DNA from: Escherichia coli | GTDB lineage: Bacteria; Pseudomonadota; Gammaproteobacteria; Enterobacterales; Enterobacteriaceae | Direction: 5' to 3' (one strand) | Length of the DNA stretch: 64,000 bases | Assembly (NCBI RefSeq): GCF_003018115.1 | Contig: NZ_CP027457.1 | Shown: positions 1 through 64,000 of the stretch, piece by piece | Numbering within the stretch: position 1 is the first letter of the stretch | How the letters are laid out: every line of letters begins with the position of its first letter | Translations under genes and position numbers: made by a program | Notes under the pieces: model-generated | Database searches by the model: none | Told to the model about the DNA's origin: nothing | Seen by the model: only the letters and a program-made list of their open reading frames with translations

Positions 1-1216
1 GTCATTCAGCGCGGTAAGTTGCAGCCAGGAGAATATCGCGGCGTTTATCAACAAAATCAAAGCGTCACCGTGGTTTAAAGATACCGTCATCGTCGTCTCT
101 TCTGACCATTTAGCGATGAACAACACGGCGTGGAAATACCTTAATAAGCAGGATCGCAATAACCTGTTTTTTGTCATTCGTGGCGACAAGCCGCAGCAAG
201 AGACGCTGGCAGTGAAGCGTAACACGATGGATAACGGCGCGACGGTGCTGGACATTCTCGGTGGCGATAACTATCTCGGACTTGGTCGTAGCAGTTTATC
301 CGGGCAGTCAATGTCGGAAATCTTCCTCAATATCAAAGAGAAAACATTGGCGTGGAAGCCGGATATCATCCGCCTGTGGAAATTCCCTAAAGAGATGAAA
401 GAGTTCACCATCGACCAGCAGAAAAACATGATTGCCTTCTCGGGTAGCCATTTCCGTTTGCCGCTGCTGTTGCGGGTTTCAGACAAACGCGTGGAACCGC
501 TGCCGGAAAGCGAATACTCAGCACCGCTGCGTTTCCAGCTGGCCGATTTCGCTCCACGCGACAATTTCGTCTGGGTTGACCGTTGCTATAAGATGGCACA
601 ACTCTGGGCTCCGGAACTGGCACTCTCCACCGACTGGTGTGTCTCGCAAGGGCAGCTTGGCGGTCAGCAAATTGTTCAGCATGTTGACAAAACAACATGG
701 CAGGGCAAAACGGCATTTAAAGATACGGTCATCGACATGGCGCGTTATAAAGGCAATGTCGATACGCTGAAAATTGTTGATAACGATATTCGCTACAAAG
801 CCGACAGTTTCATCTTCAACGTCGCCGGTGCGCCAGAAGAGGTGAAACAGTTTAGTGGGATTTCCCGTCCAGAGTCGTGGGGCCGCTGGTCCAACGCGCA
901 GCTGGGCGATGAAGTAAAAATCGAGTACAAGCATCCGCTGCCGAAGAAATTTGACCTGGTGATTACCGCCAAAGCATACGGCAATAACGCCAGCCGTCCT
1001 ATTCCGGTACGCGTAGGCAATGAAGAACAAACTCTTGTGCTGGGCAATGAAGTGACCACCACCACACTGCATTTCGATAACCCAACCGATGCCGACACAC
1101 TGGTAATTGTGCCGCCGGAACCTGTCTCAACCAACGAAGGGAATATCCTCGGACACTCGCCGCGTAAGCTCGGGATCGGCATGGTGGAAATTAAAGTTGT
1201 GGAACGTGAAGGGTAA
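1..1216 (+). CDS. opgB: Phosphoglycerol transferase I (OPG biosynthesis), C-terminal part; 5' end lies outside the window
   Basis: Frame is open from position 2 and reads ...[37 protein letters not shown]..., continuous with the 116..1216 ORF; matches OpgB/MdoB as recalled. Synteny with lgoDRT and tsr. Confidence 0.85.
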
Positions 1217-1225
1217 TTTCTGACT

Positions 1226-1260
1226 GATGTGTAGGTCGCATAAGGTGCGACCTACACATC
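1226..1260. terminator. Perfect 15-bp inverted repeat with 5-nt loop between convergent opgB and lgoD; putative bidirectional terminator, REP-like tail (CCGGCCTACA)
   Basis: GATGTGTAGGTCGCA-taagg-TGCGACCTACACATC read directly; no clean T-tract follows. Confidence 0.5.
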
Positions 1261-1355
1261 TTCTCCGGCCTACAAAACATCATTGAGAAACAGAAAAAAA
1301 ACAGCGCCCAACACTTCCCCGGACGCTGCATGGCAACTTTAATAATCTCGCCTTA

Positions 1356-2378
1356 TCAGAAAGTAATTACACCCTTAATCAACTCACGATTGTTAATCAC
1401 ATCGCGCTCGTAGGTTTCTGCCAGCGTGGCGAACGGATAGCGATGGGTTAACATCATGTCGGCAGTGATTTTTCCTTCCGCCATCAGTCGACCGACTTTA
1501 GCAAAATCTTCCGGCGTGGCGTTGCGGCTGCCCATCATCGTCGTTTCTTTTTTATGGAATTCCGGATCGGAGAACTGCAACTCACCTTTAAACAGGCCGA
1601 CAAATACCACCGTGCCGCCGTGACGAATCAAATTCACGGTGTTATTCATCGCATGTTGATTACCTGTCGCGTCGATCACTTTCTGCGCCAGCGAACCACC
1701 AAACTGCGCCCGTAGCTGCGCGTCAAAATCTTCGGCTGACGGGTCCAGTAAAGGTAATTCCAGACGCGTTGCCACATGTTCACGGCGCGCCGGACTGGTA
1801 TCCGCCACCACCACCTGTGCGCCATCGGCTTTAGCGATTGCCGCCGCGCCCAGACCGATTGGCCCCGCCCCGACCACCAGCACCTGCTCGCCGGGAGCAA
1901 TGGCTGCGCGACGCACCGCATGAGCGCTAATAGCGAAAGGTTCAATCAATGCGGCCGCCTGCGGGTCAATACCGTCTGCGGGCAAAATGTTCGCCACCGG
2001 CACGCTCAAATACTCACTAAAACCGCCATCCTGATGCACGCCAATGACTGAAATTTTTTCACAGCAATTGGTACGCCCGCTTTTACACGCCGGGCATTGC
2101 TGACAGGCAACATAAGGGATCACAGCAACTTGCTGACCATTTTTAAGATCAGCAATATTTTTACCCAGCCCAACAATCTCCCCACATATTTCATGGCCTA
2201 AAACCCGTGGATAACTAAAAAATGGTTGATTTCCACCCCAGGCATGAATATCGGTACCGCAAATCCCGACAGACTTAATTTTTATTAATGCTTCATTGTC
2301 ACCCGGAATAGGTATCTCACGTTGTTTCCAGACTAATTCTTTCGGCTGCAGGCAAATTAAAACATTCATCGTAGACAT
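1356..2378 (-). CDS. lgoD: L-galactonate 5-dehydrogenase (Zn-dependent alcohol dehydrogenase family)
   Basis: Translation has GHEICGEI zinc-ADH motif and GxGxxG Rossmann region. Start set at the MSTMNVLIC Met (2378), not the upstream ORF-track Met, by recall of YjjN. Confidence 0.85.
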   Translation of the reverse strand: MSTMNVLICLQPKELVWKQREIPIPGDNEALIKIKSVGICGTDIHAWGGNQPFFSYPRVLGHEICGEIVGLGKNIADLKNGQQVAVIPYVACQQCPACKSGRTNCCEKISVIGVHQDGGFSEYLSVPVANILPADGIDPQAAALIEPFAISAHAVRRAAIAPGEQVLVVGAGPIGLGAAAIAKADGAQVVVADTSPARREHVATRLELPLLDPSAEDFDAQLRAQFGGSLAQKVIDATGNQHAMNNTVNLIRHGGTVVFVGLFKGELQFSDPEFHKKETTMMGSRNATPEDFAKVGRLMAEGKITADMMLTHRYPFATLAETYERDVINNRELIKGVITF

Positions 2379-2516
2379 GATTCGGCTCTCCATTTTTTGT
2401 TGCCTTAGATATCAATGAAAATGAAAAATGGCAGCGGAACGGAAAATCTGTTTTGTGAAAACACACGCATAAAAATGTTTTAAATCGGGTTTTAATGGAC
2501 TCACAAGGAGGAAAAT

Positions 2517-3431
2517 ATGAGTCGTTCACAAAATTTACGCCACAATGTGATTAACCAGGTCATTGATGATATGGCGCGGGGTCATATCCCTTCCCCACTT
2601 CCATCGCAAAGTGCGCTGGCGGAAATGTACAACATCAGCCGCACTACAGTGCGTCATATTCTCAGCCACTTACGCGAATGCGGCGTCTTAACGCAGGTTG
2701 GAAACGACTATGTTATTGCGCGTAAACCTGACCATGATGACGGTTTCGCCTGTACTACCGCTTCAATGAGTGAACAAAACAAAGTGTTTGAGCAGGCTTT
2801 TTTCACGATGATAAACCAGCGTCAGTTACGCCCTGGGGAAACTTTTTCTGAACTGCAACTGGCTCGGGCCGCGGGTGTCAGCCCGGTGGTTGTAAGAGAA
2901 TATCTTTTAAAATTCGGCCGTTATAATCTTATTCAAAGCGAAAAGCGCGGCCAGTGGAGCATGAAGCAATTCGATCAATCCTACGCCGAGCAGCTGTTTG
3001 AGCTACGCGAAATGCTCGAAACACATTCACTTCAGCACTTTCTCAACCTGCCTGATCATGATCCCCGCTGGCTGCAGGCGAAAACCATGCTCGAACGTCA
3101 TCGGCTACTGCGTGACAACATCGGCAATAGCTTTCGCATGTTCTCGCAACTTGACAGAGATTTTCACTCCTTACTGCTTTCAGCTGCCGACAATATCTTT
3201 TTTGATCAATCGCTTGAGATCATCTCAGTCATCTTTCATTTTCACTATCAATGGGACGAAAGCGATCTTAAACAGCGCAATATCATTGCCGTCGATGAGC
3301 ATATGACCATTCTCAGCGCTCTGATTTGCCGCAGTGACCTTGATGCCACCCTTGCGCTCCGTAACCATTTGAATTCAGCGAAACAATCAATGATTCGATC
3401 CATTAATGAGAACACGCGTTATGCTCATTAA
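2517..3431 (+). CDS. lgoR: GntR-family transcriptional regulator of L-galactonate utilisation
   Basis: 304-aa ORF with N-terminal HTH-like region and FCD-type C-terminus; position between lgoD and lgoT. Confidence 0.8.
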   Translation: MSRSQNLRHNVINQVIDDMARGHIPSPLPSQSALAEMYNISRTTVRHILSHLRECGVLTQVGNDYVIARKPDHDDGFACTTASMSEQNKVFEQAFFTMINQRQLRPGETFSELQLARAAGVSPVVVREYLLKFGRYNLIQSEKRGQWSMKQFDQSYAEQLFELREMLETHSLQHFLNLPDHDPRWLQAKTMLERHRLLRDNIGNSFRMFSQLDRDFHSLLLSAADNIFFDQSLEIISVIFHFHYQWDESDLKQRNIIAVDEHMTILSALICRSDLDATLALRNHLNSAKQSMIRSINENTRYAH

Positions 3432-3645
3432 GTACGGATTAAAAACAGCAAACTATTAGCGGGTGCACGGTTTTATCAAAAGATAAATACCGGGAAATTC
3501 CCGCTTACCTATGCTCACAATCAGTCGACTAAAAATGTTTTTGTGAGCGGTAGTAAAGTCCTAAAACTTTAACCTGCCGTTAATGTCAACCTTGCGTAAT
3601 GCACCATTACGTAAACAATTAAAATTATAAATACAGGAGTCCGGC

Positions 3646-5007
3646 GTGGAAAAAGAAAATATCACCCTCGATCCGCGTTCTTCATTTACTCCATCTTCGT
3701 CGGCAGATATTCCCGTGCCACCAGATGGATTAGTTCAACGCAGTACCCGAATTAAACGCATTCAAACCACCGCCATGTTGTTATTATTTTTTGCGGCGGT
3801 AATCAATTATCTCGACCGCAGTTCGCTGTCGGTAGCAAATTTAACGATTCGTGAAGAATTGGGATTAAGTGCCACCGAAATCGGCGCTTTGCTCTCCGTG
3901 TTTTCACTCGCTTACGGCATTGCGCAACTTCCTTGCGGCCCACTATTAGATCGTAAAGGCCCACGCCTGATGCTGGGACTGGGGATGTTCTTCTGGTCAC
4001 TGTTCCAGGCCATGTCTGGCATGGTGCACAGCTTTACGCAGTTCGTGTTGGTGCGTATCGGTATGGGGATTGGTGAAGCGCCGATGAACCCATGCGGTGT
4101 AAAAGTCATTAACGACTGGTTCAACATCAAAGAGCGCGGACGCCCGATGGGCTTCTTCAACGCAGCTTCTACCATTGGCGTTGCCGTAAGCCCACCGATT
4201 CTGGCGGCGATGATGCTGGTGATGGGCTGGCGCGGGATGTTTATTACCATTGGTGTACTGGGGATTTTTCTCGCCATCGGCTGGTATATGCTCTATCGCA
4301 ACCGCGAGCACGTAGAACTGACTGCCGTTGAACAAGCTTATCTCAATGCAGGTAGCGTCAATGCCCGCCGAGATCCGCTCAGTTTTGCCGAATGGCGCAG
4401 CCTGTTCCGTAACCGCACAATGTGGGGAATGATGCTCGGATTCAGTGGCATCAACTACACTGCGTGGCTGTACCTAGCCTGGCTTCCTGGTTACCTGCAA
4501 ACAGCCTATAACCTGGATTTAAAAAGCACAGGGTTGATGGCGGCTATCCCTTTCCTGTTTGGGGCTGCCGGGATGCTGGTCAACGGCTACGTTACTGACT
4601 GGCTGGTCAAAGGGGGAATGGCTCCGATTAAAAGCCGTAAGATCTGCATTATTGCCGGGATGTTCTGTTCTGCCGCCTTTACGCTGATAGTACCACAAGC
4701 GACAACATCCATGATGGCGGTTCTGCTGATTGGCATGGCACTGTTCTGTATTCACTTTGCCGGAACATCCTGCTGGGGCTTGATCCACGTCGCAGTTGCT
4801 TCTCGCATGACTGCGTCGGTGGGCAGTATCCAGAACTTTGCCAGCTTCATCTGCGCCTCTTTCGCGCCGATCATTACTGGTTTTATTGTTGATACAACCC
4901 ACTCATTCCGTCTGGCACTAATCATTTGCGGTTGCGTCACCGCAGCGGGAGCACTGGCGTACATCTTCCTGGTTCGTCAGCCGATCAACGACCCGCGTAA
5001 AGATTAA
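3646..5007 (+). CDS. lgoT: MFS transporter (L-galactonate:H+ symporter)
   Basis: 453-aa hydrophobic ORF, GTG start with AGGAG 6 nt upstream; matches YjjL as recalled. Confidence 0.85.
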   Translation: MEKENITLDPRSSFTPSSSADIPVPPDGLVQRSTRIKRIQTTAMLLLFFAAVINYLDRSSLSVANLTIREELGLSATEIGALLSVFSLAYGIAQLPCGPLLDRKGPRLMLGLGMFFWSLFQAMSGMVHSFTQFVLVRIGMGIGEAPMNPCGVKVINDWFNIKERGRPMGFFNAASTIGVAVSPPILAAMMLVMGWRGMFITIGVLGIFLAIGWYMLYRNREHVELTAVEQAYLNAGSVNARRDPLSFAEWRSLFRNRTMWGMMLGFSGINYTAWLYLAWLPGYLQTAYNLDLKSTGLMAAIPFLFGAAGMLVNGYVTDWLVKGGMAPIKSRKICIIAGMFCSAAFTLIVPQATTSMMAVLLIGMALFCIHFAGTSCWGLIHVAVASRMTASVGSIQNFASFICASFAPIITGFIVDTTHSFRLALIICGCVTAAGALAYIFLVRQPINDPRKD

Positions 5008-5014
5008 ACTCCCT

Positions 5015-5048
5015 ATGCCCGATAACATTTTGCTTATCGGGCATTTTT
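5015..5048. terminator. Rho-independent terminator hairpin between convergent lgoT and tsr
   Basis: ATGCCCGATAA-cattttgc-TTATCGGGCAT followed by TTTT. Confidence 0.55.
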
Positions 5049-5055
5049 ATGGCGA

Positions 5056-6720
5056 TTAAAACGTTTCCCAGTTCTCCCCGCTATCTGCCACTGCCATTTT
5101 ACGCGGCGTAGCTGGCGTCACGGTTTTTACCACAGCCGATGTTTCACGCTGCTGTTGCTGCTGTTGCTGAATCCGGAACACTGCCACAGCTTCGGTCAGG
5201 CGACTGGCCTGCTCTTCCAGCGCGGCGGCGGCGGCGGCAGATTCTTCCACCAGCGCGGCGTTCTGTTGAGTTACCCGGTCCATCTCAGCAACCGCTAAGC
5301 CAACCTGATCGATACCACGGCTCTGCTCATCAGAAGCAGAAGCTATTTCGCCCATAATGTCCGTCACGCGGGTCACAGCACTGACAATCTCCGCCATTGT
5401 TTCCCCGGCGCTTTCGACCAGCGTAGAGCCAACATCCACTTTCCCCACCGAGTCTTCAATCAGGCTTTTAATTTCACGAGCCGCCTGGGCGCTACGCTGG
5501 GCCAGATTACGCACTTCTCCCGCAACCACCGCAAAACCACGTCCTTGCTCACCCGCACGCGCTGCTTCAACCGCCGCGTTCAAAGCCAGAATATTGGTCT
5601 GGAAGGCAATGCCGTCAATTACGCTGATAATATCGGCGATTTTCTGCGAACTGGTGGAGATATCACGCATAGTCTGCACCACGTTATCTACCACTTTGCC
5701 GCCGCGTTGCGCCGTTTCAGAAGCACTTAACGCCAGGTGGCTGGCCTGGCGCGCATTCTCGGCGTTCTGTTTCACCGTTGCGGTCAGTTGCTCCATGCTG
5801 GCTGCCGTCTCTTCCAGCGAAGCGGCCTGTTGCTCGGTGCGCGAAGAGAGATCGTTATTGCCGGTGGCGATTTCGCTGGCACCGCTATAAATGGCATTGG
5901 CCCCGTTGCGCACATCACCGACGGTACGCATCAGCTCTCCCTGCATATGGCGCAAACTCTCTGCCAGTTGCCCCATCTCATTAGAGCCATCCACCTCAAT
6001 CGGTTTCACCAGATCGCCGCCTGCAATATGACGAATGCTGTCAATCAGGCGATTCATTGGCGCTACCAGCGAGGCTTTAATACCGAACCAGACGGCGAAG
6101 ATGACCGCCAGTACGACGATCATCACGCCCACCAGAATCCACATCGCCTGGCTGTAGGAGGCATTGTTATCGCTGACGGCGATATCATAGAGCCGATCGT
6201 TTTGCTCCATGTAAGCCACATACTGCTTCTCGAAACCGTCTTGATATCCCTGAGTCGGCTGATCAAAGAACTCGTTGATTTTGCCTGCACCTAACAGTTG
6301 GATCAGCTCCGCCAGCGCATTGTGATAAATATCGTAATTACGTTTGATCTCTGCCGCTGCGGCGGTGCTCTGACGCGGGTCACGCGGCAACGCTTCGTAA
6401 TCCGCCCAGTTTTTTTCCGCCTGTTTCAGCGAAATACTGGCACTCTGCATCAGCTCAGCAACGGTTGAACCGCTACCAATATTATTCTGATCCATCATGT
6501 AGCGGATACCCGCGCGGTTGAGGGTGTTACGCGTCTGCAACAACGCGACCCAGCTGCCATTCAGCGTGGATTGCTGCTGGCGAATGGTTTGTAAAACAGT
6601 GAAATTTTCTTTGTCATTCTTTAAGGCATTAAAGAACAGACCGCCTGATGTCAGTTGTAAAAGGCCAAAAACGGCCAAAACCAGCAGTAAGCTGGTCACG
6701 ATCTTGATACGTTTTAACAT
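5056..6720 (-). CDS. tsr: Methyl-accepting chemotaxis protein I (serine chemoreceptor)
   Basis: 554-aa ORF with HAMP and MCP signalling domain, methylation-region [14 protein letters not shown]-terminal NWETF pentapeptide; N-terminus [22 protein letters not shown] matches Tsr. Confidence 0.95.
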
Positions 6721-6838
6721 GGTTTCTCTTTCCTGTGGACCGATGCAAGATTTTCGGCCTGGAAAGCAAAAACTTTATGAAAAGGTGTAACCCGCCATCC
6801 ATGGAAAAACCAGGCGCTGGTTATCAGATACTAAAAAG

Positions 6839-7285
6839 TTATTCATTATCGCCCGGGATGTCTTCTTGTCGGGAATTGCCCAGAGCAATAAATTCCTCTA
6901 ACAGATGGGTTAACTGTTGCATTTTCTCGGCAGTAAACTGAGCTTCAATCTGCCGATAGGCTTCTTCAATCTGTGTCTGGGCGCGGTTATACAGCGCCTG
7001 CCCCTCTTTGGTTAGCGAGATATAGAGCTTCCGCTGATCATTGATCGGCTTTAATCGCAACACTAAACCGTCGCGTTCCATCCGCGTGAGGATCCCGGTC
7101 AGGCTTGGGCGCAAAATGCAGGCGCGATACGCCAGATCGTGAAAATCCATTGATGGGCTTTCCGCCAGAATACGCACGATGCGCCACTGTTGCTCAGTCA
7201 AATTATGCCGTTTAACGATTGGGCGAAAATAACTCATCGCCGCTTCTCGCGCCTGGAGCAACGCAATGGTTAGTGAGTCGTGCAT
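6839..7285 (-). CDS. hpaR: MarR-family repressor of the homoprotocatechuate (hpa) meta-cleavage operon
   Basis: Translation from MHDSLTIALLQAREAAM... (149 aa), MarR-type winged helix; divergent from hpaG. Start chosen at the internal Met by recall of HpaR length. Confidence 0.85.
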   Translation of the reverse strand: MHDSLTIALLQAREAAMSYFRPIVKRHNLTEQQWRIVRILAESPSMDFHDLAYRACILRPSLTGILTRMERDGLVLRLKPINDQRKLYISLTKEGQALYNRAQTQIEEAYRQIEAQFTAEKMQQLTHLLEEFIALGNSRQEDIPGDNE

Positions 7286-7507
7286 TATCTTTCCCCTGAA
7301 AAATTCAAAATCATTAATATAGAAACAGTTAATCGTCACGTTACCGGGACTGCGCTGTCCCTGCAATTCCTGATTTTATCAAAATTGATGATATTTTATT
7401 AACTTACTGATATTTAATATTTTATTATCTTTAAATGTAAATAGTTTGTTAATTAGATCACATTTATATCACTTACTTTTGCCAAACTACGCAATCGGGA
7501 ATAAAAG

Positions 7508-7531
7508 TAATCATTAACATATTAATGATTA
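7508..7531. promoter_or_regulatory. Inverted repeat TAATCATTAA-cata-TTAATGATTA in the hpaR-hpaG region; candidate HpaR operator
   Basis: Palindrome read directly, about 30 bp upstream of the hpaG start; HpaR is known to bind palindromic operators at Pg, but site identity is inferred. Confidence 0.35.
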
Positions 7532-7556
7532 AGATGATCGAATCCGAGGAGTGGTA

Positions 7557-8846
7557 ATGAAAGGCACTATCTTCGCCGTAGCATTGAACCATCGCAGCCA
7601 ACTTGATGCCTGGCAGGAAGCGTTCCAGCAATCTCCCTACAAAGCCCCGCCTAAAACTGCGGTCTGGTTTATTAAACCGCGCAATACGGTGATTGGTTGC
7701 GGTGAACCGATTCCCTTTCCACAGGGTGAAAAGGTACTGAGCGGTGCGACAGTTGCGCTGATTGTGGGAAAAACGGCGACGAAAGTACGTGAAGAAGATG
7801 CGGCAGAGTACATCGCCGGATATGCGCTGGCTAACGACGTCAGCCTGCCGGAAGAGAGCTTTTACCGCCCGGCAATCAAAGCAAAATGTCGTGATGGATT
7901 CTGCCCCATTGGCGAAACCGTGGCTCTCAGCAATGTCGATAATCTGACTATCTATACCGAGATCAACGGGCGTCCTGCCGATCACTGGAATACCGCCGAT
8001 TTACAACGTAACGCCGCACAGCTGCTGAGCGCCCTGAGCGAATTTGCCACGCTAAATCCAGGCGATGCCATTCTGCTCGGCACGCCACAGGCGCGCGTGG
8101 AAATACAGCCAGGCGATCGCGTGCGTATTCTCGCAGAAGGTTTCCCGCCGCTGGAAAATCCGGTAGTGGACGAACGTGAAGTGACCACGCGCAAGAGCTT
8201 CCCAACGCTGCCACACCCGCACGGTACGCTGTTTGCCCTCGGCCTGAACTACGCCGACCACGCCAGCGAACTGGAATTTAAGCCACCGGAAGAGCCGCTG
8301 GTGTTCCTGAAAGCGCCGAATACCCTCACTGGCCATAACCAGACCTCCGTGCGCCCGAACAATATTGAATACATGCACTACGAAGCGGAGCTGGTGGTAG
8401 TTATTGGCAAGCAGGCGCGTAACGTCAGCGAAGCCGATGCCATGGATTATGTCGCGGGCTACACCGTGTGTAACGACTACGCCATTCGCGACTATCTGGA
8501 AAACTACTACCGCCCTAACCTGCGGGTCAAAAGCCGCGACGGACTGACGCCGATGCTTTCAATCATCGTGCCGAAAGAGGCGATCCCGGACCCGCATAAT
8601 CTGACCCTTCGCACCTTCGTCAACGGCGAGTTACGCCAGCAAGGCACCACCGCCGATCTGATCTTCAGCGTGCCCTTCCTGATCGCCTACTTAAGCGAAT
8701 TTATGACCCTGAATCCGGGCGACATGATCGCCACCGGCACACCAAAAGGCTTATCTGACGTGGTGCCTGGCGATGAAGTAGTGGTAGAAGTAGAAGGCGT
8801 GGGCCGCCTGGTGAACCGAATTGTGAGTGAGGAAACAGCGAAATGA
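7557..8846 (+). CDS. hpaG: Bifunctional OPET decarboxylase / HHDD isomerase (FAH family)
   Basis: Two tandem fumarylacetoacetate-hydrolase-like halves in the translation; ATG at 7557 preferred over the ORF-track GTG at 7551. Confidence 0.9.
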   Translation: MKGTIFAVALNHRSQLDAWQEAFQQSPYKAPPKTAVWFIKPRNTVIGCGEPIPFPQGEKVLSGATVALIVGKTATKVREEDAAEYIAGYALANDVSLPEESFYRPAIKAKCRDGFCPIGETVALSNVDNLTIYTEINGRPADHWNTADLQRNAAQLLSALSEFATLNPGDAILLGTPQARVEIQPGDRVRILAEGFPPLENPVVDEREVTTRKSFPTLPHPHGTLFALGLNYADHASELEFKPPEEPLVFLKAPNTLTGHNQTSVRPNNIEYMHYEAELVVVIGKQARNVSEADAMDYVAGYTVCNDYAIRDYLENYYRPNLRVKSRDGLTPMLSIIVPKEAIPDPHNLTLRTFVNGELRQQGTTADLIFSVPFLIAYLSEFMTLNPGDMIATGTPKGLSDVVPGDEVVVEVEGVGRLVNRIVSEETAK

Positions 8847-10309
8847 AAAAAGTAAATCATTGGATCAACGGCAAAAATGTTGCAGGTAACGACTACTTCC
8901 AGACCACCAATCCGGCAACGGGTGAAGTGCTGGCGGATGTGGCCTCTGGCGGTGAAGCGGAGATCAATCAGGCGGTAGCGGCAGCGAAAGAGGCGTTCCC
9001 GAAATGGGCCAATCTGCCGATGAAAGAGCGTGCGCGCCTGATGCGCCGTCTGGGCGATCTGATCGACCAGAACGTGCCTGAGATCGCCGCGATGGAAACC
9101 GCGGACACGGGCCTGCCGATCCATCAGACCAAAAATGTGTTGATCCCACGCGCTTCTCACAACTTTGAATTTTTCGCGGAAGTCTGCCAGCAGATGAACG
9201 GCAAGACCTATCCGGTTGACGACAAGATGCTCAACTACACGCTGGTGCAACCGGTAGGCGTTTGTGCGCTGGTGTCACCGTGGAACGTGCCGTTTATGAC
9301 CGCCACCTGGAAGGTCGCGCCGTGTCTTGCGCTGGGCAATACCGCGGTGCTGAAGATGTCGGAACTCTCCCCGCTGACCGCTGACCGCCTGGGTGAGCTG
9401 GCGCTGGAAGCCGGTATTCCGGCGGGCGTGCTGAACGTGGTACAGGGCTACGGCGCAACCGCAGGGGATGCGCTGGTTCGTCATCATGACGTACGTGCCG
9501 TGTCGTTCACCGGCGGTACGGCCACCGGGCGCAACATCATGAAAAACGCCGGGCTGAAAAAATACTCCATGGAACTGGGCGGTAAATCGCCGGTGCTGAT
9601 TTTTGAAGATGCCGATATTGAACGCGCGCTGGACGCTGCCCTGTTCACCATCTTCTCAATCAACGGCGAACGCTGCACCGCCGGTTCGCGCATTTTTATT
9701 CAACAGAGCATCTATCCAGAATTCGTTAAACGCTTTGCCGAACGCGCCAACCGTCTGCGCGTGGGCGATCCGACCGATCCGAATACCCAGGTTGGGGCGC
9801 TTATCAGCCAGCAGCACTGGGAAAAAGTCTCCGGCTATATCCGTCTCGGCATTGAAGAAGGCGCAACCCTGCTGGCGGGCGGCCCGGATAAACCGTCCGA
9901 CCTGCCTGCGCACCTGAAAGGCGGCAACTTCCTGCGCCCAACCGTGCTGGCAGACGTTGATAACCGTATGCGAGTCGCCCAGGAAGAGATTTTCGGGCCG
10001 GTCGCCTGCCTGCTGCCGTTTAAAGACGAAGCCGAAGGCTTACGTCTGGCAAACGACGTGGAGTACGGCCTCGCGTCGTACATCTGGACGCAGGATGTCA
10101 GCAAAGTGTTACGCCTGGCGCGTGGCATTGAAGCTGGCATGGTGTTCGTCAACACCCAGAACGTGCGTGACCTGCGCCAGCCATTTGGCGGCGTAAAAGC
10201 CTCCGGCACCGGGCGTGAAGGCGGTGAGTACAGCTTCGAAGTGTTCGCGGAAATGAAGAACGTCTGCATTTCCATGGGCGACCATCCAATTCCGAAATGG
10301 GGAGTCTGA
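8843..10309 (+). CDS. hpaE: 5-carboxymethyl-2-hydroxymuconate semialdehyde dehydrogenase (NAD-dependent aldehyde dehydrogenase)
   Basis: 488-aa ORF with aldehyde dehydrogenase motifs (ELGGKSP, catalytic Cys in GERCTAGSR); start overlaps hpaG stop (ATGA). Confidence 0.9.
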   Translation: MKKVNHWINGKNVAGNDYFQTTNPATGEVLADVASGGEAEINQAVAAAKEAFPKWANLPMKERARLMRRLGDLIDQNVPEIAAMETADTGLPIHQTKNVLIPRASHNFEFFAEVCQQMNGKTYPVDDKMLNYTLVQPVGVCALVSPWNVPFMTATWKVAPCLALGNTAVLKMSELSPLTADRLGELALEAGIPAGVLNVVQGYGATAGDALVRHHDVRAVSFTGGTATGRNIMKNAGLKKYSMELGGKSPVLIFEDADIERALDAALFTIFSINGERCTAGSRIFIQQSIYPEFVKRFAERANRLRVGDPTDPNTQVGALISQQHWEKVSGYIRLGIEEGATLLAGGPDKPSDLPAHLKGGNFLRPTVLADVDNRMRVAQEEIFGPVACLLPFKDEAEGLRLANDVEYGLASYIWTQDVSKVLRLARGIEAGMVFVNTQNVRDLRQPFGGVKASGTGREGGEYSFEVFAEMKNVCISMGDHPIPKWGV

Positions 10310-10310
10310 T

Positions 10311-11162
10311 ATGGGTAAGTTAGCGTTAGCCGCCAAGATCACGCACGTACCGTCGATGTATCTCTCTGAACTGCCAGGGAAAAACCACGGTTGCCGCCAG
10401 GGCGCGATCGACGGGCATAAAGAGATCAGCAAGCGTTGCCGGGAAATGGGCGTCGATACCATTATCGTTTTCGATACCCACTGGCTGGTCAACAGTGCTT
10501 ATCACATCAACTGTGCAGACCATTTTGAAGGCGTCTACACCAGCAACGAGCTGCCGCATTTTATCCGCGATATGACCTACAACTACGAGGGCAACCCGGA
10601 GTTGGGGCAGCTTATTGCCGATGAAGCCTTAAAGCTCGGCGTGCGGGCAAAAGCGCACAACATTCCCAGCCTGAAACTGGAATACGGCACGCTGGTGCCA
10701 ATGCGCTACATGAATGAAGACAAGCACTTCAAAGTGGTTTCCATTTCAGCTTTCTGCACTGTTCACGATTTTGCCGACAGCCGCAAGCTGGGCGAGGCTA
10801 TTCTGAAAGCGATCGAACAGTACGACGGCACCGTGGCGGTCCTTGCCAGCGGTTCGTTATCGCACCGCTTTATTGACGATCAGCGAGCGGAAGAAGGGAT
10901 GAACAGCTACACCCGCGAGTTCGACCGCCAGATGGACGAGCGCGTGGTGAAGCTGTGGCGCGAAGGCCAGTTCAACGAGTTCTGCAATATGCTGCCGGAG
11001 TATGCCGACTACTGCTACGGCGAAGGCAATATGCACGACACGGTGATGCTGCTGGGGATGCTCGGCTGGGATAAATACGACGGCAAGGTGGAGTTTATCA
11101 CCGAGCTATTCCCAAGCTCTGGCACCGGTCAGGTTAACGCTGTTTTCCCGCTTCCCGCGTAA
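10311..11162 (+). CDS. hpaD: 3,4-dihydroxyphenylacetate (homoprotocatechuate) 2,3-dioxygenase, extradiol type
   Basis: 283-aa ORF starting 1 nt after the hpaE stop; LigB-type extradiol dioxygenase family by recall. Confidence 0.88.
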   Translation: MGKLALAAKITHVPSMYLSELPGKNHGCRQGAIDGHKEISKRCREMGVDTIIVFDTHWLVNSAYHINCADHFEGVYTSNELPHFIRDMTYNYEGNPELGQLIADEALKLGVRAKAHNIPSLKLEYGTLVPMRYMNEDKHFKVVSISAFCTVHDFADSRKLGEAILKAIEQYDGTVAVLASGSLSHRFIDDQRAEEGMNSYTREFDRQMDERVVKLWREGQFNEFCNMLPEYADYCYGEGNMHDTVMLLGMLGWDKYDGKVEFITELFPSSGTGQVNAVFPLPA

Positions 11163-11171
11163 GGACGTTTT

Positions 11172-11552
11172 ATGCCGCACTTTATCGTGGAATGTACTGA
11201 AAATATTCGTGAAGAAGCCCGCTTACCTGAGCTGTTTGCCAGTGTTAACACTGCACTGGCGGCAACGGGGATTTTTCCGCTTGGGGGAATACGTAGCCGG
11301 GCGCACTGGATCGATACCTGGCAAATGGCTGATGGCAAGCACGATTACGCCTTTGTGCATATGACGCTAAAAATCGGCAGCGGACGCAGTCTGGAAAGCC
11401 GTCAGGAAGTAGGCGAAATGCTGTTTGATCTGATTAAAACGCACTTCGCCTCACTGATGGAGAGCCGTTACCTGGCGCTTTCATTTGAGATTGCAGAGCT
11501 GCACCCGACGTTGAATTTCAAACAGAACAACGTACACGCGTTGTTTAAATAA
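11172..11552 (+). CDS. hpaF: 5-carboxymethyl-2-hydroxymuconate isomerase
   Basis: 126-aa ORF; position and size match HpaF. Confidence 0.85.
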
Positions 11553-11619
11553 ATTTGCACCAGCTTCCAGGCCGGATGATAAGGCGCAGCCGCATCCGGC
11601 AATGCCACAGGATATCGCT

Positions 11620-12423
11620 ATGTTCGATAAACACACCCACACCCTGATCGCCCAGCGTCTGGATCAGGCAGAAAAACAGCGCGAACAGATCCGCGCGATC
11701 TCGCTGGATTACCCGGAGATCACCATCGAAGACGCTTACGCGGTGCAGCGCGAATGGGTTCGCCTGAAAATAGCCGAAGGCCGTACGCTGAAAGGCCACA
11801 AAATCGGACTGACCTCGAAAGCGATGCAGGCCAGCTCACAGATCAGCGAACCAGATTACGGTGCATTGCTGGACGACATGTTCTTCCACGATGGCAGCGA
11901 TATCCCGACCGATCGCTTTATCGTACCGCGCATTGAAGTGGAGCTGGCTTTTGTGCTGGCAAAACCGCTGCGTGGGCCAAACTGCACGCTGTTCGACGTT
12001 TACAACGCCACGGACTATGTGATCCCGGCGCTGGAGCTGATCGACGCTCGCTGCCACAACATCGATCCGGAAACTCAGCGCCCGCGCAAAGTGTTCGACA
12101 CCATTTCTGATAACGCCGCCAACGCCGGAGTGATCCTCGGAGGTCGTCCGATCAAACCAGACGAACTGGATCTGCGTTGGATCTCCGCCCTCATGTATCG
12201 CAATGGCGTGATTGAAGAAACCGGCGTCGCCGCTGGCGTGCTGAATCACCCGGCAAACGGCGTGGCCTGGCTGGCGAACAAACTCGCACCGTATGACGTA
12301 CAACTGGAAGCCGGGCAAATCATTCTCGGTGGTTCGTTTACCCGCCCGGTTCCGGCGCGTAAGGGCGACACCTTCCACGTCGATTACGGCAACATGGGCT
12401 CCATTAGCTGCCGCTTTGTTTAA
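11620..12423 (+). CDS. hpaH: 2-oxo-hept-3-ene-1,7-dioate hydratase
   Basis: Translation from [14 protein letters not shown] (267 aa); start chosen at the second Met of the ORF-track entry. Confidence 0.85.
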
Positions 12424-12433
12424 GGAGAGAACG

Positions 12434-13222
12434 ATGGAAAACAGTTTTAAAGCGGCGCTGAAAGCAGGCCGTCCGCAGATTGGATTATGGCTGGGGCTGA
12501 GCAGCAGCTACAGCGCGGAGTTACTGGCCGGAGCAGGATTCGACTGGTTGTTGATCGACGGTGAGCACGCACCGAACAACGTACAAACCGTGCTCACCCA
12601 ACTACAGGCGATTGCGCCCTACCCCAGCCAGCCGGTGGTACGTCCGTCGTGGAACGATCCGGTGCAAATCAAACAACTGCTGGATGTCGGCACACAAACC
12701 TTACTGGTGCCGATGGTTCAAAACGCTGACGAAGCCCGTGAAGCGGTACGCGCCACCCGTTATCCCCCCGCCGGTATTCGCGGTGTGGGCAGTGCGCTGG
12801 CTCGCGCCTCGCGCTGGAATCGCATTCCTGATTACCTGCAAAAAGCCAACGATCAAATGTGCGTGCTGGTGCAGATCGAAACGCGTGAGGCAATGAAGAA
12901 CTTACCGCAGATTCTGGACGTGGAAGGGGTCGACGGCGTGTTTATCGGCCCGGCGGATCTGAGCGCCGATATGGGTTATGCCGGTAATCCGCAGCACCCG
13001 GAAGTACAGGTCGCCATTGAGCAGGCGATCGTGCAGATCCGCGAAGCGGGTAAGGCGCCGGGGATCCTGATCGCCAATGAGCAACTGGCAAAACGCTATC
13101 TGGAACTGGGCGCGCTGTTTGTCGCCGTCGGCGTTGACACCACCCTGCTCGCCCGCGCCGCCGAAGCGCTGGCAGCACGGTTTGGCGCGCAGGCTACAGC
13201 GATTAAGCCCGGCGTGTATTAA
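12434..13222 (+). CDS. hpaI: 4-hydroxy-2-oxo-heptane-1,7-dioate aldolase (HpcH/HpaI class II aldolase)
   Basis: Translation from [19 protein letters not shown] (262 aa) with AGGAGA 7 nt upstream; the ORF-track entry 12293..13222 starts upstream inside hpaH. Confidence 0.85.
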
Positions 13223-13223
13223 T

Positions 13224-13351
13224 GCCGGATGCGCTGCGCTTATCCGGCCTACACTCGCACCAAATCGTAGGCCTGATAAGGCGTTACGCCGCATCAGGCA
13301 AAAAGCCGTACCAAATCGCGGACCGGATAAGGCGTTTACGCCGCATCCGCC
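13224..13351. repeat. Cluster of three REP (BIME-type) elements between hpaI and hpaX
   Basis: GCCGGATGCGCTGCGCTTATCCGGCCTAC, GTAGGCCTGATAAGGCGTTACGCCGCATCAGGC and CGGACCGGATAAGGCGTTTACGCCGCATCCGCC read directly. Confidence 0.75.
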
Positions 13352-13396
13352 ATAAACCTTGTCGTACCCTACAAAAATCCCATTAGAGGAAGAAAA

Positions 13397-14773
13397 ATGA
13401 GCGACACCTCACCTGCCATACCGGAGAGTATCGATCCGGCGAATCAGCATAAAGCGCTGACTGCCGGACAACAGGCGGTTATTAAGAAGTTGTTTCGCCG
13501 CCTGATCGTCTTTCTGTTCGTGCTGTTTATCTTCTCGTTCCTTGATCGCATCAACATCGGCTTTGCCGGACTCACGATGGGACGCGACCTCGGTCTGAGC
13601 GCCACCATGTTTGGCCTCGCCACCACCCTGTTCTACGCCGCTTATGTCATCTTCGGCATTCCCAGCAACATTATGCTGAGTATTGTCGGTGCGCGACGCT
13701 GGATCGCCACCATCATGGTACTTTGGGGCATCGCCTCTACTGCCACCATGTTTGCCACTGGCCCCACCAGCTTGTACGTACTGCGTATACTGGTTGGCAT
13801 TACCGAAGCCGGCTTTCTGCCCGGTATTCTGCTCTATTTAACCTTCTGGTTTCCGGCCTACTTCCGCGCCCGTGCCAACGCCTTGTTTATGGTGGCAATG
13901 CCGGTAACGACAGCGTTGGGATCGATCGTTTCCGGCTACATTTTGTCGCTGGATGGCGTAATGGCATTAAAAGGCTGGCAGTGGCTGTTTTTGCTGGAAG
14001 GCTTCCCGTCGGTATTACTCGGCGTCATGGTGTGGTTCTGGCTTGATGACTCACCGGACAAAGCTAAGTGGCTGACGAAAGAAGACAAAAAATGCCTGCA
14101 AGAGATGATGGATAACGATCGTCTGACGCTGGTTCAGCCAGAGGGAGCCATCAGCCACCATGCCATGCAACAACGCAGCATGTGGCGGGAGATCTTCACT
14201 CCGGTGGTGATGATGTATACCCTGGCGTATTTCTGCCTGACCAACACACTTAGTGCGATCAGCATCTGGACACCGCAGATCCTGCAAAGCTTTAATCAGG
14301 GCAGCAGTAATATCACCATCGGCCTGCTGGCCGCCGTACCGCAGATTTGTACCATTCTCGGGATGATCTACTGGAGCCGTCACTCAGATCGCCGCCAGGA
14401 ACGAAGGCATCACACCGCCCTTCCTTATTTGTTCGCTGCCGCTGGTTGGTTACTGGCTTCGGCAACTGATCACAACATGATCCAGATGCTGGGGATCATT
14501 ATGGCTTCGACCGGATCATTCAGCGCAATGGCGATTTTCTGGACAACACCGGATCAGTCCATCAGCCTGCGGGCACGAGCGATCGGTATTGCGGTGATCA
14601 ACGCCACTGGCAACATTGGTTCAGCATTAAGTCCGTTTATGATCGGCTGGTTGAAAGATCTGACCGGCAGCTTTAACAGTGGATTGTGGTTTGTTGCCGC
14701 GCTGCTGGTGATTGGTGCAGGGATTATCTGGGCAATTCCAATGCAGTCCTCCCGTCCGCGAGCGACCCCGTAA
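13397..14773 (+). CDS. hpaX: 4-hydroxyphenylacetate permease (MFS)
   Basis: 458-aa polytopic membrane ORF within the hpa cluster. Confidence 0.85.
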   Translation: MSDTSPAIPESIDPANQHKALTAGQQAVIKKLFRRLIVFLFVLFIFSFLDRINIGFAGLTMGRDLGLSATMFGLATTLFYAAYVIFGIPSNIMLSIVGARRWIATIMVLWGIASTATMFATGPTSLYVLRILVGITEAGFLPGILLYLTFWFPAYFRARANALFMVAMPVTTALGSIVSGYILSLDGVMALKGWQWLFLLEGFPSVLLGVMVWFWLDDSPDKAKWLTKEDKKCLQEMMDNDRLTLVQPEGAISHHAMQQRSMWREIFTPVVMMYTLAYFCLTNTLSAISIWTPQILQSFNQGSSNITIGLLAAVPQICTILGMIYWSRHSDRRQERRHHTALPYLFAAAGWLLASATDHNMIQMLGIIMASTGSFSAMAIFWTTPDQSISLRARAIGIAVINATGNIGSALSPFMIGWLKDLTGSFNSGLWFVAALLVIGAGIIWAIPMQSSRPRATP

Positions 14774-14782
14774 GGAACGACG

Positions 14783-15673
14783 ATGTGTGACCGTCAGATT
14801 GCCAATATTGATATCAGCAAAGAGTACGATGAAAGCCTGGGCACGGACGATGTGCATTATCAGTCGTTCGCCCGCATGGCGGCATTTTTTGGCCGCCATA
14901 TGCTGCCACATCGCCACGAACAGTACTTTCAGATGCATTTCCTCAATAGCGGACAGATTGAGCTACAGCTTGACGATCATCGCTACTCGGTGGAAGCGCC
15001 CCTGTTTGTCCTGACGCCGCCGTCAGTACCTCATGCGTTTATTACGGAGTCTGACGCCGACGGTCATGTGTTGACGGTACGGGAAGATCTGATCTGGCCC
15101 CTGCTGGAAGTTCTTTATCCAGGCACTCGGGAAACCTTCGGCCTGCCGGGGATTTGCCTGTCACTGGCAGATAAACCCGACGAACTGGCGGCGCTGGAAC
15201 ACTATTGGCAACTGATAGAGCGGGAATCGGTGGAACAACTGCCTGGACGGGAACACACCCTGACGTTACTGGCACAGGCAGTGTTCACCCTACTGCTGCG
15301 TAACGCAAAACTCGACGATCATGCCGCCAGCGGAATGCGCGGAGAATTAAAACTGTTCCAGCGTTTTCATATGCTGATTGAAAGCCATTTTCATCAGCAC
15401 TGGACAGTACCAGATTACGCTAACGAACTGCATATCACCGAATCACGCCTCACGGACATCTGCCGCCGCTTTGCCAACCGTCCGCCAAAACGGTTGATTT
15501 TCGACAGGCAGCTGCGAGAAGCCAAACGGCTGCTGCTGTTTTCTGATAACGCCGTGAACAATATTGCCTGGCAACTCGGTTTTAAGGATCCGGCTTATTT
15601 TGCGCGCTTTTTTAATCGCTTAGTCGGTTGCTCGCCCAGTGCTTATCGCGCCAAAAAAGTACCTGTGACGTGA
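14783..15673 (+). CDS. hpaA: AraC/XylS-family activator of hpaBC
   Basis: 296-aa ORF with C-terminal AraC-type HTH (…DPAYFARFFNRLVGCSPSAYR…); immediately upstream of hpaBC. Confidence 0.85.
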   Translation: MCDRQIANIDISKEYDESLGTDDVHYQSFARMAAFFGRHMLPHRHEQYFQMHFLNSGQIELQLDDHRYSVEAPLFVLTPPSVPHAFITESDADGHVLTVREDLIWPLLEVLYPGTRETFGLPGICLSLADKPDELAALEHYWQLIERESVEQLPGREHTLTLLAQAVFTLLLRNAKLDDHAASGMRGELKLFQRFHMLIESHFHQHWTVPDYANELHITESRLTDICRRFANRPPKRLIFDRQLREAKRLLLFSDNAVNNIAWQLGFKDPAYFARFFNRLVGCSPSAYRAKKVPVT

Positions 15674-15923
15674 AAATCCCTTAGCCTTAACGGGAAACCA
15701 GGCATCACCTGCTATTCCCCTTTCTCCGCCTGGAGCAAGGGGATTTAGTAACGTTAAAAATCGCTAAAAGCGACCTCGATCACAAAACCGTACCCGACCT
15801 GAAAAGTACCAGCCATTGTCCCAAAAGTCTCTTCCCGTAATCGCCCCTGCAAGCTTCAATTGAATAACAAAAACAACACACAAAATTAACAATCGTATTC
15901 CGATTAATACTGTAGAGGTCGAC

Positions 15924-17486
15924 ATGAAACCAGAAGATTTCCGCGCCAGTACCCAACGTCCGTTCACCGGGGAAGAGTATCTGAAAAGCCTGCAGGATGG
16001 TCGCGAGATCTATATCTACGGCGAGAGAGTGAAAGACGTCACCACTCATCCGGCATTTCGTAATGCGGCAGCGTCTGTTGCCCAACTGTACGACGCGCTA
16101 CACAAACCGGAGATGCAGGACTCTCTGTGTTGGAACACCGACACCGGCAGCGGCGGCTATACCCATAAATTCTTCCGCGTGGCGAAAAGTGCCGACGACC
16201 TGCGCCAGCAACGCGATGCCATCGCTGAGTGGTCACGCCTGAGCTATGGCTGGATGGGCCGTACCCCAGACTACAAAGCTGCTTTCGGTTGCGCACTGGG
16301 CGCGAATCCGGGCTTTTACGGTCAGTTCGAGCAGAACGCCCGTAACTGGTATACCCGTATTCAGGAAACTGGCCTCTACTTTAACCACGCGATTGTTAAC
16401 CCACCGATCGATCGTCATTTGCCGACCGATAAAGTGAAAGACGTTTACATCAAGCTGGAAAAAGAGACTGACGCCGGGATTATCGTCAGCGGTGCGAAAG
16501 TGGTTGCCACCAACTCGGCGCTGACTCACTACAACATGATTGGTTTCGGCTCGGCACAAGTGATGGGCGAAAACCCGGACTTCGCACTGATGTTCGTTGC
16601 GCCAATGGATGCCGATGGCGTGAAATTAATCTCCCGCGCCTCTTATGAGATGGTCGCGGGTGCTACCGGCTCGCCGTACGACTACCCGCTCTCCAGCCGC
16701 TTCGATGAGAACGATGCGATCCTGGTGATGGATAACGTACTGATCCCTTGGGAAAACGTGCTGATCTACCGCGATTTCGATCGCTGCCGTCGCTGGACGA
16801 TGGAAGGCGGTTTTGCCCGTATGTATCCGCTGCAAGCCTGTGTGCGCCTGGCAGTGAAACTCGACTTCATCACGGCACTGCTGAAAAAATCACTCGAATG
16901 TACCGGCACCCTGGAGTTCCGTGGTGTGCAGGCCGATCTCGGTGAAGTGGTGGCGTGGCGCAACACCTTCTGGGCATTGAGTGACTCGATGTGTTCAGAA
17001 GCGACGCCGTGGGTCAACGGGGCTTATTTACCGGATCATGCTGCACTGCAAACCTATCGCGTACTGGCACCAATGGCCTACGCGAAGATCAAAAACATTA
17101 TCGAACGCAACGTTACCAGTGGCCTGATCTATCTCCCTTCCAGTGCCCGTGACCTGAACAATCCGCAGATCGACCAGTATCTGGCGAAGTATGTGCGCGG
17201 TTCGAACGGTATGGATCACGTCCAGCGCATCAAGATCCTCAAACTGATGTGGGATGCCATTGGCAGCGAATTTGGTGGTCGTCACGAGCTGTATGAAATC
17301 AACTACTCCGGTAGCCAGGATGAGATTCGCCTGCAATGTCTGCGCCAGGCACAAAGCTCCGGCAATATGGACAAGATGATGGCGATGGTTGATCGCTGCC
17401 TGTCGGAATACGACCAGAACGGCTGGACTGTGCCGCACCTGCACAACAACGACGATATCAACATGCTGGATAAGCTGCTGAAATAA
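15924..17486 (+). CDS. hpaB: 4-hydroxyphenylacetate 3-monooxygenase, oxygenase component (FADH2-dependent)
   Basis: 520-aa ORF MKPEDFRASTQRPFTGEEYLKSLQDGREIYIYGERV...; matches HpaB as recalled. Confidence 0.9.
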   Translation: MKPEDFRASTQRPFTGEEYLKSLQDGREIYIYGERVKDVTTHPAFRNAAASVAQLYDALHKPEMQDSLCWNTDTGSGGYTHKFFRVAKSADDLRQQRDAIAEWSRLSYGWMGRTPDYKAAFGCALGANPGFYGQFEQNARNWYTRIQETGLYFNHAIVNPPIDRHLPTDKVKDVYIKLEKETDAGIIVSGAKVVATNSALTHYNMIGFGSAQVMGENPDFALMFVAPMDADGVKLISRASYEMVAGATGSPYDYPLSSRFDENDAILVMDNVLIPWENVLIYRDFDRCRRWTMEGGFARMYPLQACVRLAVKLDFITALLKKSLECTGTLEFRGVQADLGEVVAWRNTFWALSDSMCSEATPWVNGAYLPDHAALQTYRVLAPMAYAKIKNIIERNVTSGLIYLPSSARDLNNPQIDQYLAKYVRGSNGMDHVQRIKILKLMWDAIGSEFGGRHELYEINYSGSQDEIRLQCLRQAQSSGNMDKMMAMVDRCLSEYDQNGWTVPHLHNNDDINMLDKLLK

Positions 17487-17503
17487 CGCAGCAGGAGGTT
17501 AAG

Positions 17504-18016
17504 ATGCAATTAGATGAACAACGCCTGCGCTTTCGTGACGCGATGGCCAGCCTGTCGGCAGCGGTAAATATTATCACCACCGAGGGCGACGCCGGACAAT
17601 GCGGGATTACGGCAACGGCCGTCTGCTCGGTCACGGATACCCCTCCGTCGCTGATGGTGTGCATTAACGCCAACAGTGCGATGAACCCGGTTTTTCAGGG
17701 CAACGGCAAGTTGTGCGTCAACGTCCTCAACCATGAGCAGGAACTGATGGCGCGCCACTTCGCGGGCATGACGGGCATGGCGATGGAAGAGCGTTTTAGC
17801 CTCTCGTGCTGGCAAAAAGGTCCGCTGGCGCAGCCGGTGCTAAAAGGTTCGCTGGCCAGTCTTGAAGGTGAGATCCGCGATGTGCAGGCGATTGGCACAC
17901 ATCTGGTGTATCTGGTGGAGATTAAAAACATCATCCTCAGTGCAGAAGGTCACGGACTTATTTACTTTAAACGCCGTTTCCATCCGGTGATGCTGGAAAT
18001 GGAAGCTGCGATTTAA
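17504..18016 (+). CDS. hpaC: 4-hydroxyphenylacetate 3-monooxygenase, NADH:flavin reductase component
   Basis: 170-aa ORF 17 nt after hpaB; flavin reductase-like domain. Confidence 0.9.
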   Translation: MQLDEQRLRFRDAMASLSAAVNIITTEGDAGQCGITATAVCSVTDTPPSLMVCINANSAMNPVFQGNGKLCVNVLNHEQELMARHFAGMTGMAMEERFSLSCWQKGPLAQPVLKGSLASLEGEIRDVQAIGTHLVYLVEIKNIILSAEGHGLIYFKRRFHPVMLEMEAAI

Positions 18017-18022
18017 GCTCCA

Positions 18023-18056
18023 GCCCCTTCACGCATTCGTCGAAGGGGCATTTTTA
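18023..18056 (+). terminator. Rho-independent terminator after hpaC
   Basis: GCCCCTTC-acgcattcgtc-GAAGGGGC followed by ATTTTT. Confidence 0.6.
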
Positions 18057-18101
18057 TTGTGATCTCAATCACATATCCACCCGACGAATAATTCTTGCCC
18101 A

Positions 18102-18129
18102 ACCGCTCACCGCCATTCCTGACCGCTTA
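18102..18129. promoter_or_regulatory. Direct repeats ACCGCTCA ... ACCGCTTA (12-nt spacer) upstream of btsT; candidate BtsR (YehT) LytTR-type binding site
   Basis: Repeats read directly about 280 bp upstream of the btsT start; assignment rests on the recalled BtsR motif ACC[GA]CT[CT]A. Confidence 0.45.
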
Positions 18130-18408
18130 CATCCCTAAAATAACCACTCAGTTATTTACCTTACTTTACGCGCGCGTATCTCTGGCAACATCACTGCAGG
18201 ATAGCGGTCAATTTACCTCCTCAAACGCAACGCAAACCTAGAACGGCTTCGGCCTATGATTAACAAATTACTCTATGGATTTTGGTTTGCAGGAAGGCAG
18301 CAAGTGAGTGAATCCCCGGGAGCTTACAACAGTAAGTGACAGGGGTGAACGAACGCAGCTGCCGCACCTGTAAGCCAAAAGACGACGAGTAAAATGCCAG
18401 GTTTTACT

Positions 18409-20559
18409 ATGGATACGAAAAAACTATTCAAGCACATACCCTGGGTGATTCTCGGAATCATCGGTGCATTCTGCCTCGCGGTAGTTGCATTACGTCGGGG
18501 GGAGCACGTCAGCGCCCTGTGGATCGTGGTCGCCTCTGTGTCGGTGTATCTGGTGGCGTATCGCTACTACAGTCTGTACATCGCCCAGAAGGTGATGAAA
18601 CTCGACCCCACGCGCGCGACGCCTGCGGTTATTAACAACGACGGTCTGAACTACGTTCCGACCAACCGTTACGTGTTGTTTGGTCACCACTTCGCCGCTA
18701 TCGCCGGTGCTGGTCCGCTGGTTGGTCCGGTTCTCGCCGCGCAGATGGGCTACCTGCCTGGCACGCTGTGGCTGCTGGCGGGGGTAGTGCTGGCCGGTGC
18801 GGTACAGGACTTTATGGTGCTGTTTATCTCCTCTCGCCGTAACGGCGCATCTCTCGGTGAGATGATCAAAGAAGAGATGGGACCAGTACCGGGGACTATC
18901 GCGCTGTTTGGCTGTTTCTTAATCATGATCATCATCCTCGCCGTTCTGGCGCTGATTGTGGTTAAAGCCCTGGCCGAAAGTCCGTGGGGTGTCTTCACCG
19001 TTTGCTCAACCGTACCAATTGCGCTGTTTATGGGTATCTATATGCGCTTTATTCGTCCGGGGCGTGTGGGTGAAGTCTCTGTCATTGGTATCGTGCTGCT
19101 GGTTGCCTCTATCTACTTCGGTGGCGTGATTGCTCACGATCCGTACTGGGGTCCGGCACTGACCTTTAAAGACACCACCATTACCTTCGCGCTGATTGGC
19201 TATGCGTTTGTTTCCGCACTGCTGCCGGTGTGGCTGATCCTCGCACCACGCGACTATCTGGCAACCTTCCTGAAAATCGGCGTTATCGTCGGCCTGGCGC
19301 TGGGTATCGTGGTGCTGAACCCGGAACTGAAAATGCCTGCGATGACCCAGTACATTGACGGTACTGGCCCGCTGTGGAAAGGCGCTCTGTTCCCGTTCCT
19401 GTTCATCACCATCGCCTGTGGTGCGGTATCTGGCTTCCACGCACTGATCTCTTCCGGTACGACGCCGAAACTGCTGGCTAATGAAACCGACGCGCGTTTC
19501 ATCGGTTATGGCGCAATGCTGATGGAGTCCTTCGTGGCGATTATGGCGCTGGTTGCTGCGTCCATCATCGAACCAGGTCTTTACTTCGCGATGAATACCC
19601 CGCCTGCTGGCCTTGGCATCACCATGCCTAACCTGCATGAAATGGGTGGCGAGAACGCGCCGATCATCATGGCGCAGTTGAAAGACGTTACCGCACACGC
19701 GGCGGCGACCGTCAGCTCCTGGGGCTTCGTGATTTCGCCAGAGCAGATCCTGCAAACCGCGAAAGACATTGGTGAGCCTTCTGTCCTGAACCGTGCAGGT
19801 GGTGCGCCGACGCTGGCGGTAGGTATCGCTCACGTGTTCCACAAAGTGCTGCCGATGGCTGACATGGGCTTCTGGTATCACTTCGGTATTCTGTTCGAAG
19901 CACTGTTCATCCTGACCGCGCTGGATGCGGGTACCCGTTCTGGCCGCTTTATGTTGCAAGACCTGCTGGGTAACTTCATCCCGTTCCTGAAAAAAACCGA
20001 CTCTCTGGTTGCCGGTATCATCGGTACTGCGGGCTGTGTGGGTCTGTGGGGCTACCTGCTGTATCAGGGCGTGGTCGATCCGCTGGGCGGCGTTAAGAGC
20101 CTGTGGCCGTTGTTCGGTATCTCCAACCAGATGCTGGCAGCCGTGGCGCTGGTACTGGGTACCGTTGTGCTGATTAAGATGAAGCGCACCCAATACATCT
20201 GGGTAACTGTTGTTCCGGCTGTATGGCTGCTTATCTGCACCACCTGGGCACTGGGTCTGAAACTGTTCAGCACCAACCCGCAGATGGAAGGCTTCTTCTA
20301 CATGGCAAGCCAGTACAAAGAGAAGATTGCTAACGGTACTGACCTGACGGCGCAGCAGATTGCCAACATGAACCACATCGTTGTGAACAACTACACCAAC
20401 GCAGGTCTGAGTATTCTGTTCCTGATTGTGGTGTACAGCATCATCTTCTACGGTTTCAAAACCTGGCTGAAGGTGCGTAACAGCGACAAACGTACTGACA
20501 AAGAAACACCGTACGTTCCAATCCCGGAAGGCGGCGTGAAGATCTCTTCGCACCACTAA
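18409..20559 (+). CDS. btsT: Pyruvate/H+ symporter, CstA family
   Basis: Translation from MDTKKLFKHIPWVILGIIG... (716 aa), many TM segments; start placed at the second Met of the ORF-track entry. Confidence 0.9.
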   Translation: MDTKKLFKHIPWVILGIIGAFCLAVVALRRGEHVSALWIVVASVSVYLVAYRYYSLYIAQKVMKLDPTRATPAVINNDGLNYVPTNRYVLFGHHFAAIAGAGPLVGPVLAAQMGYLPGTLWLLAGVVLAGAVQDFMVLFISSRRNGASLGEMIKEEMGPVPGTIALFGCFLIMIIILAVLALIVVKALAESPWGVFTVCSTVPIALFMGIYMRFIRPGRVGEVSVIGIVLLVASIYFGGVIAHDPYWGPALTFKDTTITFALIGYAFVSALLPVWLILAPRDYLATFLKIGVIVGLALGIVVLNPELKMPAMTQYIDGTGPLWKGALFPFLFITIACGAVSGFHALISSGTTPKLLANETDARFIGYGAMLMESFVAIMALVAASIIEPGLYFAMNTPPAGLGITMPNLHEMGGENAPIIMAQLKDVTAHAAATVSSWGFVISPEQILQTAKDIGEPSVLNRAGGAPTLAVGIAHVFHKVLPMADMGFWYHFGILFEALFILTALDAGTRSGRFMLQDLLGNFIPFLKKTDSLVAGIIGTAGCVGLWGYLLYQGVVDPLGGVKSLWPLFGISNQMLAAVALVLGTVVLIKMKRTQYIWVTVVPAVWLLICTTWALGLKLFSTNPQMEGFFYMASQYKEKIANGTDLTAQQIANMNHIVVNNYTNAGLSILFLIVVYSIIFYGFKTWLKVRNSDKRTDKETPYVPIPEGGVKISSHH

Positions 20560-20567
20560 CCGTGTTT

Positions 20568-20596
20568 AGCCCCGCTTCGGCGGGGCTTTGTTCTTA
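20568..20596 (+). terminator. GC-rich hairpin followed by TTGTTCTT between btsT and yjiX; terminator or attenuator
   Basis: AGCCCCGC-ttcg-GCGGGGCT then a T-rich stretch; yjiX follows only about 20 bp later. Confidence 0.4.
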
Positions 20597-20608
20597 TCAG
20601 AGTGAACT

Positions 20609-20812
20609 ATGTTTGGTAACTTAGGACAGGCAAAAAAATATCTCGGCCAGGCGGCGAAGATGTTGATTGGCATTCCAGACTACGACAACTACGTCGAGCA
20701 TATGAAGACCAACCATCCCGACAAGCCGTACATGAGCTATGAAGAATTCTTCCGCGAACGCCAGAACGCGCGCTACGGCGGCGATGGTAAAGGCGGTATG
20801 CGCTGTTGTTAA
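20609..20812 (+). CDS. yjiX: Small DUF466-family protein downstream of btsT
   Basis: 67-aa ORF; size, position and recalled YjiX identity. Confidence 0.75.
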
Positions 20813-20822
20813 TGGAGAGAGC

Positions 20823-21779
20823 ATGAACCCGATTGCAGTTACCCTACTCACCGGTTTTTTAGGCGCGGGCAAAACCACCCTGCTGCGCCATATTCTTAAC
20901 GAACAACACGGCTACAAGATTGCCGTGATTGAAAACGAATTCGGCGAAGTCTCCGTTGATGATCAATTGATTGGTGATCGCGCCACGCAGATCAAAACGC
21001 TGACCAACGGCTGCATCTGCTGTTCGCGCTCCAACGAGCTGGAGGACGCGCTACTCGACCTGCTGGACAATCTCGACAAGGGCAATATTCAGTTCGATCG
21101 TCTGGTCATTGAATGCACCGGCATGGCCGATCCCGGCCCGATTATTCAGACCTTTTTCTCCCATGAGATTTTATGCCAGCGTTACCTGCTGGACGGGGTG
21201 ATTGCGCTGGTGGATGCGGTACATGCCGATGAGCAGATGAACCAGTTCACCATCGCCCAGTCCCAGGTGGGCTACGCTGACCGTATTCTGCTGACTAAAA
21301 CCGACGTCGCAGGCGAAGCAGAGAAACTGCGTGAACGCCTGGCGCGCATCAACGCCCGTGCACCGGTCTACACCGTCACCCACGGGGACATCGACCTGGG
21401 CCTGCTGTTCAACACCAACGGTTTTATGCTGGAAGAAAACGTCGTCAGCACCAAACCGCGTTTTCACTTTATCGCGGATAAACAAAACGATATTTCGTCG
21501 ATTGTGGTGGAACTGGATTACCCGGTAGATATCAGCGAAGTTTCCCGCGTGATGGAAAACCTGCTGCTGGAATCGGCGGATAAACTGCTGCGTTACAAAG
21601 GGATGCTATGGATTGACGGCGAACCTAACCGTCTGCTGTTCCAGGGCGTCCAGCGCCTCTACAGCGCCGACTGGGACCGCCCGTGGGGCGATGAAAAACC
21701 GCATAGCACGATGGTGTTTATCGGGATTCAGTTGCCGGAGGAAGAGATTCGGGCAGCGTTTGCGGGGTTGAGGAAGTAA
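20823..21779 (+). CDS. yjiA: COG0523 (CobW/P47K family) metal-chaperone-type GTPase
   Basis: Translation from MNPIAVTLLTGFLGAGKTTLLRHIL (P-loop GxxGxGKT), contains CxCC motif (GCICCS); 318 aa. The ORF-track start at 20739 overlaps yjiX and is rejected. Confidence 0.85.
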   Translation: MNPIAVTLLTGFLGAGKTTLLRHILNEQHGYKIAVIENEFGEVSVDDQLIGDRATQIKTLTNGCICCSRSNELEDALLDLLDNLDKGNIQFDRLVIECTGMADPGPIIQTFFSHEILCQRYLLDGVIALVDAVHADEQMNQFTIAQSQVGYADRILLTKTDVAGEAEKLRERLARINARAPVYTVTHGDIDLGLLFNTNGFMLEENVVSTKPRFHFIADKQNDISSIVVELDYPVDISEVSRVMENLLLESADKLLRYKGMLWIDGEPNRLLFQGVQRLYSADWDRPWGDEKPHSTMVFIGIQLPEEEIRAAFAGLRK

Positions 21780-21788
21780 GGGGTTATG

Positions 21789-21819
21789 GGCCGGATAAGG
21801 CGCAGCCGCATCCGGCCTG
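21789..21819. repeat. REP element between convergent yjiA and mrr
   Basis: GCCGGATAAGGCGCAGCCGCATCCGGCC read directly. Confidence 0.6.
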
Positions 21820-21824
21820 ATATT

Positions 21825-22739
21825 TCACTCAAAATAGTCCATATCCAGTTTCGGCACCTTCAACAAACGTGAAGAAACCCCTACTTCGTTTTCGATCATT
21901 AAGTGCACCAGGCGTTCCCCATCAACCAACACCATACCCTCGACGGATTGAGCAAAGTCACGCGCCTGAGACGTAAATCCAGAAGTGGTAATAAACACCC
22001 CACGTTTCGCCTTTTGCCCAGCCAGTGCGCCGTAAAATGCCTGTAATTCTGGCCTGCCTACAGTGTTCTGCCAACGTTTTGCCTGAACATAAACTTTCTC
22101 CAGGCCAAGTTTATCAAGCGATATCACACCATCGATGCCACCATCTCCAGTACCGCCAACACGCTGCAAATCATCACGGTGGCCGCCATACCCCAGGCGA
22201 TGCAAAACATCCAGAACAATGACTTCAAAGCGCGAAGGAGAAACCTGCAATAAGTTTTCCAGAACCTCATCAGCCACCGCATCACTAAGCTCTTTTAGCG
22301 CCTGATCTAACCGATCGTCCGGGCTGCTCTTTGCAAGTTCTTCATGATCGGGAGAGTCGGCTTTCGGATCTAAATCGACGGCATCCGGCCGTGACTTAAG
22401 TTTGACATTCACAAAATCGAAGGCCAGATGGTTCGTCTCCTGCTCCGTCATTGGCTGGGGATGAGACGCAACCCAGTCAAAACCCGCAGGAGTCAGGCAC
22501 CATTTGCCACGCGACAAACTTTGCGACAACCCGGCACGTTTTAAACGGTCATGCGCCCAGCCTGCACGATTTTTATAAACAAGTTGTCCGCTGGTAATGA
22601 CTTTCGCTCGCTGGCTGTCATCCAGTCCTAATGCATCCGCGGCAGCCTCATGAACATCACGCGCGGCTGCACCTTCCGGTTTTGTCGCCAGATAACGCAG
22701 AACAGGTTCAATAAATTTGTCATAGGTAGGAACCGTCAT
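21825..22739 (-). CDS. mrr: Mrr type IV restriction endonuclease (restricts methylated adenine/cytosine DNA)
   Basis: 304-aa ORF MTVPTYDKFIEPVLRYLATKPEG... with C-terminal Mrr-cat PD-(D/E)xK region; matches Mrr as recalled. Confidence 0.9.
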   Translation of the reverse strand: MTVPTYDKFIEPVLRYLATKPEGAAARDVHEAAADALGLDDSQRAKVITSGQLVYKNRAGWAHDRLKRAGLSQSLSRGKWCLTPAGFDWVASHPQPMTEQETNHLAFDFVNVKLKSRPDAVDLDPKADSPDHEELAKSSPDDRLDQALKELSDAVADEVLENLLQVSPSRFEVIVLDVLHRLGYGGHRDDLQRVGGTGDGGIDGVISLDKLGLEKVYVQAKRWQNTVGRPELQAFYGALAGQKAKRGVFITTSGFTSQARDFAQSVEGMVLVDGERLVHLMIENEVGVSSRLLKVPKLDMDYFE

Positions 22740-22926
22740 AGTACATCCTTGCAGAATCAGGTAGATGTTTTTCGGCTACTATAACACTACCAAAATAGAC
22801 GAACACGTTAGAAATGAGTCAGTTGCTGTGACCGTGGTCATTGCCCGGAAAGGTACAGAAAGCTAAGATAAGGCGTTATGGGCCTTAAATATTTGGACAG
22901 GCCCACACAGCAATGGATTAATAACA

Positions 22927-25900
22927 ATGATGAATAAATCCAATTTTGAATTCCTGAAGGGCGTCAACGACTTTACCTATGCCATCGCCTGTGCGGCGGA
23001 AAATAACTACCCGGATGATCCCAACACGACGCTGATTAAAATGCGTATGTTTGGCGAAGCCACAGCGAAACATCTTGGTCTGTTACTCAACATCCCCCCT
23101 TGTGAGAATCAACACGATCTCCTGCGCGAACTCGGCAAAATCGCCTTCGTTGATGACAACATTCTCTCTGTATTCCACAAATTACGCCGCATTGGTAACC
23201 AGGCGGTGCACGAATATCATAACGATCTCGACGATGCCCAGATGTGCCTGCGACTCGGGTTTCGCCTGGCTGTCTGGTACTACCGTCTGGTCACTAAAGA
23301 TTATGACTTCCCGGTGCCGGTGTTTGTGTTGCCGGAACGTGGTGAAAACCTCTATCACCAGGAAGTGCTGACGCTAAAACAACAGCTTGAACAGCAGGTG
23401 CGAGAAAAAGCGCAGAGTCAGGCAGAAGTCGAAGCACAACAGCAGAAGCTGGTTGCCCTGAACGGCTATATCGCCATTCTGGAAGGCAAGCAGCAGGAAA
23501 CCGAAGCGCAAACCCAGGCTCGCCTTGCTGCACTGGAAGCACAGCTCGCCGAGAAGAACGCGGAACTAGCCAAGCAGACCGAACAGGAACGTAAGGCTTA
23601 CCACAAAGAAATTACCGATCAGGCCATCAAGCGTACACTCAATCTTAGCGAAGAAGAGAGCCGCTTCCTGATTGACGCGCAACTGCGTAAAGCAGGCTGG
23701 CAGGCCGATAGCAAAACCCTGCGCTTCTCCAAAGGCGCGCGCCCGGAACCCGGCGTCAATAAAGCCATTGCCGAATGGCCGACCGGGAAAGATGAAACGG
23801 GTAATCAGGGCTTTGCGGATTATGTGCTGTTTGTCGGTCTCAAACCCATCGCGGTGGTAGAAGCGAAACGTAAAAATATCGACGTTCCCGGCAAGCTCAA
23901 TGAGTCGTATCGCTACAGTAAATGTTTCGATAATGGCTTCCTGCGGGAAACCTTGCTTGAGCACTACTCACCGGATGAAGTGCATGAAGCGGTGCCGGAG
24001 TATGAAACCAGTTGGCAGGACACCAGCGGCCAACAACGGTTTAAAATCCCCTTCTGCTACTCGACCAACGGGCGCGAATACCGCGCAGCGATGAAGACTA
24101 AAAGTGGCATCTGGTATCGCGACGTGCGTGATACCCGCAATATGTCGAAAGCCTTACCCGAGTGGCATCGCCCGGAAGAGTTGCTGGAAATGCTCGGCAG
24201 CGAACCGCAAAAACAGAATCAGTGGTTTGCCGATAATCCCGGCATGAGCGAGCTGGGCCTGCGTTATTATCAGGAAGATGCCGTCCGCGCGGTTGAAAAG
24301 GCAATCGTCAAGGGTCAACAAGAGATCCTGCTGGCGATGGCGACCGGTACCGGTAAAACCCGCACCGCAATTGCCATGATGTTCCGCCTGATCCAGTCCC
24401 AGCGTTTTAAACGCATTCTCTTCCTTGTGGATCGCCGTTCTCTTGGCGAGCAGGCGCTGGGGGCGTTTGAAGATACGCGTATTAACGGCGACACTTTCAA
24501 CAGCATTTTCGACATTAAAGGGCTGACGGATAAATTCCCCGAAGACAGCACCAAAATTCACGTTGCCACCGTACAGTCGCTGGTGAAACGCACCCTGCAA
24601 TCGGATGAACCGATGCCGGTAGCCCGTTACGACTGTATCGTCGTCGATGAAGCGCATCGCGGCTATATTCTCGATAAAGAGCAGACCGAAGGCGAACTGC
24701 AGTTCCGCAGCCAACTGGATTACGTTTCTGCCTACCGTCGTATTCTCGATCACTTCGATGCGGTAAAAATTGCTCTCACCGCCACCCCGGCGCTGCATAC
24801 GGTGCAGATTTTCGGCGAGCCGGTTTACCGTTACACCTACCGTACCGCGGTTATCGACGGTTTTCTGATCGACCAGGATCCGCCGATTCAGATCACCACC
24901 CGCAACGCACAGGAAGGGGTTTATCTCTCCAAAGGCGAGCAGGTTGAGCGCATCAGCCCGCAGGGGGAAGTGATCAACGACACCCTGGAAGACGATCAGG
25001 ATTTTGAGGTCGCCGACTTTAACCGTGGCCTGGTGATCCCGGCGTTTAACCGCGCCGTCTGTAACGAACTCACCAACTACCTTGACCCGACCGGGTTACA
25101 AAAAACGCTGGTCTTCTGCGTCACCAATGCCCATGCCGATATGGTGGTGGAAGAGTTGCGTACCGCGTTCAAGAAAAAGTATCCGCAACTGGAGCACGAC
25201 GCGATCATCAAGATCACCGGTGATGCCGATAAAGACGCGCGCAAAGTGCAGACCATGATCACCCGCTTCAATAAAGAGCGGCTGCCCAATATTGTCGTAA
25301 CCGTCGACCTGCTGACGACCGGCGTCGATATTCCGTCGATCTGTAATATCGTGTTCCTGCGTAAAGTACGCAGCCGTATTCTGTACGAGCAGATGAAAGG
25401 CCGCGCCACGCGCTTGTGCCCGGACGTGAATAAAACCAGCTTTAAGATTTTCGACTGCGTCGATATCTACAGCACGCTGGAGAGCGTCGATACCATGCGT
25501 CCGGTGGTGGTGCGCCCGAAGGTGGAACTGCAAACGCTGGTCAACGAAATTACCGATTCGGAAACCTATAAAATCACCGAAGCGGATGGCCGTAGCTTTG
25601 CCGAGCACAGCCATGAACAACTGGTGGCGAAGCTCCAGCGCATCATCGGCCTGGCCACGTTTAACCGTGACCGCAGCGAAACGATAGATAAACAGGTGCG
25701 TCGTCTGGATGAGCTATGCCAGGACGCGGCGGGCGTGAACTTTAACGGCTTCGCCTCGCGCCTGCGGGAAAAAGGGCCGCACTGGAGCGCCGAAGTCTTT
25801 AACAAACTGCCTGGCTTTATCGCCCGTCTGGAAAAGCTGAAAACCGACATCAACAACCTGAATGATGCGCCGATCTTCCTCGATATCGACGATGAAGTGG

Positions 25901-26439
25901 TGAGTGTAAAATCGCTGTACGGTGATTACGACACGCCGCAGGATTTCCTCGAAGCCTTTGACTCGCTGGTGCAACGTTCCCCGAACGCGCAACCAGCATT
26001 GCAGGCGGTGATTAATCGCCCGCGCGATCTCACCCGTAAAGGGCTGGTCGAGCTACAGGAGTGGTTTGACCGCCAGCACTTTGAGGAATCTTCCCTGCGC
26101 AAAGCGTGGAAAGAGACGCGCAATGAAGATATCGCCGCCCGGCTGATTGGACATATTCGCCGCGCTGCGGTGGGCGATGCGCTGAAACCGTTTGAGGAAC
26201 GTGTCGATCACGCGCTGACGCGCATTAAGGGCGAAAACGACTGGAGCAGCGAGCAATTAAGCTGGCTCGATCGTTTAGCGCAGGCGCTGAAAGAGAAAGT
26301 GGTGCTCGACGACGATGTCTTCAAAACCGGCAACTTCCACCGTCGCGGCGGGAAGGCGATGCTGCAAAGAACCTTTGACGATAATCTCGACAGCCTGCTC
26401 GATAAATTCAGCGATTATATCTGGGACGAGCTGGCCTGA
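22927..26439 (+). CDS. hsdR: Type I restriction enzyme R subunit (family IA), SF2 helicase/translocase plus nuclease
   Basis: 1170-aa ORF MMNKSNFEFLKG...; motifs MATGTGKT (Walker A) and VVDEAHRG (DEAH); matches EcoKI-type HsdR as recalled. Confidence 0.95.
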   Translation: MMNKSNFEFLKGVNDFTYAIACAAENNYPDDPNTTLIKMRMFGEATAKHLGLLLNIPPCENQHDLLRELGKIAFVDDNILSVFHKLRRIGNQAVHEYHNDLDDAQMCLRLGFRLAVWYYRLVTKDYDFPVPVFVLPERGENLYHQEVLTLKQQLEQQVREKAQSQAEVEAQQQKLVALNGYIAILEGKQQETEAQTQARLAALEAQLAEKNAELAKQTEQERKAYHKEITDQAIKRTLNLSEEESRFLIDAQLRKAGWQADSKTLRFSKGARPEPGVNKAIAEWPTGKDETGNQGFADYVLFVGLKPIAVVEAKRKNIDVPGKLNESYRYSKCFDNGFLRETLLEHYSPDEVHEAVPEYETSWQDTSGQQRFKIPFCYSTNGREYRAAMKTKSGIWYRDVRDTRNMSKALPEWHRPEELLEMLGSEPQKQNQWFADNPGMSELGLRYYQEDAVRAVEKAIVKGQQEILLAMATGTGKTRTAIAMMFRLIQSQRFKRILFLVDRRSLGEQALGAFEDTRINGDTFNSIFDIKGLTDKFPEDSTKIHVATVQSLVKRTLQSDEPMPVARYDCIVVDEAHRGYILDKEQTEGELQFRSQLDYVSAYRRILDHFDAVKIALTATPALHTVQIFGEPVYRYTYRTAVIDGFLIDQDPPIQITTRNAQEGVYLSKGEQVERISPQGEVINDTLEDDQDFEVADFNRGLVIPAFNRAVCNELTNYLDPTGLQKTLVFCVTNAHADMVVEELRTAFKKKYPQLEHDAIIKITGDADKDARKVQTMITRFNKERLPNIVVTVDLLTTGVDIPSICNIVFLRKVRSRILYEQMKGRATRLCPDVNKTSFKIFDCVDIYSTLESVDTMRPVVVRPKVELQTLVNEITDSETYKITEADGRSFAEHSHEQLVAKLQRIIGLATFNRDRSETIDKQVRRLDELCQDAAGVNFNGFASRLREKGPHWSAEVFNKLPGFIARLEKLKTDINNLNDAPIFLDIDDEVVSVKSLYGDYDTPQDFLEAFDSLVQRSPNAQPALQAVINRPRDLTRKGLVELQEWFDRQHFEESSLRKAWKETRNEDIAARLIGHIRRAAVGDALKPFEERVDHALTRIKGENDWSSEQLSWLDRLAQALKEKVVLDDDVFKTGNFHRRGGKAMLQRTFDDNLDSLLDKFSDYIWDELA

Positions 26440-26515
26440 CACGGTATCATTCCCGGCAATTTCTTCTTCTGCGGCCCAATAAATTTGGGCCGCTGCTTAA
26501 TTTACGGAACACCCA

Positions 26516-28105
26516 ATGAACAATAACGATCTGGTCGCGAAGCTGTGGAAGCTGTGCGACAACCTGCGCGATGGCGGCGTTTCCTATCAAAACTACGTCA
26601 ATGAACTCGCCTCGCTGCTGTTTTTGAAAATGTGTAAAGAGACCGGGCAGGAAGCGGAATACCTGCCGGAAGGCTACCGCTGGGATGACCTGAAATCCCG
26701 CATCGGCCAGGATCAATTGCAGTTCTACCGTAACCTGCTGGTACATCTGGGCGCCGACAATCAAAAGCTGGTGCAGGCGGTGTTCCAGAACGTCAACACC
26801 ACCATTACCCAGCCAAAACAGTTGACCGAACTGGTCACAAATATGGATTCGCTGGACTGGTATAACGGTGCGCACGGTAAGTCGCGCGATGACTTCGGCG
26901 ATATGTACGAAGGGCTGTTGCAGAAGAACGCCAACGAAACCAAGTCTGGCGCGGGCCAGTACTTCACCCCGCGTCCGCTGATTAAAACCATTATTCATCT
27001 GCTGAAACCGCAGCCGCGTGAAGTGGTGCAGGACCCGGCAGCAGGTACGGCGGGCTTTTTGATTGAAGCCGACCGCTACGTTAAGTCGCAGACCAATGAT
27101 CTGGACGACCTTGATGGCGATACGCAGGATTTCCAGATCCACCGCGCGTTTATCGGCCTCGAACTGGTGCCCGGCACCCGTCGTCTGGCGCTGATGAACT
27201 GCCTGCTGCACGATATTGAAGGCAACCTCGACCACGGCGGCGCAATCCGTCTGGGCAACACTCTGGGTAGCGACGGCGAAAACCTGCCGAAGGCGCATAT
27301 TGTCGCCACTAACCCGCCGTTTGGCAGCGCCGCAGGCACCAACATTACCCGCACCTTTGTTCACCCGACCAGCAATAAACAGTTGTGCTTTATGCAGCAT
27401 ATTATCGAAACGCTGCACCCCGGCGGTCGTGCGGCGGTGGTGGTGCCGGATAACGTGCTGTTTGAAGGCGGCAAAGGCACCGACATTCGTCGTGACCTGA
27501 TGGATAAGTGTCATCTGCACACTATTCTGCGTCTGCCGACCGGTATTTTTTACGCGCAGGGCGTGAAAACCAACGTGCTGTTCTTTACCAAAGGCACGGT
27601 GGCGAACCCGAATCAGGATAAGAACTGCACCGATGATGTGTGGGTGTACGACCTGCGTACCAATATGCCGAGCTTCGGCAAGCGCACGCCGTTTACTGAC
27701 GAACATCTGCAGCCGTTTGAGCGGGTGTATGGCGAAGATCCCCACGGCTTAAGCCCGCGCACTGAAGGCGACTGGGAATTCGACGCAGAAAAAAGTGAAA
27801 TTGCCGACAGCGAAGAGAACAAAAACACCGACCAGCATCTGGCTACCAGCCGCTGGCGCAAGTTCAGCCGCGAGTGGATCCGCACCGCGAAATCCGATTC
27901 GCTGGATATCTCCTGGCTGAAAGATAAAGACAGCATTGACGCCGACAACCTGCCGGAGCCGGATGTATTAGCGGCAGAAGCGATGGGCGAGCTGGTACAG
28001 GCGCTGGGCGAACTGGATGCGTTGATGCGTGAACTGGGGGCGAGCGATGAGGCGGATGCACAGCGTCAGTTGCTGGAAGAAGCGTTTGGTGGGGTGAAGG
28101 AATGA
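26516..28105 (+). CDS. hsdM: Type I restriction-modification M subunit (N6-adenine methyltransferase)
   Basis: 529-aa ORF; catalytic NPPF motif and AdoMet-binding region (DPAAGTAGFL). Confidence 0.95.
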   Translation: MNNNDLVAKLWKLCDNLRDGGVSYQNYVNELASLLFLKMCKETGQEAEYLPEGYRWDDLKSRIGQDQLQFYRNLLVHLGADNQKLVQAVFQNVNTTITQPKQLTELVTNMDSLDWYNGAHGKSRDDFGDMYEGLLQKNANETKSGAGQYFTPRPLIKTIIHLLKPQPREVVQDPAAGTAGFLIEADRYVKSQTNDLDDLDGDTQDFQIHRAFIGLELVPGTRRLALMNCLLHDIEGNLDHGGAIRLGNTLGSDGENLPKAHIVATNPPFGSAAGTNITRTFVHPTSNKQLCFMQHIIETLHPGGRAAVVVPDNVLFEGGKGTDIRRDLMDKCHLHTILRLPTGIFYAQGVKTNVLFFTKGTVANPNQDKNCTDDVWVYDLRTNMPSFGKRTPFTDEHLQPFERVYGEDPHGLSPRTEGDWEFDAEKSEIADSEENKNTDQHLATSRWRKFSREWIRTAKSDSLDISWLKDKDSIDADNLPEPDVLAAEAMGELVQALGELDALMRELGASDEADAQRQLLEEAFGGVKE

Positions 28106-29430
28106 GTGCGGGGAAATTGCCAGAGGGGTGGGTTGAAACTCAATTAGAAAATATCGTTGATATTTTAGACTCAATGCGTGTCCCGGTTAATAATTCTGAG
28201 AGACAATCACGCATTGCAGGAAAAAAAGAAAATGAACTTTATCCCTATTTTGGTGCTACCGGTGAAGTCGGTAAAATTGATGATTATATTTTTGATGAAG
28301 AACTTGTTGCATTAGGTGAAGATGGTGTTCCTTTTTTTGATGGGCACAAAAATAAGGCTTATATGCTGTATGGTAAAACGTGGGTGAATAATCATGCTCA
28401 TGTAATAAGAGCTATCTCTGGACTAAGCCATAACAAGTATTTATGCCATTATCTTAACCAATTCGACTATCATGATTATGTAAACGGCGGGACCAGGCTT
28501 AAACTTACACAAGCGAATATGAGAAAACTACCTGTTAGTTTAGCGCCTCTCGCCGAACAAAAAATCATCGCAGAAAAACTCGATACGCTGCTGGCGCAGG
28601 TAGAGAGCACCAAAGCACGTCTTGAGCAAATCCCACAAATCCTGAAACGTTTTCGTCAGGCGGTGTTGGCTGCTGTTGTTAATGGAAAATTATCAAAGAA
28701 CACGAAGCAATGGGAAATATACTTATTAAAAAATCTTTGTACTAGCATTTCAGATGGCGATCATCAGGCTCCTCCAAAATCAGAAACAGGAGTGCCTTTC
28801 CTCGTAATCTCCGATGTTAATAAAGGGGTGATTGATTTTGATAATGTAACCAGATGGGTGCCTGAATCTTACTACCAATCGCTAAAAGAAATTAGAAAAC
28901 CATGCCAATATGATATTTTATATACAGTTACAGGTTCTTATGGAATACCTGTAATTGTTAACGACAATAAACCATTTTGTTTCCAGCGACATATTGCCAT
29001 CATCAAGCCAAACAGAAATTTAATTGATCATAGATTCTTAGCTTTCTATTTAGAATCACCACAAATTCTCAAACATGCAAGTGATGTTGCTACTGGGACC
29101 GCACAAAAAACAGTATCGCTGTCGAGTCTCCGAAATTTTGAGATCTCTGTTCCCCCTTTAAAAGAACAACACGAAATCGTTCGTCGCGTCGAGCAACTCT
29201 TCGCCTACGCCGACACTATTGAAAAACAGGTCAACAACGCCCTGGCCCGCGTCAACAACCTGACGCAATCCATTCTGGCAAAAGCGTTCCGTGGTGAACT
29301 CACCGCCCAGTGGCGGGCCGAAAACCCGGAATTGATCAGCGGAGAAAACAGCGCCGCCGCGTTGCTGGAGAAAATCAAAGCTGAACGCGCAGCCAGCGGG
29401 GGTAAAAAAGCCTCGCGTAAAAAATCCTGA
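28102..29430 (+). CDS. hsdS: Type I restriction-modification S (specificity) subunit, family IA, with two target-recognition domains unlike EcoKI
   Basis: 442-aa ORF overlapping the hsdM stop (ATGA). Conserved N-terminus MSAGKLPEGWV, central LAEQKIIAEKLDTLLAQVESTKAR... and C-terminal EIVRRVEQLFAYADTIEKQV... repeats match IA-family HsdS as recalled; the two TRD-coding stretches are markedly AT-rich. Confidence 0.9.
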   Translation: MSAGKLPEGWVETQLENIVDILDSMRVPVNNSERQSRIAGKKENELYPYFGATGEVGKIDDYIFDEELVALGEDGVPFFDGHKNKAYMLYGKTWVNNHAHVIRAISGLSHNKYLCHYLNQFDYHDYVNGGTRLKLTQANMRKLPVSLAPLAEQKIIAEKLDTLLAQVESTKARLEQIPQILKRFRQAVLAAVVNGKLSKNTKQWEIYLLKNLCTSISDGDHQAPPKSETGVPFLVISDVNKGVIDFDNVTRWVPESYYQSLKEIRKPCQYDILYTVTGSYGIPVIVNDNKPFCFQRHIAIIKPNRNLIDHRFLAFYLESPQILKHASDVATGTAQKTVSLSSLRNFEISVPPLKEQHEIVRRVEQLFAYADTIEKQVNNALARVNNLTQSILAKAFRGELTAQWRAENPELISGENSAAALLEKIKAERAASGGKKASRKKS

Positions 29431-29442
29431 ACATTATTTTCT

Positions 29443-29467
29443 GGCGCACCTTTCCGGTGCGCTTTTA
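29443..29467 (+). terminator. Terminator hairpin after hsdS
   Basis: GGCGCACC-tttcc-GGTGCGC followed by TTTTAATT. Confidence 0.55.
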
Positions 29468-29564
29468 ATTATTTCACGCCAATCATAATTCACGCAAATA
29501 TATTTAAATCACTCCAGAAATTGCCCATTTTATTCTATTTTTAGCTGGACTTTCCCTGTATTTA

Positions 29565-29580
29565 CTGATGATATATCCAG
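29565..29580. promoter_or_regulatory. LexA (SOS) box CTG-N10-CAG upstream of symE
   Basis: CTGATGATATATCCAG read directly, with an overlapping second CTGTATTTACTG half-site; symE is known to be SOS-induced. Confidence 0.5.
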
Positions 29581-29584
29581 GTAT

Positions 29585-29665
29585 TTAGCGCGGTGCGGAT
29601 GTGCGCCAACACACCCGCACCGCTCATCACAATCACTATTTATGGAGAATAGTAATCATGACTGA
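29585..29665 (-). ncRNA. symR: Approximate position of SymR antisense sRNA (type I antitoxin) opposite the symE 5' UTR/start codon
   Basis: Placed by established knowledge that SymR is transcribed antisense across the symE translation-initiation region; a 9-bp-stem hairpin GCGGTGCGG...CCGCACCGC (29590..29623) is visible. Ends are not determinable from sequence alone. Confidence 0.4.
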
Positions 29666-29999
29666 CACGCATTCTATTGCACAACCGTTCGAAGCAGAAG
29701 TCTCCCCGGCAAATAACCGTCAATTAACCGTGAGTTATGCGAGCCGCTACCCGGATTACAGCCGTATTCCCGCCATCACCCTGAAAGGTCAGTGGCTGGA
29801 AGCCGCCGGTTTTGCCACCGGCACGGCGGTAGATGTCAAAGTGATGGAAGACTGTATTGTCCTCACCGCCCAACCCGCCGCCGCCGAAGAGAGCGAACTG
29901 ATGCAGTCACTGCGCCAGGTGTGCAAACTGTCGGCGCGTAAACAAAAGCAGGTGCAGGAGTTCATTGGGATGATTGCGGGTAAACAGAAAGTCGCCTGA
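29658..29999 (+). CDS. symE: SOS-induced toxin SymE (AbrB/MazE-fold, type I TA system)
   Basis: Translation from [52 protein letters not shown]... (113 aa); start set at the internal Met with GGAGAA upstream, by recall of SymE. Confidence 0.85.
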
Positions 30000-30045
30000 T
30001 ACATTGACCCGGTAGCGCCAGTGCTACCGGGTATTATTCGCCGCG

Positions 30046-32139
30046 TTATACCAACGCGCTCTCCATCTGTTTTTCAAATGCCTGACGAATTAATCCCATA
30101 ATATAAGGAAGTTGTGCGAGGTCGCTGAAACCAATTTCCACATCGCCATTGCCCCATCGCCCAACATTTGTCACATCTTTGGCAATACCTTTCGGATCGA
30201 CCAGTTCATGAAACTGCATATTAAGCGACAATCGCAGTCGGCTTTTTTGCGGCACAACATCAACAAAATTCGTTTCAGCTTTAAACGCAATATAGAGCTT
30301 CAATACTTCCTGCGTGATCCCTGCGTCCAGGCGCATAACTTCATCGCTAAGATGATCGAATAACACCCGGCTATGCGAACCATCAGCAAGAAAAGGATAA
30401 TCACTCAGGCTGTAACTGGTTTTGTTTTCCGGCTGCCCCCGATAAACAGCTAAAACCTCTTCAGGAAGAGAAGGCGCTTGCCAGACCTGAACCGCGAGAT
30501 CGGCCAGACGATCGGCTCGGGCGTGAATGGCGGCTTCATCCCATTTTTCGCACTGTCCAAGACCGATATTCAAATAAAGCGGGCTATGCTTAAAGCCGTC
30601 TTCAATATCGCGTTTTTCCGCGAAAGGTCTGTCACTGTAGCGGGAGTTATAGCGCGTTAAAGTGAGATTCCCCAACGTATGTAACAGTTCTTTATGCACA
30701 CGCTGCCAGTCGCTTCCCAGCTCTTCGCGCCATTTAGCCGACAAATTTTCGTTCTGCGGCATAATATGTTCAATCGTAAACTCTTCCACGCGCTCTCTGC
30801 GTTTATCGTTTTCCAGTCGTCGTAACCAGTAGCTGCGACTACGGAAGTTATAGAGATCGCGAACTTTTAATTCCCGTTTAAATTCATCATCGTTGGGGAA
30901 ACGACGATATGAAGGTAGATTCAAAAAATGTACCTGAATACTTTCCAGATAATTTTCTTTATTAATAACTTTATAAAAAGTGGCAAATGTCTTGTTCAAA
31001 GAATTTGTCGGAATTGCACATACTGCACGGCGGAAAACATAAGATTCAATTAAACGAATTATGCTCAGGAAATCTTCGTGAGACAAATCGTCATTTTTAT
31101 AGTCATGATAAAGCGCCAGTAAGAAAGGATACGCCACATCAACCTTTAACTCGCGCAAATCCTGAAAAGCCGTAGCAAGCGATTTGTCACTTTCTTTTCC
31201 CAATGCCATTGCACAGTAATACTCCGCGTAGATGTGAATATCTTCAACCAGCCGATCTACGCCTTTTTCAGCAACACTCTGGCTGCGGGCATGGAGTTTA
31301 AATGCCTCATAGACTTCATCTGTCCGAGGGATCTCCCCCGTTTTTACCGTCAGATAATGACGCATAAAACTGTCAAAATATTCGCTGTAACCTTGCTGAC
31401 CAAAAGCGACTTCCATTGGACGCCAGTGATCTTCATACAACCGGGTTTGATGCTCTGGTTCGAGGCCCATCAGAATAAAATTGCGCACCAGATCGGCCTG
31501 ACTTAACGCCTTACCGGTGGAGTTCATACTTTCAAAAATCAGTTGCGGATTATCCTGACCACGATTAAGCGCCACATCGACAATTAATAACTTTGCTAAC
31601 CCACGACATAAGGGGATCAAGTCATCACCGAGTTTGGCAATTTGCTCATCAAAGAAAGTAAAGTTTTCCATTATTCGATGGGAATAGTTTTCTGGCATTG
31701 GTCTTTGTTTTATTAACGCCAGTAAACTGTCTTTATCAGTCTCGGTCAGCAGTAATTTAAAACCTTTCTCGCCGGACTCATAAGGATTGAGCAAATAATA
31801 ATTACGCAATTTCATTGCCGAAAAGCCATCAAAAACTTCGTCTTCGCCAAGATGGCGCGATAAAGCCTCAATCAGCAACATTGCGGTCGTCAGCCGCTGC
31901 TGACCATCAATGACCAGCAACGGAGAAATACCAGAAACCTGATACAATCCCTGCTCTATATAAACAACCGAACCGATAAAATGCGCTGATATATCGTCAC
32001 GCTTTCCTGCACGAATGATGTCGTCCCAAAGTTGCCGACATTGTTGCCCGGTCCATGAATAAGTCCGTTGATAAATGGGAATAACAAACTGCTGCGAACG
32101 TTTTAAAAAATCGAGTAGGCGAGCTTCTGTAGCTTTCAT
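30046..32139 (-). CDS. Single-chain GmrSD-family protein (N-terminal DUF262 ParB-like NTPase, C-terminal DUF1524 His-Me finger nuclease); putative type IV modification-dependent restriction endonuclease
   Basis: 697-aa ORF; N-terminal motifs FVIPIYQRTYSW and DGQQRLTT (DUF262); C-terminal EHIMPQ ... LGNLTL (DUF1524/HNH-like). Gene is AT-rich relative to flanks and sits where mcrBC lies in K-12. Confidence 0.8.
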   Translation of the reverse strand: MKATEARLLDFLKRSQQFVIPIYQRTYSWTGQQCRQLWDDIIRAGKRDDISAHFIGSVVYIEQGLYQVSGISPLLVIDGQQRLTTAMLLIEALSRHLGEDEVFDGFSAMKLRNYYLLNPYESGEKGFKLLLTETDKDSLLALIKQRPMPENYSHRIMENFTFFDEQIAKLGDDLIPLCRGLAKLLIVDVALNRGQDNPQLIFESMNSTGKALSQADLVRNFILMGLEPEHQTRLYEDHWRPMEVAFGQQGYSEYFDSFMRHYLTVKTGEIPRTDEVYEAFKLHARSQSVAEKGVDRLVEDIHIYAEYYCAMALGKESDKSLATAFQDLRELKVDVAYPFLLALYHDYKNDDLSHEDFLSIIRLIESYVFRRAVCAIPTNSLNKTFATFYKVINKENYLESIQVHFLNLPSYRRFPNDDEFKRELKVRDLYNFRSRSYWLRRLENDKRRERVEEFTIEHIMPQNENLSAKWREELGSDWQRVHKELLHTLGNLTLTRYNSRYSDRPFAEKRDIEDGFKHSPLYLNIGLGQCEKWDEAAIHARADRLADLAVQVWQAPSLPEEVLAVYRGQPENKTSYSLSDYPFLADGSHSRVLFDHLSDEVMRLDAGITQEVLKLYIAFKAETNFVDVVPQKSRLRLSLNMQFHELVDPKGIAKDVTNVGRWGNGDVEIGFSDLAQLPYIMGLIRQAFEKQMESALV

Positions 32140-32235
32140 TCTGACGTCTTTCCGTGAAACGATGATTTCGCAATAATAACCACTTCCTTGTGGAGGTTAT
32201 AGAGAAATCCTGTTTATCCGCGACGAACATACCCC

Positions 32236-32400
32236 TCACTCCACATCCTCCCTGCGTAACCCGATATCCCTCAACCGTTCATCACTCATCTGCTGTAACA
32301 CCCGTCGGGCCTGCATTTGCCGCCGCCAACGCCTCACCGCCTGCCAGAGTTGCACAAGTCTGATAAACGGCGTTTTGGCTTTGTTTTCGTAAAATTCCAT
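32236..32400 (-). CDS. yjiS: Small DUF1127-family protein
   Basis: 54-aa ORF MEFYENKAKTPFIRLVQLWQAVRRWRRQMQARRVLQQMSDERLRDIGLRREDVE, hand-translated (below the ORF-track size cut-off); AGGAGG 6 nt upstream of ATG. Confidence 0.7.
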   Translation of the reverse strand: MEFYENKAKTPFIRLVQLWQAVRRWRRQMQARRVLQQMSDERLRDIGLRREDVE

Positions 32401-32576
32401 CTGCTGCCTCCTCATCTTTCAGAGGCTTCATCATCCGTCTTCTGGCAGTTCACAATACAGATGCAAATATTAGTTTTATTTAACATACAGACAGGTTAAA
32501 ACAGCATCTGCATCCGGTTTTTTAGCCTCATCTGTACCGGTTTTTCTCTCTGTATGGTCCAAATAAGGAATACAGC

Positions 32577-33989
32577 ATGACGCGTTATCAACATCTGGCA
32601 ACTCTGCTTGCCGAGCGGATTGAGCAAGGGCTGTATCGTCACGGGGAGAAATTGCCGTCGGTGCGCAGCTTAAGTCAGGAGCACGGCGTCAGCATCAGCA
32701 CCGTGCAGCAGGCGTATCAGACGCTGGAAACGATGAAACTCATCACTCCGCAGCCGCGTTCGGGGTATTTTGTCGCACAACGTAAAGCCCAGCCGCCAGT
32801 GCCACCAATGACGCGTCCGGTGCAGCGCCCGGTGGAAATTACCCAGTGGGATCAGGTGCTGGATATGCTGGAGGCGCATAGCGACAGTTCCATTGTTCCA
32901 TTAAGCAAAAGCACGCCGGATGTCGAAACGCCCAGCCTGAAACCACTCTGGCGGGAGCTAAGCCGGGTGGTACAGCATAATCTGCAAACCGTTCTCGGTT
33001 ATGACTTGTTAGCCGGTCAGCGAGTGTTGCGAGAGCAAATTGCCCGCCTGATGCTCGACAGCGGCTCGGTGGTCACCGCCGATGACATCATCATCACCAG
33101 CGGCTGCCATAACTCGATGTCGATGGCGTTAATGGCGGTGTGTAAACCGGGCGATATTGTCGCGGTCGAATCCCCCTGTTACTACGGTTCAATGCAGATG
33201 CTGCGCGGCATGGGCGTGAAAGTGATTGAAATCCCAACCGATCCAGAAACAGGCATCAGCGTTGAAGCGCTGGAACTGGCGCTGGAACAGTGGCCGATTA
33301 AAGGCATCATTCTGGTGCCAAACTGTAATAATCCGCTGGGATTTATTATGCCGGACGCGCGCAAACGGGCCGTTCTCTCTCTCGCTCAGCGTCATGATAT
33401 TGTGATTTTTGAAGATGATGTCTACGGCGAACTGGCAACGGAGTATCCGCGCCCGCGGACCATTCATTCCTGGGATATCGACGGGCGAGTGCTGCTGTGC
33501 AGTTCGTTCAGTAAAAGCATTGCACCTGGCCTGCGTGTGGGCTGGGTCGCACCGGGGCGTTATCACGATAAACTGCTGCATATGAAATATGCCATCAGCA
33601 GCTTTAATGTACCGTCTACGCAAATGGCGGCGGCGACGTTTGTGCTGGAAGGTCACTATCATCGCCATATCCGGCGGATGCGGCAGATCTATCAGCGCAA
33701 TTTGGCGCTTTATACCTGCTGGATACGGGAATATTTTCCCTGCGAAATCTGTATTACGCGCCCGAAAGGCGGATTTTTACTGTGGATCGAATTGCCTGAA
33801 CAGGTCGATATGGTCTGCGTCGCGCGGCAGCTATACCGCATGAAAATCCAGGTGGCGGCAGGCTCGATTTTCTCGGCTTCCGGCAAATACCGTAATTGTC
33901 TACGTATCAACTGCGCTTTGCCGCTCAGCGAAACCTATCGCGAAGCACTGAAGCAAATTGGCGAGGCCGTGTATCAGGCAATGGAATGA
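32577..33989 (+). CDS. yjiR: MocR-type regulator (GntR HTH fused to class I aminotransferase-like domain)
   Basis: 470-aa ORF; N-terminal HTH (KLPSVRSLSQEHGVSISTVQQAYQTLE) and PLP-fold C-terminus including SFSKS (putative PLP-lysine region). Confidence 0.85.
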   Translation: MTRYQHLATLLAERIEQGLYRHGEKLPSVRSLSQEHGVSISTVQQAYQTLETMKLITPQPRSGYFVAQRKAQPPVPPMTRPVQRPVEITQWDQVLDMLEAHSDSSIVPLSKSTPDVETPSLKPLWRELSRVVQHNLQTVLGYDLLAGQRVLREQIARLMLDSGSVVTADDIIITSGCHNSMSMALMAVCKPGDIVAVESPCYYGSMQMLRGMGVKVIEIPTDPETGISVEALELALEQWPIKGIILVPNCNNPLGFIMPDARKRAVLSLAQRHDIVIFEDDVYGELATEYPRPRTIHSWDIDGRVLLCSSFSKSIAPGLRVGWVAPGRYHDKLLHMKYAISSFNVPSTQMAAATFVLEGHYHRHIRRMRQIYQRNLALYTCWIREYFPCEICITRPKGGFLLWIELPEQVDMVCVARQLYRMKIQVAAGSIFSASGKYRNCLRINCALPLSETYREALKQIGEAVYQAME

Positions 33990-34107
33990 ATTCGAATTAG
34001 TGGCGAGGCCCCTGATTTCCTCTCACGAATCGCCTGTGACTCGTTTTATCTTTGCAGGGGCATCGCCACGTTCCAGCATGGCTTAGGCAAAGTGTGCTTT
34101 GTTCATA

Positions 34108-34205
34108 CCGGATGCGGCGTGAACGCCTTATCCGGCTTACAAATCGCGCAAATTCAATAGATTGCAGAGGTAATGTAGGTCTGATAAGCGTAGCACATCA
34201 GGCAG
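34108..34205. repeat. Two REP elements between yjiR and rpnD
   Basis: CCGGATGCGGCGTGAACGCCTTATCCGGC and GTAGGTCTGATAAGCGTAGCACATCAGGCA read directly. Confidence 0.6.
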
Positions 34206-34230
34206 CTTTGCGTTTGTCATCAGTCTCTGA

Positions 34231-35165
34231 TTAGTACTCGATCCATGGATCGCGCTTGCTTTCAGGCAAGGGTTGCTCTAATGCCTGCATTTGCTCTGCC
34301 GAAAGTCCAGTATATCGTTGTATCCATTCAGGATCCGCACCGTTCTGCAAAAGCAATCTAAGGAGGCGTTGTTCCCCTTCTTCTTTCCCCTTTTCCATCC
34401 CTAACAGCCATCCATCATTATGAATTCGCTCTGCAATCGTCATTATTCGCTCCCTTTGTTGTGGCATTCGACGGGTAAGTTCACTGATAAACTCATTAAA
34501 ACGCGCTTCATCGCCAGTCAGTAAAATGTAATTTAACAGCGCAGTTATCTGGCTGTCATTAGCACACTCTGTAACCAGTAATATTACCAGTTGATCGATA
34601 AGCCCCATCAGATCGCGCTGGCGAATATGCTTTTGGATCAACTCCAACAGGGCGACTCTGCGGTGCTGCACAATCTCGTCGTCAGGCACGACAGTGACAT
34701 CCACCAGCGGGAACGCTGCAGTATAAAGTTTCCGTGCAGTAGTCGGGTCGGCAAATTCGTCCAGCCAGCACAGGGACCAGGGATAAGGACTACGGCTACC
34801 GTGATAAAACAGCATCGGGATGACCAGCGGTAACGGCCGGCGTTTATCATGCTCGATATGGCGCTGCATCACCGCCATGGAATAGCGCATCAGGCGAAAG
34901 GCCATATGAATATCCTCACGGCTCTGATGTTCAATCACCACATAGATATAGCCATCACCTTCACGGGTCTCTACCGACCACAGAATATCGGAGTGTAGCT
35001 TTCATCGACAAAGCTGGCGGATTCCAGTTTTAAGCTGTCGAGATCGCACAGTTCACGTAAATCTTTGGGTAAGTGGATCTCCATAAAATCCCGCGCGGTG
35101 TCAGGATGCGTGAGAAAGGATTTAAATAATGCGTCATGCGGCGTGCTGGTCGTGAAGTTTGTCAT
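34231..35165 (-). pseudogene. rpnD: Rpn-family (YhgA-like, PD-(D/E)xK) recombination-promoting nuclease gene split by a -1 frameshift
   Basis: Two adjacent minus-strand ORFs in different frames (34971..35165 [17 protein letters not shown]...; 34231..34941 ...[20 protein letters not shown]...). Hand translation shows the downstream frame reads ...[27 protein letters not shown] with no gap, so one missing base in the GATGAAAGC A-run near 35000..35003 explains the split. Confidence 0.7.
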
Positions 35166-35631
35166 GGCGATCCGTCACCTGTAGATAAGATGGCCCGACT
35201 GTAGCGACTAACAAAACCATTCTCACCCGGCAATTTCTCGTTCCCCGAGGTGCTTTCCAGGCTATTTTTGTTCCTCTGCAAACGATACATTTTTCCGGAA
35301 ACAGGCTCGCGTTTTACATGTCCTGTACCCGGCAGATATTCCCCTTTCCACCGCGCTCTTTTGATTAACCGCAAATTTTAATTACACTTAAGGTGTATAT
35401 TTTCTATGCAACCCATCAATTCAAGAGGTGTAATGTGCTGATGACTATTTGTAATCGTTATACATTCTGACCTGGAGTCAGAAGGTATTTCTCTGTCTGT
35501 GTGTTCACAGGCAGTGTGGTTGATTACATGAAATTCAGTACATTTGTCCTTCTCGCCTGCCTTTCGTCATTACCGACGGTATTGAATTTCGTTTTCCCCG
35601 TTGGGGTTCTCCGGACAAGGAGTTGTTTGTT

Positions 35632-36864
35632 ATGCCACGTTTTTTTGCCCGCCATGCCGCCACGCTGTTTTTCCCGATGGCGTTGATTTTGTATGATTTT
35701 GCCGCGTACCTGTCGACGGATCTGATCCAGCCTGGAATTATCAATGTGGTCCGTGATTTTAATGCCGATGTCAGTCTGGCTCCGGCTGCCGTCAGTCTCT
35801 ATCTCGCTGGAGGTATGGCGTTGCAGTGGCTGCTGGGGCCGCTTTCCGACAGGATTGGCCGCAGGCCAGTGCTGATTACCGGGGCGCTAATATTTACCCT
35901 TGCCTGCGCTGCGACAATGTTCACAACGTCTATGACACAGTTTCTTATCGCGCGTGCAATTCAGGGCACCAGTATCTGTTTTATTGCTACCGTTGGTTAT
36001 GTCACGGTGCAGGAGGCGTTCGGACAGACAAAAGGGATCAAGTTGATGGCGATTATCACCTCCATCGTACTGATTGCGCCGATTATTGGCCCGCTTTCCG
36101 GCGCAGCTCTGATGCACTTTGTGCACTGGAAAGTCCTTTTTGCCATCATTGCGGTTATGGGTTTTATCTCATTTGTTGGCTTACTGCTGGCGATGCCAGA
36201 GACGGTGAAGCGCGGCGCGGTTCCATTTAGCGCCAAAAGCGTCTTGCGCGATTTTCGTAATGTCTTTTGCAATCGGCTGTTCCTCTTTGGTGCAGCAACC
36301 ATCTCTTTAAGCTATATCCCAATGATGAGTTGGGTGGCTGTCTCGCCGGTGATCCTGATTGACGCAGGCGGCTTAACGACCTCGCAGTTCGCCTGGACAC
36401 AGGTTCCGGTGTTCGGCGCGGTGATTGTCGCGAATGCCATCGTGGCGCGTTTCGTTAAAGATCCGACCGAACCGCGCTTTATCTGGCGTGCCGTACCCAT
36501 TCAACTGGTTGGCCTCGCGCTGTTGATTATCGGCAATCTGCTGTCACCGCACGTCTGGCTGTGGTCGGTGCTGGGCACCAGTTTGTATGCTTTCGGGATT
36601 GGTTTGATCTTCCCGACCTTATTCCGCTTTACGCTTTTTTCCAATAACTTACCGAAAGGGACCGTCTCCGCATCGCTGAATATGGTGATCCTGATGGTGA
36701 TGTCTGTCTCGGTCGAAATCGGCCGGTGGCTGTGGTTTAACGGCGGTCGCTTGCCGTTTCATCTGTTAGCCGTCGTGGCGGGCGTTATCGTCGTTTTCAC
36801 CCTGGCAGGATTGCTCAATCGCGTGCGCCAACATCAGGCTGCCGAGCTGGCGGAGGAGCAGTGA
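35632..36864 (+). CDS. mdtM: Multidrug efflux MFS transporter
   Basis: Translation from [26 protein letters not shown]... (410 aa); ATG at 35632 preferred over the ORF-track TTG at 35623. Confidence 0.9.
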
Positions 36865-36904
36865 TTTTTGCGCGATCCTGCCGTCAGGCTCTATTCTTAA
36901 CGTT

Positions 36905-38185
36905 ATGAATAAACTCATTGAACTCAGACGCGCCAAAATGTTGGCGCTCTCTTTACTGCTTATCGCCGCTGCTACCTTTGTCGTTACGCTGTTTTTGCCG
37001 CCCAATTTTTGGGTGAGCGGTGTGAAGGCGATTGCCGAAGCGGCGATGGTCGGCGCGCTGGCGGACTGGTTTGCGGTGGTGGCGCTGTTTCGCCGCGTGC
37101 CGATTCCGATCATTTCTCGTCATACGGCGATTATCCCGCGTAATAAAGACCGGATTGGCGAAAATCTCGGCCAGTTCGTGCAGGAAAAATTTCTTGATAC
37201 TCAATCCCTGGTGGCATTGATTCGACGCCACGAACCGGCGTTGTTGATTGGCAACTGGTTTAGTCAGCCAGAAAACGCCCGCCGCGTTGGTCAGCATCTG
37301 TTGCAGATCATGAGCGGTTTTCTCGAATTAACTGATGATGCGCGTATTCAGCGCCTGCTTAAGCGCGCAGTCCATCGGGCGATTGATAAGGTCGATCTTT
37401 CCGGCACCAGTGCGTTGATGCTGGAGAGTATGACCAAAAACGATCGTCATCAGGTGCTGCTGGATACGCTGATCGCACAGTTGATCGCCCTTCTCCAGCG
37501 CGATAAATCGCGCAAGTTTATTGCCCAGCAGATTGTTCGCTGGCTGGAGAGTGAGCATCCACTGAAAGCCAAAATTCTCCCCACCGAATGGTTGGGCGAA
37601 CATAGCGCGGAGTTGGTTTCTGACGCGGTGAATTCTTTACTTGATGATATCAGCCGCGATCGTGCGCATCAGATCCGCCATGCATTTGATCGCGCCACCT
37701 TTGCCCTGATCGACAAGCTGAAAAACGATCCTGAAATGGCAGCGCGAGCCGATGCCGTAAAAAGTTATCTGAAAGAAGATGAAGCTTTTAACCGCTATCT
37801 CAGTGAATTGTGGGGGGATTTACGGGAATGGCTGAAAGCGGATATCAACAGTGAAGATTCTCGTGTGAAAGAACGTATCGCGCGGGCGGGTCAATGGTTT
37901 GGCGAAACGTTAATTGCCGATGATGCCTTGCGGGCGTCGTTAAATGGTCATCTGGAACAAGCCGCGCACCGCGTCGCGCCTGAGTTTTCCGCATTCCTGA
38001 CGCGCCACATCAGCGATACGGTAAAAAGCTGGGATGCCCGGGATATGTCGCGGCAAATAGAGTTAAATATCGGCAAAGATCTGCAGTTTATTCGTGTCAA
38101 CGGTACGCTGGTTGGCGGTTGTATTGGGCTAATTTTGTATTTGCTGTCGCAGCTCCCGGCCTTGTTCCCCCTCGGCAATTTTTAG
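36905..38185 (+). CDS. yjiN: DUF445-family inner membrane protein
   Basis: 426-aa ORF with hydrophobic N- and C-termini; synteny. Confidence 0.8.
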
Positions 38186-38300
38186 AAATCCATGAAAAAC
38201 TAAGTGGCTAACCGCGAGAGAGATCAAATAAACCACACTAAAAGAATGGTAATAATGTGGCCTCTTTTCATTATCTCCCGTGGTACGGGGAAGGAAAATC

Positions 38301-39452
38301 ATGTCACTTGTCACCGATCTACCCGCCATTTTCGATCAGTTCTCTGAAGCTCGCCAGAAAGGCTTTCTCACCGTCATGGATCTCAAGGAGCGCGGCATTC
38401 CGCTGGTTGGCACTTACTGCACCTTTATGCCGCAAGAGATCCCGATGGCAGCCGGTGCGGTTGTGGTTTCGCTCTGTTCCACCTCTGATGAAACCATTGA
38501 AGAAGCGGAGAAAGATCTGCCGCGCAACCTCTGCCCGCTGATTAAAAGCAGCTACGGCTTTGGCAAAACCGATAAATGCCCCTACTTCTACTTTTCGGAT
38601 CTGGTGGTCGGTGAAACCACCTGCGACGGCAAAAAGAAAATGTATGAATACATGGCGGAGTTTAAGCCTGTTCATGTGATGCAGTTGCCGAACAGTGTTA
38701 AGGACGATGCCTCGCGTGCATTGTGGAAAGCCGAGATGCTGCGCTTACAAAAAACGGTAGAAGAACGTTTTGGGCACGAGATTAGCGAAGATGCTCTGCG
38801 CGATGCCATTGCGCTGAAAAACCGCGAACGTCGCGCACTGGCCAATTTTTATCATCTTGGGCAGTTAAATCCTCCGGCGCTTAGCGGCAGCGACATTCTG
38901 AAAGTGGTCTACGGCGCAACCTTCCGTTTTGACAAAGAAGCGTTGATCAATGAACTGGACGCGATGACCGCCCGCATTCGTCAGCAGTGGGAAGAAGGCC
39001 AGCGACTGGACCCGCGTCCGCGCATTTTAATCACCGGTTGCCCGATTGGCGGCGCAGCAGAGAAAGTGGTGCGCGCGATTGAAGAGAATGGCGGCTGGGT
39101 TGTCGGTTATGAAAACTGCACCGGGGCGAAAGCGACCGAGCAATGCGTGGCAGAAACGGGCGATGTCTACGACGCGCTGGCGGATAAATATCTGGCGATT
39201 GGCTGCTCCTGTGTTTCGCCGAACGATCAGCGCCTGAAAATGCTCAGCCAGATGGTGGAAGAATATCAGGTCGATGGCGTAGTTGATGTGATTTTGCAGG
39301 CGTGCCATACCTACGCGGTGGAATCGCTGGCGATTAAACGTCATGTGCGTCAGCAGCACAACATTCCTTATATCGCTATTGAAACAGACTACTCCACCTC
39401 GGATGTTGGGCAGCTCAGTACCCGTGTCGCGGCCTTTATTGAGATGCTGTAA
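38301..39452 (+). CDS. yjiM: 2-hydroxyacyl-CoA dehydratase-like protein (HgdB/component D family)
   Basis: Translation from MSLVTDLPAIFDQF... (383 aa); multiple conserved Cys; family assignment by recall. Confidence 0.8.
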   Translation: MSLVTDLPAIFDQFSEARQKGFLTVMDLKERGIPLVGTYCTFMPQEIPMAAGAVVVSLCSTSDETIEEAEKDLPRNLCPLIKSSYGFGKTDKCPYFYFSDLVVGETTCDGKKKMYEYMAEFKPVHVMQLPNSVKDDASRALWKAEMLRLQKTVEERFGHEISEDALRDAIALKNRERRALANFYHLGQLNPPALSGSDILKVVYGATFRFDKEALINELDAMTARIRQQWEEGQRLDPRPRILITGCPIGGAAEKVVRAIEENGGWVVGYENCTGAKATEQCVAETGDVYDALADKYLAIGCSCVSPNDQRLKMLSQMVEEYQVDGVVDVILQACHTYAVESLAIKRHVRQQHNIPYIAIETDYSTSDVGQLSTRVAAFIEML

Positions 39453-39458
39453 GGAGTA

Positions 39459-40225
<767 letters not shown>

Positions 40226-40229
<4 letters not shown>

Positions 40230-40492
40230 AAGAGTTTTTATTTTTATTTCACTCCACGGTCGGCGTGATACAAACCCGCAAGGCGTTGCAGGCAGCGGGC
40301 ATGACTTTTCGCGTCAGCGATATTCCCCGTGATTTACGCGGCGGCTGCGGGTTATGCATTTGGCTGACCTGTCCCCCCGGCGAGGAAATACAATGGGTGA
40401 TCCCAGGGCAGACCGAAGCGATATATTGCCAGCAGGGCAGCGACTGGCAGTGCGTGGTGCATTACGATGCAGAAGCGTCAACCAGGCAATAA
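40226..40492 (+). CDS. Small hypothetical protein translationally coupled to yjiL (possibly DUF3343-like)
   Basis: 88-aa ORF whose ATG overlaps the yjiL stop (ATGA); contains a GCGLC motif. Family assignment is tentative. Confidence 0.45.
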
Positions 40493-40804
40493 GATCTTTA
40501 AATATAACGCCCGGATAATTGGCTGCGCATAATCCTGCATGAAGGAAGTTGTATTAAATATCTCACCTGCCATGAAATATTTCCCATCCTCAAAATGAGC
40601 GATTTTTGATAGCACCTTCCTATTGCGCGTCTAAAATACAATATACATTTTATTATACTTAAACCCATAATTATGCATAGAGAAATAAAATGATTACCGG
40701 GTGAGATAATGATAAAAGATAAGTTTCTGTGCGAAGCTTATTTTTACCCATCCCCCTGATTATTTTAGATTTATAAGAACATTTCACAATTCAAGGATAA
40801 AAAT

Positions 40805-51584: not shown

Positions 51585-51624
51585 ATACCCACATGGCTGA
51601 TAAGATACCCACATGGCTGATAAG
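51585..51624. repeat. Perfect 20-bp tandem direct repeat in the kptA-yjiH divergent intergenic region
   Basis: ATACCCACATGGCTGATAAG occurs twice head-to-tail; read directly. Confidence 0.85.
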
Positions 51625-51692
51625 GTTTTTCAGTTCCAGGAATTTTCCTGGCTCAAGCAACACACAAACACAAAAAAACAATGGGGATTGTT

Positions 51693-52376
51693 ATGACACA
51701 ACAAGGGGATGCTGTAGCCGGGGAGCTGGCGACAGAAAAAGTGGGCATTAAAGGGTATCTGGCTTTTTTTCTCACCATAATCTTTTTTTCCGGTGTTTTT
51801 TCCGGAACAGACAGCTGGTGGCGCGTTTTTGATTTTTCCGTTCTGAACGGATCGTTTGGGCAACTGCCTGGTGCGAACGGAGCCACCACCTCATTTCGCG
51901 GCGCGGGTGGTGCGGGGGCTAAAGATGGCTTTCTCTTTGCGCTGGAGCTGGCACCGTCAGTCATTCTCTCTCTGGGGATTATTTCAATTACCGATGGTCT
52001 TGGTGGATTACGCGCCGCGCAGCAGTTAATGACACCTGTGCTAAAACCGTTGTTGGGCATTCCAGGGATCTGCTCGCTGGCGCTGATCGCTAACTTGCAA
52101 AACACTGATGCCGCCGCCGGTATGACCAAAGAGCTGGCGCAGGAAGGTGAAATTACCGAACGCGATAAAGTGATTTTCGCCGCATATCAAACCAGCGGTA
52201 GCGCCATCATCACCAACTACTTCTCTTCCGGCGTCGCGGTGTTCGCCTTTCTGGGCACGTCCGTAATCGTACCTTTAGCCGTCATCCTGGTGTTTAAATT
52301 TGTCGGAGCCAACATTTTGCGCGTCTGGCTTAACTTCGAAGAACGTCGCAACCCAACGCAAGGAGCGCAAGCATGA
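51693..52376 (+). CDS. yjiH: Nucleoside-recognition-domain (Gate) inner membrane protein
   Basis: Translation from MTQQGDAVAGELATEKV... (227 aa) with GGGGA upstream; an alternative in-frame ATG at 51681 is possible. Confidence 0.8.
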   Translation: MTQQGDAVAGELATEKVGIKGYLAFFLTIIFFSGVFSGTDSWWRVFDFSVLNGSFGQLPGANGATTSFRGAGGAGAKDGFLFALELAPSVILSLGIISITDGLGGLRAAQQLMTPVLKPLLGIPGICSLALIANLQNTDAAAGMTKELAQEGEITERDKVIFAAYQTSGSAIITNYFSSGVAVFAFLGTSVIVPLAVILVFKFVGANILRVWLNFEERRNPTQGAQA

Positions 52377-52834
52377 CAACTCAGGTCCGCAAAAACGTCA
52401 TGGATATGTTTATCGATGGCGCGCGCCGTGGCTTTACTATCGCCACGACCAACCTGCTGCCAAACGTGGTGATGGCGTTTGTCATCATTCAGGCGCTGAA
52501 AATTACCGGCCTGCTCGACTGGGTGGGGCATATCTGTGAACCCGTAATGGCGCTGTGGGGATTACCCGGTGAAGCGGCAACCGTCCTTTTAGCCGCATTA
52601 ATGAGTATGGGCGGCGCAGTCGGTGTTGCCGCCAGTCTGGCAACCGCTGGCGCATTAACCGGTCACGATGTCACCGTTTTACTGCCCGCGATGTATTTAA
52701 TGGGCAACCCGGTGCAAAATGTCGGTCGCTGCCTGGGGACAGCCGAAGTGAATGCCAAATATTACCCGCATATCATTACGGTCTGCGTGATTAACGCATT
52801 GCTGTCGATCTGGGTTATGCAGCTTATTGTTTAA
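52373..52834 (+). CDS. yjiG: SpmB-like nucleoside-recognition-domain inner membrane protein
   Basis: 153-aa ORF overlapping the yjiH stop (ATGA). Confidence 0.8.
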   Translation: MTTQVRKNVMDMFIDGARRGFTIATTNLLPNVVMAFVIIQALKITGLLDWVGHICEPVMALWGLPGEAATVLLAALMSMGGAVGVAASLATAGALTGHDVTVLLPAMYLMGNPVQNVGRCLGTAEVNAKYYPHIITVCVINALLSIWVMQLIV

Positions 52835-52846
52835 CAAGGAGTTACC

Positions 52847-54019
52847 ATGATTGATTATACCGCAGCCGGTTTTACCCTGCTGCAGGGAGCGCATTTGTAT
52901 GCGCCAGAAGATCGGGGAATTTGCGATGTCCTCGTCGCTAACGGCAAAATTATCGCCGTTGCCAGTAATATCCCTTCTGACATTGTACCGGACTGCACGG
53001 TTGTCGATCTCAGCGGGCAGATCCTCTGCCCAGGTTTTATTGATCAACACGTCCATTTGATTGGCGGTGGCGGCGAAGCAGGTCCCACGACGCGCACGCC
53101 GGAAGTGGCGCTAAGTCGCCTGACGGAAGCGGGCGTCACGTCAGTGGTTGGTCTGCTGGGCACCGACTCTATCTCTCGCCACCCGGAATCCCTGCTCGCC
53201 AAGACCCGTGCGCTCAATGAAGAAGGCATCAGCGCCTGGATGCTGACCGGCGCTTATCATGTCCCTTCCCGCACCATTACGGGTTCCGTGGAAAAAGACG
53301 TGGCGATTATCGATCGTGTGATTGGCGTGAAATGCGCCATCTCTGATCACCGTTCTGCCGCACCGGACGTTTATCACCTGGCTAATATGGCGGCAGAATC
53401 CCGCGTTGGCGGTTTGCTCGGCGGTAAACCTGGCGTCACCGTGTTCCACATGGGCGACAGTAAAAAGGCATTACAGCCTATTTATGACCTGCTGGAAAAC
53501 TGCGATGTGCCGATCAGCAAGCTGCTGCCGACCCACGTTAACCGCAACGTACCGTTGTTTGAGCAGGCGCTGGAGTTCGCGCGCAAAGGCGGCACCATCG
53601 ATATCACCAGCAGCATTGACGAACCGGTCGCCCCTGCCGAAGGTATTGCCCGCGCCGTTCAGGCGGGTATTCCGCTGGCACGCGTCACCCTCAGCTCCGA
53701 CGGCAACGGTAGCCAGCCGTTCTTCGATGATGAAGGGAATTTAACCCATATCGGCGTTGCAGGTTTTGAAACGTTGCTGGAAACCGTGCAGGTGCTGGTT
53801 AAAGACTATGATTTCAGTATCAGCGATGCCCTGCGCCCGCTCACCAGTAGCGTAGCCGGTTTCCTTAACCTGAGCGGGAAAGGCGAAATTCTGCCAGGCA
53901 ATGACGCAGACTTACTGGTCATGACGCCAGAATTGCGCATTGAGCAGGTATACGCTCGCGGCAAACTGATGGTCAAAGACGGCAAAGCCTGCGTGAAAGG
54001 AACGTTTGAAACGGCTTAA
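52847..54019 (+). CDS. iadA: Isoaspartyl dipeptidase (amidohydrolase superfamily)
   Basis: 390-aa ORF with metal-binding HxH motif (DQHVHLIGGGGEAG). Confidence 0.9.
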   Translation: MIDYTAAGFTLLQGAHLYAPEDRGICDVLVANGKIIAVASNIPSDIVPDCTVVDLSGQILCPGFIDQHVHLIGGGGEAGPTTRTPEVALSRLTEAGVTSVVGLLGTDSISRHPESLLAKTRALNEEGISAWMLTGAYHVPSRTITGSVEKDVAIIDRVIGVKCAISDHRSAAPDVYHLANMAAESRVGGLLGGKPGVTVFHMGDSKKALQPIYDLLENCDVPISKLLPTHVNRNVPLFEQALEFARKGGTIDITSSIDEPVAPAEGIARAVQAGIPLARVTLSSDGNGSQPFFDDEGNLTHIGVAGFETLLETVQVLVKDYDFSISDALRPLTSSVAGFLNLSGKGEILPGNDADLLVMTPELRIEQVYARGKLMVKDGKACVKGTFETA

Positions 54020-54083
54020 ACGGTTGTCAGCCGCCCTAATGGACGTAGAATGCCCCCAAGGGCGGCTGACAGAGTAAAACGTA

Positions 54084-54995
54084 ATGGATGACTGTGGTGC
54101 GGTTTTGCATAATATTGAAACCAAATGGCTTTATGATTTTCTGACCCTGGAAAAATGCCGCAATTTTTCCCAGGCGGCAGTCAGTCGTAACGTCTCGCAA
54201 CCGGCATTCAGCCGCCGCATCCGCGCGCTGGAACAGGCGATTGGCGTTGAATTGTTTAACCGCCAGGTGACGCCGCTGCAACTCTCAGAACAAGGGAAAA
54301 TCTTCCATTCGCAGATCCGCCATCTGTTGCAACAGTTAGAAAGTAACCTTGCAGAGCTGCGTGGCGGCAGCGATTACGCGCAACGTAAAATCAAGATAGC
54401 CGCTGCACACTCTCTTTCCCTCGGTCTGTTACCGTCCATTATCAGCCAGATGCCGCCGCTCTTTACCTGGGCGATTGAAGCTATTGATGTCGATGAAGCG
54501 GTCGATAAACTGCGCGAAGGGCAAAGTGACTGTATTTTTTCCTTTCACGACGAAGATTTGCTGGAAGCGCCGTTTGACCACATTCGCTTATTTGAATCTC
54601 AATTGTTCCCTGTCTGCGCCAGTGACGAACATGGAGAAGCACTTTTTAACCTCGTGCAGCCACACTTTCCGTTACTGAATTACAGCCGCAACTCCTACAT
54701 GGGGCGATTGATTAATCGCACCCTGACGCGCCACAGTGAGTTAAGTTTCAGCACCTTTTTTGTCTCTTCGATGAGCGAGCTTTTAAAGCAGGTTGCCCTC
54801 GACGGCTGTGGGATTGCCTGGCTGCCGGAGTATGCCATCCAACAAGAAATTCGCAGCGGGCAGCTCGTTGTACTGAATCGGGACGAACTGGTGATCCCGA
54901 TTCAGGCCTACGCATACCGGATGAATACCCGCATGAATCCCGTTGCCGAACGCTTCTGGCGTGAACTGCGCGAGCTGGAGATTGTGCTTAGCTGA
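54084..54995 (+). CDS. hypT: LysR-family transcriptional regulator (hypochlorite-responsive HypT/YjiE)
   Basis: 303-aa ORF with N-terminal LysR HTH ([23 protein letters not shown]). Confidence 0.85.
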
Positions 54996-55380
54996 CATTC
55001 TCAAGCGTCGCACTGCGCCAACCGCCATTATCCCAGACCAGATCAAACGTTAGCGGTTCATCGTCGTGGTACAGCATTATCTCAAGGCTGATCGCCAGAG
55101 TGTGGCAGTACGCTTCTTTCAAATTAACCTGCAACGCCGCAATCCGTGGCTCATGAAATAACAGTGCAGAACGCAGCTGACGGCAATACCAGCTCTGGAG
55201 ATGTTTGTCGCTCGGGTTATGCACTTGCCACTCGGGCATGCCTGAAACAAGTAATGACGGTAATGCCGAATGAGGAGAATTAAAAAGAGTGAGGAGATCG
55301 CTGCATACCGATTTACGCAGCAATGACGTTTTATTGCCTGAAATTTTAGGTAAAACAGCCTGAAGTGATTGGCGCATCAT
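54988..55380 (-). CDS. iraD: Anti-adaptor protein IraD (stabilises RpoS by inhibiting RssB)
   Basis: Translation from [25 protein letters not shown]... (130 aa); 3' end overlaps the hypT 3' end by 8 bp (convergent). Confidence 0.8.
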
Positions 55381-56051
55381 TTTGCGCACTCCTGACGTTT
55401 AGCAACATATGCGGCTTGCCCTGAACACCGGGCACCACTGTATTGATGCTCATTTTCCATAGCCATTCCCTTTTGTTCATTACATCCATGTCAGTCTGAG
55501 ACAGGCTTGAATCCTGTCAGCAAAGTATAAAACCTTACTTGCCTATGAATATCTACTGACTTTTCAGGAAAAAAGTCATGATTTGATAAAAATCATCAAA
55601 CTCAAAAAAAAACCGCTAGTATATTCTGAATATTCCGAATAGTTACGTAGATGAAAATACTTGTCACCGCTGCTACTTAATTCCGGTGGGAAATTATTTA
55701 TTTCCGCATAATCAGCCATGTATCATTTGAAACAATTAGTTTGTAAATAATATAAATTGATAACATATCAAATACATCAAAAATACCATTCACAGGCATT
55801 ATTAATATAGACCTCAATATAGCAACATCAAATTCCAATTAGTAATAAGATATGCTTTTAAATTGCATGCAAATAATTTTAAATGAGCGTTTTTTGATAC
55901 TTTAGAGTGTTTCCTACCCTTTAATATCACTGTGTAGAGTTGATATCACTACAACAGAAACATGCATGTCATTTTTTTACTTCTTTTTTACTACAGAAAA
56001 ATTTATCTATTTTTCTAAACATCAGTGAAATACTCATAAAAGGTAACTATT

Positions 56052-56882
56052 ATGTCTATGCCATTAAGCAATGCCCTTCAGAGTCAAATTATTACAGATA
56101 ATCACTTCCTTCATCATCCCAAAGTCGACAATAAGTTAACACGTGAATATGAATATGCACGCATGGATACGGAAAACATCTATCTTCTGCCTCTTACTCG
56201 TGGCAATAACCATAATTATGATGGAAAAAGCGTTGTCGAAATTAGAAAACTTAATATTAGCAAACAGTCCTGGCCATTTAATTATGTGACAGAAACATGC
56301 AGAGAATTCAATGGTATTACAACAACAGGACGAATGCTCTATCGAAACTTGAAAATCACCTCAGCTTTAGACGAAATATATGGTGGCATATGTAAAAAGG
56401 CGCATGCTGCCACAGAGTTAGCAGAAGGATTATTGCTAAATTTATTTATGAAGAGCCCTTTCGATCCTGTTGAGGACTATACAGTTCATGAAATAACGTT
56501 AGGCCCTGGTTGCAATGTTCCTGGTTACGCCGGAACCACGATAGGATATATTTCAACCCTTCCAGTTTCTCAGGCAAAAAGATGGACCAATGAGCAGCCA
56601 AGAATTGATATCTATATTGATCAGATAATGACGGTAACAGGGGTAGCAAATTCTTCCGGATTCGCCCTTGCCGCATTACTTAATGCTAATATTGAGTTGG
56701 GTAATGACCCAATCATTGGTATAGAAGCCTATCCTGGTACCGCGGAGATCCATGCAAAAATGGGATATAAAGTTATCCCCGGTGATGAAGATGCGCCACT
56801 CAAACGCATGACTCTGCAACCGTCATCTCTTCCAGAACTGTTTGAATTAAAAAATGGTGAATGGAATTATATTGGTAAATAG
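56052..56882 (+). CDS. yjiC: Uncharacterised protein YjiC
   Basis: 276-aa ORF preceded by a roughly 670-bp AT-rich intergenic region; synteny and recalled YjiC N-terminus. Confidence 0.75.
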   Translation: MSMPLSNALQSQIITDNHFLHHPKVDNKLTREYEYARMDTENIYLLPLTRGNNHNYDGKSVVEIRKLNISKQSWPFNYVTETCREFNGITTTGRMLYRNLKITSALDEIYGGICKKAHAATELAEGLLLNLFMKSPFDPVEDYTVHEITLGPGCNVPGYAGTTIGYISTLPVSQAKRWTNEQPRIDIYIDQIMTVTGVANSSGFALAALLNANIELGNDPIIGIEAYPGTAEIHAKMGYKVIPGDEDAPLKRMTLQPSSLPELFELKNGEWNYIGK

Positions 56883-57022
56883 CCACTGAGAAGAATGAGT
56901 ACTAATATTCAGGTTATACAGATATTTAAACAATACCCTGCAATTTACAAAGTAATACTCATTGCGACTTCTTAATTTAAGAAAGCGCAAGGAACGTTTA
57001 CCCTTGCGCTTATTATAATAAG

Positions 57023-57796
57023 TCAGGCGTCGACTTTATCCAGCGGCCATGAATCAAAGAGATAGCCGTCAAAATAAATATCGTCAACGTTCGAGAATTC
57101 CAGCAGACGTTGCTTAACGTTTTCCAGATGCTGCCACATTGCCAGCTTCGCCGCTCGGGCATCTTTTTTGATTAACGCGGCGAGGATCTGTTTGTGATCG
57201 CCCAACCACTCTTTGCGATACAGGCTGTCATCCAGATGGCTGTGCAACTGGATCCACATTGGATTGTTTTCCCGCCACTGCCAGGACTGACGGAATAACT
57301 CCACCAGCATGCTGTTATGCGTTGCTTCGGCAATGGCGAGATGGAACTGCATATCACCGCTTTCGCTGCTACCCGGCGCGCTGGAAGCCAGTTCACGCTC
57401 TTCCAGTTGCAATGCCTGACGCATTTTGACGATATCTTCGCGGGTAGCCTGCAAAGCGGCAAACTCGGCGATGTTGCTCTCCAATAACTGCCGCGCCTGT
57501 AACAGCTCAAAAGGACCGGCATCGTTGCAGACGTTGGCATCCGGACTGTCTGTGTTCTGGCTGCCTGAGTTATCAAGAACATAGATACCGGCACCCCGGC
57601 GTACTTCCACCAGCCCTTTGATCTCCAGCATGATCAGCGCTTCACGTACCACCGTCCGCGTGACATCAAGCATTTCTGCAATTTCACGCTCCGGCGGCAG
57701 CCGTTCGCCAGGATTGTACGGCGTCTTTATGATCAGATCGCGGATCATCGCCCCGACTTCCTGGTAAGGTCTTTGCGCAGAGGTGGCAGATTTCAT
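57023..57796 (-). CDS. uxuR: GntR/FadR-family hexuronate regulon repressor
   Basis: 257-aa ORF with N-terminal GntR HTH and FCD domain. Confidence 0.9.
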   Translation of the reverse strand: MKSATSAQRPYQEVGAMIRDLIIKTPYNPGERLPPEREIAEMLDVTRTVVREALIMLEIKGLVEVRRGAGIYVLDNSGSQNTDSPDANVCNDAGPFELLQARQLLESNIAEFAALQATREDIVKMRQALQLEERELASSAPGSSESGDMQFHLAIAEATHNSMLVELFRQSWQWRENNPMWIQLHSHLDDSLYRKEWLGDHKQILAALIKKDARAAKLAMWQHLENVKQRLLEFSNVDDIYFDGYLFDSWPLDKVDA

Positions 57797-57833
57797 GGTG
57801 TTGTGTCCGTTAGGTGCGGTTAATCAAATTTTT

Positions 57834-57868
57834 GCCGGATGCGGCGTGAACGCCTTATCCGGCCTACA
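57834..57868. repeat. REP element in the uxuB-uxuR intergenic region
   Basis: GCCGGATGCGGCGTGAACGCCTTATCCGGCCTACA read directly. Confidence 0.6.
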
Positions 57869-57952
57869 ACGGGCAATTTTACGGCCCGTTAATCTCAAAC
57901 TATACCATTAGCACTGGAAGTTGGCACGTACAGGTGGACAAAAAAACGAAAA

Positions 57953-57984
57953 CTGGTCAACCAAATATCAGTTTGATTGACCAG
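57953..57984. promoter_or_regulatory. Inverted repeat CTGGTCAA-N16-TTGACCAG containing a TGGTCAACCAAAT UxuR/ExuR-like half-palindrome, upstream of uxuR
   Basis: Read directly; resembles the recalled UxuR/ExuR operator core TTGGTnnACCAA. UxuR autoregulation is established knowledge. Confidence 0.4.
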
Positions 57985-58008
57985 TAAGTCTGTAGGGTAA
58001 TCAGTTAG

Positions 58009-59469
58009 TTACAGCGCAGCCACACACTCGCGCGCACCGCGTTCGCACAGCTGCTGATATGCCGCCGTCACCGCGCCAACAAAGTCGGCATTCTGCGGCA
58101 GATCATCGGCAAAAATACCGCTCAGGCCCAGCAGCGCTTTCACGCGGTCTGCGCCCTGATACTGCGCGTTGATCTTCTGGAACTCCGCCAGCATCGGGTC
58201 GACCACGTCAATGGCATTACCCTGCTCATCCACGCCCTGGGTGTAACGCATCCAGCCAGCCACGCCCAGCGCCAGGTGACGCCAGCTGCCGCCGTTTTGC
58301 AGGTGCAGACGCACCGGGTCCAGCAGACGCTGCGGTAACTTCTGGCTGCCGTCCATCGCAATCTGCCAGGTACGGTGACGCAGAGACGGGTTGCTGAAAC
58401 GCTCGATCAGCAGCGTCGCATAGGCGTTCAGGTCCGTACCTTCCGGCATCGACAGCGTTGGCGCTTGTTCCTGCATCATCAGGGAGAAGGCCGCTTTGCG
58501 ATAATCCGGGTTAGTCATGGTGTCGGCAATAGTTTCATAGCCGCCGAGGTAACCGAGGTATGCCAGGAAAGAGTGGCTGCCGTTCAGCATACGCAGTTTC
58601 ATCATTTCGAACGGCACAACGTCTGCAACGAACTGTGCGCCCACTTTATCCCAGTCCGGACGACCATTAACGAAGTTATCTTCAATCACCCACTGACGGA
58701 ACGGTTCGCAGGCAATGGCGCACGGGTCGTAAACACCCAGCTGGTCAGCAATTTCCTGTAAGGTTTCTGGCGTCGCCGCCGGAACGATGCGGTCAACCAT
58801 GGTGCACGGGAAGGTGACGTTCTCTTCAATCCATGCCGCTAGCTGCGGGTCACGCGCCTGAGCCAGCCCCAGTACCGCGACCTTCGCCACATGACCGTTT
58901 TCACGCACGTTATCGCAGGACATCACCGTAAATGCTTTCAGCCCTTTTTCACGACGCAGACGCAAGGCTTCGACGATGTAACCAATCGCGGACTTCGGCG
59001 CAGTCGGGTTTTCCAGATCATGCTTGATCAGCGGGTTATTGAGATCCAGTTGACCGCTTGCCGCATCAGCGCAGTAGCCTTTTTCCGTGACCGTTAGAGA
59101 GACAATCGCCGTTTGCGGACGCGCCATCGCGTTGAGAATACCTTCGCAGCCGTCGATTTCCGGATGCAGCGCTTCTTTCATCGAACCGATAATTTTCAGC
59201 TCGGTGCTTTCTGCGCCTTTTTCCGCTACGGTGTACAGCAGTTGCTGTTTTTTCAGGTTTTCGATCAGCACGCGGTCGTTGCCTGGCATCAGGTTAACTT
59301 CGCAGATGCCCCAGTCGCTGTCGGTGCTTTCCAGCAGATGATGGGTATACAGCGCCTGGTGCGCGCGGTGAAACGCCCCGCAACCGAGATGCACAATGCG
59401 TGATTCCAGACGAGAATGATCCCATGACGGGCGGGCAACCGGCAGATTGCTGTCAACAATAGTAGTCAT
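58009..59469 (-). CDS. uxuB: D-mannonate oxidoreductase (fructuronate reductase)
   Basis: 486-aa ORF; mannitol dehydrogenase family. Confidence 0.9.
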   Translation of the reverse strand: MTTIVDSNLPVARPSWDHSRLESRIVHLGCGAFHRAHQALYTHHLLESTDSDWGICEVNLMPGNDRVLIENLKKQQLLYTVAEKGAESTELKIIGSMKEALHPEIDGCEGILNAMARPQTAIVSLTVTEKGYCADAASGQLDLNNPLIKHDLENPTAPKSAIGYIVEALRLRREKGLKAFTVMSCDNVRENGHVAKVAVLGLAQARDPQLAAWIEENVTFPCTMVDRIVPAATPETLQEIADQLGVYDPCAIACEPFRQWVIEDNFVNGRPDWDKVGAQFVADVVPFEMMKLRMLNGSHSFLAYLGYLGGYETIADTMTNPDYRKAAFSLMMQEQAPTLSMPEGTDLNAYATLLIERFSNPSLRHRTWQIAMDGSQKLPQRLLDPVRLHLQNGGSWRHLALGVAGWMRYTQGVDEQGNAIDVVDPMLAEFQKINAQYQGADRVKALLGLSGIFADDLPQNADFVGAVTAAYQQLCERGARECVAAL

Positions 59470-59549
59470 CGTAAACTCCAGAATCCGTCTTCAGAGAGTG
59501 ACGGCAAGGAAGAAGGAACCGGCACGGCGCGCAGCCATGCCGGTGGATA

Positions 59550-60734
59550 TTAACGGCTAAAGAAAGCGCGCTGGATCGCCAGTTCGACACCGCGAACTTC
59601 GGCCAGGCCTTTAAGACGACCAATTGCGGAGTAACCTGGGTTGGTTTTCTTCTTCAGGTCGTCCAGCATCTGATGACCGTGGTCCGGACGCATCGGGATC
59701 AGGTCTTCTTTGCCTTCCGCTTTACGACGGTGTTCTTCTTCAACAATCGCTTTCACCACTTCGTACATATCAACGTCACCGTTCAGGTGCGCCGCTTCGT
59801 GGAAGGTTTTCGGGTTATCTTCACGCATGGTGGAGCGCAGATGGGTGAAGTAAATACGCGGACCGAACTGCTTGATCATATCAACCAGATCGTTGTCAGC
59901 ACGCACGCCGTAGGAACCGGTGCACATGGTGAAACCGTTCGCCATGCTGTTTACGGTATCAACCATCCACTGCATATCTTCAATGGTGGAAACAATGCGC
60001 GGCAGGCCGAGGATCGGGCGCGGCGGATCGTCCGGGTGAACAGCCATACGCACGCCGACTTCTTCAGCAACTGGAATAATCGCTTTCAGGAAGACGGCAA
60101 AGTTTTCGCGCAGCTTCGCTTTGTCGATATCTTTGTACAGCTCCAGGTGTTTACGGAACTGGTCGAGGGTGTAGCCTTCTTCCGCGCCCGGAAGACCAGC
60201 AATGATGTTACGGGTCAGACGCGCTTTGTCTTCGTCGCTCATAGTGGCGAAGCGAACAGCAGCCTGAGCAATTTCTTCTTCGGTGTAATCCGCTTCCGCG
60301 CCTGGACGTTTCAGGATATGCATTTCGAATGCAGCGAATTCGATCTGGTCGAAGCGCAGCGCTTTGGAGCCGTCTGGCAGCACGTATTCGAGGTCAGTAC
60401 GGGTCCAGTCGAGCACCGGCATGAAGTTGTAGCACACGGTGCGAATGCCGCACTGCGCCAGGTTGCGCAGAGTCTGCTGATAGTTAGCGATCCACTGCTC
60501 ATAGTTGCCAGTGTGGGTTTTGATATCTTCGTGAATTGGTACGCTTTCTACGACAGACCACACCAGGCCTGCGTCTTCAACGATCGCCTTGCGTTTGAGG
60601 ATCTCTTCTACGGACCATACTTCGCCGTTCGGGATATGGTGCAGCGCGGTAACCACGCCAGTTGCGCCCGCCTGACGGACATCAGCTAAAGAAACCGGAT
60701 CGTTTGGGCCGTACCAGCGCCAGGTCTGTTCCAT
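59550..60734 (-). CDS. uxuA: D-mannonate dehydratase
   Basis: Translation from [26 protein letters not shown]... (394 aa); start set at the internal Met of the ORF-track entry. Confidence 0.9.
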
Positions 60735-60895
60735 GATTTTTCCTCTTTCACATAGTGGGTTCCACAGCAAAGAGACGCGGAACCCTGGAGTTGTTTAGGT
60801 ATCCGGATGAACAACCAGACCGCAGCCGTGGCGTTGCATCGGATGAGATGGCGTATAAGTTCTACCTTTTGGTAAGACATGTCAACCCGAATTCT

Positions 60896-60913
60896 GAAAT
60901 TGGTTAACCACAT
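60896..60913. promoter_or_regulatory. UxuR/ExuR-type operator (GAAATTGGTTAACCACAT) in the uxuA-gntP divergent region
   Basis: Near-perfect match to the recalled palindromic core AAATTGGTTAACCAATTT. Confidence 0.5.
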
Positions 60914-61004
60914 CACAAGAATTTCACTCTCCTGGTTGTTGCTGCAAATTGCAGCAAAAGGTAATCGATGGTTATTGATCATAGGATGTGACATTCATCG
61001 CAAC

Positions 61005-61020
61005 AATGGTTGACCAATTT
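61005..61020. promoter_or_regulatory. Second UxuR/ExuR-type operator (AATGGTTGACCAATTT) upstream of gntP
   Basis: Palindromic TGGTTGACCA core read directly. Confidence 0.5.
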
Positions 61021-61073
61021 ACATAACATGTCGCCCAAAATAACAACGGTTCAACCAGGTAAGGTAAAACGTT

Positions 61074-62417
61074 ATGCATGTGCTTAACATTCTCTGGGTG
61101 GTATTCGGCATTGGTCTGATGCTGGTACTGAATTTGAAGTTCAAAATCAATTCAATGGTGGCTTTGTTGGTGGCGGCGCTGTCCGTCGGGATGCTGGCGG
61201 GCATGGATTTGATGTCGCTGCTGCACACCATGAAAGCGGGCTTCGGCAACACGCTGGGGGAACTGGCTATCATCGTGGTGTTCGGTGCGGTCATCGGTAA
61301 ATTGATGGTCGACTCCGGCGCGGCTCACCAGATAGCGCATACGCTGCTGGCGCGTCTCGGTCTGCGCTATGTACAGCTGTCGGTGATTATCATCGGCCTG
61401 ATTTTTGGTCTGGCGATGTTCTATGAAGTGGCCTTTATCATGTTAGCGCCGCTGGTTATTGTCATTGCCGCCGAAGCTAAAATTCCGTTCCTGAAACTGG
61501 CGATCCCGGCAGTAGCAGCTGCCACTACCGCACATTCACTGTTCCCACCGCAGCCGGGTCCGGTGGCGCTGGTGAATGCTTATGGCGCAGATATGGGGAT
61601 GGTTTATATCTATGGCGTACTGGTGACGATCCCAAGTGTAATCTGCGCAGGTCTGATCCTGCCGAAGTTCCTCGGCAATCTTGAGCGCCCAACGCCATCA
61701 TTCCTGAAAGCAGATCAACCGGTAGATATGAACAATCTGCCCTCTTTCGGCGTTTCGATTCTGGTGCCGCTGATCCCGGCGATCATTATGATCTCTACCA
61801 CCATCGCCAATATCTGGCTGGTAAAAGATACCCCTGCCTGGGAAGTGGTTAACTTTATCGGTTCCTCGCCGATTGCAATGTTTATTGCGATGGTGGTTGC
61901 ATTCGTACTCTTTGGCACCGCACGTGGTCATGACATGCAGTGGGTGATGAACGCTTTTGAAAGTGCGGTGAAGAGCATTGCAATGGTGATTCTGATCATC
62001 GGTGCGGGTGGCGTGCTGAAGCAAACTATCATCGACACCGGCATTGGCGACACCATCGGCATGTTGATGTCCCACGGCAATATCTCGCCCTACATCATGG
62101 CATGGCTGATCACTGTGCTAATTCGTCTGGCGACGGGTCAGGGTGTCGTTTCGGCGATGACCGCCGCCGGGATTATCAGTGCTGCAATCCTTGATCCAGC
62201 AACTGGTCAGCTGGTTGGCGTGAATCCGGCGCTGCTGGTACTGGCGACGGCTGCGGGTTCCAACACCCTCACCCACATTAATGATGCCTCATTCTGGCTG
62301 TTCAAAGGTTACTTTGACCTGTCAGTAAAAGACACGTTGAAAACCTGGGGACTGCTGGAGCTGGTCAACTCCGTGGTTGGGCTGATTATTGTGCTGATTA
62401 TTAGCATGGTAGCGTAA
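61074..62417 (+). CDS. gntP: Fructuronate/gluconate transporter (GntP family)
   Basis: 447-aa polytopic membrane ORF; synteny with uxuAB. Confidence 0.9.
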
Positions 62418-62482
62418 AAGAACACCAGAGCCTGCCAATGGCAGGCTCAGTTCGGATTGTCGGCAAAGTGCGCTTTGTTTAT

Positions 62483-62518
62483 GCCAGATGCGACGCTGAC
62501 GCGTCTTATCTGGCCTAC
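62483..62518. repeat. REP element between gntP and fimH, after a gntP terminator-like hairpin (AGCCTGCCAATGGCAGGCT at about 62433..62452)
   Basis: GCCAGATGCGACGCTGACGCGTCTTATCTGGCCTAC read directly. Confidence 0.6.
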
Positions 62519-62591
62519 AAAGGGCTAACGTGCAGGTTTTTAGCTTCAGGTAATATTTGCGTACCTGCATTAGCAATGCCCTGTGATTTCT

Positions 62592-64000: not shown

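Follow-up and report, generated by a model that had tools for sequence, protein, structure and literature searches.

The tsr gene of Escherichia coli contains, in the region that encodes the carboxy-terminal tail of the serine chemoreceptor, an in-frame repeat of 9 nucleotides that occurs in one to four units and changes recurrently by whole units. We interpret this repeat as a largely neutral polymorphism of tether length, and give this reading a probability of about 0.8. The tsr gene and its linker are textbook knowledge, as is the role of the terminal NWETF pentapeptide in tethering, and in-frame repeat polymorphisms are common. This is ordinary variation in a known gene, and the polymorphism is plainly visible in public sequences, among them two structures that show both forms: PDB 3ZX6 has seven Gln codons' worth of tract, and 6S1K has the K-12 sequence with the shorter tract. 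No published description of the tsr repeat polymorphism, and no sign of its use as a typing locus, was found in the literature searched.

Identity and neighborhood of the gene

The window (the whole stretch of E. coli DNA that was analyzed, 64,000 nucleotides in length) contains on its minus strand, at positions 5056 to 6720, a reading frame of 554 codons plus a stop. The preliminary description took this frame for tsr, which encodes the serine chemoreceptor (MCP-I), and three kinds of evidence bear it out: the product has the TarH (PF02203, 9.3e-55), HAMP (PF00672, 2.1e-12) and MCPsignal (PF00015, 2.3e-62) domains; all of the matches listed are annotated in RefSeq as tsr or methyl-accepting chemotaxis protein; and the carboxy-terminal 140 residues are identical (140/140) to a PDB 3ZX6 chain ('methyl-accepting chemotaxis protein I'). 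The protein also matches the full-length Tsr in 6S1K. The domain set, together with orthology established through near-identity and a conserved neighbor, places the product among the Tsr/Tar-type transmembrane chemoreceptors. The last 245 nucleotides of the gene have matches in 5,382 of 5,426 complete E. coli genomes; the other 44 have no match to the 3' end of tsr, and three of the matches are located on plasmids.

The conserved neighbor is lgoT (an MFS transporter; 3646 to 5007, plus strand), which lies downstream of tsr and is convergent with it, as in K-12. The same convergent arrangement is found in HS and O157:H7, among others, and a TRAP-transporter large permease takes the place of lgoT in LF82, O18, MS20657, RM14723, A13, Z1323HEC0355, Z1002 and ET734. 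Both the Tsr and the LgoT proteins of ATCC 11775 are identical to those of K-12. The 48-nucleotide gap between the stop codons of tsr and lgoT contains an 11-bp inverted repeat (ATGCCCGATAA ... TTATCGGGCAT, 5015 to 5044), which is probably a terminator hairpin shared by the two genes. Upstream of tsr, the reading frames at 6839 to 7366 (minus strand) and 7551 to 8846 (plus strand) resemble what we take to be hpaR and hpaG of the 4-hydroxyphenylacetate cluster, which is presumably absent from K-12 and present in E. coli B, C and W.

A nine-nucleotide repeat encoding glutamine

Residues 518 to 524 of the 554-residue Tsr are glutamines. They are encoded on the minus strand at 5149 to 5169 by CAG CAA CAG CAG CAA CAG CAG, and thus the run of seven CAG/CAA codons described earlier was confirmed by base reading. 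The span of 5147 to 5170 given with it was slightly too wide: it includes two nucleotides of the Arg525 codon at the low end and one nucleotide of the Ile517 codon at the high end. The tract consists of one CAG codon followed by two perfect copies of the 9-nucleotide unit CAACAGCAG (Gln-Gln-Gln), and can equivalently be written as two copies of CAGCAACAG followed by CAG. Tandem Repeats Finder describes it as 2.4 copies of period 9 with 100% matches at 5148 to 5169, and the tract is therefore the two-unit allele of a coding tandem repeat with perfect head-to-tail units. Such a run is beyond chance expectation, which for seven consecutive Gln residues is about 4e-4 runs per whole E. coli proteome (Gln frequency of about 0.044). 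When all six frames of the window are examined for stop-free stretches of 100 codons or more, no further run of at least five identical residues turns up in them except for an Ala6 run in the same gene.

The Ala6 run (SAAAAAAL, encoded by (GCC)5 GCG at 5221 to 5238, minus strand) is a period-3 repeat with a 100% match in Tandem Repeats Finder. Its length is constant in all 19 E. coli alleles read (see below), in which it varies only by synonymous GCC/GCT changes, and the ortholog consensus has six Ala residues as well.

Position of the tract in the receptor

In an alignment of 76 cytoplasmic domains, the residues F515, R516 and I517 of Tsr (alignment columns F251, R252 and I253) are invariant and conservation collapses directly after them, the consensus soon turning to 'x'. 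Position 517 has likewise been described as the last conserved one, with a non-conserved tail beyond it (PMC4692393). The Gln tract begins directly after the codon of Ile517 (5170 to 5172, minus strand), the last conserved residue of the kinase-control domain. It is followed by the remainder of the linker (residues 525 to 549; 5074 to 5148, minus strand), which is poorly conserved between genera, and by the NWETF pentapeptide (residues 550 to 554; 5059 to 5073, minus strand), which serves as the docking site of CheR and CheB (PMC7390727, PMC10561060). The W and F of the pentapeptide are invariant across the 76 orthologs, in keeping with an xWxxF pattern. The tract thus lies in the carboxy-terminal linker, as had been proposed, although not just before NWETF: it opens the linker and is separated from the pentapeptide by 25 residues. 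This is the receptor-proximal end of the CheR/CheB tether, within the non-conserved segment between I517 and NWETF. The linker and NWETF together recruit CheR and CheB (PMC7390727), and the Tsr tether, counted from I517, has 30 residues in K-12 compared with 34 in Tar (PMC10561060).

Whether additional Gln residues lengthen a flexible chain or a helix depends on where the helix of the kinase-control domain ends. One possible but tentative reading is that the Gln units prolong the carboxy-terminal helix and shift the anchor of a disordered tail of constant length, the helix possibly packing along HAMP. AlphaFold2 models of a monomer fragment (residue 265 to the end, Q7 and Q13 forms, 75 orthologs) speak for such a helix, since the helix ends six residues after the tract in each case (Tsr 530 for Q7, Tsr 536 for Q13) and is followed by the same 24-residue disordered tail of low confidence. 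The tract itself is modeled as helical with moderate confidence, and the pLDDT falls along it from 84 to 57 in Q7 and from 85 to 73 in Q13; from model residue 268 (Tsr 532) onward it is below 50 in Q7. This drop through the tract argues against an extended helix, as does the nature of the model, in which a monomer fragment offers the helix no partner beyond 517. In the published descriptions, too, the flexible chain starts at I517 (PMC10561060) and the residues after 517 form a non-conserved tail (PMC4692393), and the deposited chain sequence of 8C5V ends at 516, that of 1QU7 at about 520. If the helix is in fact extended, the extra Gln residues would lengthen a helical stub, by about 0.15 nm per residue, rather than a coil. 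We favor the flexible tether, in which the tract would form the first segment after Ile517 of the tail that ties NWETF, where the CheR methyltransferase and the CheB methylesterase dock, to the receptor body.

Length alleles and their frequencies in E. coli

Counting Gln codons in other strains had been put forward as a test of length variation, with an identical length everywhere as the refuting outcome. Four lengths were found: in the 19 alleles available for comparison (the window and 18 further E. coli tsr genes read base by base), the tract has 4, 7, 10 or 13 codons, corresponding to one to four units, and the reading frame and the NWETF end are kept in all. Each allele can be written as CAG + n x CAACAGCAG, with n = 1-4. 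The four-codon allele (Q4, CAGCAACAGCAG) is carried by K-12, O18, PCN033, ATCC 11775 and ET734; the seven-codon allele (Q7) by the window, O157:H7, STEC1590, Z1002, 2013C-3492 and LR-60, the last with one Gln changed to His; the ten-codon allele (Q10) by HS, LF82, 94-3024, MS20657 and PapRG-04-4; and the thirteen-codon allele (Q13) by RM14723, A13 and Z1323HEC0355.

Across the 5,382 complete E. coli genomes with a tsr match, Q7 accounts for about 75%, so that the window carries the commonest allele, Q4 for about 23%, K-12 among them, and Q10 for about 1.5-2.5%. Sixty evenly spaced genomes, assigned to alleles from the extent of the match, comprised 47 Q7, 12 Q4 and 1 Q10, and a second spread sample of 40 comprised 30, 9 and 1, respectively. 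With the 245-nucleotide query, 4,065 genomes fall into the identity band of at least 95% and 1,317 into that of 90-95%. Arithmetic on the identity bands of further queries yields about 1,240 Q4, about 4,030-4,065 Q7 and 72-103 Q10 genomes (1.3-1.9% for Q10, which agrees with the single Q10 in each of the spread samples); about 20 genomes have identity values that fit none of the Q4, Q7, Q10 and Q13 classes. Queries with a short left flank gave 68 full-length matches for Q10 and exactly 3 genomes for Q13, both of which are lower bounds, since these queries can be seeded in 4,135 of the 5,382 records. Q10 tracts with two or more flank mismatches are limited by the bands to at most 91 genomes. 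Three other counts were set aside: the short-flank coverage counts for Q4 and Q7, in which two overlapping pieces were joined into places of full coverage; a 139-nucleotide Q13 query, whose top rows were Q7 alleles split in two pieces; and the band of at least 95% of a 130-nucleotide Q10 query, which with 253 records overcounts this allele.

Metagenomes provide a check that is independent of the genome set. A DNA pattern with a variable gap retrieved 106 contigs, in which the tract is 12 (23 contigs), 21 (78) or 30 nucleotides (5) long, and of no other length. The proportions of Q4, Q7 and Q10 are similar to those in the complete genomes.

Several of the genes differ from the window by more than tract length. 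The His-interrupted tract of LR-60 (QQQQQHQ; CAA CAT CAG at locus positions 1632 to 1652) recurs in 12 of the 106 metagenome contigs, and an LR-60 121-mer has exact matches in 2 of 40 evenly spaced RefSeq rows, which suggests that this form is carried by a few per cent of genomes. The tsr gene of E. coli 2013C-3492 (NZ_CP027445.1, locus positions 8 to 1705) encodes 565 residues; it contains a perfect 33-nucleotide tandem duplication in the second methylation helix, corresponding to about 5215 to 5247 (minus strand) of the window, and a Gln-to-Leu change just after it. This insertion of 11 residues into the coiled coil would be expected to affect the function of the receptor. In Z1002, Arg516 of the otherwise invariant F-R-I, directly before the Gln tract, is replaced by Leu.

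The tract changes by nine nucleotides, not by one codon

The preliminary description treated the tract as a trinucleotide repeat that can vary in length between strains. Strain-to-strain variation was found, but the one-codon unit does not hold: the mutating unit is the 9-nucleotide repeat and not the codon. Synthetic queries with five, six or eight Gln codons had no gap-free match among their best matches in the 5,382 genomes. The best matches to these queries and to one of nine codons were always Q4, Q7 or Q10 with a 3-nucleotide gap. The nine-codon query was modeled on the QQTQ6 tract of E. whittamii (see below), and such an allele was rejected as a candidate for E. coli, as no gap-free match stood at the top. 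The lack of matches at intermediate lengths, together with the restriction of the 106 metagenome contigs to tracts of 12, 21 and 30 nucleotides, identifies 9 nucleotides as the step, and the alleles found (12, 21, 30 and 39 nucleotides only) differ by whole units, as do those of variable-number tandem repeats.

In a classic trinucleotide microsatellite, slippage by single CAG or CAA codons would produce any number of Gln residues. The tract can indeed be read with period 3, as 7.3 copies in Tandem Repeats Finder, but with only 78% matches. Furthermore, 19 of 19 alleles read and 106 of 106 metagenome tracts have 4, 7, 10 or 13 codons, and the failure of the five-, six- and eight-codon queries stands equally against this explanation. 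Because of the CAA codons, no more than two CAG codons stand next to each other, in keeping with the lack of slippage by single codons. Taken together, these observations make a one-codon microsatellite very unlikely.

Since repeats are known to cause assembly errors, a sequencing or assembly artefact at a site of low complexity is another conceivable explanation of the length differences. However, the tract is at most 39 nucleotides long, far below read length, and the collection consists of complete genomes only. Independent assemblies of one strain agree in their allele (four of HS and two of LF82), and unrelated metagenome assemblies show the same three lengths in similar proportions. We therefore regard the artefact as refuted for practical purposes.

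Recurrence, history and stability of the length changes

A neighbor-joining tree built from 1,656 ungapped sites (95 of them variable) in the 19 tsr genes shows the four lengths scattered over its branches, and Fitch parsimony requires at least nine length changes on it. Closely related genes can differ in length: the tsr genes of O18 (Q4) and Z1002 (Q7) are 2 SNPs apart in 1,656 nucleotides, those of MS20657 (Q10) and RM14723 (Q13) are 4 apart, and 10 SNPs separate the window (Q7) from PapRG-04-4 (Q10). Among the matches listed, at least seven genomes carry Q4 between 100-nucleotide flanks identical to those of the window, and in the metagenomes tracts of 4, 7 and 10 codons can all end in the His-marked unit (CAA CAT CAG). 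The homoplasy of length and the difference in length between alleles only 2-4 SNPs apart indicate that units have been gained and lost recurrently. Part of this homoplasy could have come from recombination between tsr alleles instead of new mutation.

Units may be gained and lost through strand slippage at replication, or through unequal recombination, between the perfect 9-nucleotide copies, and a tract with more copies would offer more choices of register. Q4, which has a single unit and only 3 nucleotides of repeat overlap, should accordingly be the most stable allele. The two-unit state is probably ancestral in E. coli, since it is shared with the sister species E. whittamii, and Q4 would then have arisen by loss of a unit, Q10 and Q13 by gain.

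The rate of change appears to be low on laboratory time scales, because independent assemblies of the same strain have one allele: all those of HS (four), LF82 (two) and 8178 (three) are Q10, and the many K-12 derivatives seen are all Q4. A high rate of switching is thus not what these strains display. A phase-variable contingency locus was also considered and rejected, as the unit of 9 nucleotides leaves all alleles in frame and with the NWETF end, so that there is no on/off switch, and as the copy number is low and the alleles are stable in culture.

The tail in other species

One genome per species was scanned with an exact degenerate DNA pattern for T[EQ]AVAVFRI, which yielded 98 complete tails. 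This set includes a few paralogs and non-enterobacterial chemoreceptors, so that not all of its members are confirmed Tsr orthologs, and the exact pattern misses orthologs with other codons or residues: E. coli, E. albertii and E. fergusonii are absent from it. Measured from T509 to the carboxy terminus, the tail has 46 residues in 54 of the 98 sequences and 45-47 in 78. The corresponding lengths in E. coli are 43 (Q4), 46 (Q7), 49 (Q10) and 52 residues (Q13); the Q7 tail therefore has the modal length of the Enterobacteriaceae sampled, and the Q4 tail of K-12 is three residues shorter.

The Tsr orthologs of other Enterobacteriaceae, including other Escherichia, resemble that of E. coli in the T[EQ]AVAVFRI boundary, in a Gln-rich start of the type IQQEQQ[RK]AR... 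and in NWETF-type ends. They differ in that their Gln runs are not tandem repeats. The longest Gln run is at most 2 in 94 of the 98 tails, and the start of the tail in other genera is Gln-rich and non-repetitive (Salmonella IQQEQQRAREV, Citrobacter IQHDQQRARDV and Enterobacter IQQEQMKAREF). Two other Escherichia genomes (L032 and L083) have IQQ[AT]QQRQHEALPVVK, in a tail that is also 46 residues long. Outside E. coli, a duplicated CAACAGCAG unit was found among the 98 tails only in E. whittamii Sa2BVA5, whose tract consists of CAG CAG ACG followed by 2 x CAACAGCAG and encodes QQTQQQQQQ. It keeps a Thr codon where the Escherichia genome L083 also has Thr, and the E. whittamii tract looks like an intermediate form.

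Likely effect on the chemoreceptor

For every unit, NWETF is separated from the receptor body by three more residues, and the four alleles thus have tethers of 30, 33, 36 or 39 residues. K-12 Tsr agrees with the window protein in its position next to lgoT, its domain set, its NWETF end and the start of the tract at 518 after I517, but it has a single unit (QQQQ), 551 residues and a 30-residue tether where the window protein has two units, 554 residues and a tether of 33. The tail of the window protein further differs from that of K-12 by A534T and E545G (K-12 numbering).

A close counterpart is the 34-residue tether of Tar, an unstructured chain that, like the tail of Tsr, is non-conserved and runs from the receptor body to NWETF; its length determines the position at which tethered CheR works. 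The Tar linker is Pro-rich and contains no Gln repeat (PMC10561060, Table 1), and its length variants were engineered whereas those of Tsr are natural. Truncation and extension of the Tar tether have been studied (PMC10561060; Li and Hazelbauer 2006, as cited in PMC7390727), and with engineered Tar tethers of 22, 29, 34 and 46 residues the peak position of tethered CheR is a linear function of length, with a slope of 0.128 +/- 0.048 nm per residue (PMC10561060). By this measure, one Gln3 unit should shift the peak by roughly 0.4 nm, and the range from Q4 to Q13 should correspond to roughly 1.2 nm, about as much as the spacing of 1.05 nm from one methylation site to the next. As the shift of about 0.4 nm per unit is smaller than this spacing, a subtle change in adaptation kinetics, or none, is to be expected. 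The functional effect of the length alleles is therefore probably small, and the polymorphism would be largely neutral and kept within a tolerated window.

A different explanation is that copy number acts as a dial, selected to tune adaptation kinetics to the niche in the manner of a contingency locus. The recurrence of length change, the measurable effect of Tar tether length on the positioning of CheR (PMC10561060) and the tight clustering of the tail at 46 residues across genera, which suggests that length matters, could all be taken in its favor. The clustering, however, fits stabilizing rather than diversifying selection, and the in-frame nature of all changes, the low copy number of one to four units and the stability of the alleles in re-sequenced strains, noted above, speak against a locus of this kind. 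In addition, none of Q4, Q7 and Q10 is evidently tied to a niche among the matches listed, each of the three being represented by isolates from humans, animals and the environment. Selection of copy number to fit the niche is thus distinctly unlikely, and we return to a largely neutral polymorphism. In its perfect head-to-tail units, its alleles of whole units and its homoplasy between lineages, this polymorphism resembles the in-frame variable-number tandem repeats, or minisatellite-like loci, of bacteria, from which it differs in its very low copy number (1-4) and in residing in a cytoplasmic signaling protein instead of a surface protein.

A related proposal, that the natural tsr alleles form a graded tether series (30, 33, 36 and 39 residues) by which the speed or precision of adaptation in serine chemotaxis is tuned to a measurable degree, also seems to us unlikely. 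If it were true, the tether of K-12 would be unusually short, both beside that of about 75% of E. coli and beside the modal 46-residue tail of the Enterobacteriaceae. In either case K-12, whose receptors were used for the tether measurements cited here, carries a minority short allele, and models of the tether that are calibrated on K-12 receptors therefore describe a less typical length. With the Q4, Q7, Q10 and Q13 alleles, nature supplies a set of tether lengths on which the tethered-particle model of CheR action (PMC10561060) could be tested in Tsr without artificial linkers.

Follow-up and report, generated by a model that had tools for sequence, protein, structure and literature searches.

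The window analysed here is a stretch of Escherichia coli DNA of 64,000 nucleotides. Eleven hpa genes fill its positions 6839-18016 exactly: hpaR on the minus strand, and hpaGEDFHI, hpaX, hpaA and hpaBC on the plus strand. Gene names and coordinates come from the listing of open reading frames (ORFs) together with the annotation of the RefSeq genome NZ_CP024269, which is 100% identical. The left core flank is tsr, the gene for the serine chemoreceptor (5056-6720, minus strand, 554 aa), which matches NF011615 over its full length with 1225 bits and is annotated as tsr in NZ_CP024269. The right core flank is btsT (yjiY; 18409-20559, plus strand), the gene for a pyruvate/H+ symporter, which is annotated as btsT in the same genome and is 98% identical to K-12; its sole NCBIfam match is to the model of the paralogous CstA, NF011590, below the cutoff (1012 vs 1188 bits).

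All eleven products match their own NCBIfam equivalog models over the full length and above the curated cutoffs (bit scores against cutoffs are given in parentheses). The product of hpaR (6839-7285) is a MarR-type repressor of the meta operon (TIGR02337, 200 vs 121). On the plus strand, hpaG (7557-8846) encodes a bifunctional OPET decarboxylase/HHDD isomerase (NF011750, 976 vs 811), hpaE (8843-10309) a CHMS dehydrogenase (TIGR02299, 740 vs 638), and hpaD (10311-11162) the homoprotocatechuate 2,3-dioxygenase of the ring-cleavage step (TIGR02298, 549 vs 316). These are followed by hpaF (11172-11552), a divergent allele of the CHM isomerase gene (NF011605, 265 vs 215), hpaH (11620-12423), encoding an OHED hydratase (TIGR02312, 465 vs 351), and hpaI (12434-13222), encoding an HHED (4-hydroxy-2-oxoheptanedioate) aldolase (TIGR02311, 431 vs 369). 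The remaining genes are hpaX (13397-14773) for an MFS-type permease for 4-hydroxyphenylacetate (4-HPA) (TIGR02332, 894 vs 615), hpaA (14783-15673) for an AraC/XylS-type activator of hpaBC (TIGR02297, 387 vs 275), hpaB (15924-17486) for the oxygenase component of the FADH2-dependent 4-HPA 3-monooxygenase (TIGR02310, 1110 vs 885), and hpaC (17504-18016) for its NADH:flavin reductase component (NF012030, 386 vs 315).

The cluster of E. coli W (GenBank Z37980; hpaRGEDFHIXABC), whose characterisation is reportedly the work of Prieto, Diaz, Garcia and Galan, is like that of the window in its eleven genes, their order and strands, the ORF lengths and the tsr/btsT flanks. It also shares the control regions, the spacer with three REP elements and the ERIC-like element before btsT, and the nucleotide identity is ~98% overall. 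In an exact alignment of the two clusters all eleven ORFs are equal in length, and no internal stops, frameshifts or intragenic indels were found in them. The proteins HpaR, HpaH, HpaB and HpaC are identical to those of W, HpaE, HpaD, HpaX and HpaA each differ by one residue, and HpaG and HpaI by three each. The exceptions are hpaF and the spacer that follows it, which are ~20% diverged; in addition, 43 bp with one REP are missing from the hpaF-hpaH spacer of the window. In W, pac (penicillin G acylase) lies beyond yjiA. The initial annotation, which had placed an intact eleven-gene hpa cluster between tsr and btsT, was correct to the base, and its gene content, gene order and intact ORFs are borne out.

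Most of the enzyme structures come from E. coli C and its hpc genes (HpcR, HpcE, HpcB, HpcD, HpcG and HpcH). The window encodes the same enzymes, which match 1GTT (HpcE; HpaG also matches 1I7O), 2V5J (HpcH; HpaI also matches 4B5X) and 1OTG (CHMI) over the full length; HpaB matches 6QYH and 6EB0 over its full length. However, the crystallised CHMI (1OTG) is of the W type, and in the alignment with it HpaF of the window differs at ~19 positions.

The pathway steps are those established biochemically in E. coli strains W and C, carried over here by identity. HpaX would import 4- or 3-hydroxyphenylacetate (3-HPA), and HpaA, of the AraC type, would sense the acid and turn on hpaBC. HpaC would reduce flavin with NADH, and HpaB would use the reduced flavin and O2 to form 3,4-dihydroxyphenylacetate (homoprotocatechuate), which would in turn relieve the repression of hpaGEDFHI by the MarR-type HpaR. 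The ring would be opened by HpaD in an extradiol (meta) cleavage, followed by oxidation of the semialdehyde by HpaE, isomerisation by HpaF, decarboxylation and isomerisation by HpaG and hydration by HpaH, and cleavage by HpaI would yield pyruvate and succinic semialdehyde.

The cluster is already known, and the characterisation of its genes and pathway dates back to the 1980s-90s. The 11-gene cluster allows strains B, C and W, but not K-12, to use 4-HPA, and the two operons of the cluster and their regulation by HpaA and HpaR have been described (PMC7180172, PMC3032704). Its occurrence in these three strains, which had been stated beforehand, agrees with the literature for all of them and with sequence for W and B. 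Residue 379 of HpaB is Arg in the window, and Arg379 is needed for the use of 3-HPA (PMC7201708), so that use of 3-HPA as well as 4-HPA is expected; growth on either as sole carbon source is what the sequence predicts. Strains of phylogroup C with hpaB grow on 3-HPA (PMC12444784). BL21(DE3) shares with the window its gene order and strands, its hpaF type and Arg379 in HpaB, and grows on both compounds (PMC7201708).

The prediction would fail if the cluster were intact in sequence but impaired in function, for example, through the divergent HpaF or a scattered substitution. HpaF departs from the characterised enzyme at 19 residues, and REL606 is a precedent for a single residue altering the phenotype (PMC7201708). 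Nevertheless, we regard such impairment as very improbable, since 1084 genomes carry hpaF of this type and its dN/dS is 0.08 (dS 1.15), BL21(DE3) grows with it, HpaB is identical to that of W with Arg379 kept, and all products exceed the equivalog cutoffs. The window-type HpaF, which keeps the Pro after the initiator Met, is thus putatively active, as its conservation, the purifying selection on it and the phenotype of BL21(DE3) suggest.

The control regions are identical to those of W, or almost so. The divergent hpaR/hpaG region (7286-7556) contains two palindromic sites, both identical to W: at 7509-7530 the palindrome AATCATTAA-CAT-ATTAATGATT, and at 7309-7334 a half-palindromic site related to it. 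The HpaR operator is given as TTAA-N4-TTAA with a two-site layout in PMC7180172, and the two sites are presumed here to be putative HpaR operators. The hpaA-hpaB spacer (15674-15923), of which 15745-15923 is 100% identical to W, is the predicted HpaA-dependent promoter region of hpaBC, with the role of HpaA taken from the literature as reviewed in PMC7180172. Both assignments draw on the identity with W and on second-hand literature. On the 3' side of hpaC, a hairpin followed by a T-run at 18023-18058 (plus strand) resembles an intrinsic terminator (fold -18 kcal/mol, z = -3.3); a simple terminator scan missed this hairpin.

The window contains 10 matches to the REP core against 0.42 expected. 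In the hpaI-hpaX spacer (13223-13396), a REP cluster at 13224-13351 (fold z = -4.1) consists of REPs at 13224-13252 (+), 13267-13299 (-) and 13320-13351 (-), with perfect cores at 13239-13252 (+) and 13267-13280 (-). The first two form an inverted intergenic pair, that is, a BIME, and the third, oriented like the second, derives from a duplication of 51-52 bp; BL21(DE3) lacks this duplication and has two REPs here. The "BIME cluster" proposed for this spacer is accordingly right as to the REPs and the BIME; strictly, the three REPs are one inverted pair and a duplicated REP. The hpaF-hpaH spacer contains a single REP-like hairpin (11571-11600), present in the centroid fold; BL21(DE3) also has a single REP there, and in W the additional 43 bp form a second one.

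Between the promoter region of btsT and its start codon, and hence outside the hpa cluster, lies an imperfect palindrome of 127 bp (18267-18393; fold -61.7 kcal/mol, z = -9.7) that resembles ERIC/IRU elements and presumably matches the ERIC consensus core (GTGAATCCCC.GGAGCTTACA / AAGTAAGTGAC.GGGGTGA). The element is present in W and absent in K-12, and it is a dispersed, unannotated intergenic repeat with a median of 9 copies per E. coli genome. The initial annotation mentioned neither this element nor the hpaF-hpaH REP, nor the divergent hpaF allele.

In K-12 MG1655, tsr and btsT are adjacent. When the K-12 tsr-btsT spacer was compared with the window by blastn, homology stopped at 6781 and restarted at 18103, leaving 6782-18102 (~11.3 kb) without a BLAST counterpart. 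The hpa-specific part of this segment is about 6782-18057, and in 18058-18102 the sequence is a diverged form of the region upstream of btsT in K-12. Where the window has ~11.3 kb, K-12 carries an unrelated AT-rich filler of 133 bp, in agreement with the stated absence of the cluster from that strain. Among 5426 complete E. coli genomes, roughly 2019-2071 (about 37-38%) have the hpa cluster and 2755 (51%) an empty site of the K-12 type; B2 strains are among the latter, for example 536, with 97% identity. At such a frequency the cluster is an ordinary one, and although its presence does mark the strain as non-K-12, the marker is weak.

The patchy distribution, together with the GC content of 6782-18102 (54.4% vs 49.9% in the rest of the window) and the apparent origin of part of the cluster in another genus, is what one would see if in some lineages an island of horizontal origin had entered between tsr and btsT, with K-12 retaining the ancestral empty site. 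The term "island", used for the cluster beforehand, implies such an insertion. However, no integrase, transposase or insertion sequence, tRNA or direct repeats were found at the cluster ends, where only core genes flank it, and K-12, with its filler, does not have a plain empty site. Moreover, the tsr-hpa-btsT arrangement is also found in Enterobacter, Klebsiella and Citrobacter, and tsr lies near hpa in Pseudocitrobacter. Four Enterobacter loci have tsr-hpaR gaps of 115-194 bp, and hpaC and btsT are 284-317 bp apart in two loci of Klebsiella as well as in Citrobacter and Enterobacter; in these three genera the hpa genes (77-88%) and the flanks (79-88%) show comparable identities. Atypical GC and patchiness are thus present, whereas mobility signatures and absence from related genera are not, and we consider insertion into an ancestral empty site unlikely. 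We infer instead that the cluster is not a mobile island and that tsr-hpa-btsT is an old arrangement common to the sister genera, although this synteny could also have arisen if cluster and flanks were transferred jointly. Because mobility signatures are lacking and the same junctions occur in sister genera, the K-12 state is more likely a deletion than an ancestral empty site.

The identity along the old locus is uneven when it is compared with Pseudocitrobacter, the closest candidate donor among the matches listed in a scan by species; a closer donor or further Escherichia species may lie beyond these matches. From hpaR to hpaA, which is the extent of those loci, P. vendiensis and P. faecalis agree with the window in gene order, and tsr is nearby, but they carry ~3.4 kb extra between tsr and hpaR, and their hpaR, hpaX and tsr are ~80% identical to those of the window. 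Against P. vendiensis, identity is ~80% up to position 8000, 94-98% over 8001-11200, ~80% in hpaF, 90-95% from there to 13200 and ~80% beyond; about 5 kb, from mid-hpaG to hpaI, thus stands at 90-98% against a baseline of ~80%. The identity profile of Enterobacter along the cluster contains no such step, and P. vendiensis and P. faecalis are uniformly 86-95% identical to each other along it. Coverage of this segment is essentially that of the meta operon.

The hpaF gene within this segment occurs in two forms. The window allele differs from that of W and C in 75 of 381 nucleotides and 19 of 126 residues, and among the hpa-positive complete genomes 1084 have the window type and 987 the W type (about 52:48), so that the former is one of two E. 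coli alleles of roughly equal frequency. BL21(DE3) has the window type, differing by 3 nucleotides and one residue (its HpaG differs by 7 residues). Unlike the window, P. vendiensis and P. faecalis have the W type. The window type is probably the native Escherichia form, retained. A full-text literature search for this gene-sized dimorphism found no description of it.

Taken as a whole, with a probability of roughly 0.93, the region is an intact chromosomal hpa (hpc) cluster for a complete 4-/3-hydroxyphenylacetate route, at a probably ancestral locus that K-12-type strains most likely lost and that recombination appears to have made a mosaic. As to the origin of the mosaic, we lean towards an exchange between genera, in which ~5.2 kb of the ancestral locus, from mid-hpaG to the hpaI-hpaX REP cluster, was overwritten by DNA like that of P. 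vendiensis, with native-type hpaF kept inside the import in some hpa-positive strains (the window and BL21(DE3)) and donor-type hpaF in the others (W and C). The sole new detail in this otherwise familiar cluster is that its middle looks imported from a Pseudocitrobacter-like bacterium.

In the ORF map of positions 4500-21000, a leftward ORF whose end lies at 6839 precedes ten rightward ORFs that extend to 18016; these are flanked by a leftward ORF of 554 aa (5056-6720) and by a rightward ORF of 721 aa with an annotated start at 18409. Annotation transferred from a RefSeq genome that is 100% identical over the cluster gives the gene order tsr / hpaR / hpaG hpaE hpaD (hpaF) hpaH hpaI / hpaX hpaA / hpaB (hpaC) / btsT yjiX yjiA. 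It also shows that the limits proposed for the cluster in the initial annotation, 6839-18016, are exact, since these positions are the stops of hpaR and hpaC, respectively. Each of the 11 products covers its own NCBIfam equivalog model from end to end and scores above the curated cutoff.

For gene-by-gene comparison, we used the E. coli W cluster as the reference. All 11 ORFs have the same length as in W, start with ATG and lack internal stops, and the exact alignment revealed neither frameshifts nor premature stops, in agreement with the earlier description of the cluster as intact. The protein sequences of HpaR, HpaH, HpaB and HpaC are identical to those of W, while the remaining products differ by one residue (HpaE, HpaD, HpaX and HpaA), three residues (HpaG and HpaI) or 19 residues (HpaF). 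In a global alignment, indels relative to W are confined to the spacers: the hpaF-hpaH spacer has one of 43 bp, and the REP spacer has two of 1 bp. Solved E. coli structures are matched end to end for HpaB (6QYH/6EB0), HpcE/HpaG (1GTT), HpcH/HpaI (2V5J and 4B5X) and CHMI/HpaF (1OTG). Both the initial observation and its interpretation are correct, and the locus is a catabolic cluster already characterised to textbook level.

By near-identity, the mechanism would be the established one of E. coli W and C. HpaX would import 4- or 3-hydroxyphenylacetate (4-HPA or 3-HPA), HpaA would switch on hpaBC, and HpaB, supplied with reduced flavin by HpaC, would hydroxylate the substrate to homoprotocatechuate. 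Repression of hpaGEDFHI by HpaR would be lifted, and, after extradiol cleavage by HpaD, the cleavage product would be turned into pyruvate and succinic semialdehyde by HpaE, HpaF, HpaG, HpaH and HpaI, a route summarised in PMC7180172. This mechanism is supported by the control regions, which are identical to those of W at the palindrome AATCATTAACATATTAATGATT (7509-7530), at a related site (7309-7334) and over the 180 bp preceding hpaB. With HpaB Arg379 mutated to Cys, REL606 no longer grows on 3-HPA but still does on 4-HPA (PMC7201708). Since residue 379 is Arg in the window, both isomers should be usable. The cluster predicts that the strain can use 3- and 4-hydroxyphenylacetate as carbon sources. 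Both compounds are gut metabolites, with tyrosine and flavonoids (quercetin, for example) as their precursors, and HpaBC is a biocatalyst in wide use.

A set of 5426 complete E. coli genomes was searched by megablast with 6700-18400 as the query, and 2019 of the genomes cover 80% or more of it. In the same set, hpaF is present in 2071 genomes and the K-12-type tsr-btsT junction in 2755. Three genomes (F8111-1SC3, LR882990 and O169:H41 2014EL-1345-2) are 100% identical over 6700-18400; most other genomes with the cluster are only ~98.6% identical. The window probably belongs to the lineage of these three. Strains B, C and W use 4-HPA, but K-12, which lacks the eleven-gene cluster, does not (PMC7180172, PMC3032704). 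The genomes agree with these reports, as tsr and btsT are neighbours in K-12 MG1655, and W and BL21(DE3) carry the cluster, the latter at the same place as in the window; the absence from K-12 and the presence in B and W that were originally claimed are confirmed. Among avian isolates, hpaB occurs in phylogroups A, B1 and C but not in B2 or G, in agreement with growth on 3-HPA (PMC12444784). The lineage-structured nature of the HPA-use trait is already known, and the present analysis alters nothing there.

In MG1655, tsr and btsT adjoin each other, 377 bp apart. Homology between the window and K-12 stops at 6781 on the tsr side and restarts at 18103 on the btsT side, and K-12 has instead 133 bp of AT-rich sequence that has no counterpart in the cluster. 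When a deletion remnant was sought by comparing this filler with the whole cluster, only a weak match was found, around the palindrome TGTGA-N6-TCACA, a perfect copy of which lies at 18058-18073 in the window and another in the K-12 filler. The palindrome looks like a CRP site and, because it is found in both sequences, the hpa-specific DNA ends just past the hpaC terminator (18023-18058; direct fold, z = -3.3). The right edge of this DNA adjoins the btsT promoter, and a direct repeat, ACCGCTCA-N12-ACCGCTTA at 18102-18129, resembles the BtsR (YehT) site of that promoter. In a scan for promoter and terminator consensus sequences, matches were no more frequent than in shuffled sequence and the obvious terminator of hpaC went undetected; the Rfam gathering scan detected no RNA families in 6500-18700. 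Note that in F8111-1SC3, W and BL21(DE3) the RefSeq locus tags jump one number from hpaC to btsT, which suggests that a feature was formerly called in this spacer and then withdrawn. On the other side, tsr encodes 554 aa in the window and W versus 551 aa (1656 bp) in MG1655 and BL21(DE3), presumably reflecting a 9-bp in-frame difference.

The K-12 state is best read, from comparison with other genera, as a deletion. In four Enterobacter loci tsr lies 115-194 bp from hpaR, and in Citrobacter sp. R56, Enterobacter cloacae and two Klebsiella species btsT follows hpaC after 284-317 bp; in these loci, the genes and the flanks show similar levels of identity. Since Enterobacter, Citrobacter and Klebsiella share the arrangement, tsr-hpa-btsT appears to be older than E. 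coli. The cluster is sited elsewhere in Salmonella, Kluyvera, Serratia and others. A minority view is that E. coli acquired the cluster as an inserted island, as its higher GC content (54.4% versus 49.9% for the rest of the window) and the foreign origin of part of it would suggest; however, no mobility genes, tRNA or repeats were found at the junctions, and the adjacency to tsr and btsT recurs in the sister genera.

The hpaF gene and the spacer that follows it (11172-11600) differ by ~20% from the W/C allele (75 of 381 nt in hpaF versus W), and the neighbouring genes differ from W by 1-4%. For hpaF, dS versus W is 1.15 (the other genes range from 0.02 to 0.19) and dN/dS is 0.08. This dimorphism is species-wide: the window type (at least 95% identity) is present in 1084 genomes and the W type (80-90%) in 987, with none intermediate. 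The enzyme crystallised from E. coli C is of the W type, and the crystallised CHMI should not be taken as standing for every E. coli HpaF. BL21(DE3), whose HpaF is of the window type apart from a single residue, grows on both HPA isomers (PMC7201708), from which we infer that the window type is functional in vivo. A full-text search of the literature found no earlier description of the dimorphism, the hits being confined to unrelated hpaF-like terms from Helicobacter.

To collect hpaF loci from other species, we used a degenerate-pattern scan with one genome per species, which yielded at least 120 loci. Among these, the loci of three Pseudocitrobacter species share 93-98% identity with W-type hpaF. 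A donor was also sought there for window-type hpaF as an import; among the matches listed, this allele is close only to the divergent 'E. coli' SCPM-O-B-8794 (95.5%) and at most 82% identical to all other loci, so that the allele is read as probably native Escherichia sequence rather than an import.

Per-gene and sliding-window comparison of the window with P. vendiensis gave identities of ~80% from hpaR through the control region to ~450 bp into hpaG, 94-98% over 8001-11200, ~80% in hpaF, 90-95% to 13200, and ~80% again from hpaX onward; tsr is also ~80% identical to Pseudocitrobacter. Such steps are absent from the sliding-window comparison with Enterobacter. P. vendiensis and P. faecalis are evenly diverged (86-95% identity) along the whole cluster, which indicates that the cluster is native to Pseudocitrobacter and that the E. 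coli segment falls inside the diversity of this genus. Most simply, ~5 kb would have been imported into E. coli from a Pseudocitrobacter-like donor by homologous recombination; the W/C allele of hpaF would then come from the donor, and that of the window would be native sequence that escaped replacement. Neither the mosaic structure nor the hpaF dimorphism, both modest by-products, changes how the pathway is understood; the ancestral rather than inserted locus, the Pseudocitrobacter-like central operon and the two deeply diverged hpaF alleles of similar frequency are relevant mainly to students of recombination and gene loss in E. coli. In Pseudocitrobacter, tsr and hpaR are separated by ~3.4 kb to which nothing in E. 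coli corresponds (8390-11829 in locus L109 and 3190-6487 in locus L019).

A search for the REP core CTTATCMGGCCTAC allowing mismatches gave 10 matches in the window versus 0.42 expected. Three REPs lie in the hpaI-hpaX spacer, at 13224-13252 (plus strand), 13267-13299 (minus) and 13320-13351 (minus), and two perfect cores are present there in inverted orientation. The 'BIME cluster' reported in this spacer is roughly right: the first two REPs, an inverted pair, form a BIME, but the third derives from a 51-52-bp duplication that BL21(DE3) lacks, so that the spacer has three REPs in the window and W and two in BL21(DE3). Between hpaF and hpaH, a single REP-like hairpin (11571-11600) is found in the window, one also in BL21(DE3), and two in W. 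An imperfect palindrome of 127 bp (18267-18393), whose core matches the ERIC/IRU consensus, separates the promoter region of btsT from its start codon. Its fold has an energy of -61.7 kcal/mol (z = -9.7), and it belongs to a repeat dispersed in intergenic DNA, of which E. coli genomes have a median of nine copies. Neither this palindrome nor the hpaF-hpaH hairpin had been noted in the initial annotation. The REP and ERIC content, polymorphic between strains, again concerns mainly studies of E. coli recombination and gene loss. Before btsT, the 127-bp palindrome is present in W and absent in K-12 and Citrobacter sp. R56, and it is apparently missing in some genomes in which tsr and btsT are not joined as in K-12, an O157:H7 strain being one example.

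Follow-up and report, generated by a model that had tools for sequence, protein, structure and literature searches.

A probable three-box BtsR operator between a CRP-type palindrome and a predicted extended −10 element at the btsT promoter of Escherichia coli

The gene btsT (yjiY) is the single target activated by BtsR (YehT), a protein with a receiver and a LytTR domain that works with BtsS, the sensor of extracellular pyruvate; BtsS/BtsR is reported to be the predominant LytS/LytTR system in the gamma-proteobacteria. Further layers of control have been described: btsT is repressed by LeuO, controlled post-transcriptionally by CsrA, influenced by the YpdAB system and subject to cAMP-CRP, its expression being abolished in a crp mutant. 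BtsR binding and the BtsS/BtsR- and pyruvate-dependent induction of the gene come from literature on the K-12 promoter only. What, then, does the operator look like in a strain where the hpa genes stand upstream of btsT? The window analysed here, by which we mean the whole stretch of 64,000 nucleotides of E. coli DNA, carries btsT in this context; btsS and btsR lie elsewhere on the chromosome, outside these 64 kb. A first-pass annotation had assigned to BtsR two direct repeats with a 12-nt spacer at 18102-18129, about 280 bp upstream of btsT, and had taken the hpa island to have entered at a point further upstream, sparing the promoter. Are these the repeats to which BtsR binds? Does the operator extend beyond two repeats? 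And where does the strain-specific DNA end? The reading we favour, with a probability of roughly 80%, is that positions 18102-18150 form a three-box BtsR operator which, once the regulator is activated by BtsS, switches on btsT, with a CRP site upstream and an extended −10 element downstream (Table 1).

Table 1. Elements of the btsT control region, in window coordinates
Element	Sequence or extent	Position	Strand	Remark
hpaBC terminator-type hairpin	GCCCCUUC...GAAGGGGC, then a T-rich run	18023-18049	+	putative function
cAMP-CRP-type palindrome	TGTGAtctcaaTCACA	18058-18073		perfect half-sites; putative binding site
Box M1	ACCGCTCA	18102-18109	+	distal third BtsR-type box; putative BtsR occupancy
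Box M2	ACCGCTTA	18122-18129	+	upstream member of the published BtsR repeat pair
Box M3	ACCACTCA	18143-18150	+	promoter-proximal half of the published BtsR direct repeat
Predicted extended −10	TGgCAACAT	18183-18191 (hexamer 18186-18191)	+	phylogenetic footprint
Leader hairpin	GGC-UUCG-GCC	18245-18254	+	minimum-free-energy fold
ERIC/IRU-type repeat in the btsT 5' leader	139 bp	18255-18393	+	ERIC primer matches, hairpin
btsT (yjiY), pyruvate/H+ symporter CDS	MDTKK... (translation)	18409-20559	+	RefSeq annotation

The two repeats were read at exactly the positions given by the first-pass annotation, and its distance holds as well, the end of M2 being 280 bp and the start of M1 307 bp from the ATG. 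A search with the degenerate octamer ACCRCTYA finds exact copies at 18102, 18122 and 18143, the last of which, box M3, begins 13 nt past M2 and was absent from that annotation. The operator region reads cccaACCGCTCAccgccattcctgACCGCTTAcatccctaaaataACCACTCAgtta. Its spacers measure 12 nt between M1 and M2 (18110-18121, CCGCCATTCCTG) and 13 nt between M2 and M3 (18130-18142), which places the box starts 20 and 21 bp apart, about two helical turns each. Single octamers of this kind are common enough, with 11 copies on both strands of the 64-kb window against 5.8 expected, but same-strand phasing at 20-21 bp is seen only for these three. A phased pair was found in 0 of 400 first-order Markov simulations of the window, and the analytic chance expectation per window is 0.001 phased pairs and about 2e-7 triples.

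What connects this array to BtsR is its identity with DNA used in binding work. The K-12 oligonucleotide 'yjiY YehT bs' of the Jung laboratory (Behr et al. 2016, PMC4847170) is CCTTTGCCGCTCAACCGCAAAACTGACCGCTTACATCCCTAAAATAACCACTCAGTTA, with the layout GCCGCTCA-12-ACCGCTTA-13-ACCACTCA, and the window is 100% identical to it over positions 18119-18154. Yamanaka et al. (2014), quoting Kraxenberger et al. (2012), give the YehT site as a direct repeat with a 13-bp spacer, and the literature describes the YehT/BtsR site as having two repeats. Only the M2-M3 spacer has a length of 13 bp, that between M1 and M2 being 12 nt, so the published pair is M2+M3 (18122-18150). The consensus, reportedly ACC[G/A]CT[C/T]A and variable only at positions 4 and 7, leads to the same pair, because M2 and M3 differ from each other at exactly these two positions and the K-12 form of M1 is left out, its G at position 1 presumably being excluded. 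The comparison with the published yjiY promoter thus upholds the first-pass annotation in recognising the BtsR operator region of btsT, and corrects it in the choice of repeats: of the pair M1+M2, only M2 belongs to the published site. The location agrees too, with btsT annotated immediately downstream and the array at the same place in orthologous loci. The finding re-identifies the published BtsR operator of btsT, a system already known.

Is the third box a peculiarity of this strain? To answer this, 83 btsT upstream regions, drawn from 80 species-representative Enterobacterales genomes and the E. coli alleles, were scanned for the best three-box set with periods of 19-22 bp, allowing mismatches and using shuffled sequences as controls. 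Arrays with at most one mismatch in total were observed in 70 of the 83 regions, and the best array in shuffled sequences never fell below five mismatches. The spacing is just as constant: periods of 20/20 (40 regions) and 20/21 (31) together account for 71 of the 83. M2 is the best conserved box, with 74 perfect copies among the 83 regions, followed by M3 with 62 and M1 with 55, so that M1 is imperfect in 28. The information content calculated per box is partly circular, as the boxes had been placed by motif match; a motif-independent MAFFT alignment gives as conserved blocks only the CRP palindrome, M1, M2, M3 and about 18183-18191. The cores of the boxes are 8 nt long, and the base at position −1 is semi-conserved. 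On this comparative evidence, the real and conserved operator architecture is one of three boxes. In some loci, Proteus species included, an extra ACCRCTYA box, making four, seems to separate M1 from the CRP site (L052, at −203, L031, L071, L072 and L074), and in these the CRP site is only 24 bp upstream of the first box.

The palindrome upstream of the array matches TGTGA-N6-TCACA perfectly and is kept in all four E. coli upstream contexts despite their differing flanks. Its distance to the boxes is also kept among species. With a CRP-like site defined by 8 or more matches to the 10 half-site bases, 60 of 74 species loci have one at exactly 44 bp upstream of M1 and another 7 have one at 43 bp, and no control offset reaches 8 matches. 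Downstream of the array, the footprint of the putative extended −10 element consists of A18187 and T18191, conserved in at least 95% of loci, and of T18183, G18184 and A18190, conserved in at least 80%. In most loci the hexamer of this TGnCAnnAT block stands 35 or 34 nt past M3. The result is a fixed order of CRP palindrome (18058-18073), 28 bp, M1, 12, M2, 12-13, M3, 35 bp and extended −10. In Proteus loci the TG is missing, but the hexamer is TATTAT or TATGAT; these near-consensus hexamers look compensatory, the pattern expected of an extended −10. Transcription is predicted to start near A18198, a position that may be off by several bp, and the centres of the elements would then be at about −51.5 (M3), −72.5 (M2), −92.5 (M1) and −132.5 (CRP). 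At the last of these positions, CRP would be at an unusually great distance for touching RNA polymerase directly.

Which other promoter could serve here? A scan of 17950-18450 for a strict sigma-70 −35/−10 pair found none, and because no good −35 accompanies the extended −10, the promoter would be activator-dependent. The pair TTTACC (18155-18160)/TATCTC (18177-18182) was discarded since TATCTC is poorly conserved and it is TGnCAnnAT, 9 bp further downstream, that keeps its sequence and a fixed distance. A sigma-54 promoter, TGGCAACATCACTGCA (TGGCA-N7-TGCA, 18183-18198), was rejected on two grounds: its −12-like TGCA is not conserved across species, and BtsR, with receiver and LytTR domains only, is not an enhancer-binding protein. 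A candidate CsrA site, CAGGATAGC (18197-18205), is not conserved either: Salmonella, Klebsiella and the majority of the other genera have GCA in place of its GGA. In the spacer that immediately precedes the predicted extended −10, position 18179 is T in hpa-type alleles and A in K-12, O157 and R32 (GTATCTC versus GTAACTC).

How close does the strain-variable DNA come to these elements? The gene hpaC ends at 18016 and is followed by a terminator-type hairpin, the left boundary of the btsT control region. The folding energy of this hairpin is −18 kcal/mol (z = −4.0; none of 200 shuffled sequences folds as stably), and a consensus terminator scan of 17950-18450 gave no match because the loop is too long for the rule. 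The stem CCCCTTC...GAAGGGG and its T-run also occur, with another loop, in strain R32_14_1F (L002, about 1480-1520), there after an unrelated amino-acid deaminase gene, so that one and the same stem stands at the end of two unlike upstream gene sets. That the island left the promoter intact is right in so far as all elements are present; the boundary itself is not where the first-pass annotation put it, as homology to K-12 breaks inside M1. In a BLAST comparison, this homology is lost at 6781, towards tsr, and picked up again at 18103. From the CRP half-site to M1, the window and K-12 have essentially unrelated sequences of equal length. The segment between CRP and M2 (18076-18121) is allele-specific and a mosaic in E. 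coli (L085, L001, L003); strain 317 (L085), for instance, combines a K-12 flank with the window-type spacer. Such combinations of flank and spacer imply recombination breakpoints at or inside the operator. By these alignments, the variable strain segment beside btsT runs past the end of hpaC and into the operator at M1.

Among 5,426 complete E. coli genomes, the upstream allele is of the window type in 2,254, of the K-12 type in 2,633 (including 589 of a sub-variant) and of the O157 type in 362. The window-type allele can occur without hpa, as in R32_14_1F with its amino-acid deaminase gene. A comparison of neighbours (window 16780-18260 against L007-L011, L019, L023, L032, L033, L044, L046, L048 and L052) shows that the genes immediately preceding btsT are hpaBC in Klebsiella, Raoultella, Enterobacter, Pseudocitrobacter and one Citrobacter, and that tsr takes this place in Salmonella, most Citrobacter and Kosakonia. 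Since hpaBC stands beside btsT in other genera, the difference may go back to an insertion or to a loss in K-12-like lineages. Judged from this distribution, the adjacency of hpa and btsT is old or repeatedly transferred and is not specific to E. coli. The other side of the locus is variable as well: downstream of btsT-yjiX-yjiA, at about 21825-30000, the annotation of L086 shows mrr, hsdRMS, symE and GmrSD/DUF262, that is, the variable restriction ('immigration control') region. In UTI89, an ERIC fragment lies between hsdM and hsdR (L088, 12139-12211).

The leader between promoter and gene differs from that of K-12 as well. The ATG is taken from the RefSeq annotation of a genome that is 100% identical to the window over 17900-18500; a mechanical ORF start at 18394 was dismissed, as both the translation and RefSeq give 18409. 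Upstream of it is an ERIC/IRU-type segment that stands where K-12, O157 and R32 have the 16 bp AACTATTAATCAATAC. It matches the reverse complement of ERIC1R at 20 of 22 bases and ERIC2 at 19 of 22, and its predicted fold, at −66.9 kcal/mol (z = −6.7), is a long hairpin with imperfect pairing, on which Rfam gives only a weak, sub-threshold match to V_AS5. With its core, its imperfect palindrome and its multi-copy intergenic spread, this insertion, and not the BtsR boxes, resembles ERIC/IRU elements, which measure about 127 bp. The ends given for the leader copy are approximate, because what the further copies have in common with it is limited to the central 56-73 bp. E. coli genomes contain a median of 9 copies of the segment, and among the matches listed none lies under an annotated feature. 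A copy at least 95% identical to the one in the leader is present in about 2,060 genomes; the hpaC-btsT stretch 17900-18500 is covered in full by 2,058 genomes, a matching number, so these are presumably the btsT-leader copies, which would put ERIC in the btsT leader of about 2,060 of the 5,426 genomes (about 38%). The insertion also occurs in E. albertii (L005) and, in diverged form, in Citrobacter portucalensis (L022), where tsr is the upstream neighbour. The distance of about 280 bp between boxes and btsT is due to this element, the K-12 boxes being 123 bp closer to the ATG. Directly before the ERIC segment, the tetraloop-type hairpin of Table 1 shows no variation among the E. coli alleles and partial conservation in other genera.

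Could the array be something other than an operator of BtsR, or be used in another way? Chance similarity could appeal to the 11 lone octamers in the window, but given that no simulated window contained even a phased pair, that triples are expected so rarely and that the three boxes are kept across species, it is next to inconceivable. Hardly more plausible is the binding of some other regulator to the repeats (YpdB/PyrR or LeuO), or their origin in a dispersed repeat element. LeuO and YpdAB do affect btsT expression, yet PyjiY DNA is the no-binding control for YpdB-D53E, and the boxes are specific to BtsR, because its paralogue YpdB does not bind the same promoter DNA. The YpdB motif GGCATTTCAT occurs in 18000-18410 only as one match with two mismatches, on the opposite strand and away from the boxes. 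Nor would a dispersed element behave in this way: the window has no second such array, and orthologous loci have theirs at the corresponding place in the promoter. The first-pass assignment, in which the functional site is M1+M2 with its 12-nt spacer, is improbable for other reasons. Both of these octamers match the consensus and are conserved, and 12 nt falls within the LytTR range of 11-13; against this, the published spacer of 13 bp is unique to M2-M3, M1 is GCCGCTCA in K-12, the strain in which the site was mapped, the variable positions 4 and 7 of the consensus are the two M2-M3 differences, and of the three boxes M3 has the shortest distance, a constant 35 bp, to the −10 element.

The harder question is whether only M2+M3 function, M1 being either a relic without function or a side effect of local duplication. 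M1 may be dispensable, since K-12 works with an imperfect copy and the literature gives two repeats. The K-12 allele is indeed fully inducible with its mismatched M1, the two-repeat site is what the literature describes, and 28 of the 83 regions compared have an imperfect M1. On the other hand, M1 holds its 20-bp phase across many genera although neither the spacer nor the upstream flank is conserved; its core CCGCTCA does not vary among E. coli alleles in which both flanks have been exchanged; the CRP site keeps a fixed distance from it; and the binding oligonucleotide of the Jung laboratory was designed with M1 included. The support for a functional M1 is purely evolutionary in kind, phase and core being retained as the flanks change. 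We judge a two-box operator to be a possibility to keep in mind, though the less likely one, and regard M1 as probably occupied by BtsR.

How could the three-box operator work? Phosphorylated BtsR (BtsR-P) would bind the phased boxes cooperatively, as YpdB does on its two sites; M3 and M2 would be occupied, M1 probably as well, all from the same helical face. The bound protein could then recruit or stabilise RNA polymerase at the weak extended −10 promoter. cAMP-CRP would be needed from its fixed upstream site, where it may bend the DNA or help BtsR.

What does this mean for the comparison of strains? Three conserved boxes, held between a CRP site on one side and an extended −10 on the other, describe the operator best, and the refinements to the known system are modest: the conservation of three boxes, the fixed CRP and −10 geometry, the weak M1 of K-12 and the ERIC leader in about 38% of genomes. 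A more speculative proposal, which we advance tentatively and do not expect to be the likelier outcome, is that M1 is a functional third box and that the natural E. coli promoter classes differ in the threshold, cooperativity or cell-to-cell heterogeneity of btsT induction. Were this so, the class with the weakened M1 (GCCGCTCA) would number about 2,633 of the 5,426 genomes and the classes with a perfect M1 about 2,254 (window type) plus 362 (O157 type). The ERIC hairpin in the 5' leader could in addition change the stability or translation of btsT mRNA. The accessible quantitative work, all on the K-12 promoter, might then fail to represent about half of the species. UTI89 (UPEC), the non-K-12 strain in BtsSR work, was assayed with a K-12 reporter fusion, and it has the tsr-btsT arrangement without hpa; in the accessible literature we found no experiment on an allele with perfect M1 and ERIC. 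As K-12 has a degenerate M1 and no ERIC in its leader, K-12 reporter data may not transfer to hpa-positive strains.

The closest known system is the K-12 yjiY promoter itself (Kraxenberger et al. 2012, J Bacteriol 194:4272; Behr et al. 2016, PMC4847170), which has M2, M3, the 13-bp spacer and btsT in common with the window, and the CRP palindrome at an equal distance. It differs in M1 (GCCGCTCA versus the perfect ACCGCTCA), in the M1-M2 spacer (ACCGCAAAACTG versus CCGCCATTCCTG), in its upstream neighbour (tsr versus hpaC), in one SNP at 18179 and in having no ERIC, which gives the window leader a net 123 bp more. The operator of yhjX offers a comparison within the same pyruvate-sensing network. 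It is bound by the paralogous LytTR regulator YpdB (PyrR) and consists of two GGCATTTCAT direct repeats with sequential, cooperative 'AB-BA' binding (Behr et al. 2016, PMC4847170). Both operators stand upstream of one transporter gene and are made of direct repeats that are phased and lie on the same strand; the box sequence is another one, there is no cross-binding, and two boxes are present at yhjX as against three at btsT. LytTR operators in general have two repeats of 9-11 nt, direct or inverted, with 11-13 nt between them, and are typically found just upstream of a weak core promoter. With its 8-nt cores and spacers of 12 and 13 nt, the btsT array has this architecture, including the direct-repeat arrangement of AgrA P2/P3, ComE, PlnC/D and VirR, where repeats of about 9-11 nt are 11-13 nt apart, although no consensus is common to the members of the family. 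What sets btsT apart from them is a third phased box, beyond the minimum of two, and a CRP site at a fixed distance.

Follow-up and report, generated by a model that had tools for sequence, protein, structure and literature searches.

A hairpin between btsT and yjiX of Escherichia coli as a probable leaky intrinsic terminator

We identified a stable hairpin with an adjoining U-tract in the 49-nucleotide spacer between btsT and yjiX of Escherichia coli, and consider it very probable that this element is a leaky Rho-independent terminator of btsT. In E. coli K-12 an RNA 3' end lies within the U-tract, and transcripts that pass the hairpin and continue into the downstream genes are found as well. 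A structured spacer is present at the same position in most species of Enterobacterales that we compared. The hairpin had already been mapped and is an ordinary element of a known kind, and the junction itself is undiscussed in the literature, where the site is present only as a row in supplementary tables. Our literature search returned no paper that treats btsT together with yjiX, and yjiX itself is little covered.

The DNA analysed, here called the window, is a stretch of 64,000 nucleotides from E. coli (NZ_CP027457.1), and positions are counted from its first nucleotide. Features of the region around the hairpin are listed below, with the evidence on which each rests.

18409..20559, + strand: btsT (yjiY), pyruvate/H+ symporter, upstream of the hairpin (open reading frame; Pfam CstA, E = 6e-243; RefSeq btsT)
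20557-20559, + strand: btsT stop codon, TAA
20560..20567, + strand: 8-nt linker CCGTGTTT from the btsT stop codon to the hairpin (sequence)
20568..20587, + strand: probable terminator hairpin, stem AGCCCCGC/GCGGGGCT, loop UUCG (fold, pattern scan, pairing probability)
20588..20596, + strand: interrupted U-tract TTTGTTCTT, 7 T in 9 (sequence, pattern scan)
20591, + strand: K-12 RNA 3' end 4589097 (minus strand), projected to the window (Adams 2021; converted coordinates)
20597..20608, + strand: yjiX translation-initiation region ATCAGAGTGAACT, abutting the U-tract (sequence)
20609..20812, + strand: yjiX, 67-aa DUF466 protein (YbdD/YjiX family) with the C-terminus Arg-Cys-Cys (Pfam PF04328, E = 3e-27; RefSeq)
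20823..21779, + strand: yjiA, COG0523-type GTPase, beginning 10 nt past the yjiX stop codon (Pfam cobW, CobW_C)
21789..21822, + strand: REP-like hairpin GGCCGGATAAGGCGCAGCCGCATCCGGCC in the gap between yjiA and the convergent mrr, distal read-through 3' end (sequence; K-12 Term-seq)

In the list of open reading frames, the 3' neighbours of yjiA in the window are the convergent gene mrr and then hsdR.

The spacer reads CCGTGTTT-AGCCCCGC-TTCG-GCGGGGCT-TTTGTTCTT-ATCAGAGTGAACT-ATG. Eight nucleotides separate the btsT stop codon from the stem, and 21 nucleotides separate the end of the stem from the yjiX start codon (20609). The two arms, AGCCCCGC (20568-20575) and GCGGGGCT (20580-20587), form eight perfect base pairs around the loop TTCG (20576-20579). 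Seven of these pairs are G-C, and the UUCG loop is closed by a C-G pair. Three U residues adjoin the stem directly, and the tract as a whole (UUUGUUCUU) has seven U in nine nucleotides, broken by a G and a C. This geometry agrees with the original prediction, which described an 8-bp GC-rich stem with a T-rich tail between btsT and yjiX. Intrinsic terminators typically consist of a G+C-rich stem of about 5-14 base pairs, a loop of 3-8 nucleotides, and a U-rich tract of about 7-9 nucleotides. Several features that define a Rho-independent terminator are found here, namely the stem, the short loop, the adjoining U-tract, and the coding-strand orientation 3' of btsT. The imperfect U-tract fits incomplete termination. 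The opposite strand (AAACACGG) carries no T-run, and the element therefore works in one direction only.

The region from 20555 to 20612 has a predicted folding energy of -19.8 kcal/mol (z = -2.44), which was equalled in 2 of 200 shuffles, and the hairpin on its own accounts for -16.1 kcal/mol. The seven inner pairs have a probability of about 0.98 or higher in all contexts tried, up to 270 nt upstream. A pattern scan classed the hairpin as terminator-like, with eight pairs (seven G-C) and a loop of four. In the 6-kb region this generic pattern is no more frequent than expected, with five instances against 6.2, and so the pattern scan alone proves nothing. When both strands of the 64-kb window were scanned more strictly, for perfect 8-bp stems containing six or more G-C pairs, only five distinct ones were recovered; of these, the btsT-yjiX hairpin is followed by the best T tail, 6 T in 8. 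No second copy with four or fewer mismatches was found in the window, except for the hairpin's own reverse complement. An Rfam scan of the region returned no family at the gathering threshold over the hairpin. Only one match overlaps it, to CRISPR-DR32 on the minus strand, and at 24.6 bits (threshold 48, E = 0.55) we ascribe this to chance similarity with a G+C-rich palindrome.

Published maps of RNA 3' ends place a terminus at this hairpin. Both genes lie on the minus strand in K-12, with btsT at 4589129-4591279 and yjiX at 4588876-4589079. In cells grown in LB to OD 0.4, Term-seq located a 3' end at 4589097, minus strand, which was assigned the class 'primary' for yjiY and has 59,788 reads (sheet LB 0.4 of Supplementary file 1 in Adams et al. 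2021, eLife e62438). The 61-nt sequence given in that table is identical to positions 20541-20601 of the window, and the mapped RNA ends ...GGGGCUUUGU, inside the U-tract and four nucleotides past the stem. The original prediction had anticipated a 3' end at the hairpin, and it is borne out by this terminus. The end is given only for LB at OD 0.4, not for OD 2.0 or M63 (Adams 2021), which probably reflects the timing of btsT expression. The same sheet gives a 'primary' 3' end for yjiA at K-12 position 4587866 with 31,772 reads (Adams 2021), which corresponds to position 21822 of the window, at the REP-like hairpin; the ratio of the two counts (59,788 and 31,772) is not valid as a termination efficiency. 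The thresholded list of bicyclomycin-sensitive Rho termination regions (Adams 2021) has no entry for yjiY, an absence that is weak evidence.

Transcripts that cross the hairpin were recovered by SMRT-Cappable-seq, in which the RegulonDB units b4354 and b4353-b4352 were both extended to b4354-b4353-b4352 (Yan et al. 2018, Supplementary Data 3). These are the genes btsT, yjiX and yjiA, and full-length capped reads thus span all three. The split in RegulonDB implies that btsT was taken there as ending at the hairpin. The term 'extended operon' in this data set needs only one read or more and gives no read-through fraction, and the terminator table of the same study has no entry at the coordinate of the hairpin. 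Read-through of at least 5% was found at 75% of termination sites in E. coli (Yan et al. 2018). The Term-seq end and the spanning transcripts together indicate that termination and read-through both occur, as proposed when the hairpin was described as a partial terminator, and the co-transcription of btsT and yjiX that was then only apparent is confirmed by transcripts covering btsT-yjiX-yjiA. A lack of 3' ends combined with uniform read-through, which would have spoken against the prediction, is not what the public data show.

The arrangement of the locus also bears on read-through. A pattern scan of the + strand from the middle of btsT to yjiX detected no promoter-like site, and no promoter fits between the stem and the yjiX start codon because only 21 nucleotides are available there. 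With no promoter 3' of the hairpin, every yjiX-yjiA transcript must cross it, and some leak is therefore needed if these genes are expressed at all. We propose that the G+C-rich stem would fold in the RNA exit channel of RNA polymerase while the U-tract is being transcribed, and that a fraction of the complexes would then release a btsT-only mRNA. This mRNA would end in a very stable hairpin and would be shielded from 3'-to-5' exonucleases. Other polymerases would read on and produce a btsT-yjiX-yjiA mRNA that ends at the REP hairpin past yjiA, and transcription of yjiX and yjiA would be at or below the level of btsT. By the size of its leak the hairpin would set the btsT:yjiX ratio, and the leak may have been selected to do so.

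To examine conservation we used one genome per species, giving 80 Enterobacterales loci. The gene btsT is followed by yjiX in all 80, and yjiA lies directly 3' in 78. Spacer lengths run from 48 to 319 nt, and the spacers are strongly structured, with folding z-scores that have a median of -4.4 and lie below -2 in 67 of 79. In 76 of the 79 other species a hairpin at least as strong as -12 kcal/mol ends no more than 60 nt from the yjiX start codon, and in 49 of 79 a hairpin of this strength is followed by at least five T in eight nucleotides. These T-run tallies come from a terminator-oriented scan; simply picking the strongest hairpin merged T-runs into stems and made the T counts meaningless. 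The hairpin is identical in K-12 and in Citrobacter werkmanii. Across the species compared, the spacers fall into the following classes.

Simple hairpin CCCCGC/GCGGGG, as in the window: Escherichia, some Citrobacter, Kosakonia, Cedecea, Rahnella, Hafnia, Erwinia
Extended hairpin ATACCCYRYATAAT followed by a run of T5-6: Serratia, Pectobacterium, Brenneria, Xenorhabdus
Single REP-like palindrome, then TTTTTCTT: Enterobacter and relatives
Inverted REP pairs: Klebsiella, Salmonella, Kluyvera, other Citrobacter

The hairpin is absent in locus L082, and hairpins without a T-run occur in loci L071, L064/L067, L043 and L069/L073. Past the T-run, different genera share the sequence TATC[A/T]G, which is also present in both of the spacer forms found within E. 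coli (see below).

An alignment of 28 genomes from the simple and extended classes supports the predicted stem. Paired positions make up 98.7% of its cells, a percentage that is inflated by the choice of members with a pattern requiring pairing, although the compensatory pair types are real. Five of the eight pairs have changed on both sides among these 28 genomes, with exchanges of the types C-G/U-A, G-C/A-U and A-U/U-A/G-C. The covariation score is 0.504, compared to 0.245 in shuffles (the observed score was reached by 0 of 500), and it is 0.168 or lower when the partner columns are slid. The locus exemplifies a known principle, in which a terminator keeps its structure and position while its sequence changes, either through compensatory exchanges or because REP elements take its place. 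Four Serratia spacers (L045, L047, L054 and L061) carry ERIC-like cores (for example GTAAATCCCCAGGAGCTTAC...GTAAGTGACTGGGGTTTACG), which appear to be inserted in the loop of the ATACCCTGCATAAT terminator hairpin. These spacers are 190-319 nt long and have kept the outer stem and the T-run.

Several other explanations of the hairpin deserve consideration. It could be a stability or processing element only, at which exonucleases stall after decay or after a cut within yjiX, which is the way that intercistronic REP elements act in malEFG. Release sites typically lie 7-9 nt past the stem. The mapped end lies nearer to the stem than that, at the four nucleotides typical of exonuclease-trimmed ends, so that trimming is suspected and the mapped end may be a trimmed one; Term-seq cannot distinguish termination from an exonuclease stall. 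The spacers of many relatives, which have REP/BIME palindromes or hairpins without a T-run, point the same way, as does the cstA-ybdD spacer, where a 3' end lies at a G+C-rich hairpin without a U-tract. Moreover, loss of poly(A) polymerase (PAP I, pcnB) raises yjiY more than any other RNA (log2 4.76), and RNAs that end in terminator hairpins or REPs depend on this enzyme for their degradation (Maes et al. 2017); the effect on yjiY could, however, be indirect, via the timing of btsT induction. A pure exonuclease barrier needs no T-run, yet one is kept after the hairpin in 49 of 79 species, and the three U adjoining the stem, with seven U in nine, are the canonical layout of a terminator. Stabilising and terminating roles are also compatible, and a stabilising role of the hairpin alongside termination is plausible. 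We therefore regard an element that stabilises without terminating as unlikely, and infer that termination, not trimming, produces the 3' end. Slightly less likely is a regulated attenuator, in which a ribosome or a bound protein would shift read-through into yjiX-yjiA with conditions. With the btsT stop codon just 8 nt before it, the stem is within the footprint of a terminating ribosome, which could mask the beginning of the 5' arm. Read-through in E. coli commonly depends on conditions (Yan 2018), but no data set shows it at this hairpin. We found no antiterminator pairing in the 270 nt upstream, where the hairpin keeps a probability of about 1, and no stretch of at least 6 nt in the 267 nt upstream that is complementary to one of the arms. 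Species differ widely in how far the hairpin lies from the stop codon, the loop shows no sequence conservation, and no Rfam family is found at the gathering level. As the hairpin is constitutive, with no competing fold and no Rfam match, a switchable attenuator is unsupported, and the suggestion of an attenuator made in the original prediction does not hold in the regulated sense, no competing upstream structure having been found.

The remaining alternatives are at odds with the transcript data. If the hairpin were a complete terminator, yjiX-yjiA would be a separate unit transcribed from a promoter inside btsT. RegulonDB does have two separate units, and genomic SELEX placed a site for RpoS holoenzyme in the middle of yjiY. 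However, if yjiX is expressed, transcription from any promoter 5' of the hairpin has to pass it, the 21 nucleotides past the stem hold no promoter, nothing promoter-like was seen on the + strand of the 3' half of btsT, and full-length reads span all three genes. Such an arrangement is accordingly very improbable. The failure of the generic pattern to be enriched in the surrounding 6 kb (5 against 6.2 expected) would be compatible with a chance palindrome that has no function. Against this, only five comparable stems occur in 64 kb, covariation and cross-species structure are seen at the same position, and a 3' end mapped at the hairpin contradicts chance. The strongest evidence here comes from outside the window, from the K-12 3' end and the conserved structured spacer, and we consider a chance origin to be practically negligible. 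We also considered a 3'UTR-derived Hfq-binding sRNA, which found little favour; a literature search returned nothing, and the mapped tail past the stem is only UUUGU.

A leaky terminator is in keeping with systems that are already known. Leaky intrinsic terminators inside operons (Adams 2021; Yan 2018) share with the btsT element a hairpin and U-tract just past the stop codon, an in vivo 3' end in the U-tract, and some read-through into downstream genes, and we see no difference in kind. Intercistronic REP and BIME elements, such as the malE-malF REP and the BIMEs that act by attenuation, are a second comparison, in the same intercistronic position and with the same expected outcome of higher expression of the upstream gene than of the downstream one.

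These elements stabilise upstream mRNA segments or attenuate transcription, and the REP itself is an imperfect palindrome of about 35 nt present in many copies per genome. REP or BIME sequences occupy the same btsT-yjiX spacer in Klebsiella, Salmonella, Kluyvera, Enterobacter and about 22% of E. coli. In contrast, the btsT hairpin of the window is 20 nt long, is single-copy in the window, is off the REP consensus, and has a U-tract. We rejected its identification as a REP, as it is unlike the REPs of the long E. coli spacer form and past yjiA, and has no second copy in the window.

The closest parallel in gene content is cstA-ybdD of K-12, in which the gene for a pyruvate transporter of the CstA family precedes that for a small DUF466 protein, with a structured spacer between them, as in btsT-yjiX. 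This spacer (L083:3001-3182) is 182 nt long and contains a G+C-rich palindrome and a REP, without a U-tract. Term-seq gives a 3' end at 632098, which is 84 nt before ybdD and weak, with 1,686 reads in LB at OD 2.0. The arrangement differs from btsT-yjiX in that no yjiA homologue follows ybdD. Pyruvate uptake needs both CstA and YbdD (Hwang et al. 2018), and by analogy with that pair YjiX may assist BtsT.

Within E. coli the spacer occurs in two forms. The btsT-yjiX region was found in 5382 of 5426 complete genomes, 4202 of which (about 78%) have the 49-nt hairpin spacer. One variant that we inspected has a G to A change at 20563, in the linker, with the stem intact. About 1180 genomes (about 22%) have a long form of 117 nt, in which a REP comes first and a different hairpin, AGCCCGGA-CCT-TCCGGGCT, second, with TTTACGC and a ribosome-binding region unlike that of the short form after it. 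An example of this form is the following.

L001:561-677 (E. coli S21EC): long spacer form, replacing window positions 20560-20608

The sequence GGGCTTT...TATC[A/T]G is common to both forms. In its 3' part the long form is very similar to the spacers of Enterobacteriaceae RIT714 and Yokenella, and the short form closely resembles those of Citrobacter werkmanii and Citrobacter MGH106. Judged by sequence, the poor T-run of the long form may mean weaker intrinsic termination. It is possible, though we think it rather doubtful, that the leak is a selected setting of the amount of YjiX and YjiA made per BtsT, and that the two spacer forms represent different settings. If this were true, pyruvate uptake would be subject to a natural polymorphism of expression, and, since both forms have close counterparts in other genera, one that has been maintained or exchanged across genus boundaries. 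In E. coli BH100 (L002:53-1401) an IS3-like element of the IS1397 family lies at the REP of the long form and parts btsT from yjiX. IS1397 targets REP/BIME palindromes.

The preferred reading, one promoter and an internal leaky terminator rather than two independent units, has some consequences for the btsT-yjiX-yjiA genes. With this arrangement yjiX and yjiA should be induced along with btsT through BtsS/BtsR and pyruvate, but less strongly, which would be useful for testing whether YjiX helps BtsT in the way that YbdD is needed with CstA. Polar effects in btsT mutants, and differences between strains in the spacer, deserve checking. The practical value is otherwise small.

Additional 3' ends have been mapped upstream of the hairpin. 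Three lie within the yjiY open reading frame in LB at OD 0.4, at K-12 positions 4591157, 4590791 and 4590246, and the one that lies 122 nt into the reading frame is marked as independent of Rho, with an intrinsic-terminator score of 2.7 (Adams 2021). Assuming colinearity with K-12, the three would fall at about 18531, 18897 and 19442 of the window.

The region 5' of btsT differs between the window and K-12. Over btsT-yjiA the two are only about 94% identical in an ungapped comparison. Upstream of btsT the window has an open reading frame (17504-18016) that by eye resembles hpaC, the reductase of 4-hydroxyphenylacetate monooxygenase; in K-12 the neighbour of btsT is instead tsr. The btsT leader contains an insertion of about 124 nt (18257-18380) just 5' of the start codon, which K-12 does not have. 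By eye this is presumably an ERIC/IRU-type repeat, with the core GTGAATCCCCGGGAGCTTACAACAGTAAGTGACAGGGGTGAAC. Its region has a sub-threshold Rfam match to V_AS5 (18271-18389, + strand, 30.7 bits against a threshold of 96). The insertion is carried by about 2062 of the 5426 E. coli genomes, in which it could alter the structure of the btsT leader or its control of translation.

Follow-up and report, generated by a model that had tools for sequence, protein, structure and literature searches.

The immigration control region of Escherichia coli K-12 carries mrr, hsdRMS, symE, mcrBC, yjiV, yjiT and yjiS, in that order. GmrSD homologues, including APECO1_2080 and UTI89_C5048, are known to stand in place of McrBC at this region (He et al. 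2015, Fig. 8; PMC4437046), and a 2025 EcoSal Plus review describes the same (PMC12707154). The island homologue has only ~24% identity to Eco94GmrSD (PMC4437046). Eco94GmrSD and EcoCT596GmrSD are prophage-borne type IV enzymes for DNA with hydroxymethylcytosine (hmC) or glucosyl-hmC, and combine a DUF262 with a DUF1524 domain, bearing DGQQR-type and (D/E)HxxP motifs. The same domain pair occurs in BrxU and HEC-06, GmrSD-like proteins embedded in BREX/Hma systems, and HEC-06 lost its phage defence when the DGQQR and EHxxP motifs were mutated. RloF of Campylobacter is a DUF262 gene within type I loci. Type IA restriction systems of the EcoKI/EcoBI/StySPI family share conserved hsdR and hsdM genes, with an hsdS in which conserved N-terminal, central and C-terminal regions accompany two swappable recognition domains.

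We analyzed a window of 64,000 nucleotides of E. coli (contig NZ_CP027457.1), in which the stretch 21825-32400 is very probably the immigration control region, with four independent modules in a known, frequent configuration. The original prediction had placed Mrr, a type I hsdRMS, a GmrSD-like enzyme and symE/symR here, with mcrBC missing, and all of these genes proved to be present and intact. Like the islands described by He et al., the locus holds a GmrSD homologue alongside a type I system and lacks McrBC (PMC4437046, PMC12707154), an arrangement that is already known and constitutes an ordinary variant. The features are listed below.

20823-21779, plus strand: yjiA, GTPase, left anchor (NF008578, 683 bits; RefSeq annotation; homology of O157:H7, ST95 and SA186 stops at 21779/21780)
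21825-22739, minus strand: mrr, type IV modification-dependent restriction enzyme, 304 aa (PADLOC mREase_IV, E 1.2e-173, full length; RefSeq name)
22927-26439, plus strand: hsdR, type IA (EcoKI-family) restriction subunit, 1170 aa (NF008521, 1742.7 bits; PADLOC REase_I, 2805 bits; 95-99% nucleotide identity to K-12)
26516-28105, plus strand: hsdM, type IA methyltransferase subunit, 529 aa (PADLOC MTase_I, E 3.8e-231)
28102-29430, plus strand: hsdS, specificity subunit, 442 aa (PADLOC Specificity_I, E 1.3e-148, profile covered end to end)
29565-29580, plus strand: LexA-box-like site CTGATGATATATCCAG upstream of symE (pattern match only, CTG-N10-CAG)
29587-29663, minus strand: symR, antisense RNA to the start of symE (full-length match to Rfam RF01809, 1-77, at 95.3 bits; gathering score, 61)
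29658-29999, plus strand: symE, 113 aa (NF010128, 224 bits, cutoff 132; 94% nucleotide identity to K-12)
29996-32231, no strand: cargo segment without K-12 counterpart, 2,236 bp (blastn against K-12; K-12 annotation)
30046-32139, minus strand: GmrSD-family gene, single-chain, intact, 697 aa (Pfam GmrSD_N, GmrSD_C, DUF5655)
32236-32400, minus strand: yjiS, DUF1127, 54 aa, first gene of the conserved right flank (frameshift-free alignment with K-12 YjiS; K-12 homology restarts at 32232)
32577-33989, plus strand: yjiR, MocR-like regulator/aminotransferase, right flank (NCBIfam MocR-family matches; RefSeq name; 95-98% nucleotide identity to K-12)

The island lies between the conserved yjiA, ending at 21779, and a conserved right flank in which yjiS, yjiR, mdtM and yjiN follow one another. 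Between these genes the restriction content varies, with K-12, O157:H7, ST95, SA186 and Citrobacter all differing at the site, and the true anchors of the island are yjiA on the left and yjiS/yjiR on the right. A frameshift in yjiS, suspected from its PGAP annotation as 26-aa and 50-aa pieces, was rejected, the 54-aa reading frame being intact. The NCBIfam profiles gave no match for Mrr, GmrSD or YjiS in this stretch, and the Mrr and GmrSD calls rest on PADLOC and Pfam instead.

The locus was aligned with K-12 MG1655 by blastn. Identity was 97.7% over 18394-26443, 94.2% over 26454-28134, 91% over 28546-28691, 94.4% over 29159-29995 and 95.6% over 32232-34143, and the flanking and shared genes overall had 94-98% nucleotide identity. 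The chromosomal site, the anchors and the order of genes, running from yjiA to symE and resuming with yjiS/yjiR, are those of K-12. No K-12 match was obtained by blastn at 28135-28545 and 28692-29158, corresponding to the two recognition domains of hsdS, or in the cargo (29996-32231); these are precisely the parts for which a difference from K-12 had been proposed. Whole-locus alignment against K-12 and other strains thus confined the differences to sharply bounded segments, the cargo beginning at the symE stop codon and ending 4 nt past the yjiS stop in the K-12 alignment. All three unmatched stretches are AT-rich, GC content dropping to 0.39-0.44 within them, as compared with 0.51-0.59 in the conserved genes. 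The place of the 2.2-kb GmrSD cargo is taken in K-12 by 7.6 kb (4571920-4579502) with mcrB, mcrC, yjiV and yjiT, so that K-12 does have mcrBC at this position, as originally proposed, and over 18000-38000 neither a K-12-type McrBC between symE and yjiS nor any similarity to K-12 4571920-4579502 was found. Furthermore, the hsdR-hsdM spacer lacks the ERIC element of K-12.

Mrr is a full-length orthologue of EcoKMrr, its gene having 98-99.7% nucleotide identity to K-12 mrr. The hsdR and hsdM genes are close to those of EcoKI (97.7% and 94.2% nucleotide identity, equal protein lengths), hsdM being a mosaic whose identity to K-12 ranges from 89.7% to 98.3% per 300 bp. In hsdS, a first target-recognition domain (TRD1, ~28135-28545), a conserved centre (28546-28691), a second domain (TRD2, ~28692-29158) and a conserved C-terminus (from 29159) can be distinguished; the N-terminal junction, centre and C-terminus match K-12, whereas both variable domains, with a GC content of 0.39-0.40, are unrelated to it. 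Compared with EcoKI and EcoBI, neither recognition domain matches. The whole hsdS allele is rare, occurring in 5 of 5,426 E. coli genomes, and each of its halves is paired with a different partner half in other genomes. Owing to this rarity, the strain probably has a type I specificity of its own. Judging from characterised relatives, HsdRMS would methylate its own, predicted bipartite target and cut incoming unmethylated DNA, while Mrr would cut DNA with m6A or m5C methylation of foreign origin.

SymE with its antisense RNA would form the fourth module, under SOS control. The two components of a SymE/SymR pair, the protein and a cis-antisense RNA, are both encoded, symR overlapping the symE start at 29658. 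Since symE is known to be SOS-controlled, the LexA-box-like site upstream may function in this response. The predicted SymE toxin was borne out as to the presence and intactness of symE/symR; the current K-12 RefSeq record, however, labels SymE a nucleoid-associated protein and not an endoribonuclease toxin.

Among 5,426 complete E. coli genomes, the GmrSD cargo occurs in 1,358-1,489 (~25%; the count of 1,358 is of genomes with at least 80% of the cargo segment) and mcrBC in 597 (~11%); compared with the GmrSD cargo, the K-12 layout is the rarer arrangement. Cargo, type IA hsd and mrr were found together in 253 genomes. In O157:H7 and ST95 the same symE-GmrSD module is accompanied by a type IB hsd, and mrr is absent; both lose homology to the present stretch after the stop codon of yjiA (21779/21780) and regain it at 29537. 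The ST95 strain, which we take to belong to the APEC O1/UTI89 lineage, has a cargo with 96% nucleotide identity to the present one, but its hsd is type IB and mrr is not annotated, whereas the present locus combines cargo, type IA hsd and mrr. In SA186, everything from yjiA to yjiS is replaced. The idea of a conserved scaffold was therefore upheld for the K-12-like layout but not for mrr-hsdR-hsdM as a fixed part: the exchange of hsd in O157:H7 and ST95, the replacement in SA186 and the reassortment of hsdS domains indicate that mrr-hsdRM is itself swappable. Sharply bounded differences from K-12 and the occurrence of the same cargo beside different hsd types support cassette exchange through conserved flanks, as originally suggested. 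Homologous recombination in conserved neighbouring genes would have exchanged modules as wholes on three scales nested in one another: the recognition domains of hsdS, the cargo from symE to yjiS, and the block of mrr and hsd. Neither the direction of exchange nor the ancestral arrangement can be read from the sequences.

The GmrSD-family protein, in the slot of McrBC in K-12, has its N-terminal DUF262 domain (GmrSD_N, residues 9-222; PF03235, E 4e-34) and its DUF1524 domain (GmrSD_C, 415-547; PF07510, E 1.6e-26) on one chain, followed by DUF5655 (591-690), a C-terminal domain with a YjbR/YdhG-like fold. The motifs DGQQR (78-82), of the NTPase, and EHIMP (457-461), of the (D/E)HxxP His-Me nuclease type, are both present, and D78-R82, E457, H458 and P461 are invariant in the homologue alignment. 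PADLOC HEC-06 models match residues 8-555 (E 7e-67), the profiles ending before DUF5655, and a sequence search of solved structures returned distant N-terminal matches only (9jfl, E 1e-12; SspE, E 4e-6). Based on its relatives, the single-chain enzyme, which combines a ParB-like NTPase and a His-Me finger nuclease domain with the extra YjbR/YdhG-like domain, is predicted to cut hypermodified phage DNA (e.g., with hydroxymethyl- or glucosyl-hydroxymethyl-cytosine) in an NTP-dependent manner. Unlike Eco94GmrSD and EcoCT596GmrSD, the gene is chromosomal and not borne by a prophage, and its product has the additional DUF5655; unlike the embedded genes of BrxU, HEC-06 and RloF, it is not part of the neighbouring operon, here hsd. 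A promoter and terminator scan of the cargo yielded nothing over the shuffled expectation.

In all records inspected, RefSeq/PGAP splits this gene into a 387-aa CDS and an N-terminal pseudogene, and the split raised the suspicion of a fusion or a remnant. If the gene were decaying, HsdRMS and Mrr alone would be left as working restriction systems. The gene is indeed often lost, being frameshifted by a 1-bp deletion in O157:H7 and interrupted by IS1 in some strains. In the present stretch, as in ES5 and ST95, the reading frame is intact, with 697 uninterrupted codons; it aligns end to end with homologues of 697-701 aa, the sole length difference being a 2-residue gap, its catalytic motifs are invariant, and the protein has 98% identity to the representative sequence of a cluster with 3,852 members. 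The PGAP split is best explained by a 387-aa protein model, a real CDS in the frameshifted O157:H7, that was carried onto intact alleles. A remnant is thus very unlikely, and an origin by deletion, fusing two GmrSD genes in tandem, was rejected on the same end-to-end alignment and intact frame. A different possibility is that the protein, instead of acting alone as a type IV enzyme, is an accessory of type I restriction, perhaps a backup effector upon evasion or inhibition of the type I system, with the C-terminal domain as the link. Homologues with ~71-82% identity lie inside or adjoining type I hsd operons in five of seven other taxa sampled, three of these operons show overlaps of 4-14 bp between the GmrSD gene and its neighbours, and in E. 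coli the gene adjoins an hsd of type IA, of type IB or of a third kind that is unclassified and possibly ID. At the present locus, however, symE/symR stands between hsdS and the GmrSD gene and transcription is convergent; other homologues follow BREX brxL or lie beside Mks-like genes, the embedded relatives BrxU and HEC-06 are independent of their host systems according to the cited papers, and GmrSD-like genes in general are known to tend to embed in type I systems. We therefore consider an accessory role unlikely and favor a stand-alone type IV enzyme.

The difference from K-12 could also have arisen by plain deletion of mcrBC-yjiV-yjiT, followed by insertion of an unrelated mobile element with GmrSD, instead of homologous cassette replacement. 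The cargo shares its AT-richness with horizontally acquired DNA, and IS1 and Rpn-family genes occur within or beside the region. Nevertheless, the 2,236-bp cargo has no integrase or transposase in the RefSeq annotation and no flanking repeats evident when the junctions were read by eye; the breaks fall at gene ends, the right one common to K-12 and SA186 and the left one to K-12, and the same cargo and junctions recur across unrelated lineages with different hsd modules. This makes deletion and insertion hardly credible, in comparison with homologous replacement of cassettes.

From a biological standpoint, the locus is a textbook case of defence-island cassette variation, here merely confirmed, and the additions of our analysis are small: the mis-split GmrSD gene in RefSeq, the DUF5655 fold and the rare hsdS allele. 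Two leads emerge. One is that RefSeq systematically labels as a pseudogene a defence gene that is both intact and widespread; the other is a putative enzyme that is a very common GmrSD variant of E. coli with an extra domain. The variants with DUF5655 are unusually conserved, with ~70% identity from E. coli to Kiritimatiella, and lie mostly within type I operons, some in BREX operons; full-length homologues with 70-84% identity occur in distant taxa. A literature search for DUF5655 gave nothing relevant, and no experimental report of restriction by the GmrSD subfamily with this domain was found. It is conceivable, although rather unlikely, that GmrSD-DUF5655 is an uncharacterised subfamily in which DUF5655 possibly binds DNA, and whose substrate range or activation could differ from those of known GmrSD, BrxU and SspE; it might, for example, recognize DNA with another hypermodification, or its function might be coupled to that of a type I system. 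Because the region decides which foreign DNA and phages the strain accepts, the combination of modules and the rare HsdS specificity matter for transformation, phage therapy and the tracing of gene flow in ETEC. The whole stretch was 100% identical to ETEC chromosomes bearing the same annotation.

Genes, motifs and their arrangement were read directly from the window. ORF calls, family searches and an identical record annotated by RefSeq (L001) agree on the gene order listed below. It includes three restriction functions and symE/symR, as in the original prediction, whose limits (21825-32400) coincide exactly with the stop codon of mrr and the start codon of yjiS. Chromosomal sequence 100% identical to window 21000-34000 occurs in E. 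coli F8111-1SC3, O169:H41 2014EL-1345-2 and one more isolate.

Genes of the immigration control region and its anchors
20823-21779, plus, yjiA
21825-22739, minus, mrr
22927-26439, plus, hsdR
26516-28105, plus, hsdM
28102-29430, plus, hsdS
29587-29663, minus, symR (Rfam, 95 bits)
29658-29999, plus, symE
30046-32139, minus, GmrSD-family ORF, 697 aa (Pfam GmrSD_N, GmrSD_C, DUF5655)
32236-32400, minus, yjiS
32577-33989, plus, yjiR

RefSeq divides the yjiS region (32236-32434, minus; L001 14237-14435) into two overlapping CDSs of 26 and 50 aa. A yjiS frameshift was rejected, since the 54-aa YjiS ORF is intact and aligns to K-12 without one.

The window was aligned to K-12 MG1655 using blastn, as the original prediction had proposed. 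K-12 has the order yjiR, yjiS, yjiT, yjiV (pseudogene), mcrC, mcrB, symE/symR, hsdS, hsdM, hsdR, mrr, yjiA; it thus carries mcrC and mcrB at the cargo position, and they have no counterpart between window positions 18000 and 38000, as predicted.

Blastn identity to K-12 along the window
18394-26443, btsT to hsdR, 97.7%
26454-28134, hsdM, 94.2%
28135-28545, hsdS TRD1 (first target-recognition domain), no match
28546-28691, hsdS centre, 91%
28692-29158, hsdS TRD2 (second domain), no match
29159-29995, hsdS C-terminus to symE, 94.4%
29996-32231, cargo, no match
32232-34143, yjiS and yjiR, 95.6%

The cargo measures 2,236 bp versus 7,583 bp at the same place in K-12 (4571920-4579502), and of its two break points one is the stop codon of symE and the other lies 4 nt beyond the yjiS stop. 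GC content was 0.39-0.44 in the K-12-unmatched stretches versus 0.51-0.59 elsewhere. Identity of hsdM was mosaic, from 89.7% to 98.3% per 300 bp, which fits the long-known polymorphism around hsd. The hsdR-hsdM spacer is 76 bp in the window (26440-26515) and lacks a 134-bp ERIC-containing insertion of K-12 (4583111-4583244), a small-repeat insertion polymorphism within the hsd operon region; an ERIC/IRU repeat also lies upstream of btsT (18287-18359).

The cassette idea reportedly originated with Sibley and Raleigh in 2004. Comparison between strains supported cassette exchange, although with refinements. The symE-GmrSD module of the window is also present in O157:H7 (L006) and ST95 (L007), where the stretch between yjiA and symE holds an EcoAI-family (type IB) hsdRMS and no mrr; window homology to them stops at 21779/21780 and resumes at 29537. 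In SA186 the entire yjiA-yjiS interval is replaced: brnA and fic stand there with a type I system of a third kind and a GmrSD homologue that is 76% identical (aa) to the window protein. A Citrobacter island is similar. Of 5,426 complete E. coli genomes, the base for all genome counts here, just 5 have the complete window hsdS allele; three carry its TRD2 half beside a different TRD1. Another three or four matched ~64-66% of hsdS in two pieces across the whole gene length, which we read as a shared TRD1 with a probably different TRD2. Taken together, these strains and the reassorted hsdS halves indicate three nested levels of exchange. The shared genes match K-12 in layout as predicted, but mrr-hsdRM is an exchangeable module and not a fixed scaffold.

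GmrSD cargo was at least 80% covered in 1,358 genomes (any match, 1,489) and K-12 mcrBC was found in 597, so the reference K-12 arrangement is the rarer one. The type IA hsdS frame occurred in about 921-925 genomes, and the full window layout (at least 80% covered) in 253.

The island arrangement is already known: He et al. 2015 (PMC4437046) described GmrSD homologues replacing McrBC in the island, listing APECO1_2080, UTI89_C5048 and others. A 2025 EcoSal Plus review (PMC12707154) repeats this description with yjiA and yjiN as anchors, and reports type IA systems in 14%, Mrr in 22%, McrBC in 6% and GmrSD in 12% of 8,424 enterobacterial islands.

The GmrSD-family ORF is intact in the window (697 codons, no stop). 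It aligned end to end with homologues of 697-701 aa, a 2-residue gap being the sole difference, with DGQQR (78-82) and EHxxP (457-461) invariant; full-length homologues of 70-84% identity reach very distant taxa. In all intact-ORF records inspected (including L001 12047-14140, L004 and L007), RefSeq/PGAP calls a DUF262 pseudogene and a separate CDS of 387 aa. Of the inspected records, O157:H7 alone has a genuinely split gene, in which a 1-bp deletion near nt 800 leaves ORFs of 293 and 387 aa; annotation appears to have spread the 387-aa model onto intact alleles in many genomes. The best PADLOC matches were the GmrSD-like families 'Orf5' (E 2e-223) and HEC-06 (E 7e-67), and all matches end near residue 555. 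DUF5655 follows (residues 557-697, window 30046-30468); a confident model predicts a fold like that of YdhG, YjbR and DUF419 proteins, and many small proteins have the domain by itself or as tandem copies. A literature search found no report of a biochemical test of this very common DUF5655-bearing subfamily. The cargo also contains a perfect 10-bp inverted repeat, ACCCGGTAGC...GCTACCGGGT (30007-30032), in the gap where symE and the GmrSD gene converge; it is probably a shared terminator hairpin but went unflagged in a simple terminator scan.

Judging from characterised relatives, HsdRMS would modify its own target and restrict unmodified DNA, Mrr would restrict DNA bearing m6A or m5C, and the GmrSD-family enzyme would use DGQQR to hydrolyse NTP and the His-Me nuclease motif EHxxP to cut hypermodified phage DNA. 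Both motifs are required for defence in HEC-06, and the DH-N site is catalytic in Eco94GmrSD (He et al. 2015, PMC4437046). The systems would be complementary, one acting against unmodified DNA and two against DNA modified to escape the first. SymE would be SOS-induced and repressed by SymR; pattern matching located a candidate LexA-box-like CTG-N10-CAG 78 nt upstream of symE, and the current K-12 RefSeq record describes SymE as a nucleoid-associated protein.

GmrSD homologues are known to cluster with and embed in type I systems (Machnicka et al. 2015; Payne et al. 2024). In 5 of 7 other taxa sampled for genomic context they lay within or adjoining type I hsd operons, three with overlapping reading frames (type I contexts: loci L008 5257-14243, L016 2849-12300 and L009 1374-11100); the remaining two lie after BREX brxL and beside Mks-like genes, respectively. 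In Kiritimatiella and Salinivibrio a ~71%-identical homologue lies between hsdS and hsdR with 4-bp overlaps, and in Oceanimonas a 73%-identical one overlaps the hsdR end.

Elsewhere in the window, an hpa (4-hydroxyphenylacetate catabolism) cluster (~2800-17300) lies between tsr and btsT, where K-12 lacks it. Downstream of yjiR, an Rpn-family recombination-promoting nuclease gene (~34231-35165, minus) is annotated as frameshifted, as in several other strains, and is intact in ST95-32 and SA186. The identical RefSeq record also annotates an inverse autotransporter gene, iatD (5.2 kb), and a pentapeptide-repeat (EspX6-like) gene at ~42300-50800.

Follow-up and report, generated by a model that had tools for sequence, protein, structure and literature searches.

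A rare hsdS allele in an apparently functional type IA restriction-modification locus of Escherichia coli, with a predicted target other than those of EcoKI and EcoBI

The locus described here is very probably a complete, apparently functional type IA (EcoKI-family) restriction-modification system with a rare hsdS allele, built by recombination, whose predicted target is neither that of EcoKI nor that of EcoBI. Its genes and domains in the window (the whole 64-kb stretch of DNA that was analyzed) are as follows.

21825..22739, minus strand: mrr, a 304-aa ORF; type IV restriction gene, left flank of the immigration control region
22927..26439, plus strand: hsdR, 1170 aa; type IA restriction/translocase subunit
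26440..26515, plus strand: spacer between hsdR and hsdM, which has a terminator-like hairpin (26471-26493) and lacks the insert of about 124 nt found in K-12
26516..28105, plus strand: hsdM, 529 aa; m6A methyltransferase subunit
28102..29430, plus strand: hsdS, 442 aa; specificity subunit, ATG start
28102..28134, plus strand: conserved N-terminus of hsdS, aa 1-11 (MSAGKLPEGWV)
28135..28545, plus strand: TRD1, the N-terminal target-recognition domain, aa 12-148
28546..28692, plus strand: central conserved region, aa 149-197; first dimerisation helix and recombination site
28693..29160, plus strand: TRD2, the C-terminal target-recognition domain, aa 198-353
29161..29430, plus strand: C-terminal conserved region of hsdS and stop codon, aa 354-442; second dimerisation helix and tail
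29443..29463, plus strand: terminator-like hairpin, 13 nt past the hsdS stop codon
29658..29999, plus strand: symE, with a Pfam SymE_toxin match; adjoins hsdS as in K-12

The gene order yjiA, mrr, hsdR, hsdM, hsdS, symE is that of K-12, and the system is allelic with EcoKI. By blastn, the flanks of the locus are 97% identical to K-12 DNA, and Mrr shares 99.3% identity with K-12 Mrr. Both neighbors are annotated in the identical region of strain 2014EL-1345-2, symE at an equal offset. The hsdM stop codon and the hsdS start overlap as ATGA, and the hairpin that follows hsdS has an 8-pair stem with 6 G-C pairs, followed by TTTAATTATT.

All three subunit genes, R, M, and S, carry the Pfam domains characteristic of type I systems. 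An earlier note, made from the DNA sequence alone, had described hsdR and hsdM as K-12-like, and our comparison bears this out. HsdR is 98.9% identical to its EcoKI counterpart (13 substitutions), matches HSDR_N, ResIII, Helicase_C, and EcoEI_R_C, and keeps the nuclease EAK (312), Walker A GTGKT (474), and DEAH (574) motifs at their K-12 positions. HsdM shares 96.0% identity with EcoKI HsdM, the substitutions being concentrated at residues 66-108 and 419-429; it matches N6_Mtase and HsdM_N and also keeps motif I DPAAGTAGF (173) and motif IV NPPF (266) at the K-12 positions. At the DNA level hsdR and hsdM are 94-97% identical to K-12, a closeness at which DNA cross-hybridisation and subunit complementation with EcoKI, as expected within the type IA family, are predicted. 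The hsdR, hsdM, and hsdS genes are intact, and their lengths equal those of K-12 except in the TRDs.

Two stretches of HsdS match Pfam Methylase_S (E 7e-39). The protein shows three IA conserved segments separated by two variable domains, which is the type IA domain order, described as S1-D1-S2-D2 for this family (PMC3874165). With a scaffold 90-98% identical to that of EcoKI HsdS, its fold is in no doubt. As the earlier note had proposed, the conserved segments are kept: 11/11 residues of the N-terminus, 44/49 of the central region (90%; 91% to K-12 in DNA), and 87/89 of the C-terminal region (98%) are identical to EcoKI. Compared to EcoBI, the central region is identical at 45/49 residues (92%) and the C-terminal region at 96%. 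The two variable regions had been placed at 28135..28550 and 28690..29160, and the limits given by blastn agree to within a few bases. Alignment against the K-12 locus covers 26454-28134, 28546-28691, and 29159-29995, and no similarity is found for 28135-28545 or 28692-29158, within the TRDs. At the protein level, TRD1 is identical to EcoKI TRD1 at 20/137 residues (15%) and TRD2 to EcoKI TRD2 at 38/156 (24%), so the claim that both variable regions are unlike the EcoKI domains holds. Both are also shorter than those of EcoKI, by 12 and 10 residues. BLAST of TRD1 against the EcoKI and EcoBI TRDs gave no match to either, and TRD2 had no significant match to the EcoKI TRDs. The only significant alignment in this panel was a weak one between TRD2 and EcoBI TRD2 (24.5% identity, E 2e-11).

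The variable regions were further said to be AT-rich, and they are. The GC content is 57.6% in the N-terminal 33 nt, 35.8% in TRD1, 47.6% in the central region, 36.3% in TRD2, and 55.1% in the C-terminal region, against a window mean of 50.7%; a sliding profile runs at 0.34-0.41 inside the TRDs versus 0.55-0.59 in hsdM. As a mark of this allele, however, AT-richness fails. It is no evidence of a new specificity, because the TRDs of EcoKI (35.1% and 34.3% GC) and EcoBI (37.3% and 31.6%) are equally AT-rich, and all other alleles examined lie at 34-41%.

Each TRD of a type I enzyme specifies a half-site independently of the other (PMC3874165). Given this, the low identity of both TRDs to those of EcoKI makes the EcoKI target very unlikely, and the DNA sequence that the strain marks and cuts is almost certainly different from EcoKI's. 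The divergence of the TRDs, with no BLAST match, thus supports the earlier prediction of a target other than AAC(N6)GTGC. An enzyme that still recognizes AAC(N6)GTGC would be a case of convergent specificity. TRDs that are about 36% identical can share a half-site, as do StySKI's N-terminal TRD and EcoR124I's C-terminal TRD (PMC3874165), and HsdM, HsdR, and HsdS share the EcoKI scaffolds. Convergence would nevertheless be needed in both TRDs, at 15% and 24% identity and with no significant BLAST alignment, and the TRD2 type maps, via a Klebsiella allele described below, to a motif without a GTGC/GCAC half; we regard convergence as improbable in the extreme.

The EcoBI target, TGA(N8)TGCT, is hardly a better candidate. 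One database source lists this very sequence as 'Type I restriction enzyme EcoBI specificity protein', and the weak TRD2 match to EcoBI TRD2 points the same way. Compared to the HsdS of REL606, however, TRD1 is only 18% and TRD2 26% identical overall, and the N-terminus agrees at 2/11 residues. With TRDs this distant the label is wrong, and it has the look of an automated transfer prompted by the common conserved regions. An EcoBI isoschizomer is highly improbable. Because neither TRD is related to its counterparts in EcoKI and EcoBI, the target is predicted to be neither AAC(N6)GTGC nor TGA(N8)TGCT. A search with the full-length HsdS protein returned no match named for a characterized enzyme, save automatic 'EcoKI' labels.

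The coiled coil of HsdS and the division of work between HsdM and HsdR are established knowledge of the type I family. In the window enzyme, the central and C-terminal helices of HsdS would pair into an antiparallel coiled coil that holds the two unrelated globular TRDs at a fixed spacing. Two HsdM subunits would dock on HsdS, each half of the bipartite, asymmetric target receiving one methylated adenine from them, and the complex with two HsdR subunits would translocate and cut DNA that lacks these marks. As in other type I systems, m6A would lie on both strands of the target, and cleavage would require ATP and fall at a distance from it. The interval between methylated positions is 8 bp in all the IA enzymes of Table 1 of PMC3874165 and is predicted to be the same for this enzyme.

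Three ETEC O169:H41/ST182 chromosomes carry hsdS DNA 100% identical to that of the window, and the exact HsdS protein is on record for 258 contigs. Its accession is WP_001719439.1 (CJV63_RS15170 in CP024223, with further copies in CP024269 and LR882990), and the genomes concerned are described as sequenced by long reads or PacBio. Among 5426 complete E. coli genomes, TRD1 occurs in 9 and TRD2 in 8; distant-mode DNA searches of E. coli genomes found no diverged copies of either TRD in well-studied strains. Each domain also occurs in other company. Strain WP2-S18-ESBL-07 and allele P0184 pair the window TRD1 with other TRD2s, and strain TC24 and allele P0173 pair the window TRD2 (96-97% identical) with other TRD1s. 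Strains WEC and YZLc4-1 likewise have TRD1 in common with the window, AREA_C483 and 1218KP have TRD2, and the Klebsiella P0151 type has both. Compared to the GF31 allele, TRD1 is 99.8% identical in DNA and TRD2 only 96.2%. Orthologues with both TRDs, 83-87% identical, are present in Salmonella, Klebsiella, and Citrobacter. The allele would have arisen when recombination in its conserved segments brought together TRDs from a pool common to Enterobacteriaceae. A phase-variable (shufflon-type) system, which would have additional hsdS copies or half-genes along with inverted repeats and a recombinase close by, was also considered and rejected: tblastn with HsdS finds the gene itself only, with no second hsdS copy or half-gene in the whole 64-kb window.

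TRD1 is 84% identical to its Klebsiella orthologue with a dN/dS of 0.03, and the dN/dS of TRD2 is 0.13; by these ratios, the TRDs are under strong purifying selection. Together with the identity of the protein on 258 contigs, this argues against a silent or inactive system, one that is unexpressed or has a non-functional S subunit and gives no type I methylation from the locus. Two observations could favor such a system. Between hsdR and hsdM, the window has 124 nt less than K-12 (the gap in the blastn alignment is 10 nt in the window and 134 nt in K-12), and a simple promoter scan of the DNA upstream of hsdM turned up no strong sigma-70 match. In addition, some strains, HS-01 among them, carry related alleles in visible decay. 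However, the short intergenic form is shared by Klebsiella loci, and here all three ORFs run to full length and the catalytic motifs are intact. A silent locus is therefore unlikely, and we retain an apparently functional system as the preferred reading.

A lead to the half-site of TRD2 comes from P0235, a common K. pneumoniae allele (446 aa) with a different TRD1 and a TRD2 83% identical to that of the window. In K. pneumoniae 13190, the motif GGCAN8TCG was assigned to the genes peg4583/peg4582 (Tables S6 and S8; PMC9684165). Primers for these genes match the hsdS 5' end and the hsdM 3' end exactly in every P0235 locus, and have no match to P0151 loci. The same motif was reported for an ST147 isolate with an S gene of 1341 nt (PMC7985491), which is also the length of the P0235 gene. 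P0235 is tentatively linked to GGCA(N8)TCG in this way, by primers and gene length and not by the full S-subunit sequence. We infer that it is the CG147 system reported with GGCA N8 TCG, which is M.KpnAATIV in REBASE (PMC9684165).

The motif GGCA(N8)TCG fits the 8-bp methylation interval of IA enzymes. The N-terminal TRD of P0235 matches the C-terminal TRD of EcoR124 (E 1.8e-16), whose half-site is RTCG, read as CGAY; the identity is 36%, which is no guarantee of equal specificity. Since the P0235 N-terminal TRD resembles a CGAY-reading TRD, GGCA/TGCC is left for the shared C-terminal TRD. TRD2 of the window may then read GGCA, giving a target of the form 5'-(N-TRD half-site containing methylated A)...TGCC-3'; we put this forward with somewhat less than even confidence, and a base change or degeneracy could lie concealed behind the 83% identity of the E. 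coli and Klebsiella TRD2s. At the IA interval of 8 bp from one methylated position to the other, the target would tentatively be, for example, xxA(N8)TGCC or xAx(N7)TGCC.

The half-sites could also be reversed, the shared C-terminal TRD reading CGA (3' TCG) and the Klebsiella N-terminal TRD reading GGCA. TRDs are able to occupy either position (PMC3874165), and the orientation of GGCA(N8)TCG was not experimentally fixed in PMC9684165 or PMC7985491. We consider a reversal unlikely, given the resemblance of the Klebsiella N-terminal TRD to the CGAY-reading TRD of EcoR124. Moreover, in all classical IA enzymes it is the N-terminal TRD that reads the 3-bp half-site (Table 1, PMC3874165), and the only match of TRD2 to a TRD of a characterized enzyme is to EcoBI TRD2, which reads TGCT. 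In the literature, searches for a GGCA/TGCC half-site with N6-N8 spacers brought up only the two Klebsiella papers (PMC9684165, PMC7985491); none is given in the methylome papers on E. coli ST131, E. coli ST101, and Salmonella.

No comparable lead was obtained for TRD1. A TRD1-only search of a collection of 5.8 billion proteins returned only short or fragmentary S proteins with uninformative names. On this search the TRD1 family is widespread, with 44-72% identity in the aligned fragments, some of them named Verrucomicrobia or Elusimicrobia, and related TRDs lie on Enterococcus plasmids. No half-site was found for any member of the family. A profile of TRD1 homologues run against PDB sequences matched mostly in the conserved helical region and hit no TRD of known specificity. 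In tblastn of each TRD against plasmids, the best matches (54% in Enterococcus, 53% in Deinococcus) were too distant for transfer of a half-site.

The published literature yielded no methylome, REBASE record, or restriction assay for strains carrying the allele, and the ETEC reference-genome paper makes no mention of methylation or restriction. The allele may specify a target not yet reported for characterized type I enzymes, combining a new N-TRD half-site with TGCC at IA spacing, and may give the ETEC O169:H41/ST182 clone a barrier and a methylation signature specific to its lineage, a proposal on which the balance leans only slightly to the negative. For this clone, the allele predicts what incoming DNA (plasmids, phages, cloning vectors) would be restricted and which m6A motif long-read data should show. 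The locus offers a clean case from nature of how TRDs are shuffled at the immigration control region of E. coli, with the same TRDs circulating in Klebsiella and Salmonella. Conceptually it brings nothing new and is an ordinary new allele of a known family. Swapping of hsdS alleles is well known for the immigration control locus. That TRD exchange varies hsdS specificity within this family has been clear since the 1980s for type IA (PMC3874165).

Among known systems, EcoKI (E. coli K-12 hsdRMS, AAC N6 GTGC) occupies the same mrr-symE site with the same gene order and ATGA overlap, and differs from the window system in its two TRDs and in its hsdR-hsdM insert; downstream, K-12 has mcrBC where the window has a GmrSD-type gene. 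EcoBI (E. coli B, TGA N8 TGCT) belongs to the same family and locus and is close in the central and C-terminal regions, but its N-terminus is different, its TRD1 unrelated, and its TRD2 a distant relative. P0235 likewise has IA-type hsdR, hsdM, and hsdS, with conserved regions 89-90% identical to the window. Its N-terminal TRD, of the EcoR124 C-terminal type, is unlike the window TRD1, and it lies in an integrase-bounded island with yjiV and yjiT instead of the mrr-symE context. In StySQ and StySJ, recombination in the conserved central region produced new pairings of N- and C-terminal TRDs (PMC3874165), a pattern also seen among the natural alleles compared here. Those enzymes are lab-made or lab-selected hybrids of Salmonella parents of known specificity, whereas the window allele is natural.

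The hsdS gene under study lies in the E. coli immigration control region; the gene order mrr, hsdR, hsdM, hsdS, symE agrees with the annotation of K-12 and of strain 2014EL-1345-2. The features of the locus are:

21825-22739, minus strand: mrr
22927-26439, plus strand: hsdR
26516-28105, plus strand: hsdM
28102-29430, plus strand: hsdS, an ORF of 442 aa with a Pfam Methylase_S match in two stretches
29443-29463: terminator-like hairpin after hsdS

The hsdM stop codon and the hsdS ATG overlap as ATGA, and the reading frames of hsdR, hsdM and hsdS are all uninterrupted. HsdM motif I (DPAAGTAGF) and motif IV (NPPF), and the nuclease EAK, Walker A GTGKT and DEAH of HsdR, are present at K-12 positions. 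The 64-kb window contains no second hsdS copy or half-gene; the system is therefore not phase-variable in the shufflon manner. The hsdR-hsdM intergenic region (26440-26515) is 76 nt long, versus 200 nt in K-12 (6735-6934 of L001, the K-12 locus) and REL606; it is also short, about 71 nt, in the Klebsiella IA loci. The extra ~124 nt of K-12 resembles an ERIC/IRU-type repeat (GTGAATCCCCGGGAGCGTACAGAAGTACGTGACCGGGGTG, reverse strand).

The ETEC strain 2014EL-1345-2 is near-identical to the window, with 3 nt differences over 15.4 kb. This match ends at ~34481 (position 15380 of L002, the 2014EL-1345-2 locus), with 3 mismatches before and divergence after. An IS66-family element is annotated in 2014EL-1345-2 just downstream (L002 15466-17861), and its insertion may have caused the divergence. 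At the K-12 mcrBC position, the window has one uninterrupted 697-aa ORF (30046-32139, minus strand) with GmrSD_N, GmrSD_C and DUF5655 domains, a candidate type IV restriction gene. On identical 2014EL-1345-2 DNA, RefSeq gives one 387-aa gene and a partial pseudogene instead, a split that looks like an annotation artefact.

Mrr, HsdR and HsdM are 99.3%, 98.9% and 96.0% identical to their K-12 counterparts, which bears out the K-12-like hsdR and hsdM of the earlier note, whereas whole HsdS is only 41% identical. Within hsdM, two patches (26754-26903 and 27654-27803) show 83-85% nucleotide identity to K-12 in 150-nt windows against 93-99% in the remainder, and the HsdM amino-acid changes cluster at residues 66-108 and 419-429. 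The two low-identity patches suggest mosaic recombination within hsdM.

We divided HsdS at conserved anchors and compared each segment with EcoKI. Identity is complete over the N-terminal 11 residues, 90% over the central 49 and 98% over the C-terminal 89, so that the IA conserved segments are kept, as had been claimed. TRD1 (aa 12-148) and TRD2 (aa 198-353) are only 15% and 24% identical to those of EcoKI. The K-12 blastn alignments cover 26454-28134, 28546-28691 and 29159-29995 of the window, with none for 28135-28545 or 28692-29158; the variable regions first placed at 28135..28550 and 28690..29160 were thus right to a few bases. The AT-richness noticed in them is real (35.8% and 36.3% GC, compared with 55-58% at the hsdS ends and 50.7% in the window) but not diagnostic: EcoKI TRDs have 35.1% and 34.3% GC, EcoBI TRDs 37.3% and 31.6%, and TRDs are likewise AT-rich in every other allele examined. 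AT-richness is a trait of the TRD pool and no sign of a difference from EcoKI; it is the sequence itself that differs.

The two TRDs of an HsdS act independently, each setting one half-site (PMC3874165). Since neither TRD has significant similarity to the EcoKI TRDs, AAC(N6)GTGC is a very unlikely target, in support of the earlier prediction of another one. In one source the exact protein is called 'EcoBI specificity protein'; its TRDs are 18% and 26% identical to those of REL606 HsdS and its N-terminus is different. Judged by these alignments, the label is an annotation-transfer error.

The exact HsdS protein is recorded for 258 contigs, and a CAD-type accession is listed for it in the cluster look-up. 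The hsdS DNA is 100% identical in 3 complete chromosomes, F8111-1SC3, O169:H41 strain 2014EL-1345-2 and LR882990. The accession series and the ST182/O169 match suggest that LR882990 is E1373, which serves in PMC8085198 as reference genome for lineage L7 (ST182/O169); the accession itself is absent from that paper. The allele is rare: of 5426 complete E. coli genomes, 9 contain TRD1 and 8 contain TRD2 (megablast and sensitive blastn agree). Full-length orthologues (83-87% identical) that carry the two TRDs together are found in Salmonella enterica, Klebsiella pneumoniae, K. aerogenes and Citrobacter. Compared with a Klebsiella orthologue, TRD1 has a dN/dS of 0.03 and TRD2 one of 0.13, with synonymous sites near saturation, which indicates that both TRDs are maintained by selection.

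TRD1 and TRD2 travel independently. Strains WP2-S18-ESBL-07, WEC and YZLc4-1 and allele P0184 have an N-terminal TRD identical to window TRD1 and an unrelated C-terminal TRD; strains TC24, AREA_C483 and 1218KP and allele P0173 have an unrelated N-terminal TRD and a C-terminal TRD 96-97% identical to window TRD2. HS-01 (L007 1501-2879) carries a frameshifted copy of window TRD1, 90% identical in nucleotides, with a decayed, EcoBI-like TRD2 containing many stop codons. Compared with the GF31 allele, DNA identity is 99.8% in TRD1 and only 96% in TRD2 plus the C-terminal region. Such a mosaic is what recombination in the conserved helices is expected to produce; within the IA family, that mechanism is established from the hybrids StySQ and StySJ (PMC3874165). 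The TC24 hsdS (L005 1493-2887) is annotated as two partial pseudogenes, yet forms a single in-frame 464-aa ORF without stop codons, in which a non-IA N-terminus and TRD1 are fused to a window-type TRD2. The IA hsdRMS genes of K. pneumoniae (L018-L021, 3329-21033) sit within an integrase-bounded island ordered int, hsdR, hsdM, hsdS, YjiV-like helicase, YjiT. The helicase is intact there (2106 aa), whereas yjiV is a pseudogene in K-12; the island may show how part of the E. coli immigration control region looked in an ancestral, mobile state.

A tentative lead on the TRD2 half-site came from P0235, a 446-aa allele that is very common in K. pneumoniae (6463 index blocks list it). Its N-terminal TRD differs from that of the window, while its C-terminal TRD shares 83% identity with window TRD2 and is identical to the one in P0151, the full orthologue from Klebsiella. 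In CG147 strain 13190, GGCAN8TCG was assigned to the M gene peg4583 and the S gene peg4582, a pair 100% identical to M.KpnAATIV (PMC9684165, Tables S6, S8). The primers printed for this pair, ATGAGTGAGGGGAAATTGC and TCATACCTTCACCTCACCAA (M13F_F and M13F_R; PMC9684165 Table S19), are exact matches to the 5' end of hsdS and the 3' end of hsdM in 6/6 fetched P0235 loci and in 0/8 P0151 loci. As printed they diverge at the hsdS start and hsdM end (compared with L018 9985-10019), and thus identify the locus but could not amplify an M plus S cassette. For Kp1264, an isolate of ST147, GGCA(N8)TCG was reported independently (PMC7985491); the S gene there has 1341 nt, exactly the length of the P0235 gene. 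The methylated positions of this motif are 8 bp apart, the interval listed for every IA enzyme (PMC3874165); CCAGN7RTTC, the other chromosomal CG147 motif, lacks this interval and its M gene begins with non-IA sequence. Because of the primers, the gene length and the 8-bp interval, P0235 is quite probably the GGCA(N8)TCG enzyme.

The P0235 N-terminal TRD aligns with the C-terminal TRD of EcoR124 HsdS (E 1.8e-16, 36% identity), which reads CGAY, complementary to its RTCG half-site. With the half-site of the N-terminal TRD placed first, P0235 would tentatively recognise CGA(N8)TGCC, and the common C-terminal TRD would read GGCA. Two weaker observations also favour GGCA for this TRD: the 3-bp half-site lies at the N-terminal TRD in all classical IA enzymes (PMC3874165), and the sole BLAST match of window TRD2 to a characterised enzyme's TRD is EcoBI TRD2, which reads TGCT. 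The low dN/dS makes transfer of the half-site across 83% identity plausible, and a 3' half-site TGCC is possible for the window enzyme, at somewhat less than even chance. For TRD1, database, PDB-profile and plasmid searches returned no characterised relative; the homologues found were all uncharacterised and at most 72% identical. IA geometry predicts xxA(N8)TGCC, xAx(N7)TGCC or similar.

These results are useful in strain engineering and in reading the methylomes of ETEC ST182, and are unsurprising. In all that sequence can test, the locus conforms to the type IA family: its position is allelic, HsdR and HsdM are near-identical to those of EcoKI, and HsdS has the order S1-D1-S2-D2 with the conserved segments typical of IA. 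Its TRDs match neither EcoKI nor EcoBI specificity. By sequence, it is a new, uncharacterised type IA system of a kind already thoroughly known.

Follow-up and report, generated by a model that had tools for sequence, protein, structure and literature searches.

The window analyzed here, a 64,000-nt stretch of Escherichia coli chromosome, contains what is almost certainly the E. coli symE-symR locus, an SOS-inducible module resembling type I toxin-antitoxin systems, with repression stacked in two layers. The initial annotation had proposed dual control of symE by LexA and an antisense RNA; the LexA box, SymR and symE were all found, and that interpretation is supported with refinements. LexA control, repression by SymR and SOS induction are taken here from experiments with strain K-12. 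The system, described in 2005-2007, is already known, and the locus represents a common allele of it. The strain has an intact copy of a textbook SOS-controlled module in its commoner E. coli allele, which carries little weight as a discovery. The comparison across genera provides evidence that the position of the LexA operator and the strand-specific structure of SymR are under selection. The features of the locus are listed in Table 1.

Table 1. Features of the symE-symR locus and its neighbors (positions in the window).
Feature	Position	Strand	Basis or remark
hsdM	26516-28105
hsdS	28102-29430
Intrinsic-terminator-like hairpin 3' of hsdS	29443..29463	+	GGCGCACC...GGTGCGCT then TTTAATTATT; terminator scan
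Predicted symE -35, TGGACT	29546-29551	+	Within GCTGGACTTT block conserved across genera
LexA (SOS) box, TACTGATGATATATCCAGGT	29563-29582	.	Weight matrix, conservation, K-12 counterpart
Predicted symE -10, GATATA	29570-29575	+	Center of LexA box
symR, 77-nt antisense RNA (type I antitoxin)	29587-29663	-	Rfam RF01809
SymR 3' stem-loop, 15-bp GC-rich helix	29590-29623	-	Folds, compensatory changes
SymR 5' stem-loop	29626-29662	-	Fold; pair counts
symE Shine-Dalgarno (SD), GGAG	29644-29647	+	10 nt 5' of ATG (29658-29660)
symE CDS, 113 aa	29658-29999	+	ORF, Pfam, K-12 alignment, PGAP of identical genome
symR -10, TAGAAT (+ strand ATTCTA)	29676..29671	-	Inside symE codons 5-7; 7 nt from SymR start
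Tentative symR -35, TTCTGC	29694-29699	-	17 bp from -10; spacing, conservation; inference only
GmrSD ORF	30046-32139	-	Adjoins symE, convergent

Gene neighborhood

The gene order in the window is hsdR-hsdM-hsdS-symE-GmrSD. Three complete E. coli genomes contain a 581-bp query (29430-30010) at 100% identity, and matches to it were found in 2872 of 5426. In one identical genome (NZ_CP024269.1) the order is hsdR, hsdM, an hsdS-type specificity gene, symE and a convergent GmrSD-type restriction gene. In the "immigration control" neighborhood of K-12, symE is annotated between hsdS and mcrBC; the GmrSD-type gene of the window fills the slot of mcrBC. It is an intact frame of 697 aa with GmrSD_N, GmrSD_C and DUF5655 domains. 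The frame is also intact in NZ_CP024269.1 (two mismatches in 8581 bp), yet PGAP lists a 388-aa CDS and a pseudogene fragment there, and this split annotation looks like an artifact. The terminator-like hairpin that follows hsdS has the same sequence in K-12 and probably insulates symE from hsdMS read-through.

Nine E. coli alleles from different hsd contexts were compared. The sequence on the 5' side varies with the neighboring gene up to about position 29537, just 5' of the predicted symE -35 element, where a conserved symER block begins that continues through symE. The left boundary of this block was constant next to hsdS of two kinds and next to hsdR of another type I family. Association of symE with restriction-modification islands had already been remarked by Kawano et al. 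(2007; PMC1891008). In E. coli ST131 strain 4993 (locus L010, positions 1-650) symE directly adjoins an IS1 element, which takes the place of the promoter, the LexA box, SymR and the first codons; the shortened symE is still called by PGAP.

For comparison across species, one genome per species was scanned with a DNA pattern of 18 specified bases, which gave 49 loci. About ten of the matches were non-enterobacterial, as expected for 18 bases, and were removed by requiring a SymE-like ORF. The 36 loci kept had a SymE-like protein (38-97% protein identity) and enough upstream sequence. Together with the window and K-12 they make up an alignment of 38 loci, mostly from enterobacterial genera other than Escherichia (Citrobacter, Klebsiella, Raoultella, Kluyvera, Leclercia, Lelliottia, Enterobacter, Kosakonia, Pantoea, and others). 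Genes of hsd type adjoin symE in about 14 of the 36. Two contigs from metagenome-assembled genomes labeled Bacillota (L029 and L037) have an E. coli-like hsdM-hsdS-symE-GmrSD segment with 92-99% protein identity to the window; these are probably mis-binned or contaminating Escherichia DNA.

The symE gene and its product

The symE start codon is placed at the same position by the reading frame, by the alignment with K-12 and by PGAP in a 100%-identical genome. The identification of this gene as symE in the initial annotation is confirmed by a match to Pfam PF08845 (SymE_toxin; 75 bits vs. a gathering threshold of 29, profile positions 1-54 of 54) and by identity with K-12 SymE at 106 of 113 residues (94%). 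A purine-rich variant occupies the SD position in every aligned locus.

It has been shown in K-12 that SymE is toxic when made and that the antisense RNA prevents its synthesis (PMC1891008, PMC4147584). The basis of toxicity has been reassigned from endoribonuclease activity (2007) to nucleoid condensation through non-specific DNA binding (Thompson et al., 2022, as cited in PMC11894785), and the molecular activity, RNase or DNA-binding nucleoid protein, is disputed. The K-12 RefSeq label reads "nucleoid-associated protein SymE"; elsewhere PGAP keeps "endoribonuclease SymE". Such labels trail the 2022 reassignment and call for caution in annotation.

SymR and its promoter

On the minus strand, a full-length match to Rfam RF01809 (95.3 bits vs. 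a gathering threshold of 61, model positions 1-77 of 77, E = 8e-19) identifies SymR in the 5' region of symE, as had been proposed; it is the only Rfam match within 28500-31000. The initial annotation expected an RNA of roughly 77 nt over 29600..29670. The Rfam model bears out size and strand, and moves the span to the position given in Table 1. SymR covers the symE 5' UTR, the SD, the ATG and the first 6 nt of the CDS with perfect complementarity. It begins at nucleotide 6 of the CDS, in the same register as the annotated symR of K-12 (b4625, 77 nt). Full-length Rfam symR matches of 74-94 bits were found in all 15 cross-species loci tested. PGAP lists no symR in the matching genome, which makes the coordinates given here useful for annotation.

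The promoter of symR lies within the symE CDS, outside the interval 29565-29665 flagged initially. In K-12, SymR was abolished by changing CATTCT to CACTCC at the symR -10 site (Kawano et al., 2007; PMC1891008), and the same CATTCT hexamer is found here at 29670-29675. The bases A29671, T29673, T29675 and A29676 are invariant in the 38 loci despite changing codons. Codon variation while the -10 bases stay fixed indicates that selection appears to act on the promoter, not on the protein. The codons at 29670-29678 range across genera from His-Ser-Ile (CATTCTATT) to Asp-Cys-Ile (GATTGTATT), and TAGAAT or TACAAT is kept. The tentative -35 element is a poor match to TTGACA and is confounded with conserved Pro/Ala-Glu-Val codons.

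No canonical U-tract follows the SymR hairpin on its 3' side, and the terminator scan called the hairpin after hsdS but not this one. A LexA roadblock was considered as the determinant of the SymR 3' end and set aside by reasoning: the LexA box is only 5 nt away, nearer than expected for the active site of a stalled polymerase. The 3' stem-loop itself probably defines the 3' end and would give the RNA its stability.

Structure of SymR and its coding strand

SymR is predicted to fold into two long helices (MFE -43.7 kcal/mol, z = -7.7). The K-12 allele differs at seven positions and gives -37.8 kcal/mol with two internal mismatches. The 5' stem-loop presents the anti-SD sequence in its apical loop (CUCCAUA) and the anti-start codon in its 5' arm. 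Conservation of the structure was examined in an alignment of 43 SymR sequences from many enterobacterial genera. Standard pairs occupy 97% of the cells, compared with 24-53% when the partners are slid. Compensatory changes were found at 10 of the 15 pairs of the 3' helix. The pattern used for retrieval had partly fixed the 5' helix and left the 3' helix unconstrained.

The stable GC hairpin at 29590..29623 had been described as an element of the symE 5' UTR. Folding confirms that it is real: relative to shuffled controls, it reaches -23.4 kcal/mol on the plus strand (z = -4.5) and -28.8 kcal/mol on the minus strand (z = -6.2). It is mainly the 3' stem-loop of SymR and not primarily a 5'-UTR element. 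An alternative is that the hairpin has its main role in the symE mRNA, as a 5'-UTR structure with a stabilizing or regulatory function, and that its presence in SymR is incidental. The plus-strand hairpin is stable as well, and it stands at the 5' end of the predicted fold of the 98-nt leader, in which the SD lies partly in the loop of a weaker mirror hairpin. Stem-loops at the 5' ends of mRNAs can protect against decay. Against this reading, the two strands do not pair equally well. The G-U pairs of the SymR 3' helix become C-A mismatches in the mRNA sense, so that 97.5% of its cells are paired in the SymR sense vs. 84.5% in the mRNA sense; for the 5' helix the values are 96.5% and 71.2%. G-U pairs are abundant in the SymR sense, and both helices are therefore better paired on the SymR strand. 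SymR was the more stable strand in all 40 distinct sequences, and for the 3' helix alone in 39 of 40. The Rfam model counts the hairpin within SymR, and the hairpin may not fall wholly inside the symE mRNA. A principal role in the mRNA is thus unlikely. The strand asymmetry in pairing and stability points to selection of the structure on the minus strand, as the fold of SymR.

Some variants of the hairpin were observed. Raoultella planticola (L046, L047) and Ca. Pantoea gossypiicola (L042, L043) have two symER copies each; within each pair the 5' stem-loops are nearly alike and the 3' hairpins strongly different. The tip of the 3' hairpin (29606-29611) reads CGCCAA on the plus strand here and TTGGCG in E. 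coli ATCC 25922 and KFu021 as well as in some other genera. Loci with a flipped tip, which include L008, L009, L011 and L025, keep the stem. Such a flip is of the kind that template switching within a palindrome would produce.

Over the alignment, the 3' hairpin shows fast compensatory change and tip flips, and the 5' stem-loop with the anti-SD is almost fixed. The 3' hairpin might set "specificity classes" that limit cross-talk between SymR alleles or copies, or it might give this over-abundant and very stable RNA a second, trans-acting role; we consider either idea very doubtful.

Repression of symE by SymR

In the proposed mechanism, a constitutive and very stable SymR would be made from the opposite-strand promoter inside the symE CDS (29663 to 29587). 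Pairing of SymR at the SD and AUG would block ribosome binding and modestly lower the mRNA level. The folds suggest that pairing with the leader would be nucleated loop to loop. It has been shown in K-12 that SymR, with a stability exceeding 60 min, is present at about 10:1 over symE mRNA, and that repression is independent of RNase III and Hfq (PMC1891008). Without SymR, SymE protein rose about 7-fold and the mRNA about 3-fold (PMC1891008). The protein is also degraded by Lon, and the LexA, SymR and Lon controls are additive (PMC1891008).

SymR could instead act mainly through transcriptional interference, mRNA decay or a separate trans function. Transcription of symR heads toward the symE promoter and stops 5 nt short of the LexA box. 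SymR at plasmid level eliminated symE mRNA, and possible extra functions were raised by Kawano et al. in view of the 10:1 excess (PMC1891008). However, SymR supplied in trans repressed SymE with symE promoter activity unchanged, and at native levels the effect on protein exceeded that on mRNA (about 7-fold vs. about 3-fold) with RNase III dispensable (PMC1891008). In addition, SymR exactly covers the SD and AUG. A main action other than blocking of ribosomes is decidedly unlikely on this evidence, and occlusion of the translation start by SymR is the preferred reading.

The LexA operator: sequence and score

A LexA box had been proposed about 80 bp upstream of symE. The core CTG-N10-CAG (CTGATGATATATCCAG) is present at 29565-29580, with 77 nt from its 3' end to the symE ATG. 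The bare pattern was rejected as evidence, because it occurs 22 times in the window (12.6 expected; none of 100 shuffles reached 22) and is uninformative. A probable cause of the excess is the frequent use of CTG and CAG codons. The site at 29565-29580 alone among the 22 combines an AT-rich spacer with TA/GT flanks.

Scoring with a LexA weight matrix, a check named in the initial annotation, was carried out with a symmetric matrix built from 18 published boxes (Table 4 in PMC3009722), symE not being one of them. The box in Table 1 scored 14.4 bits, the top score in the 64 kb, and the K-12 version with ACAG 15.7 bits. The value is a moderate match, inside the leave-one-out range of the 18 known boxes (8.7-26.9 bits) at its weak end. 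Chance alone would give 0.28 sites of 14.4 bits per 64 kb, and this score was reached in 15% of the Markov-simulated windows. The matrix score by itself is only suggestive; since chance reaches it in 15% of windows, position and conservation carry the case for the operator. The CTG is followed by A in this box and by T or G in the known boxes. A value similar to the heterology index, computed from the same 18 sites, was 9.4 or 13.4 depending on orientation (K-12: 7.9 or 13.0). The published heterology index for K-12 symE is 7.9, on a scale from 1.8 to 13 in a table limited to indices below 14 (PMC11228462). In agreement with this index, the box is a genuine but weak-to-middling match.

The second-best matrix site in the window (TATTGGGGATACAAACAGTG, 48594-48613, 13.2 bits) lies inside the CDS of the inverse autotransporter iatD; its score is no better than chance, which would give 0.57 sites per 64 kb. 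The overlapping second LexA half-site suggested earlier did not hold up: it consists only of CTGT at 29556-29559, and among all registers scored from 29545 to 29574 none exceeded 0.6 bits. The CTGT is polymorphic and alternates with CCAT, which K-12 and roughly half of the E. coli strains sampled have.

The LexA operator: conservation and alleles

In 36 of the 38 aligned loci CTG-N10-CAG occurs at the same position; the other two have TTG, as does the proven dinG box. The 10-bp spacer varies (ATGATATATC, GTTAGATTTA, GGTAAATTTA, and others), in contrast to the CTG and CAG triplets, which show little or no variation. The best matrix site within 140 bp 5' of the ATG was always 85-91 nt away from it (38/38 loci), and the runner-up never exceeded 5.3 bits. 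Of the sequence data, this fixed position across genera argues most strongly for a working operator. Boxes of the form CCCTGATGATATGTACAGGT, with weak flanks and scores of 4-6 bits, occur in a sub-clade of Citrobacter, Klebsiella and Kluyvera loci, which may be poorly repressed.

The box differs by one base (CCAG vs. ACAG) from that of yjiW/symE in K-12, which has been treated as a LexA site (PMC1891008). A C before CAG is frequent in known boxes (recN, dinI, ruvA, uvrD, cho, uvrB, dinB; PMC3009722). We infer that the one-base difference leaves LexA control intact. Of the two boxes, CCAG is the commoner in E. coli: a 40-mer query with this allele matched about 1976 genomes, 1179 of them exactly, and the corresponding query with the K-12 ACAG allele matched about 440. 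In E. coli KFu021 (L009) the CAG aligned to 29578-29580 is changed to CAA; LexA binding should be weaker there, and symE could be de-repressed.

According to the proposed mechanism, a LexA dimer would bind at 29563-29582, over the predicted -10 element and just 5' of the predicted mRNA start, and symE would be transcribed only after RecA-stimulated self-cleavage of LexA. In K-12, a LexA site and induction by mitomycin C have been reported for symE (PMC1891008). A 2024 RNA-seq study found no significant induction of symE by AZT, though expression was LexA-dependent (PMC11228462). It is extremely unlikely that the CTG-N10-CAG is a chance match kept by its overlap with the symE promoter rather than by LexA binding: the moderate score, the AT-rich spacer that doubles as the predicted -10 element (where some conservation could be promoter-driven) and the clade with 4-6-bit boxes favor that view, but the bases that do not vary are the CTG and CAG triplets read by LexA, beyond the -10-like center, the CCAG end is usual in known boxes, and the K-12 box one base away is accepted as a LexA site and associated with SOS induction (PMC1891008, PMC11228462).

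The predicted symE promoter

In the 38-locus alignment, T29546 and G29548 of the predicted -35 element are invariant and their neighbors at least 90% conserved. The -10 position reads TAGATT or TAAATT in other genera; A29571 and A29573 are at least 90% conserved and T29574 is invariant. The spacing between TGGACT and the -10-like hexamer is 17-18 bp. The transcription start of symE is not stated in the text of Kawano et al. (2007; PMC1891008). Because a simple scan called no sigma-70 consensus promoter for symE or symR, the promoter assignments made here are based on conservation and the published mutation of the -10 site.

Comparison with known systems

The closest relative is the K-12 pair symE (yjiW, b4347)/symR (ryjC, b4625), which shares with the window the hsdS-symR/symE order, the 77-nt register of SymR beginning at nucleotide 6 of the CDS, the CATTCT -10 site and the position of the LexA box. 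The control regions are 97% identical and the SymE proteins 94%. The two alleles differ in the LexA box (CCAG and 14.4 bits in the window vs. ACAG and 15.7 bits in K-12), in the bases just 5' of it (CTGT vs. CCAT) and in the downstream neighbor (a GmrSD-type gene vs. mcrBC). The seven differences in SymR make both helices continuous in the window allele (-43.7 vs. -37.8 kcal/mol).

Among other systems, the remaining LexA-controlled type I toxin-antitoxin loci of E. coli, tisB/istR-1 and dinQ/agrB, resemble symE/SymR in having a LexA box before the toxin gene and a constitutive small RNA that blocks translation (PMC4147584). In those systems, however, the toxin is a small membrane peptide, and the RNA, divergently encoded, has limited complementarity (PMC4147584). 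In contrast, SymE is a 113-aa soluble protein of the AbrB/MazE fold, and SymR is a fully complementary, unusually stable cis-antisense RNA. The hok/Sok system is similar in that the antisense RNA lies over the translation-initiation region of the toxin mRNA. Sok is unstable and its duplex is cut by RNase III, whereas SymR is stable and RNase III is dispensable (PMC1891008). A further difference is that Lon degrades the toxin of symE/SymR and not an antitoxin (PMC1891008).
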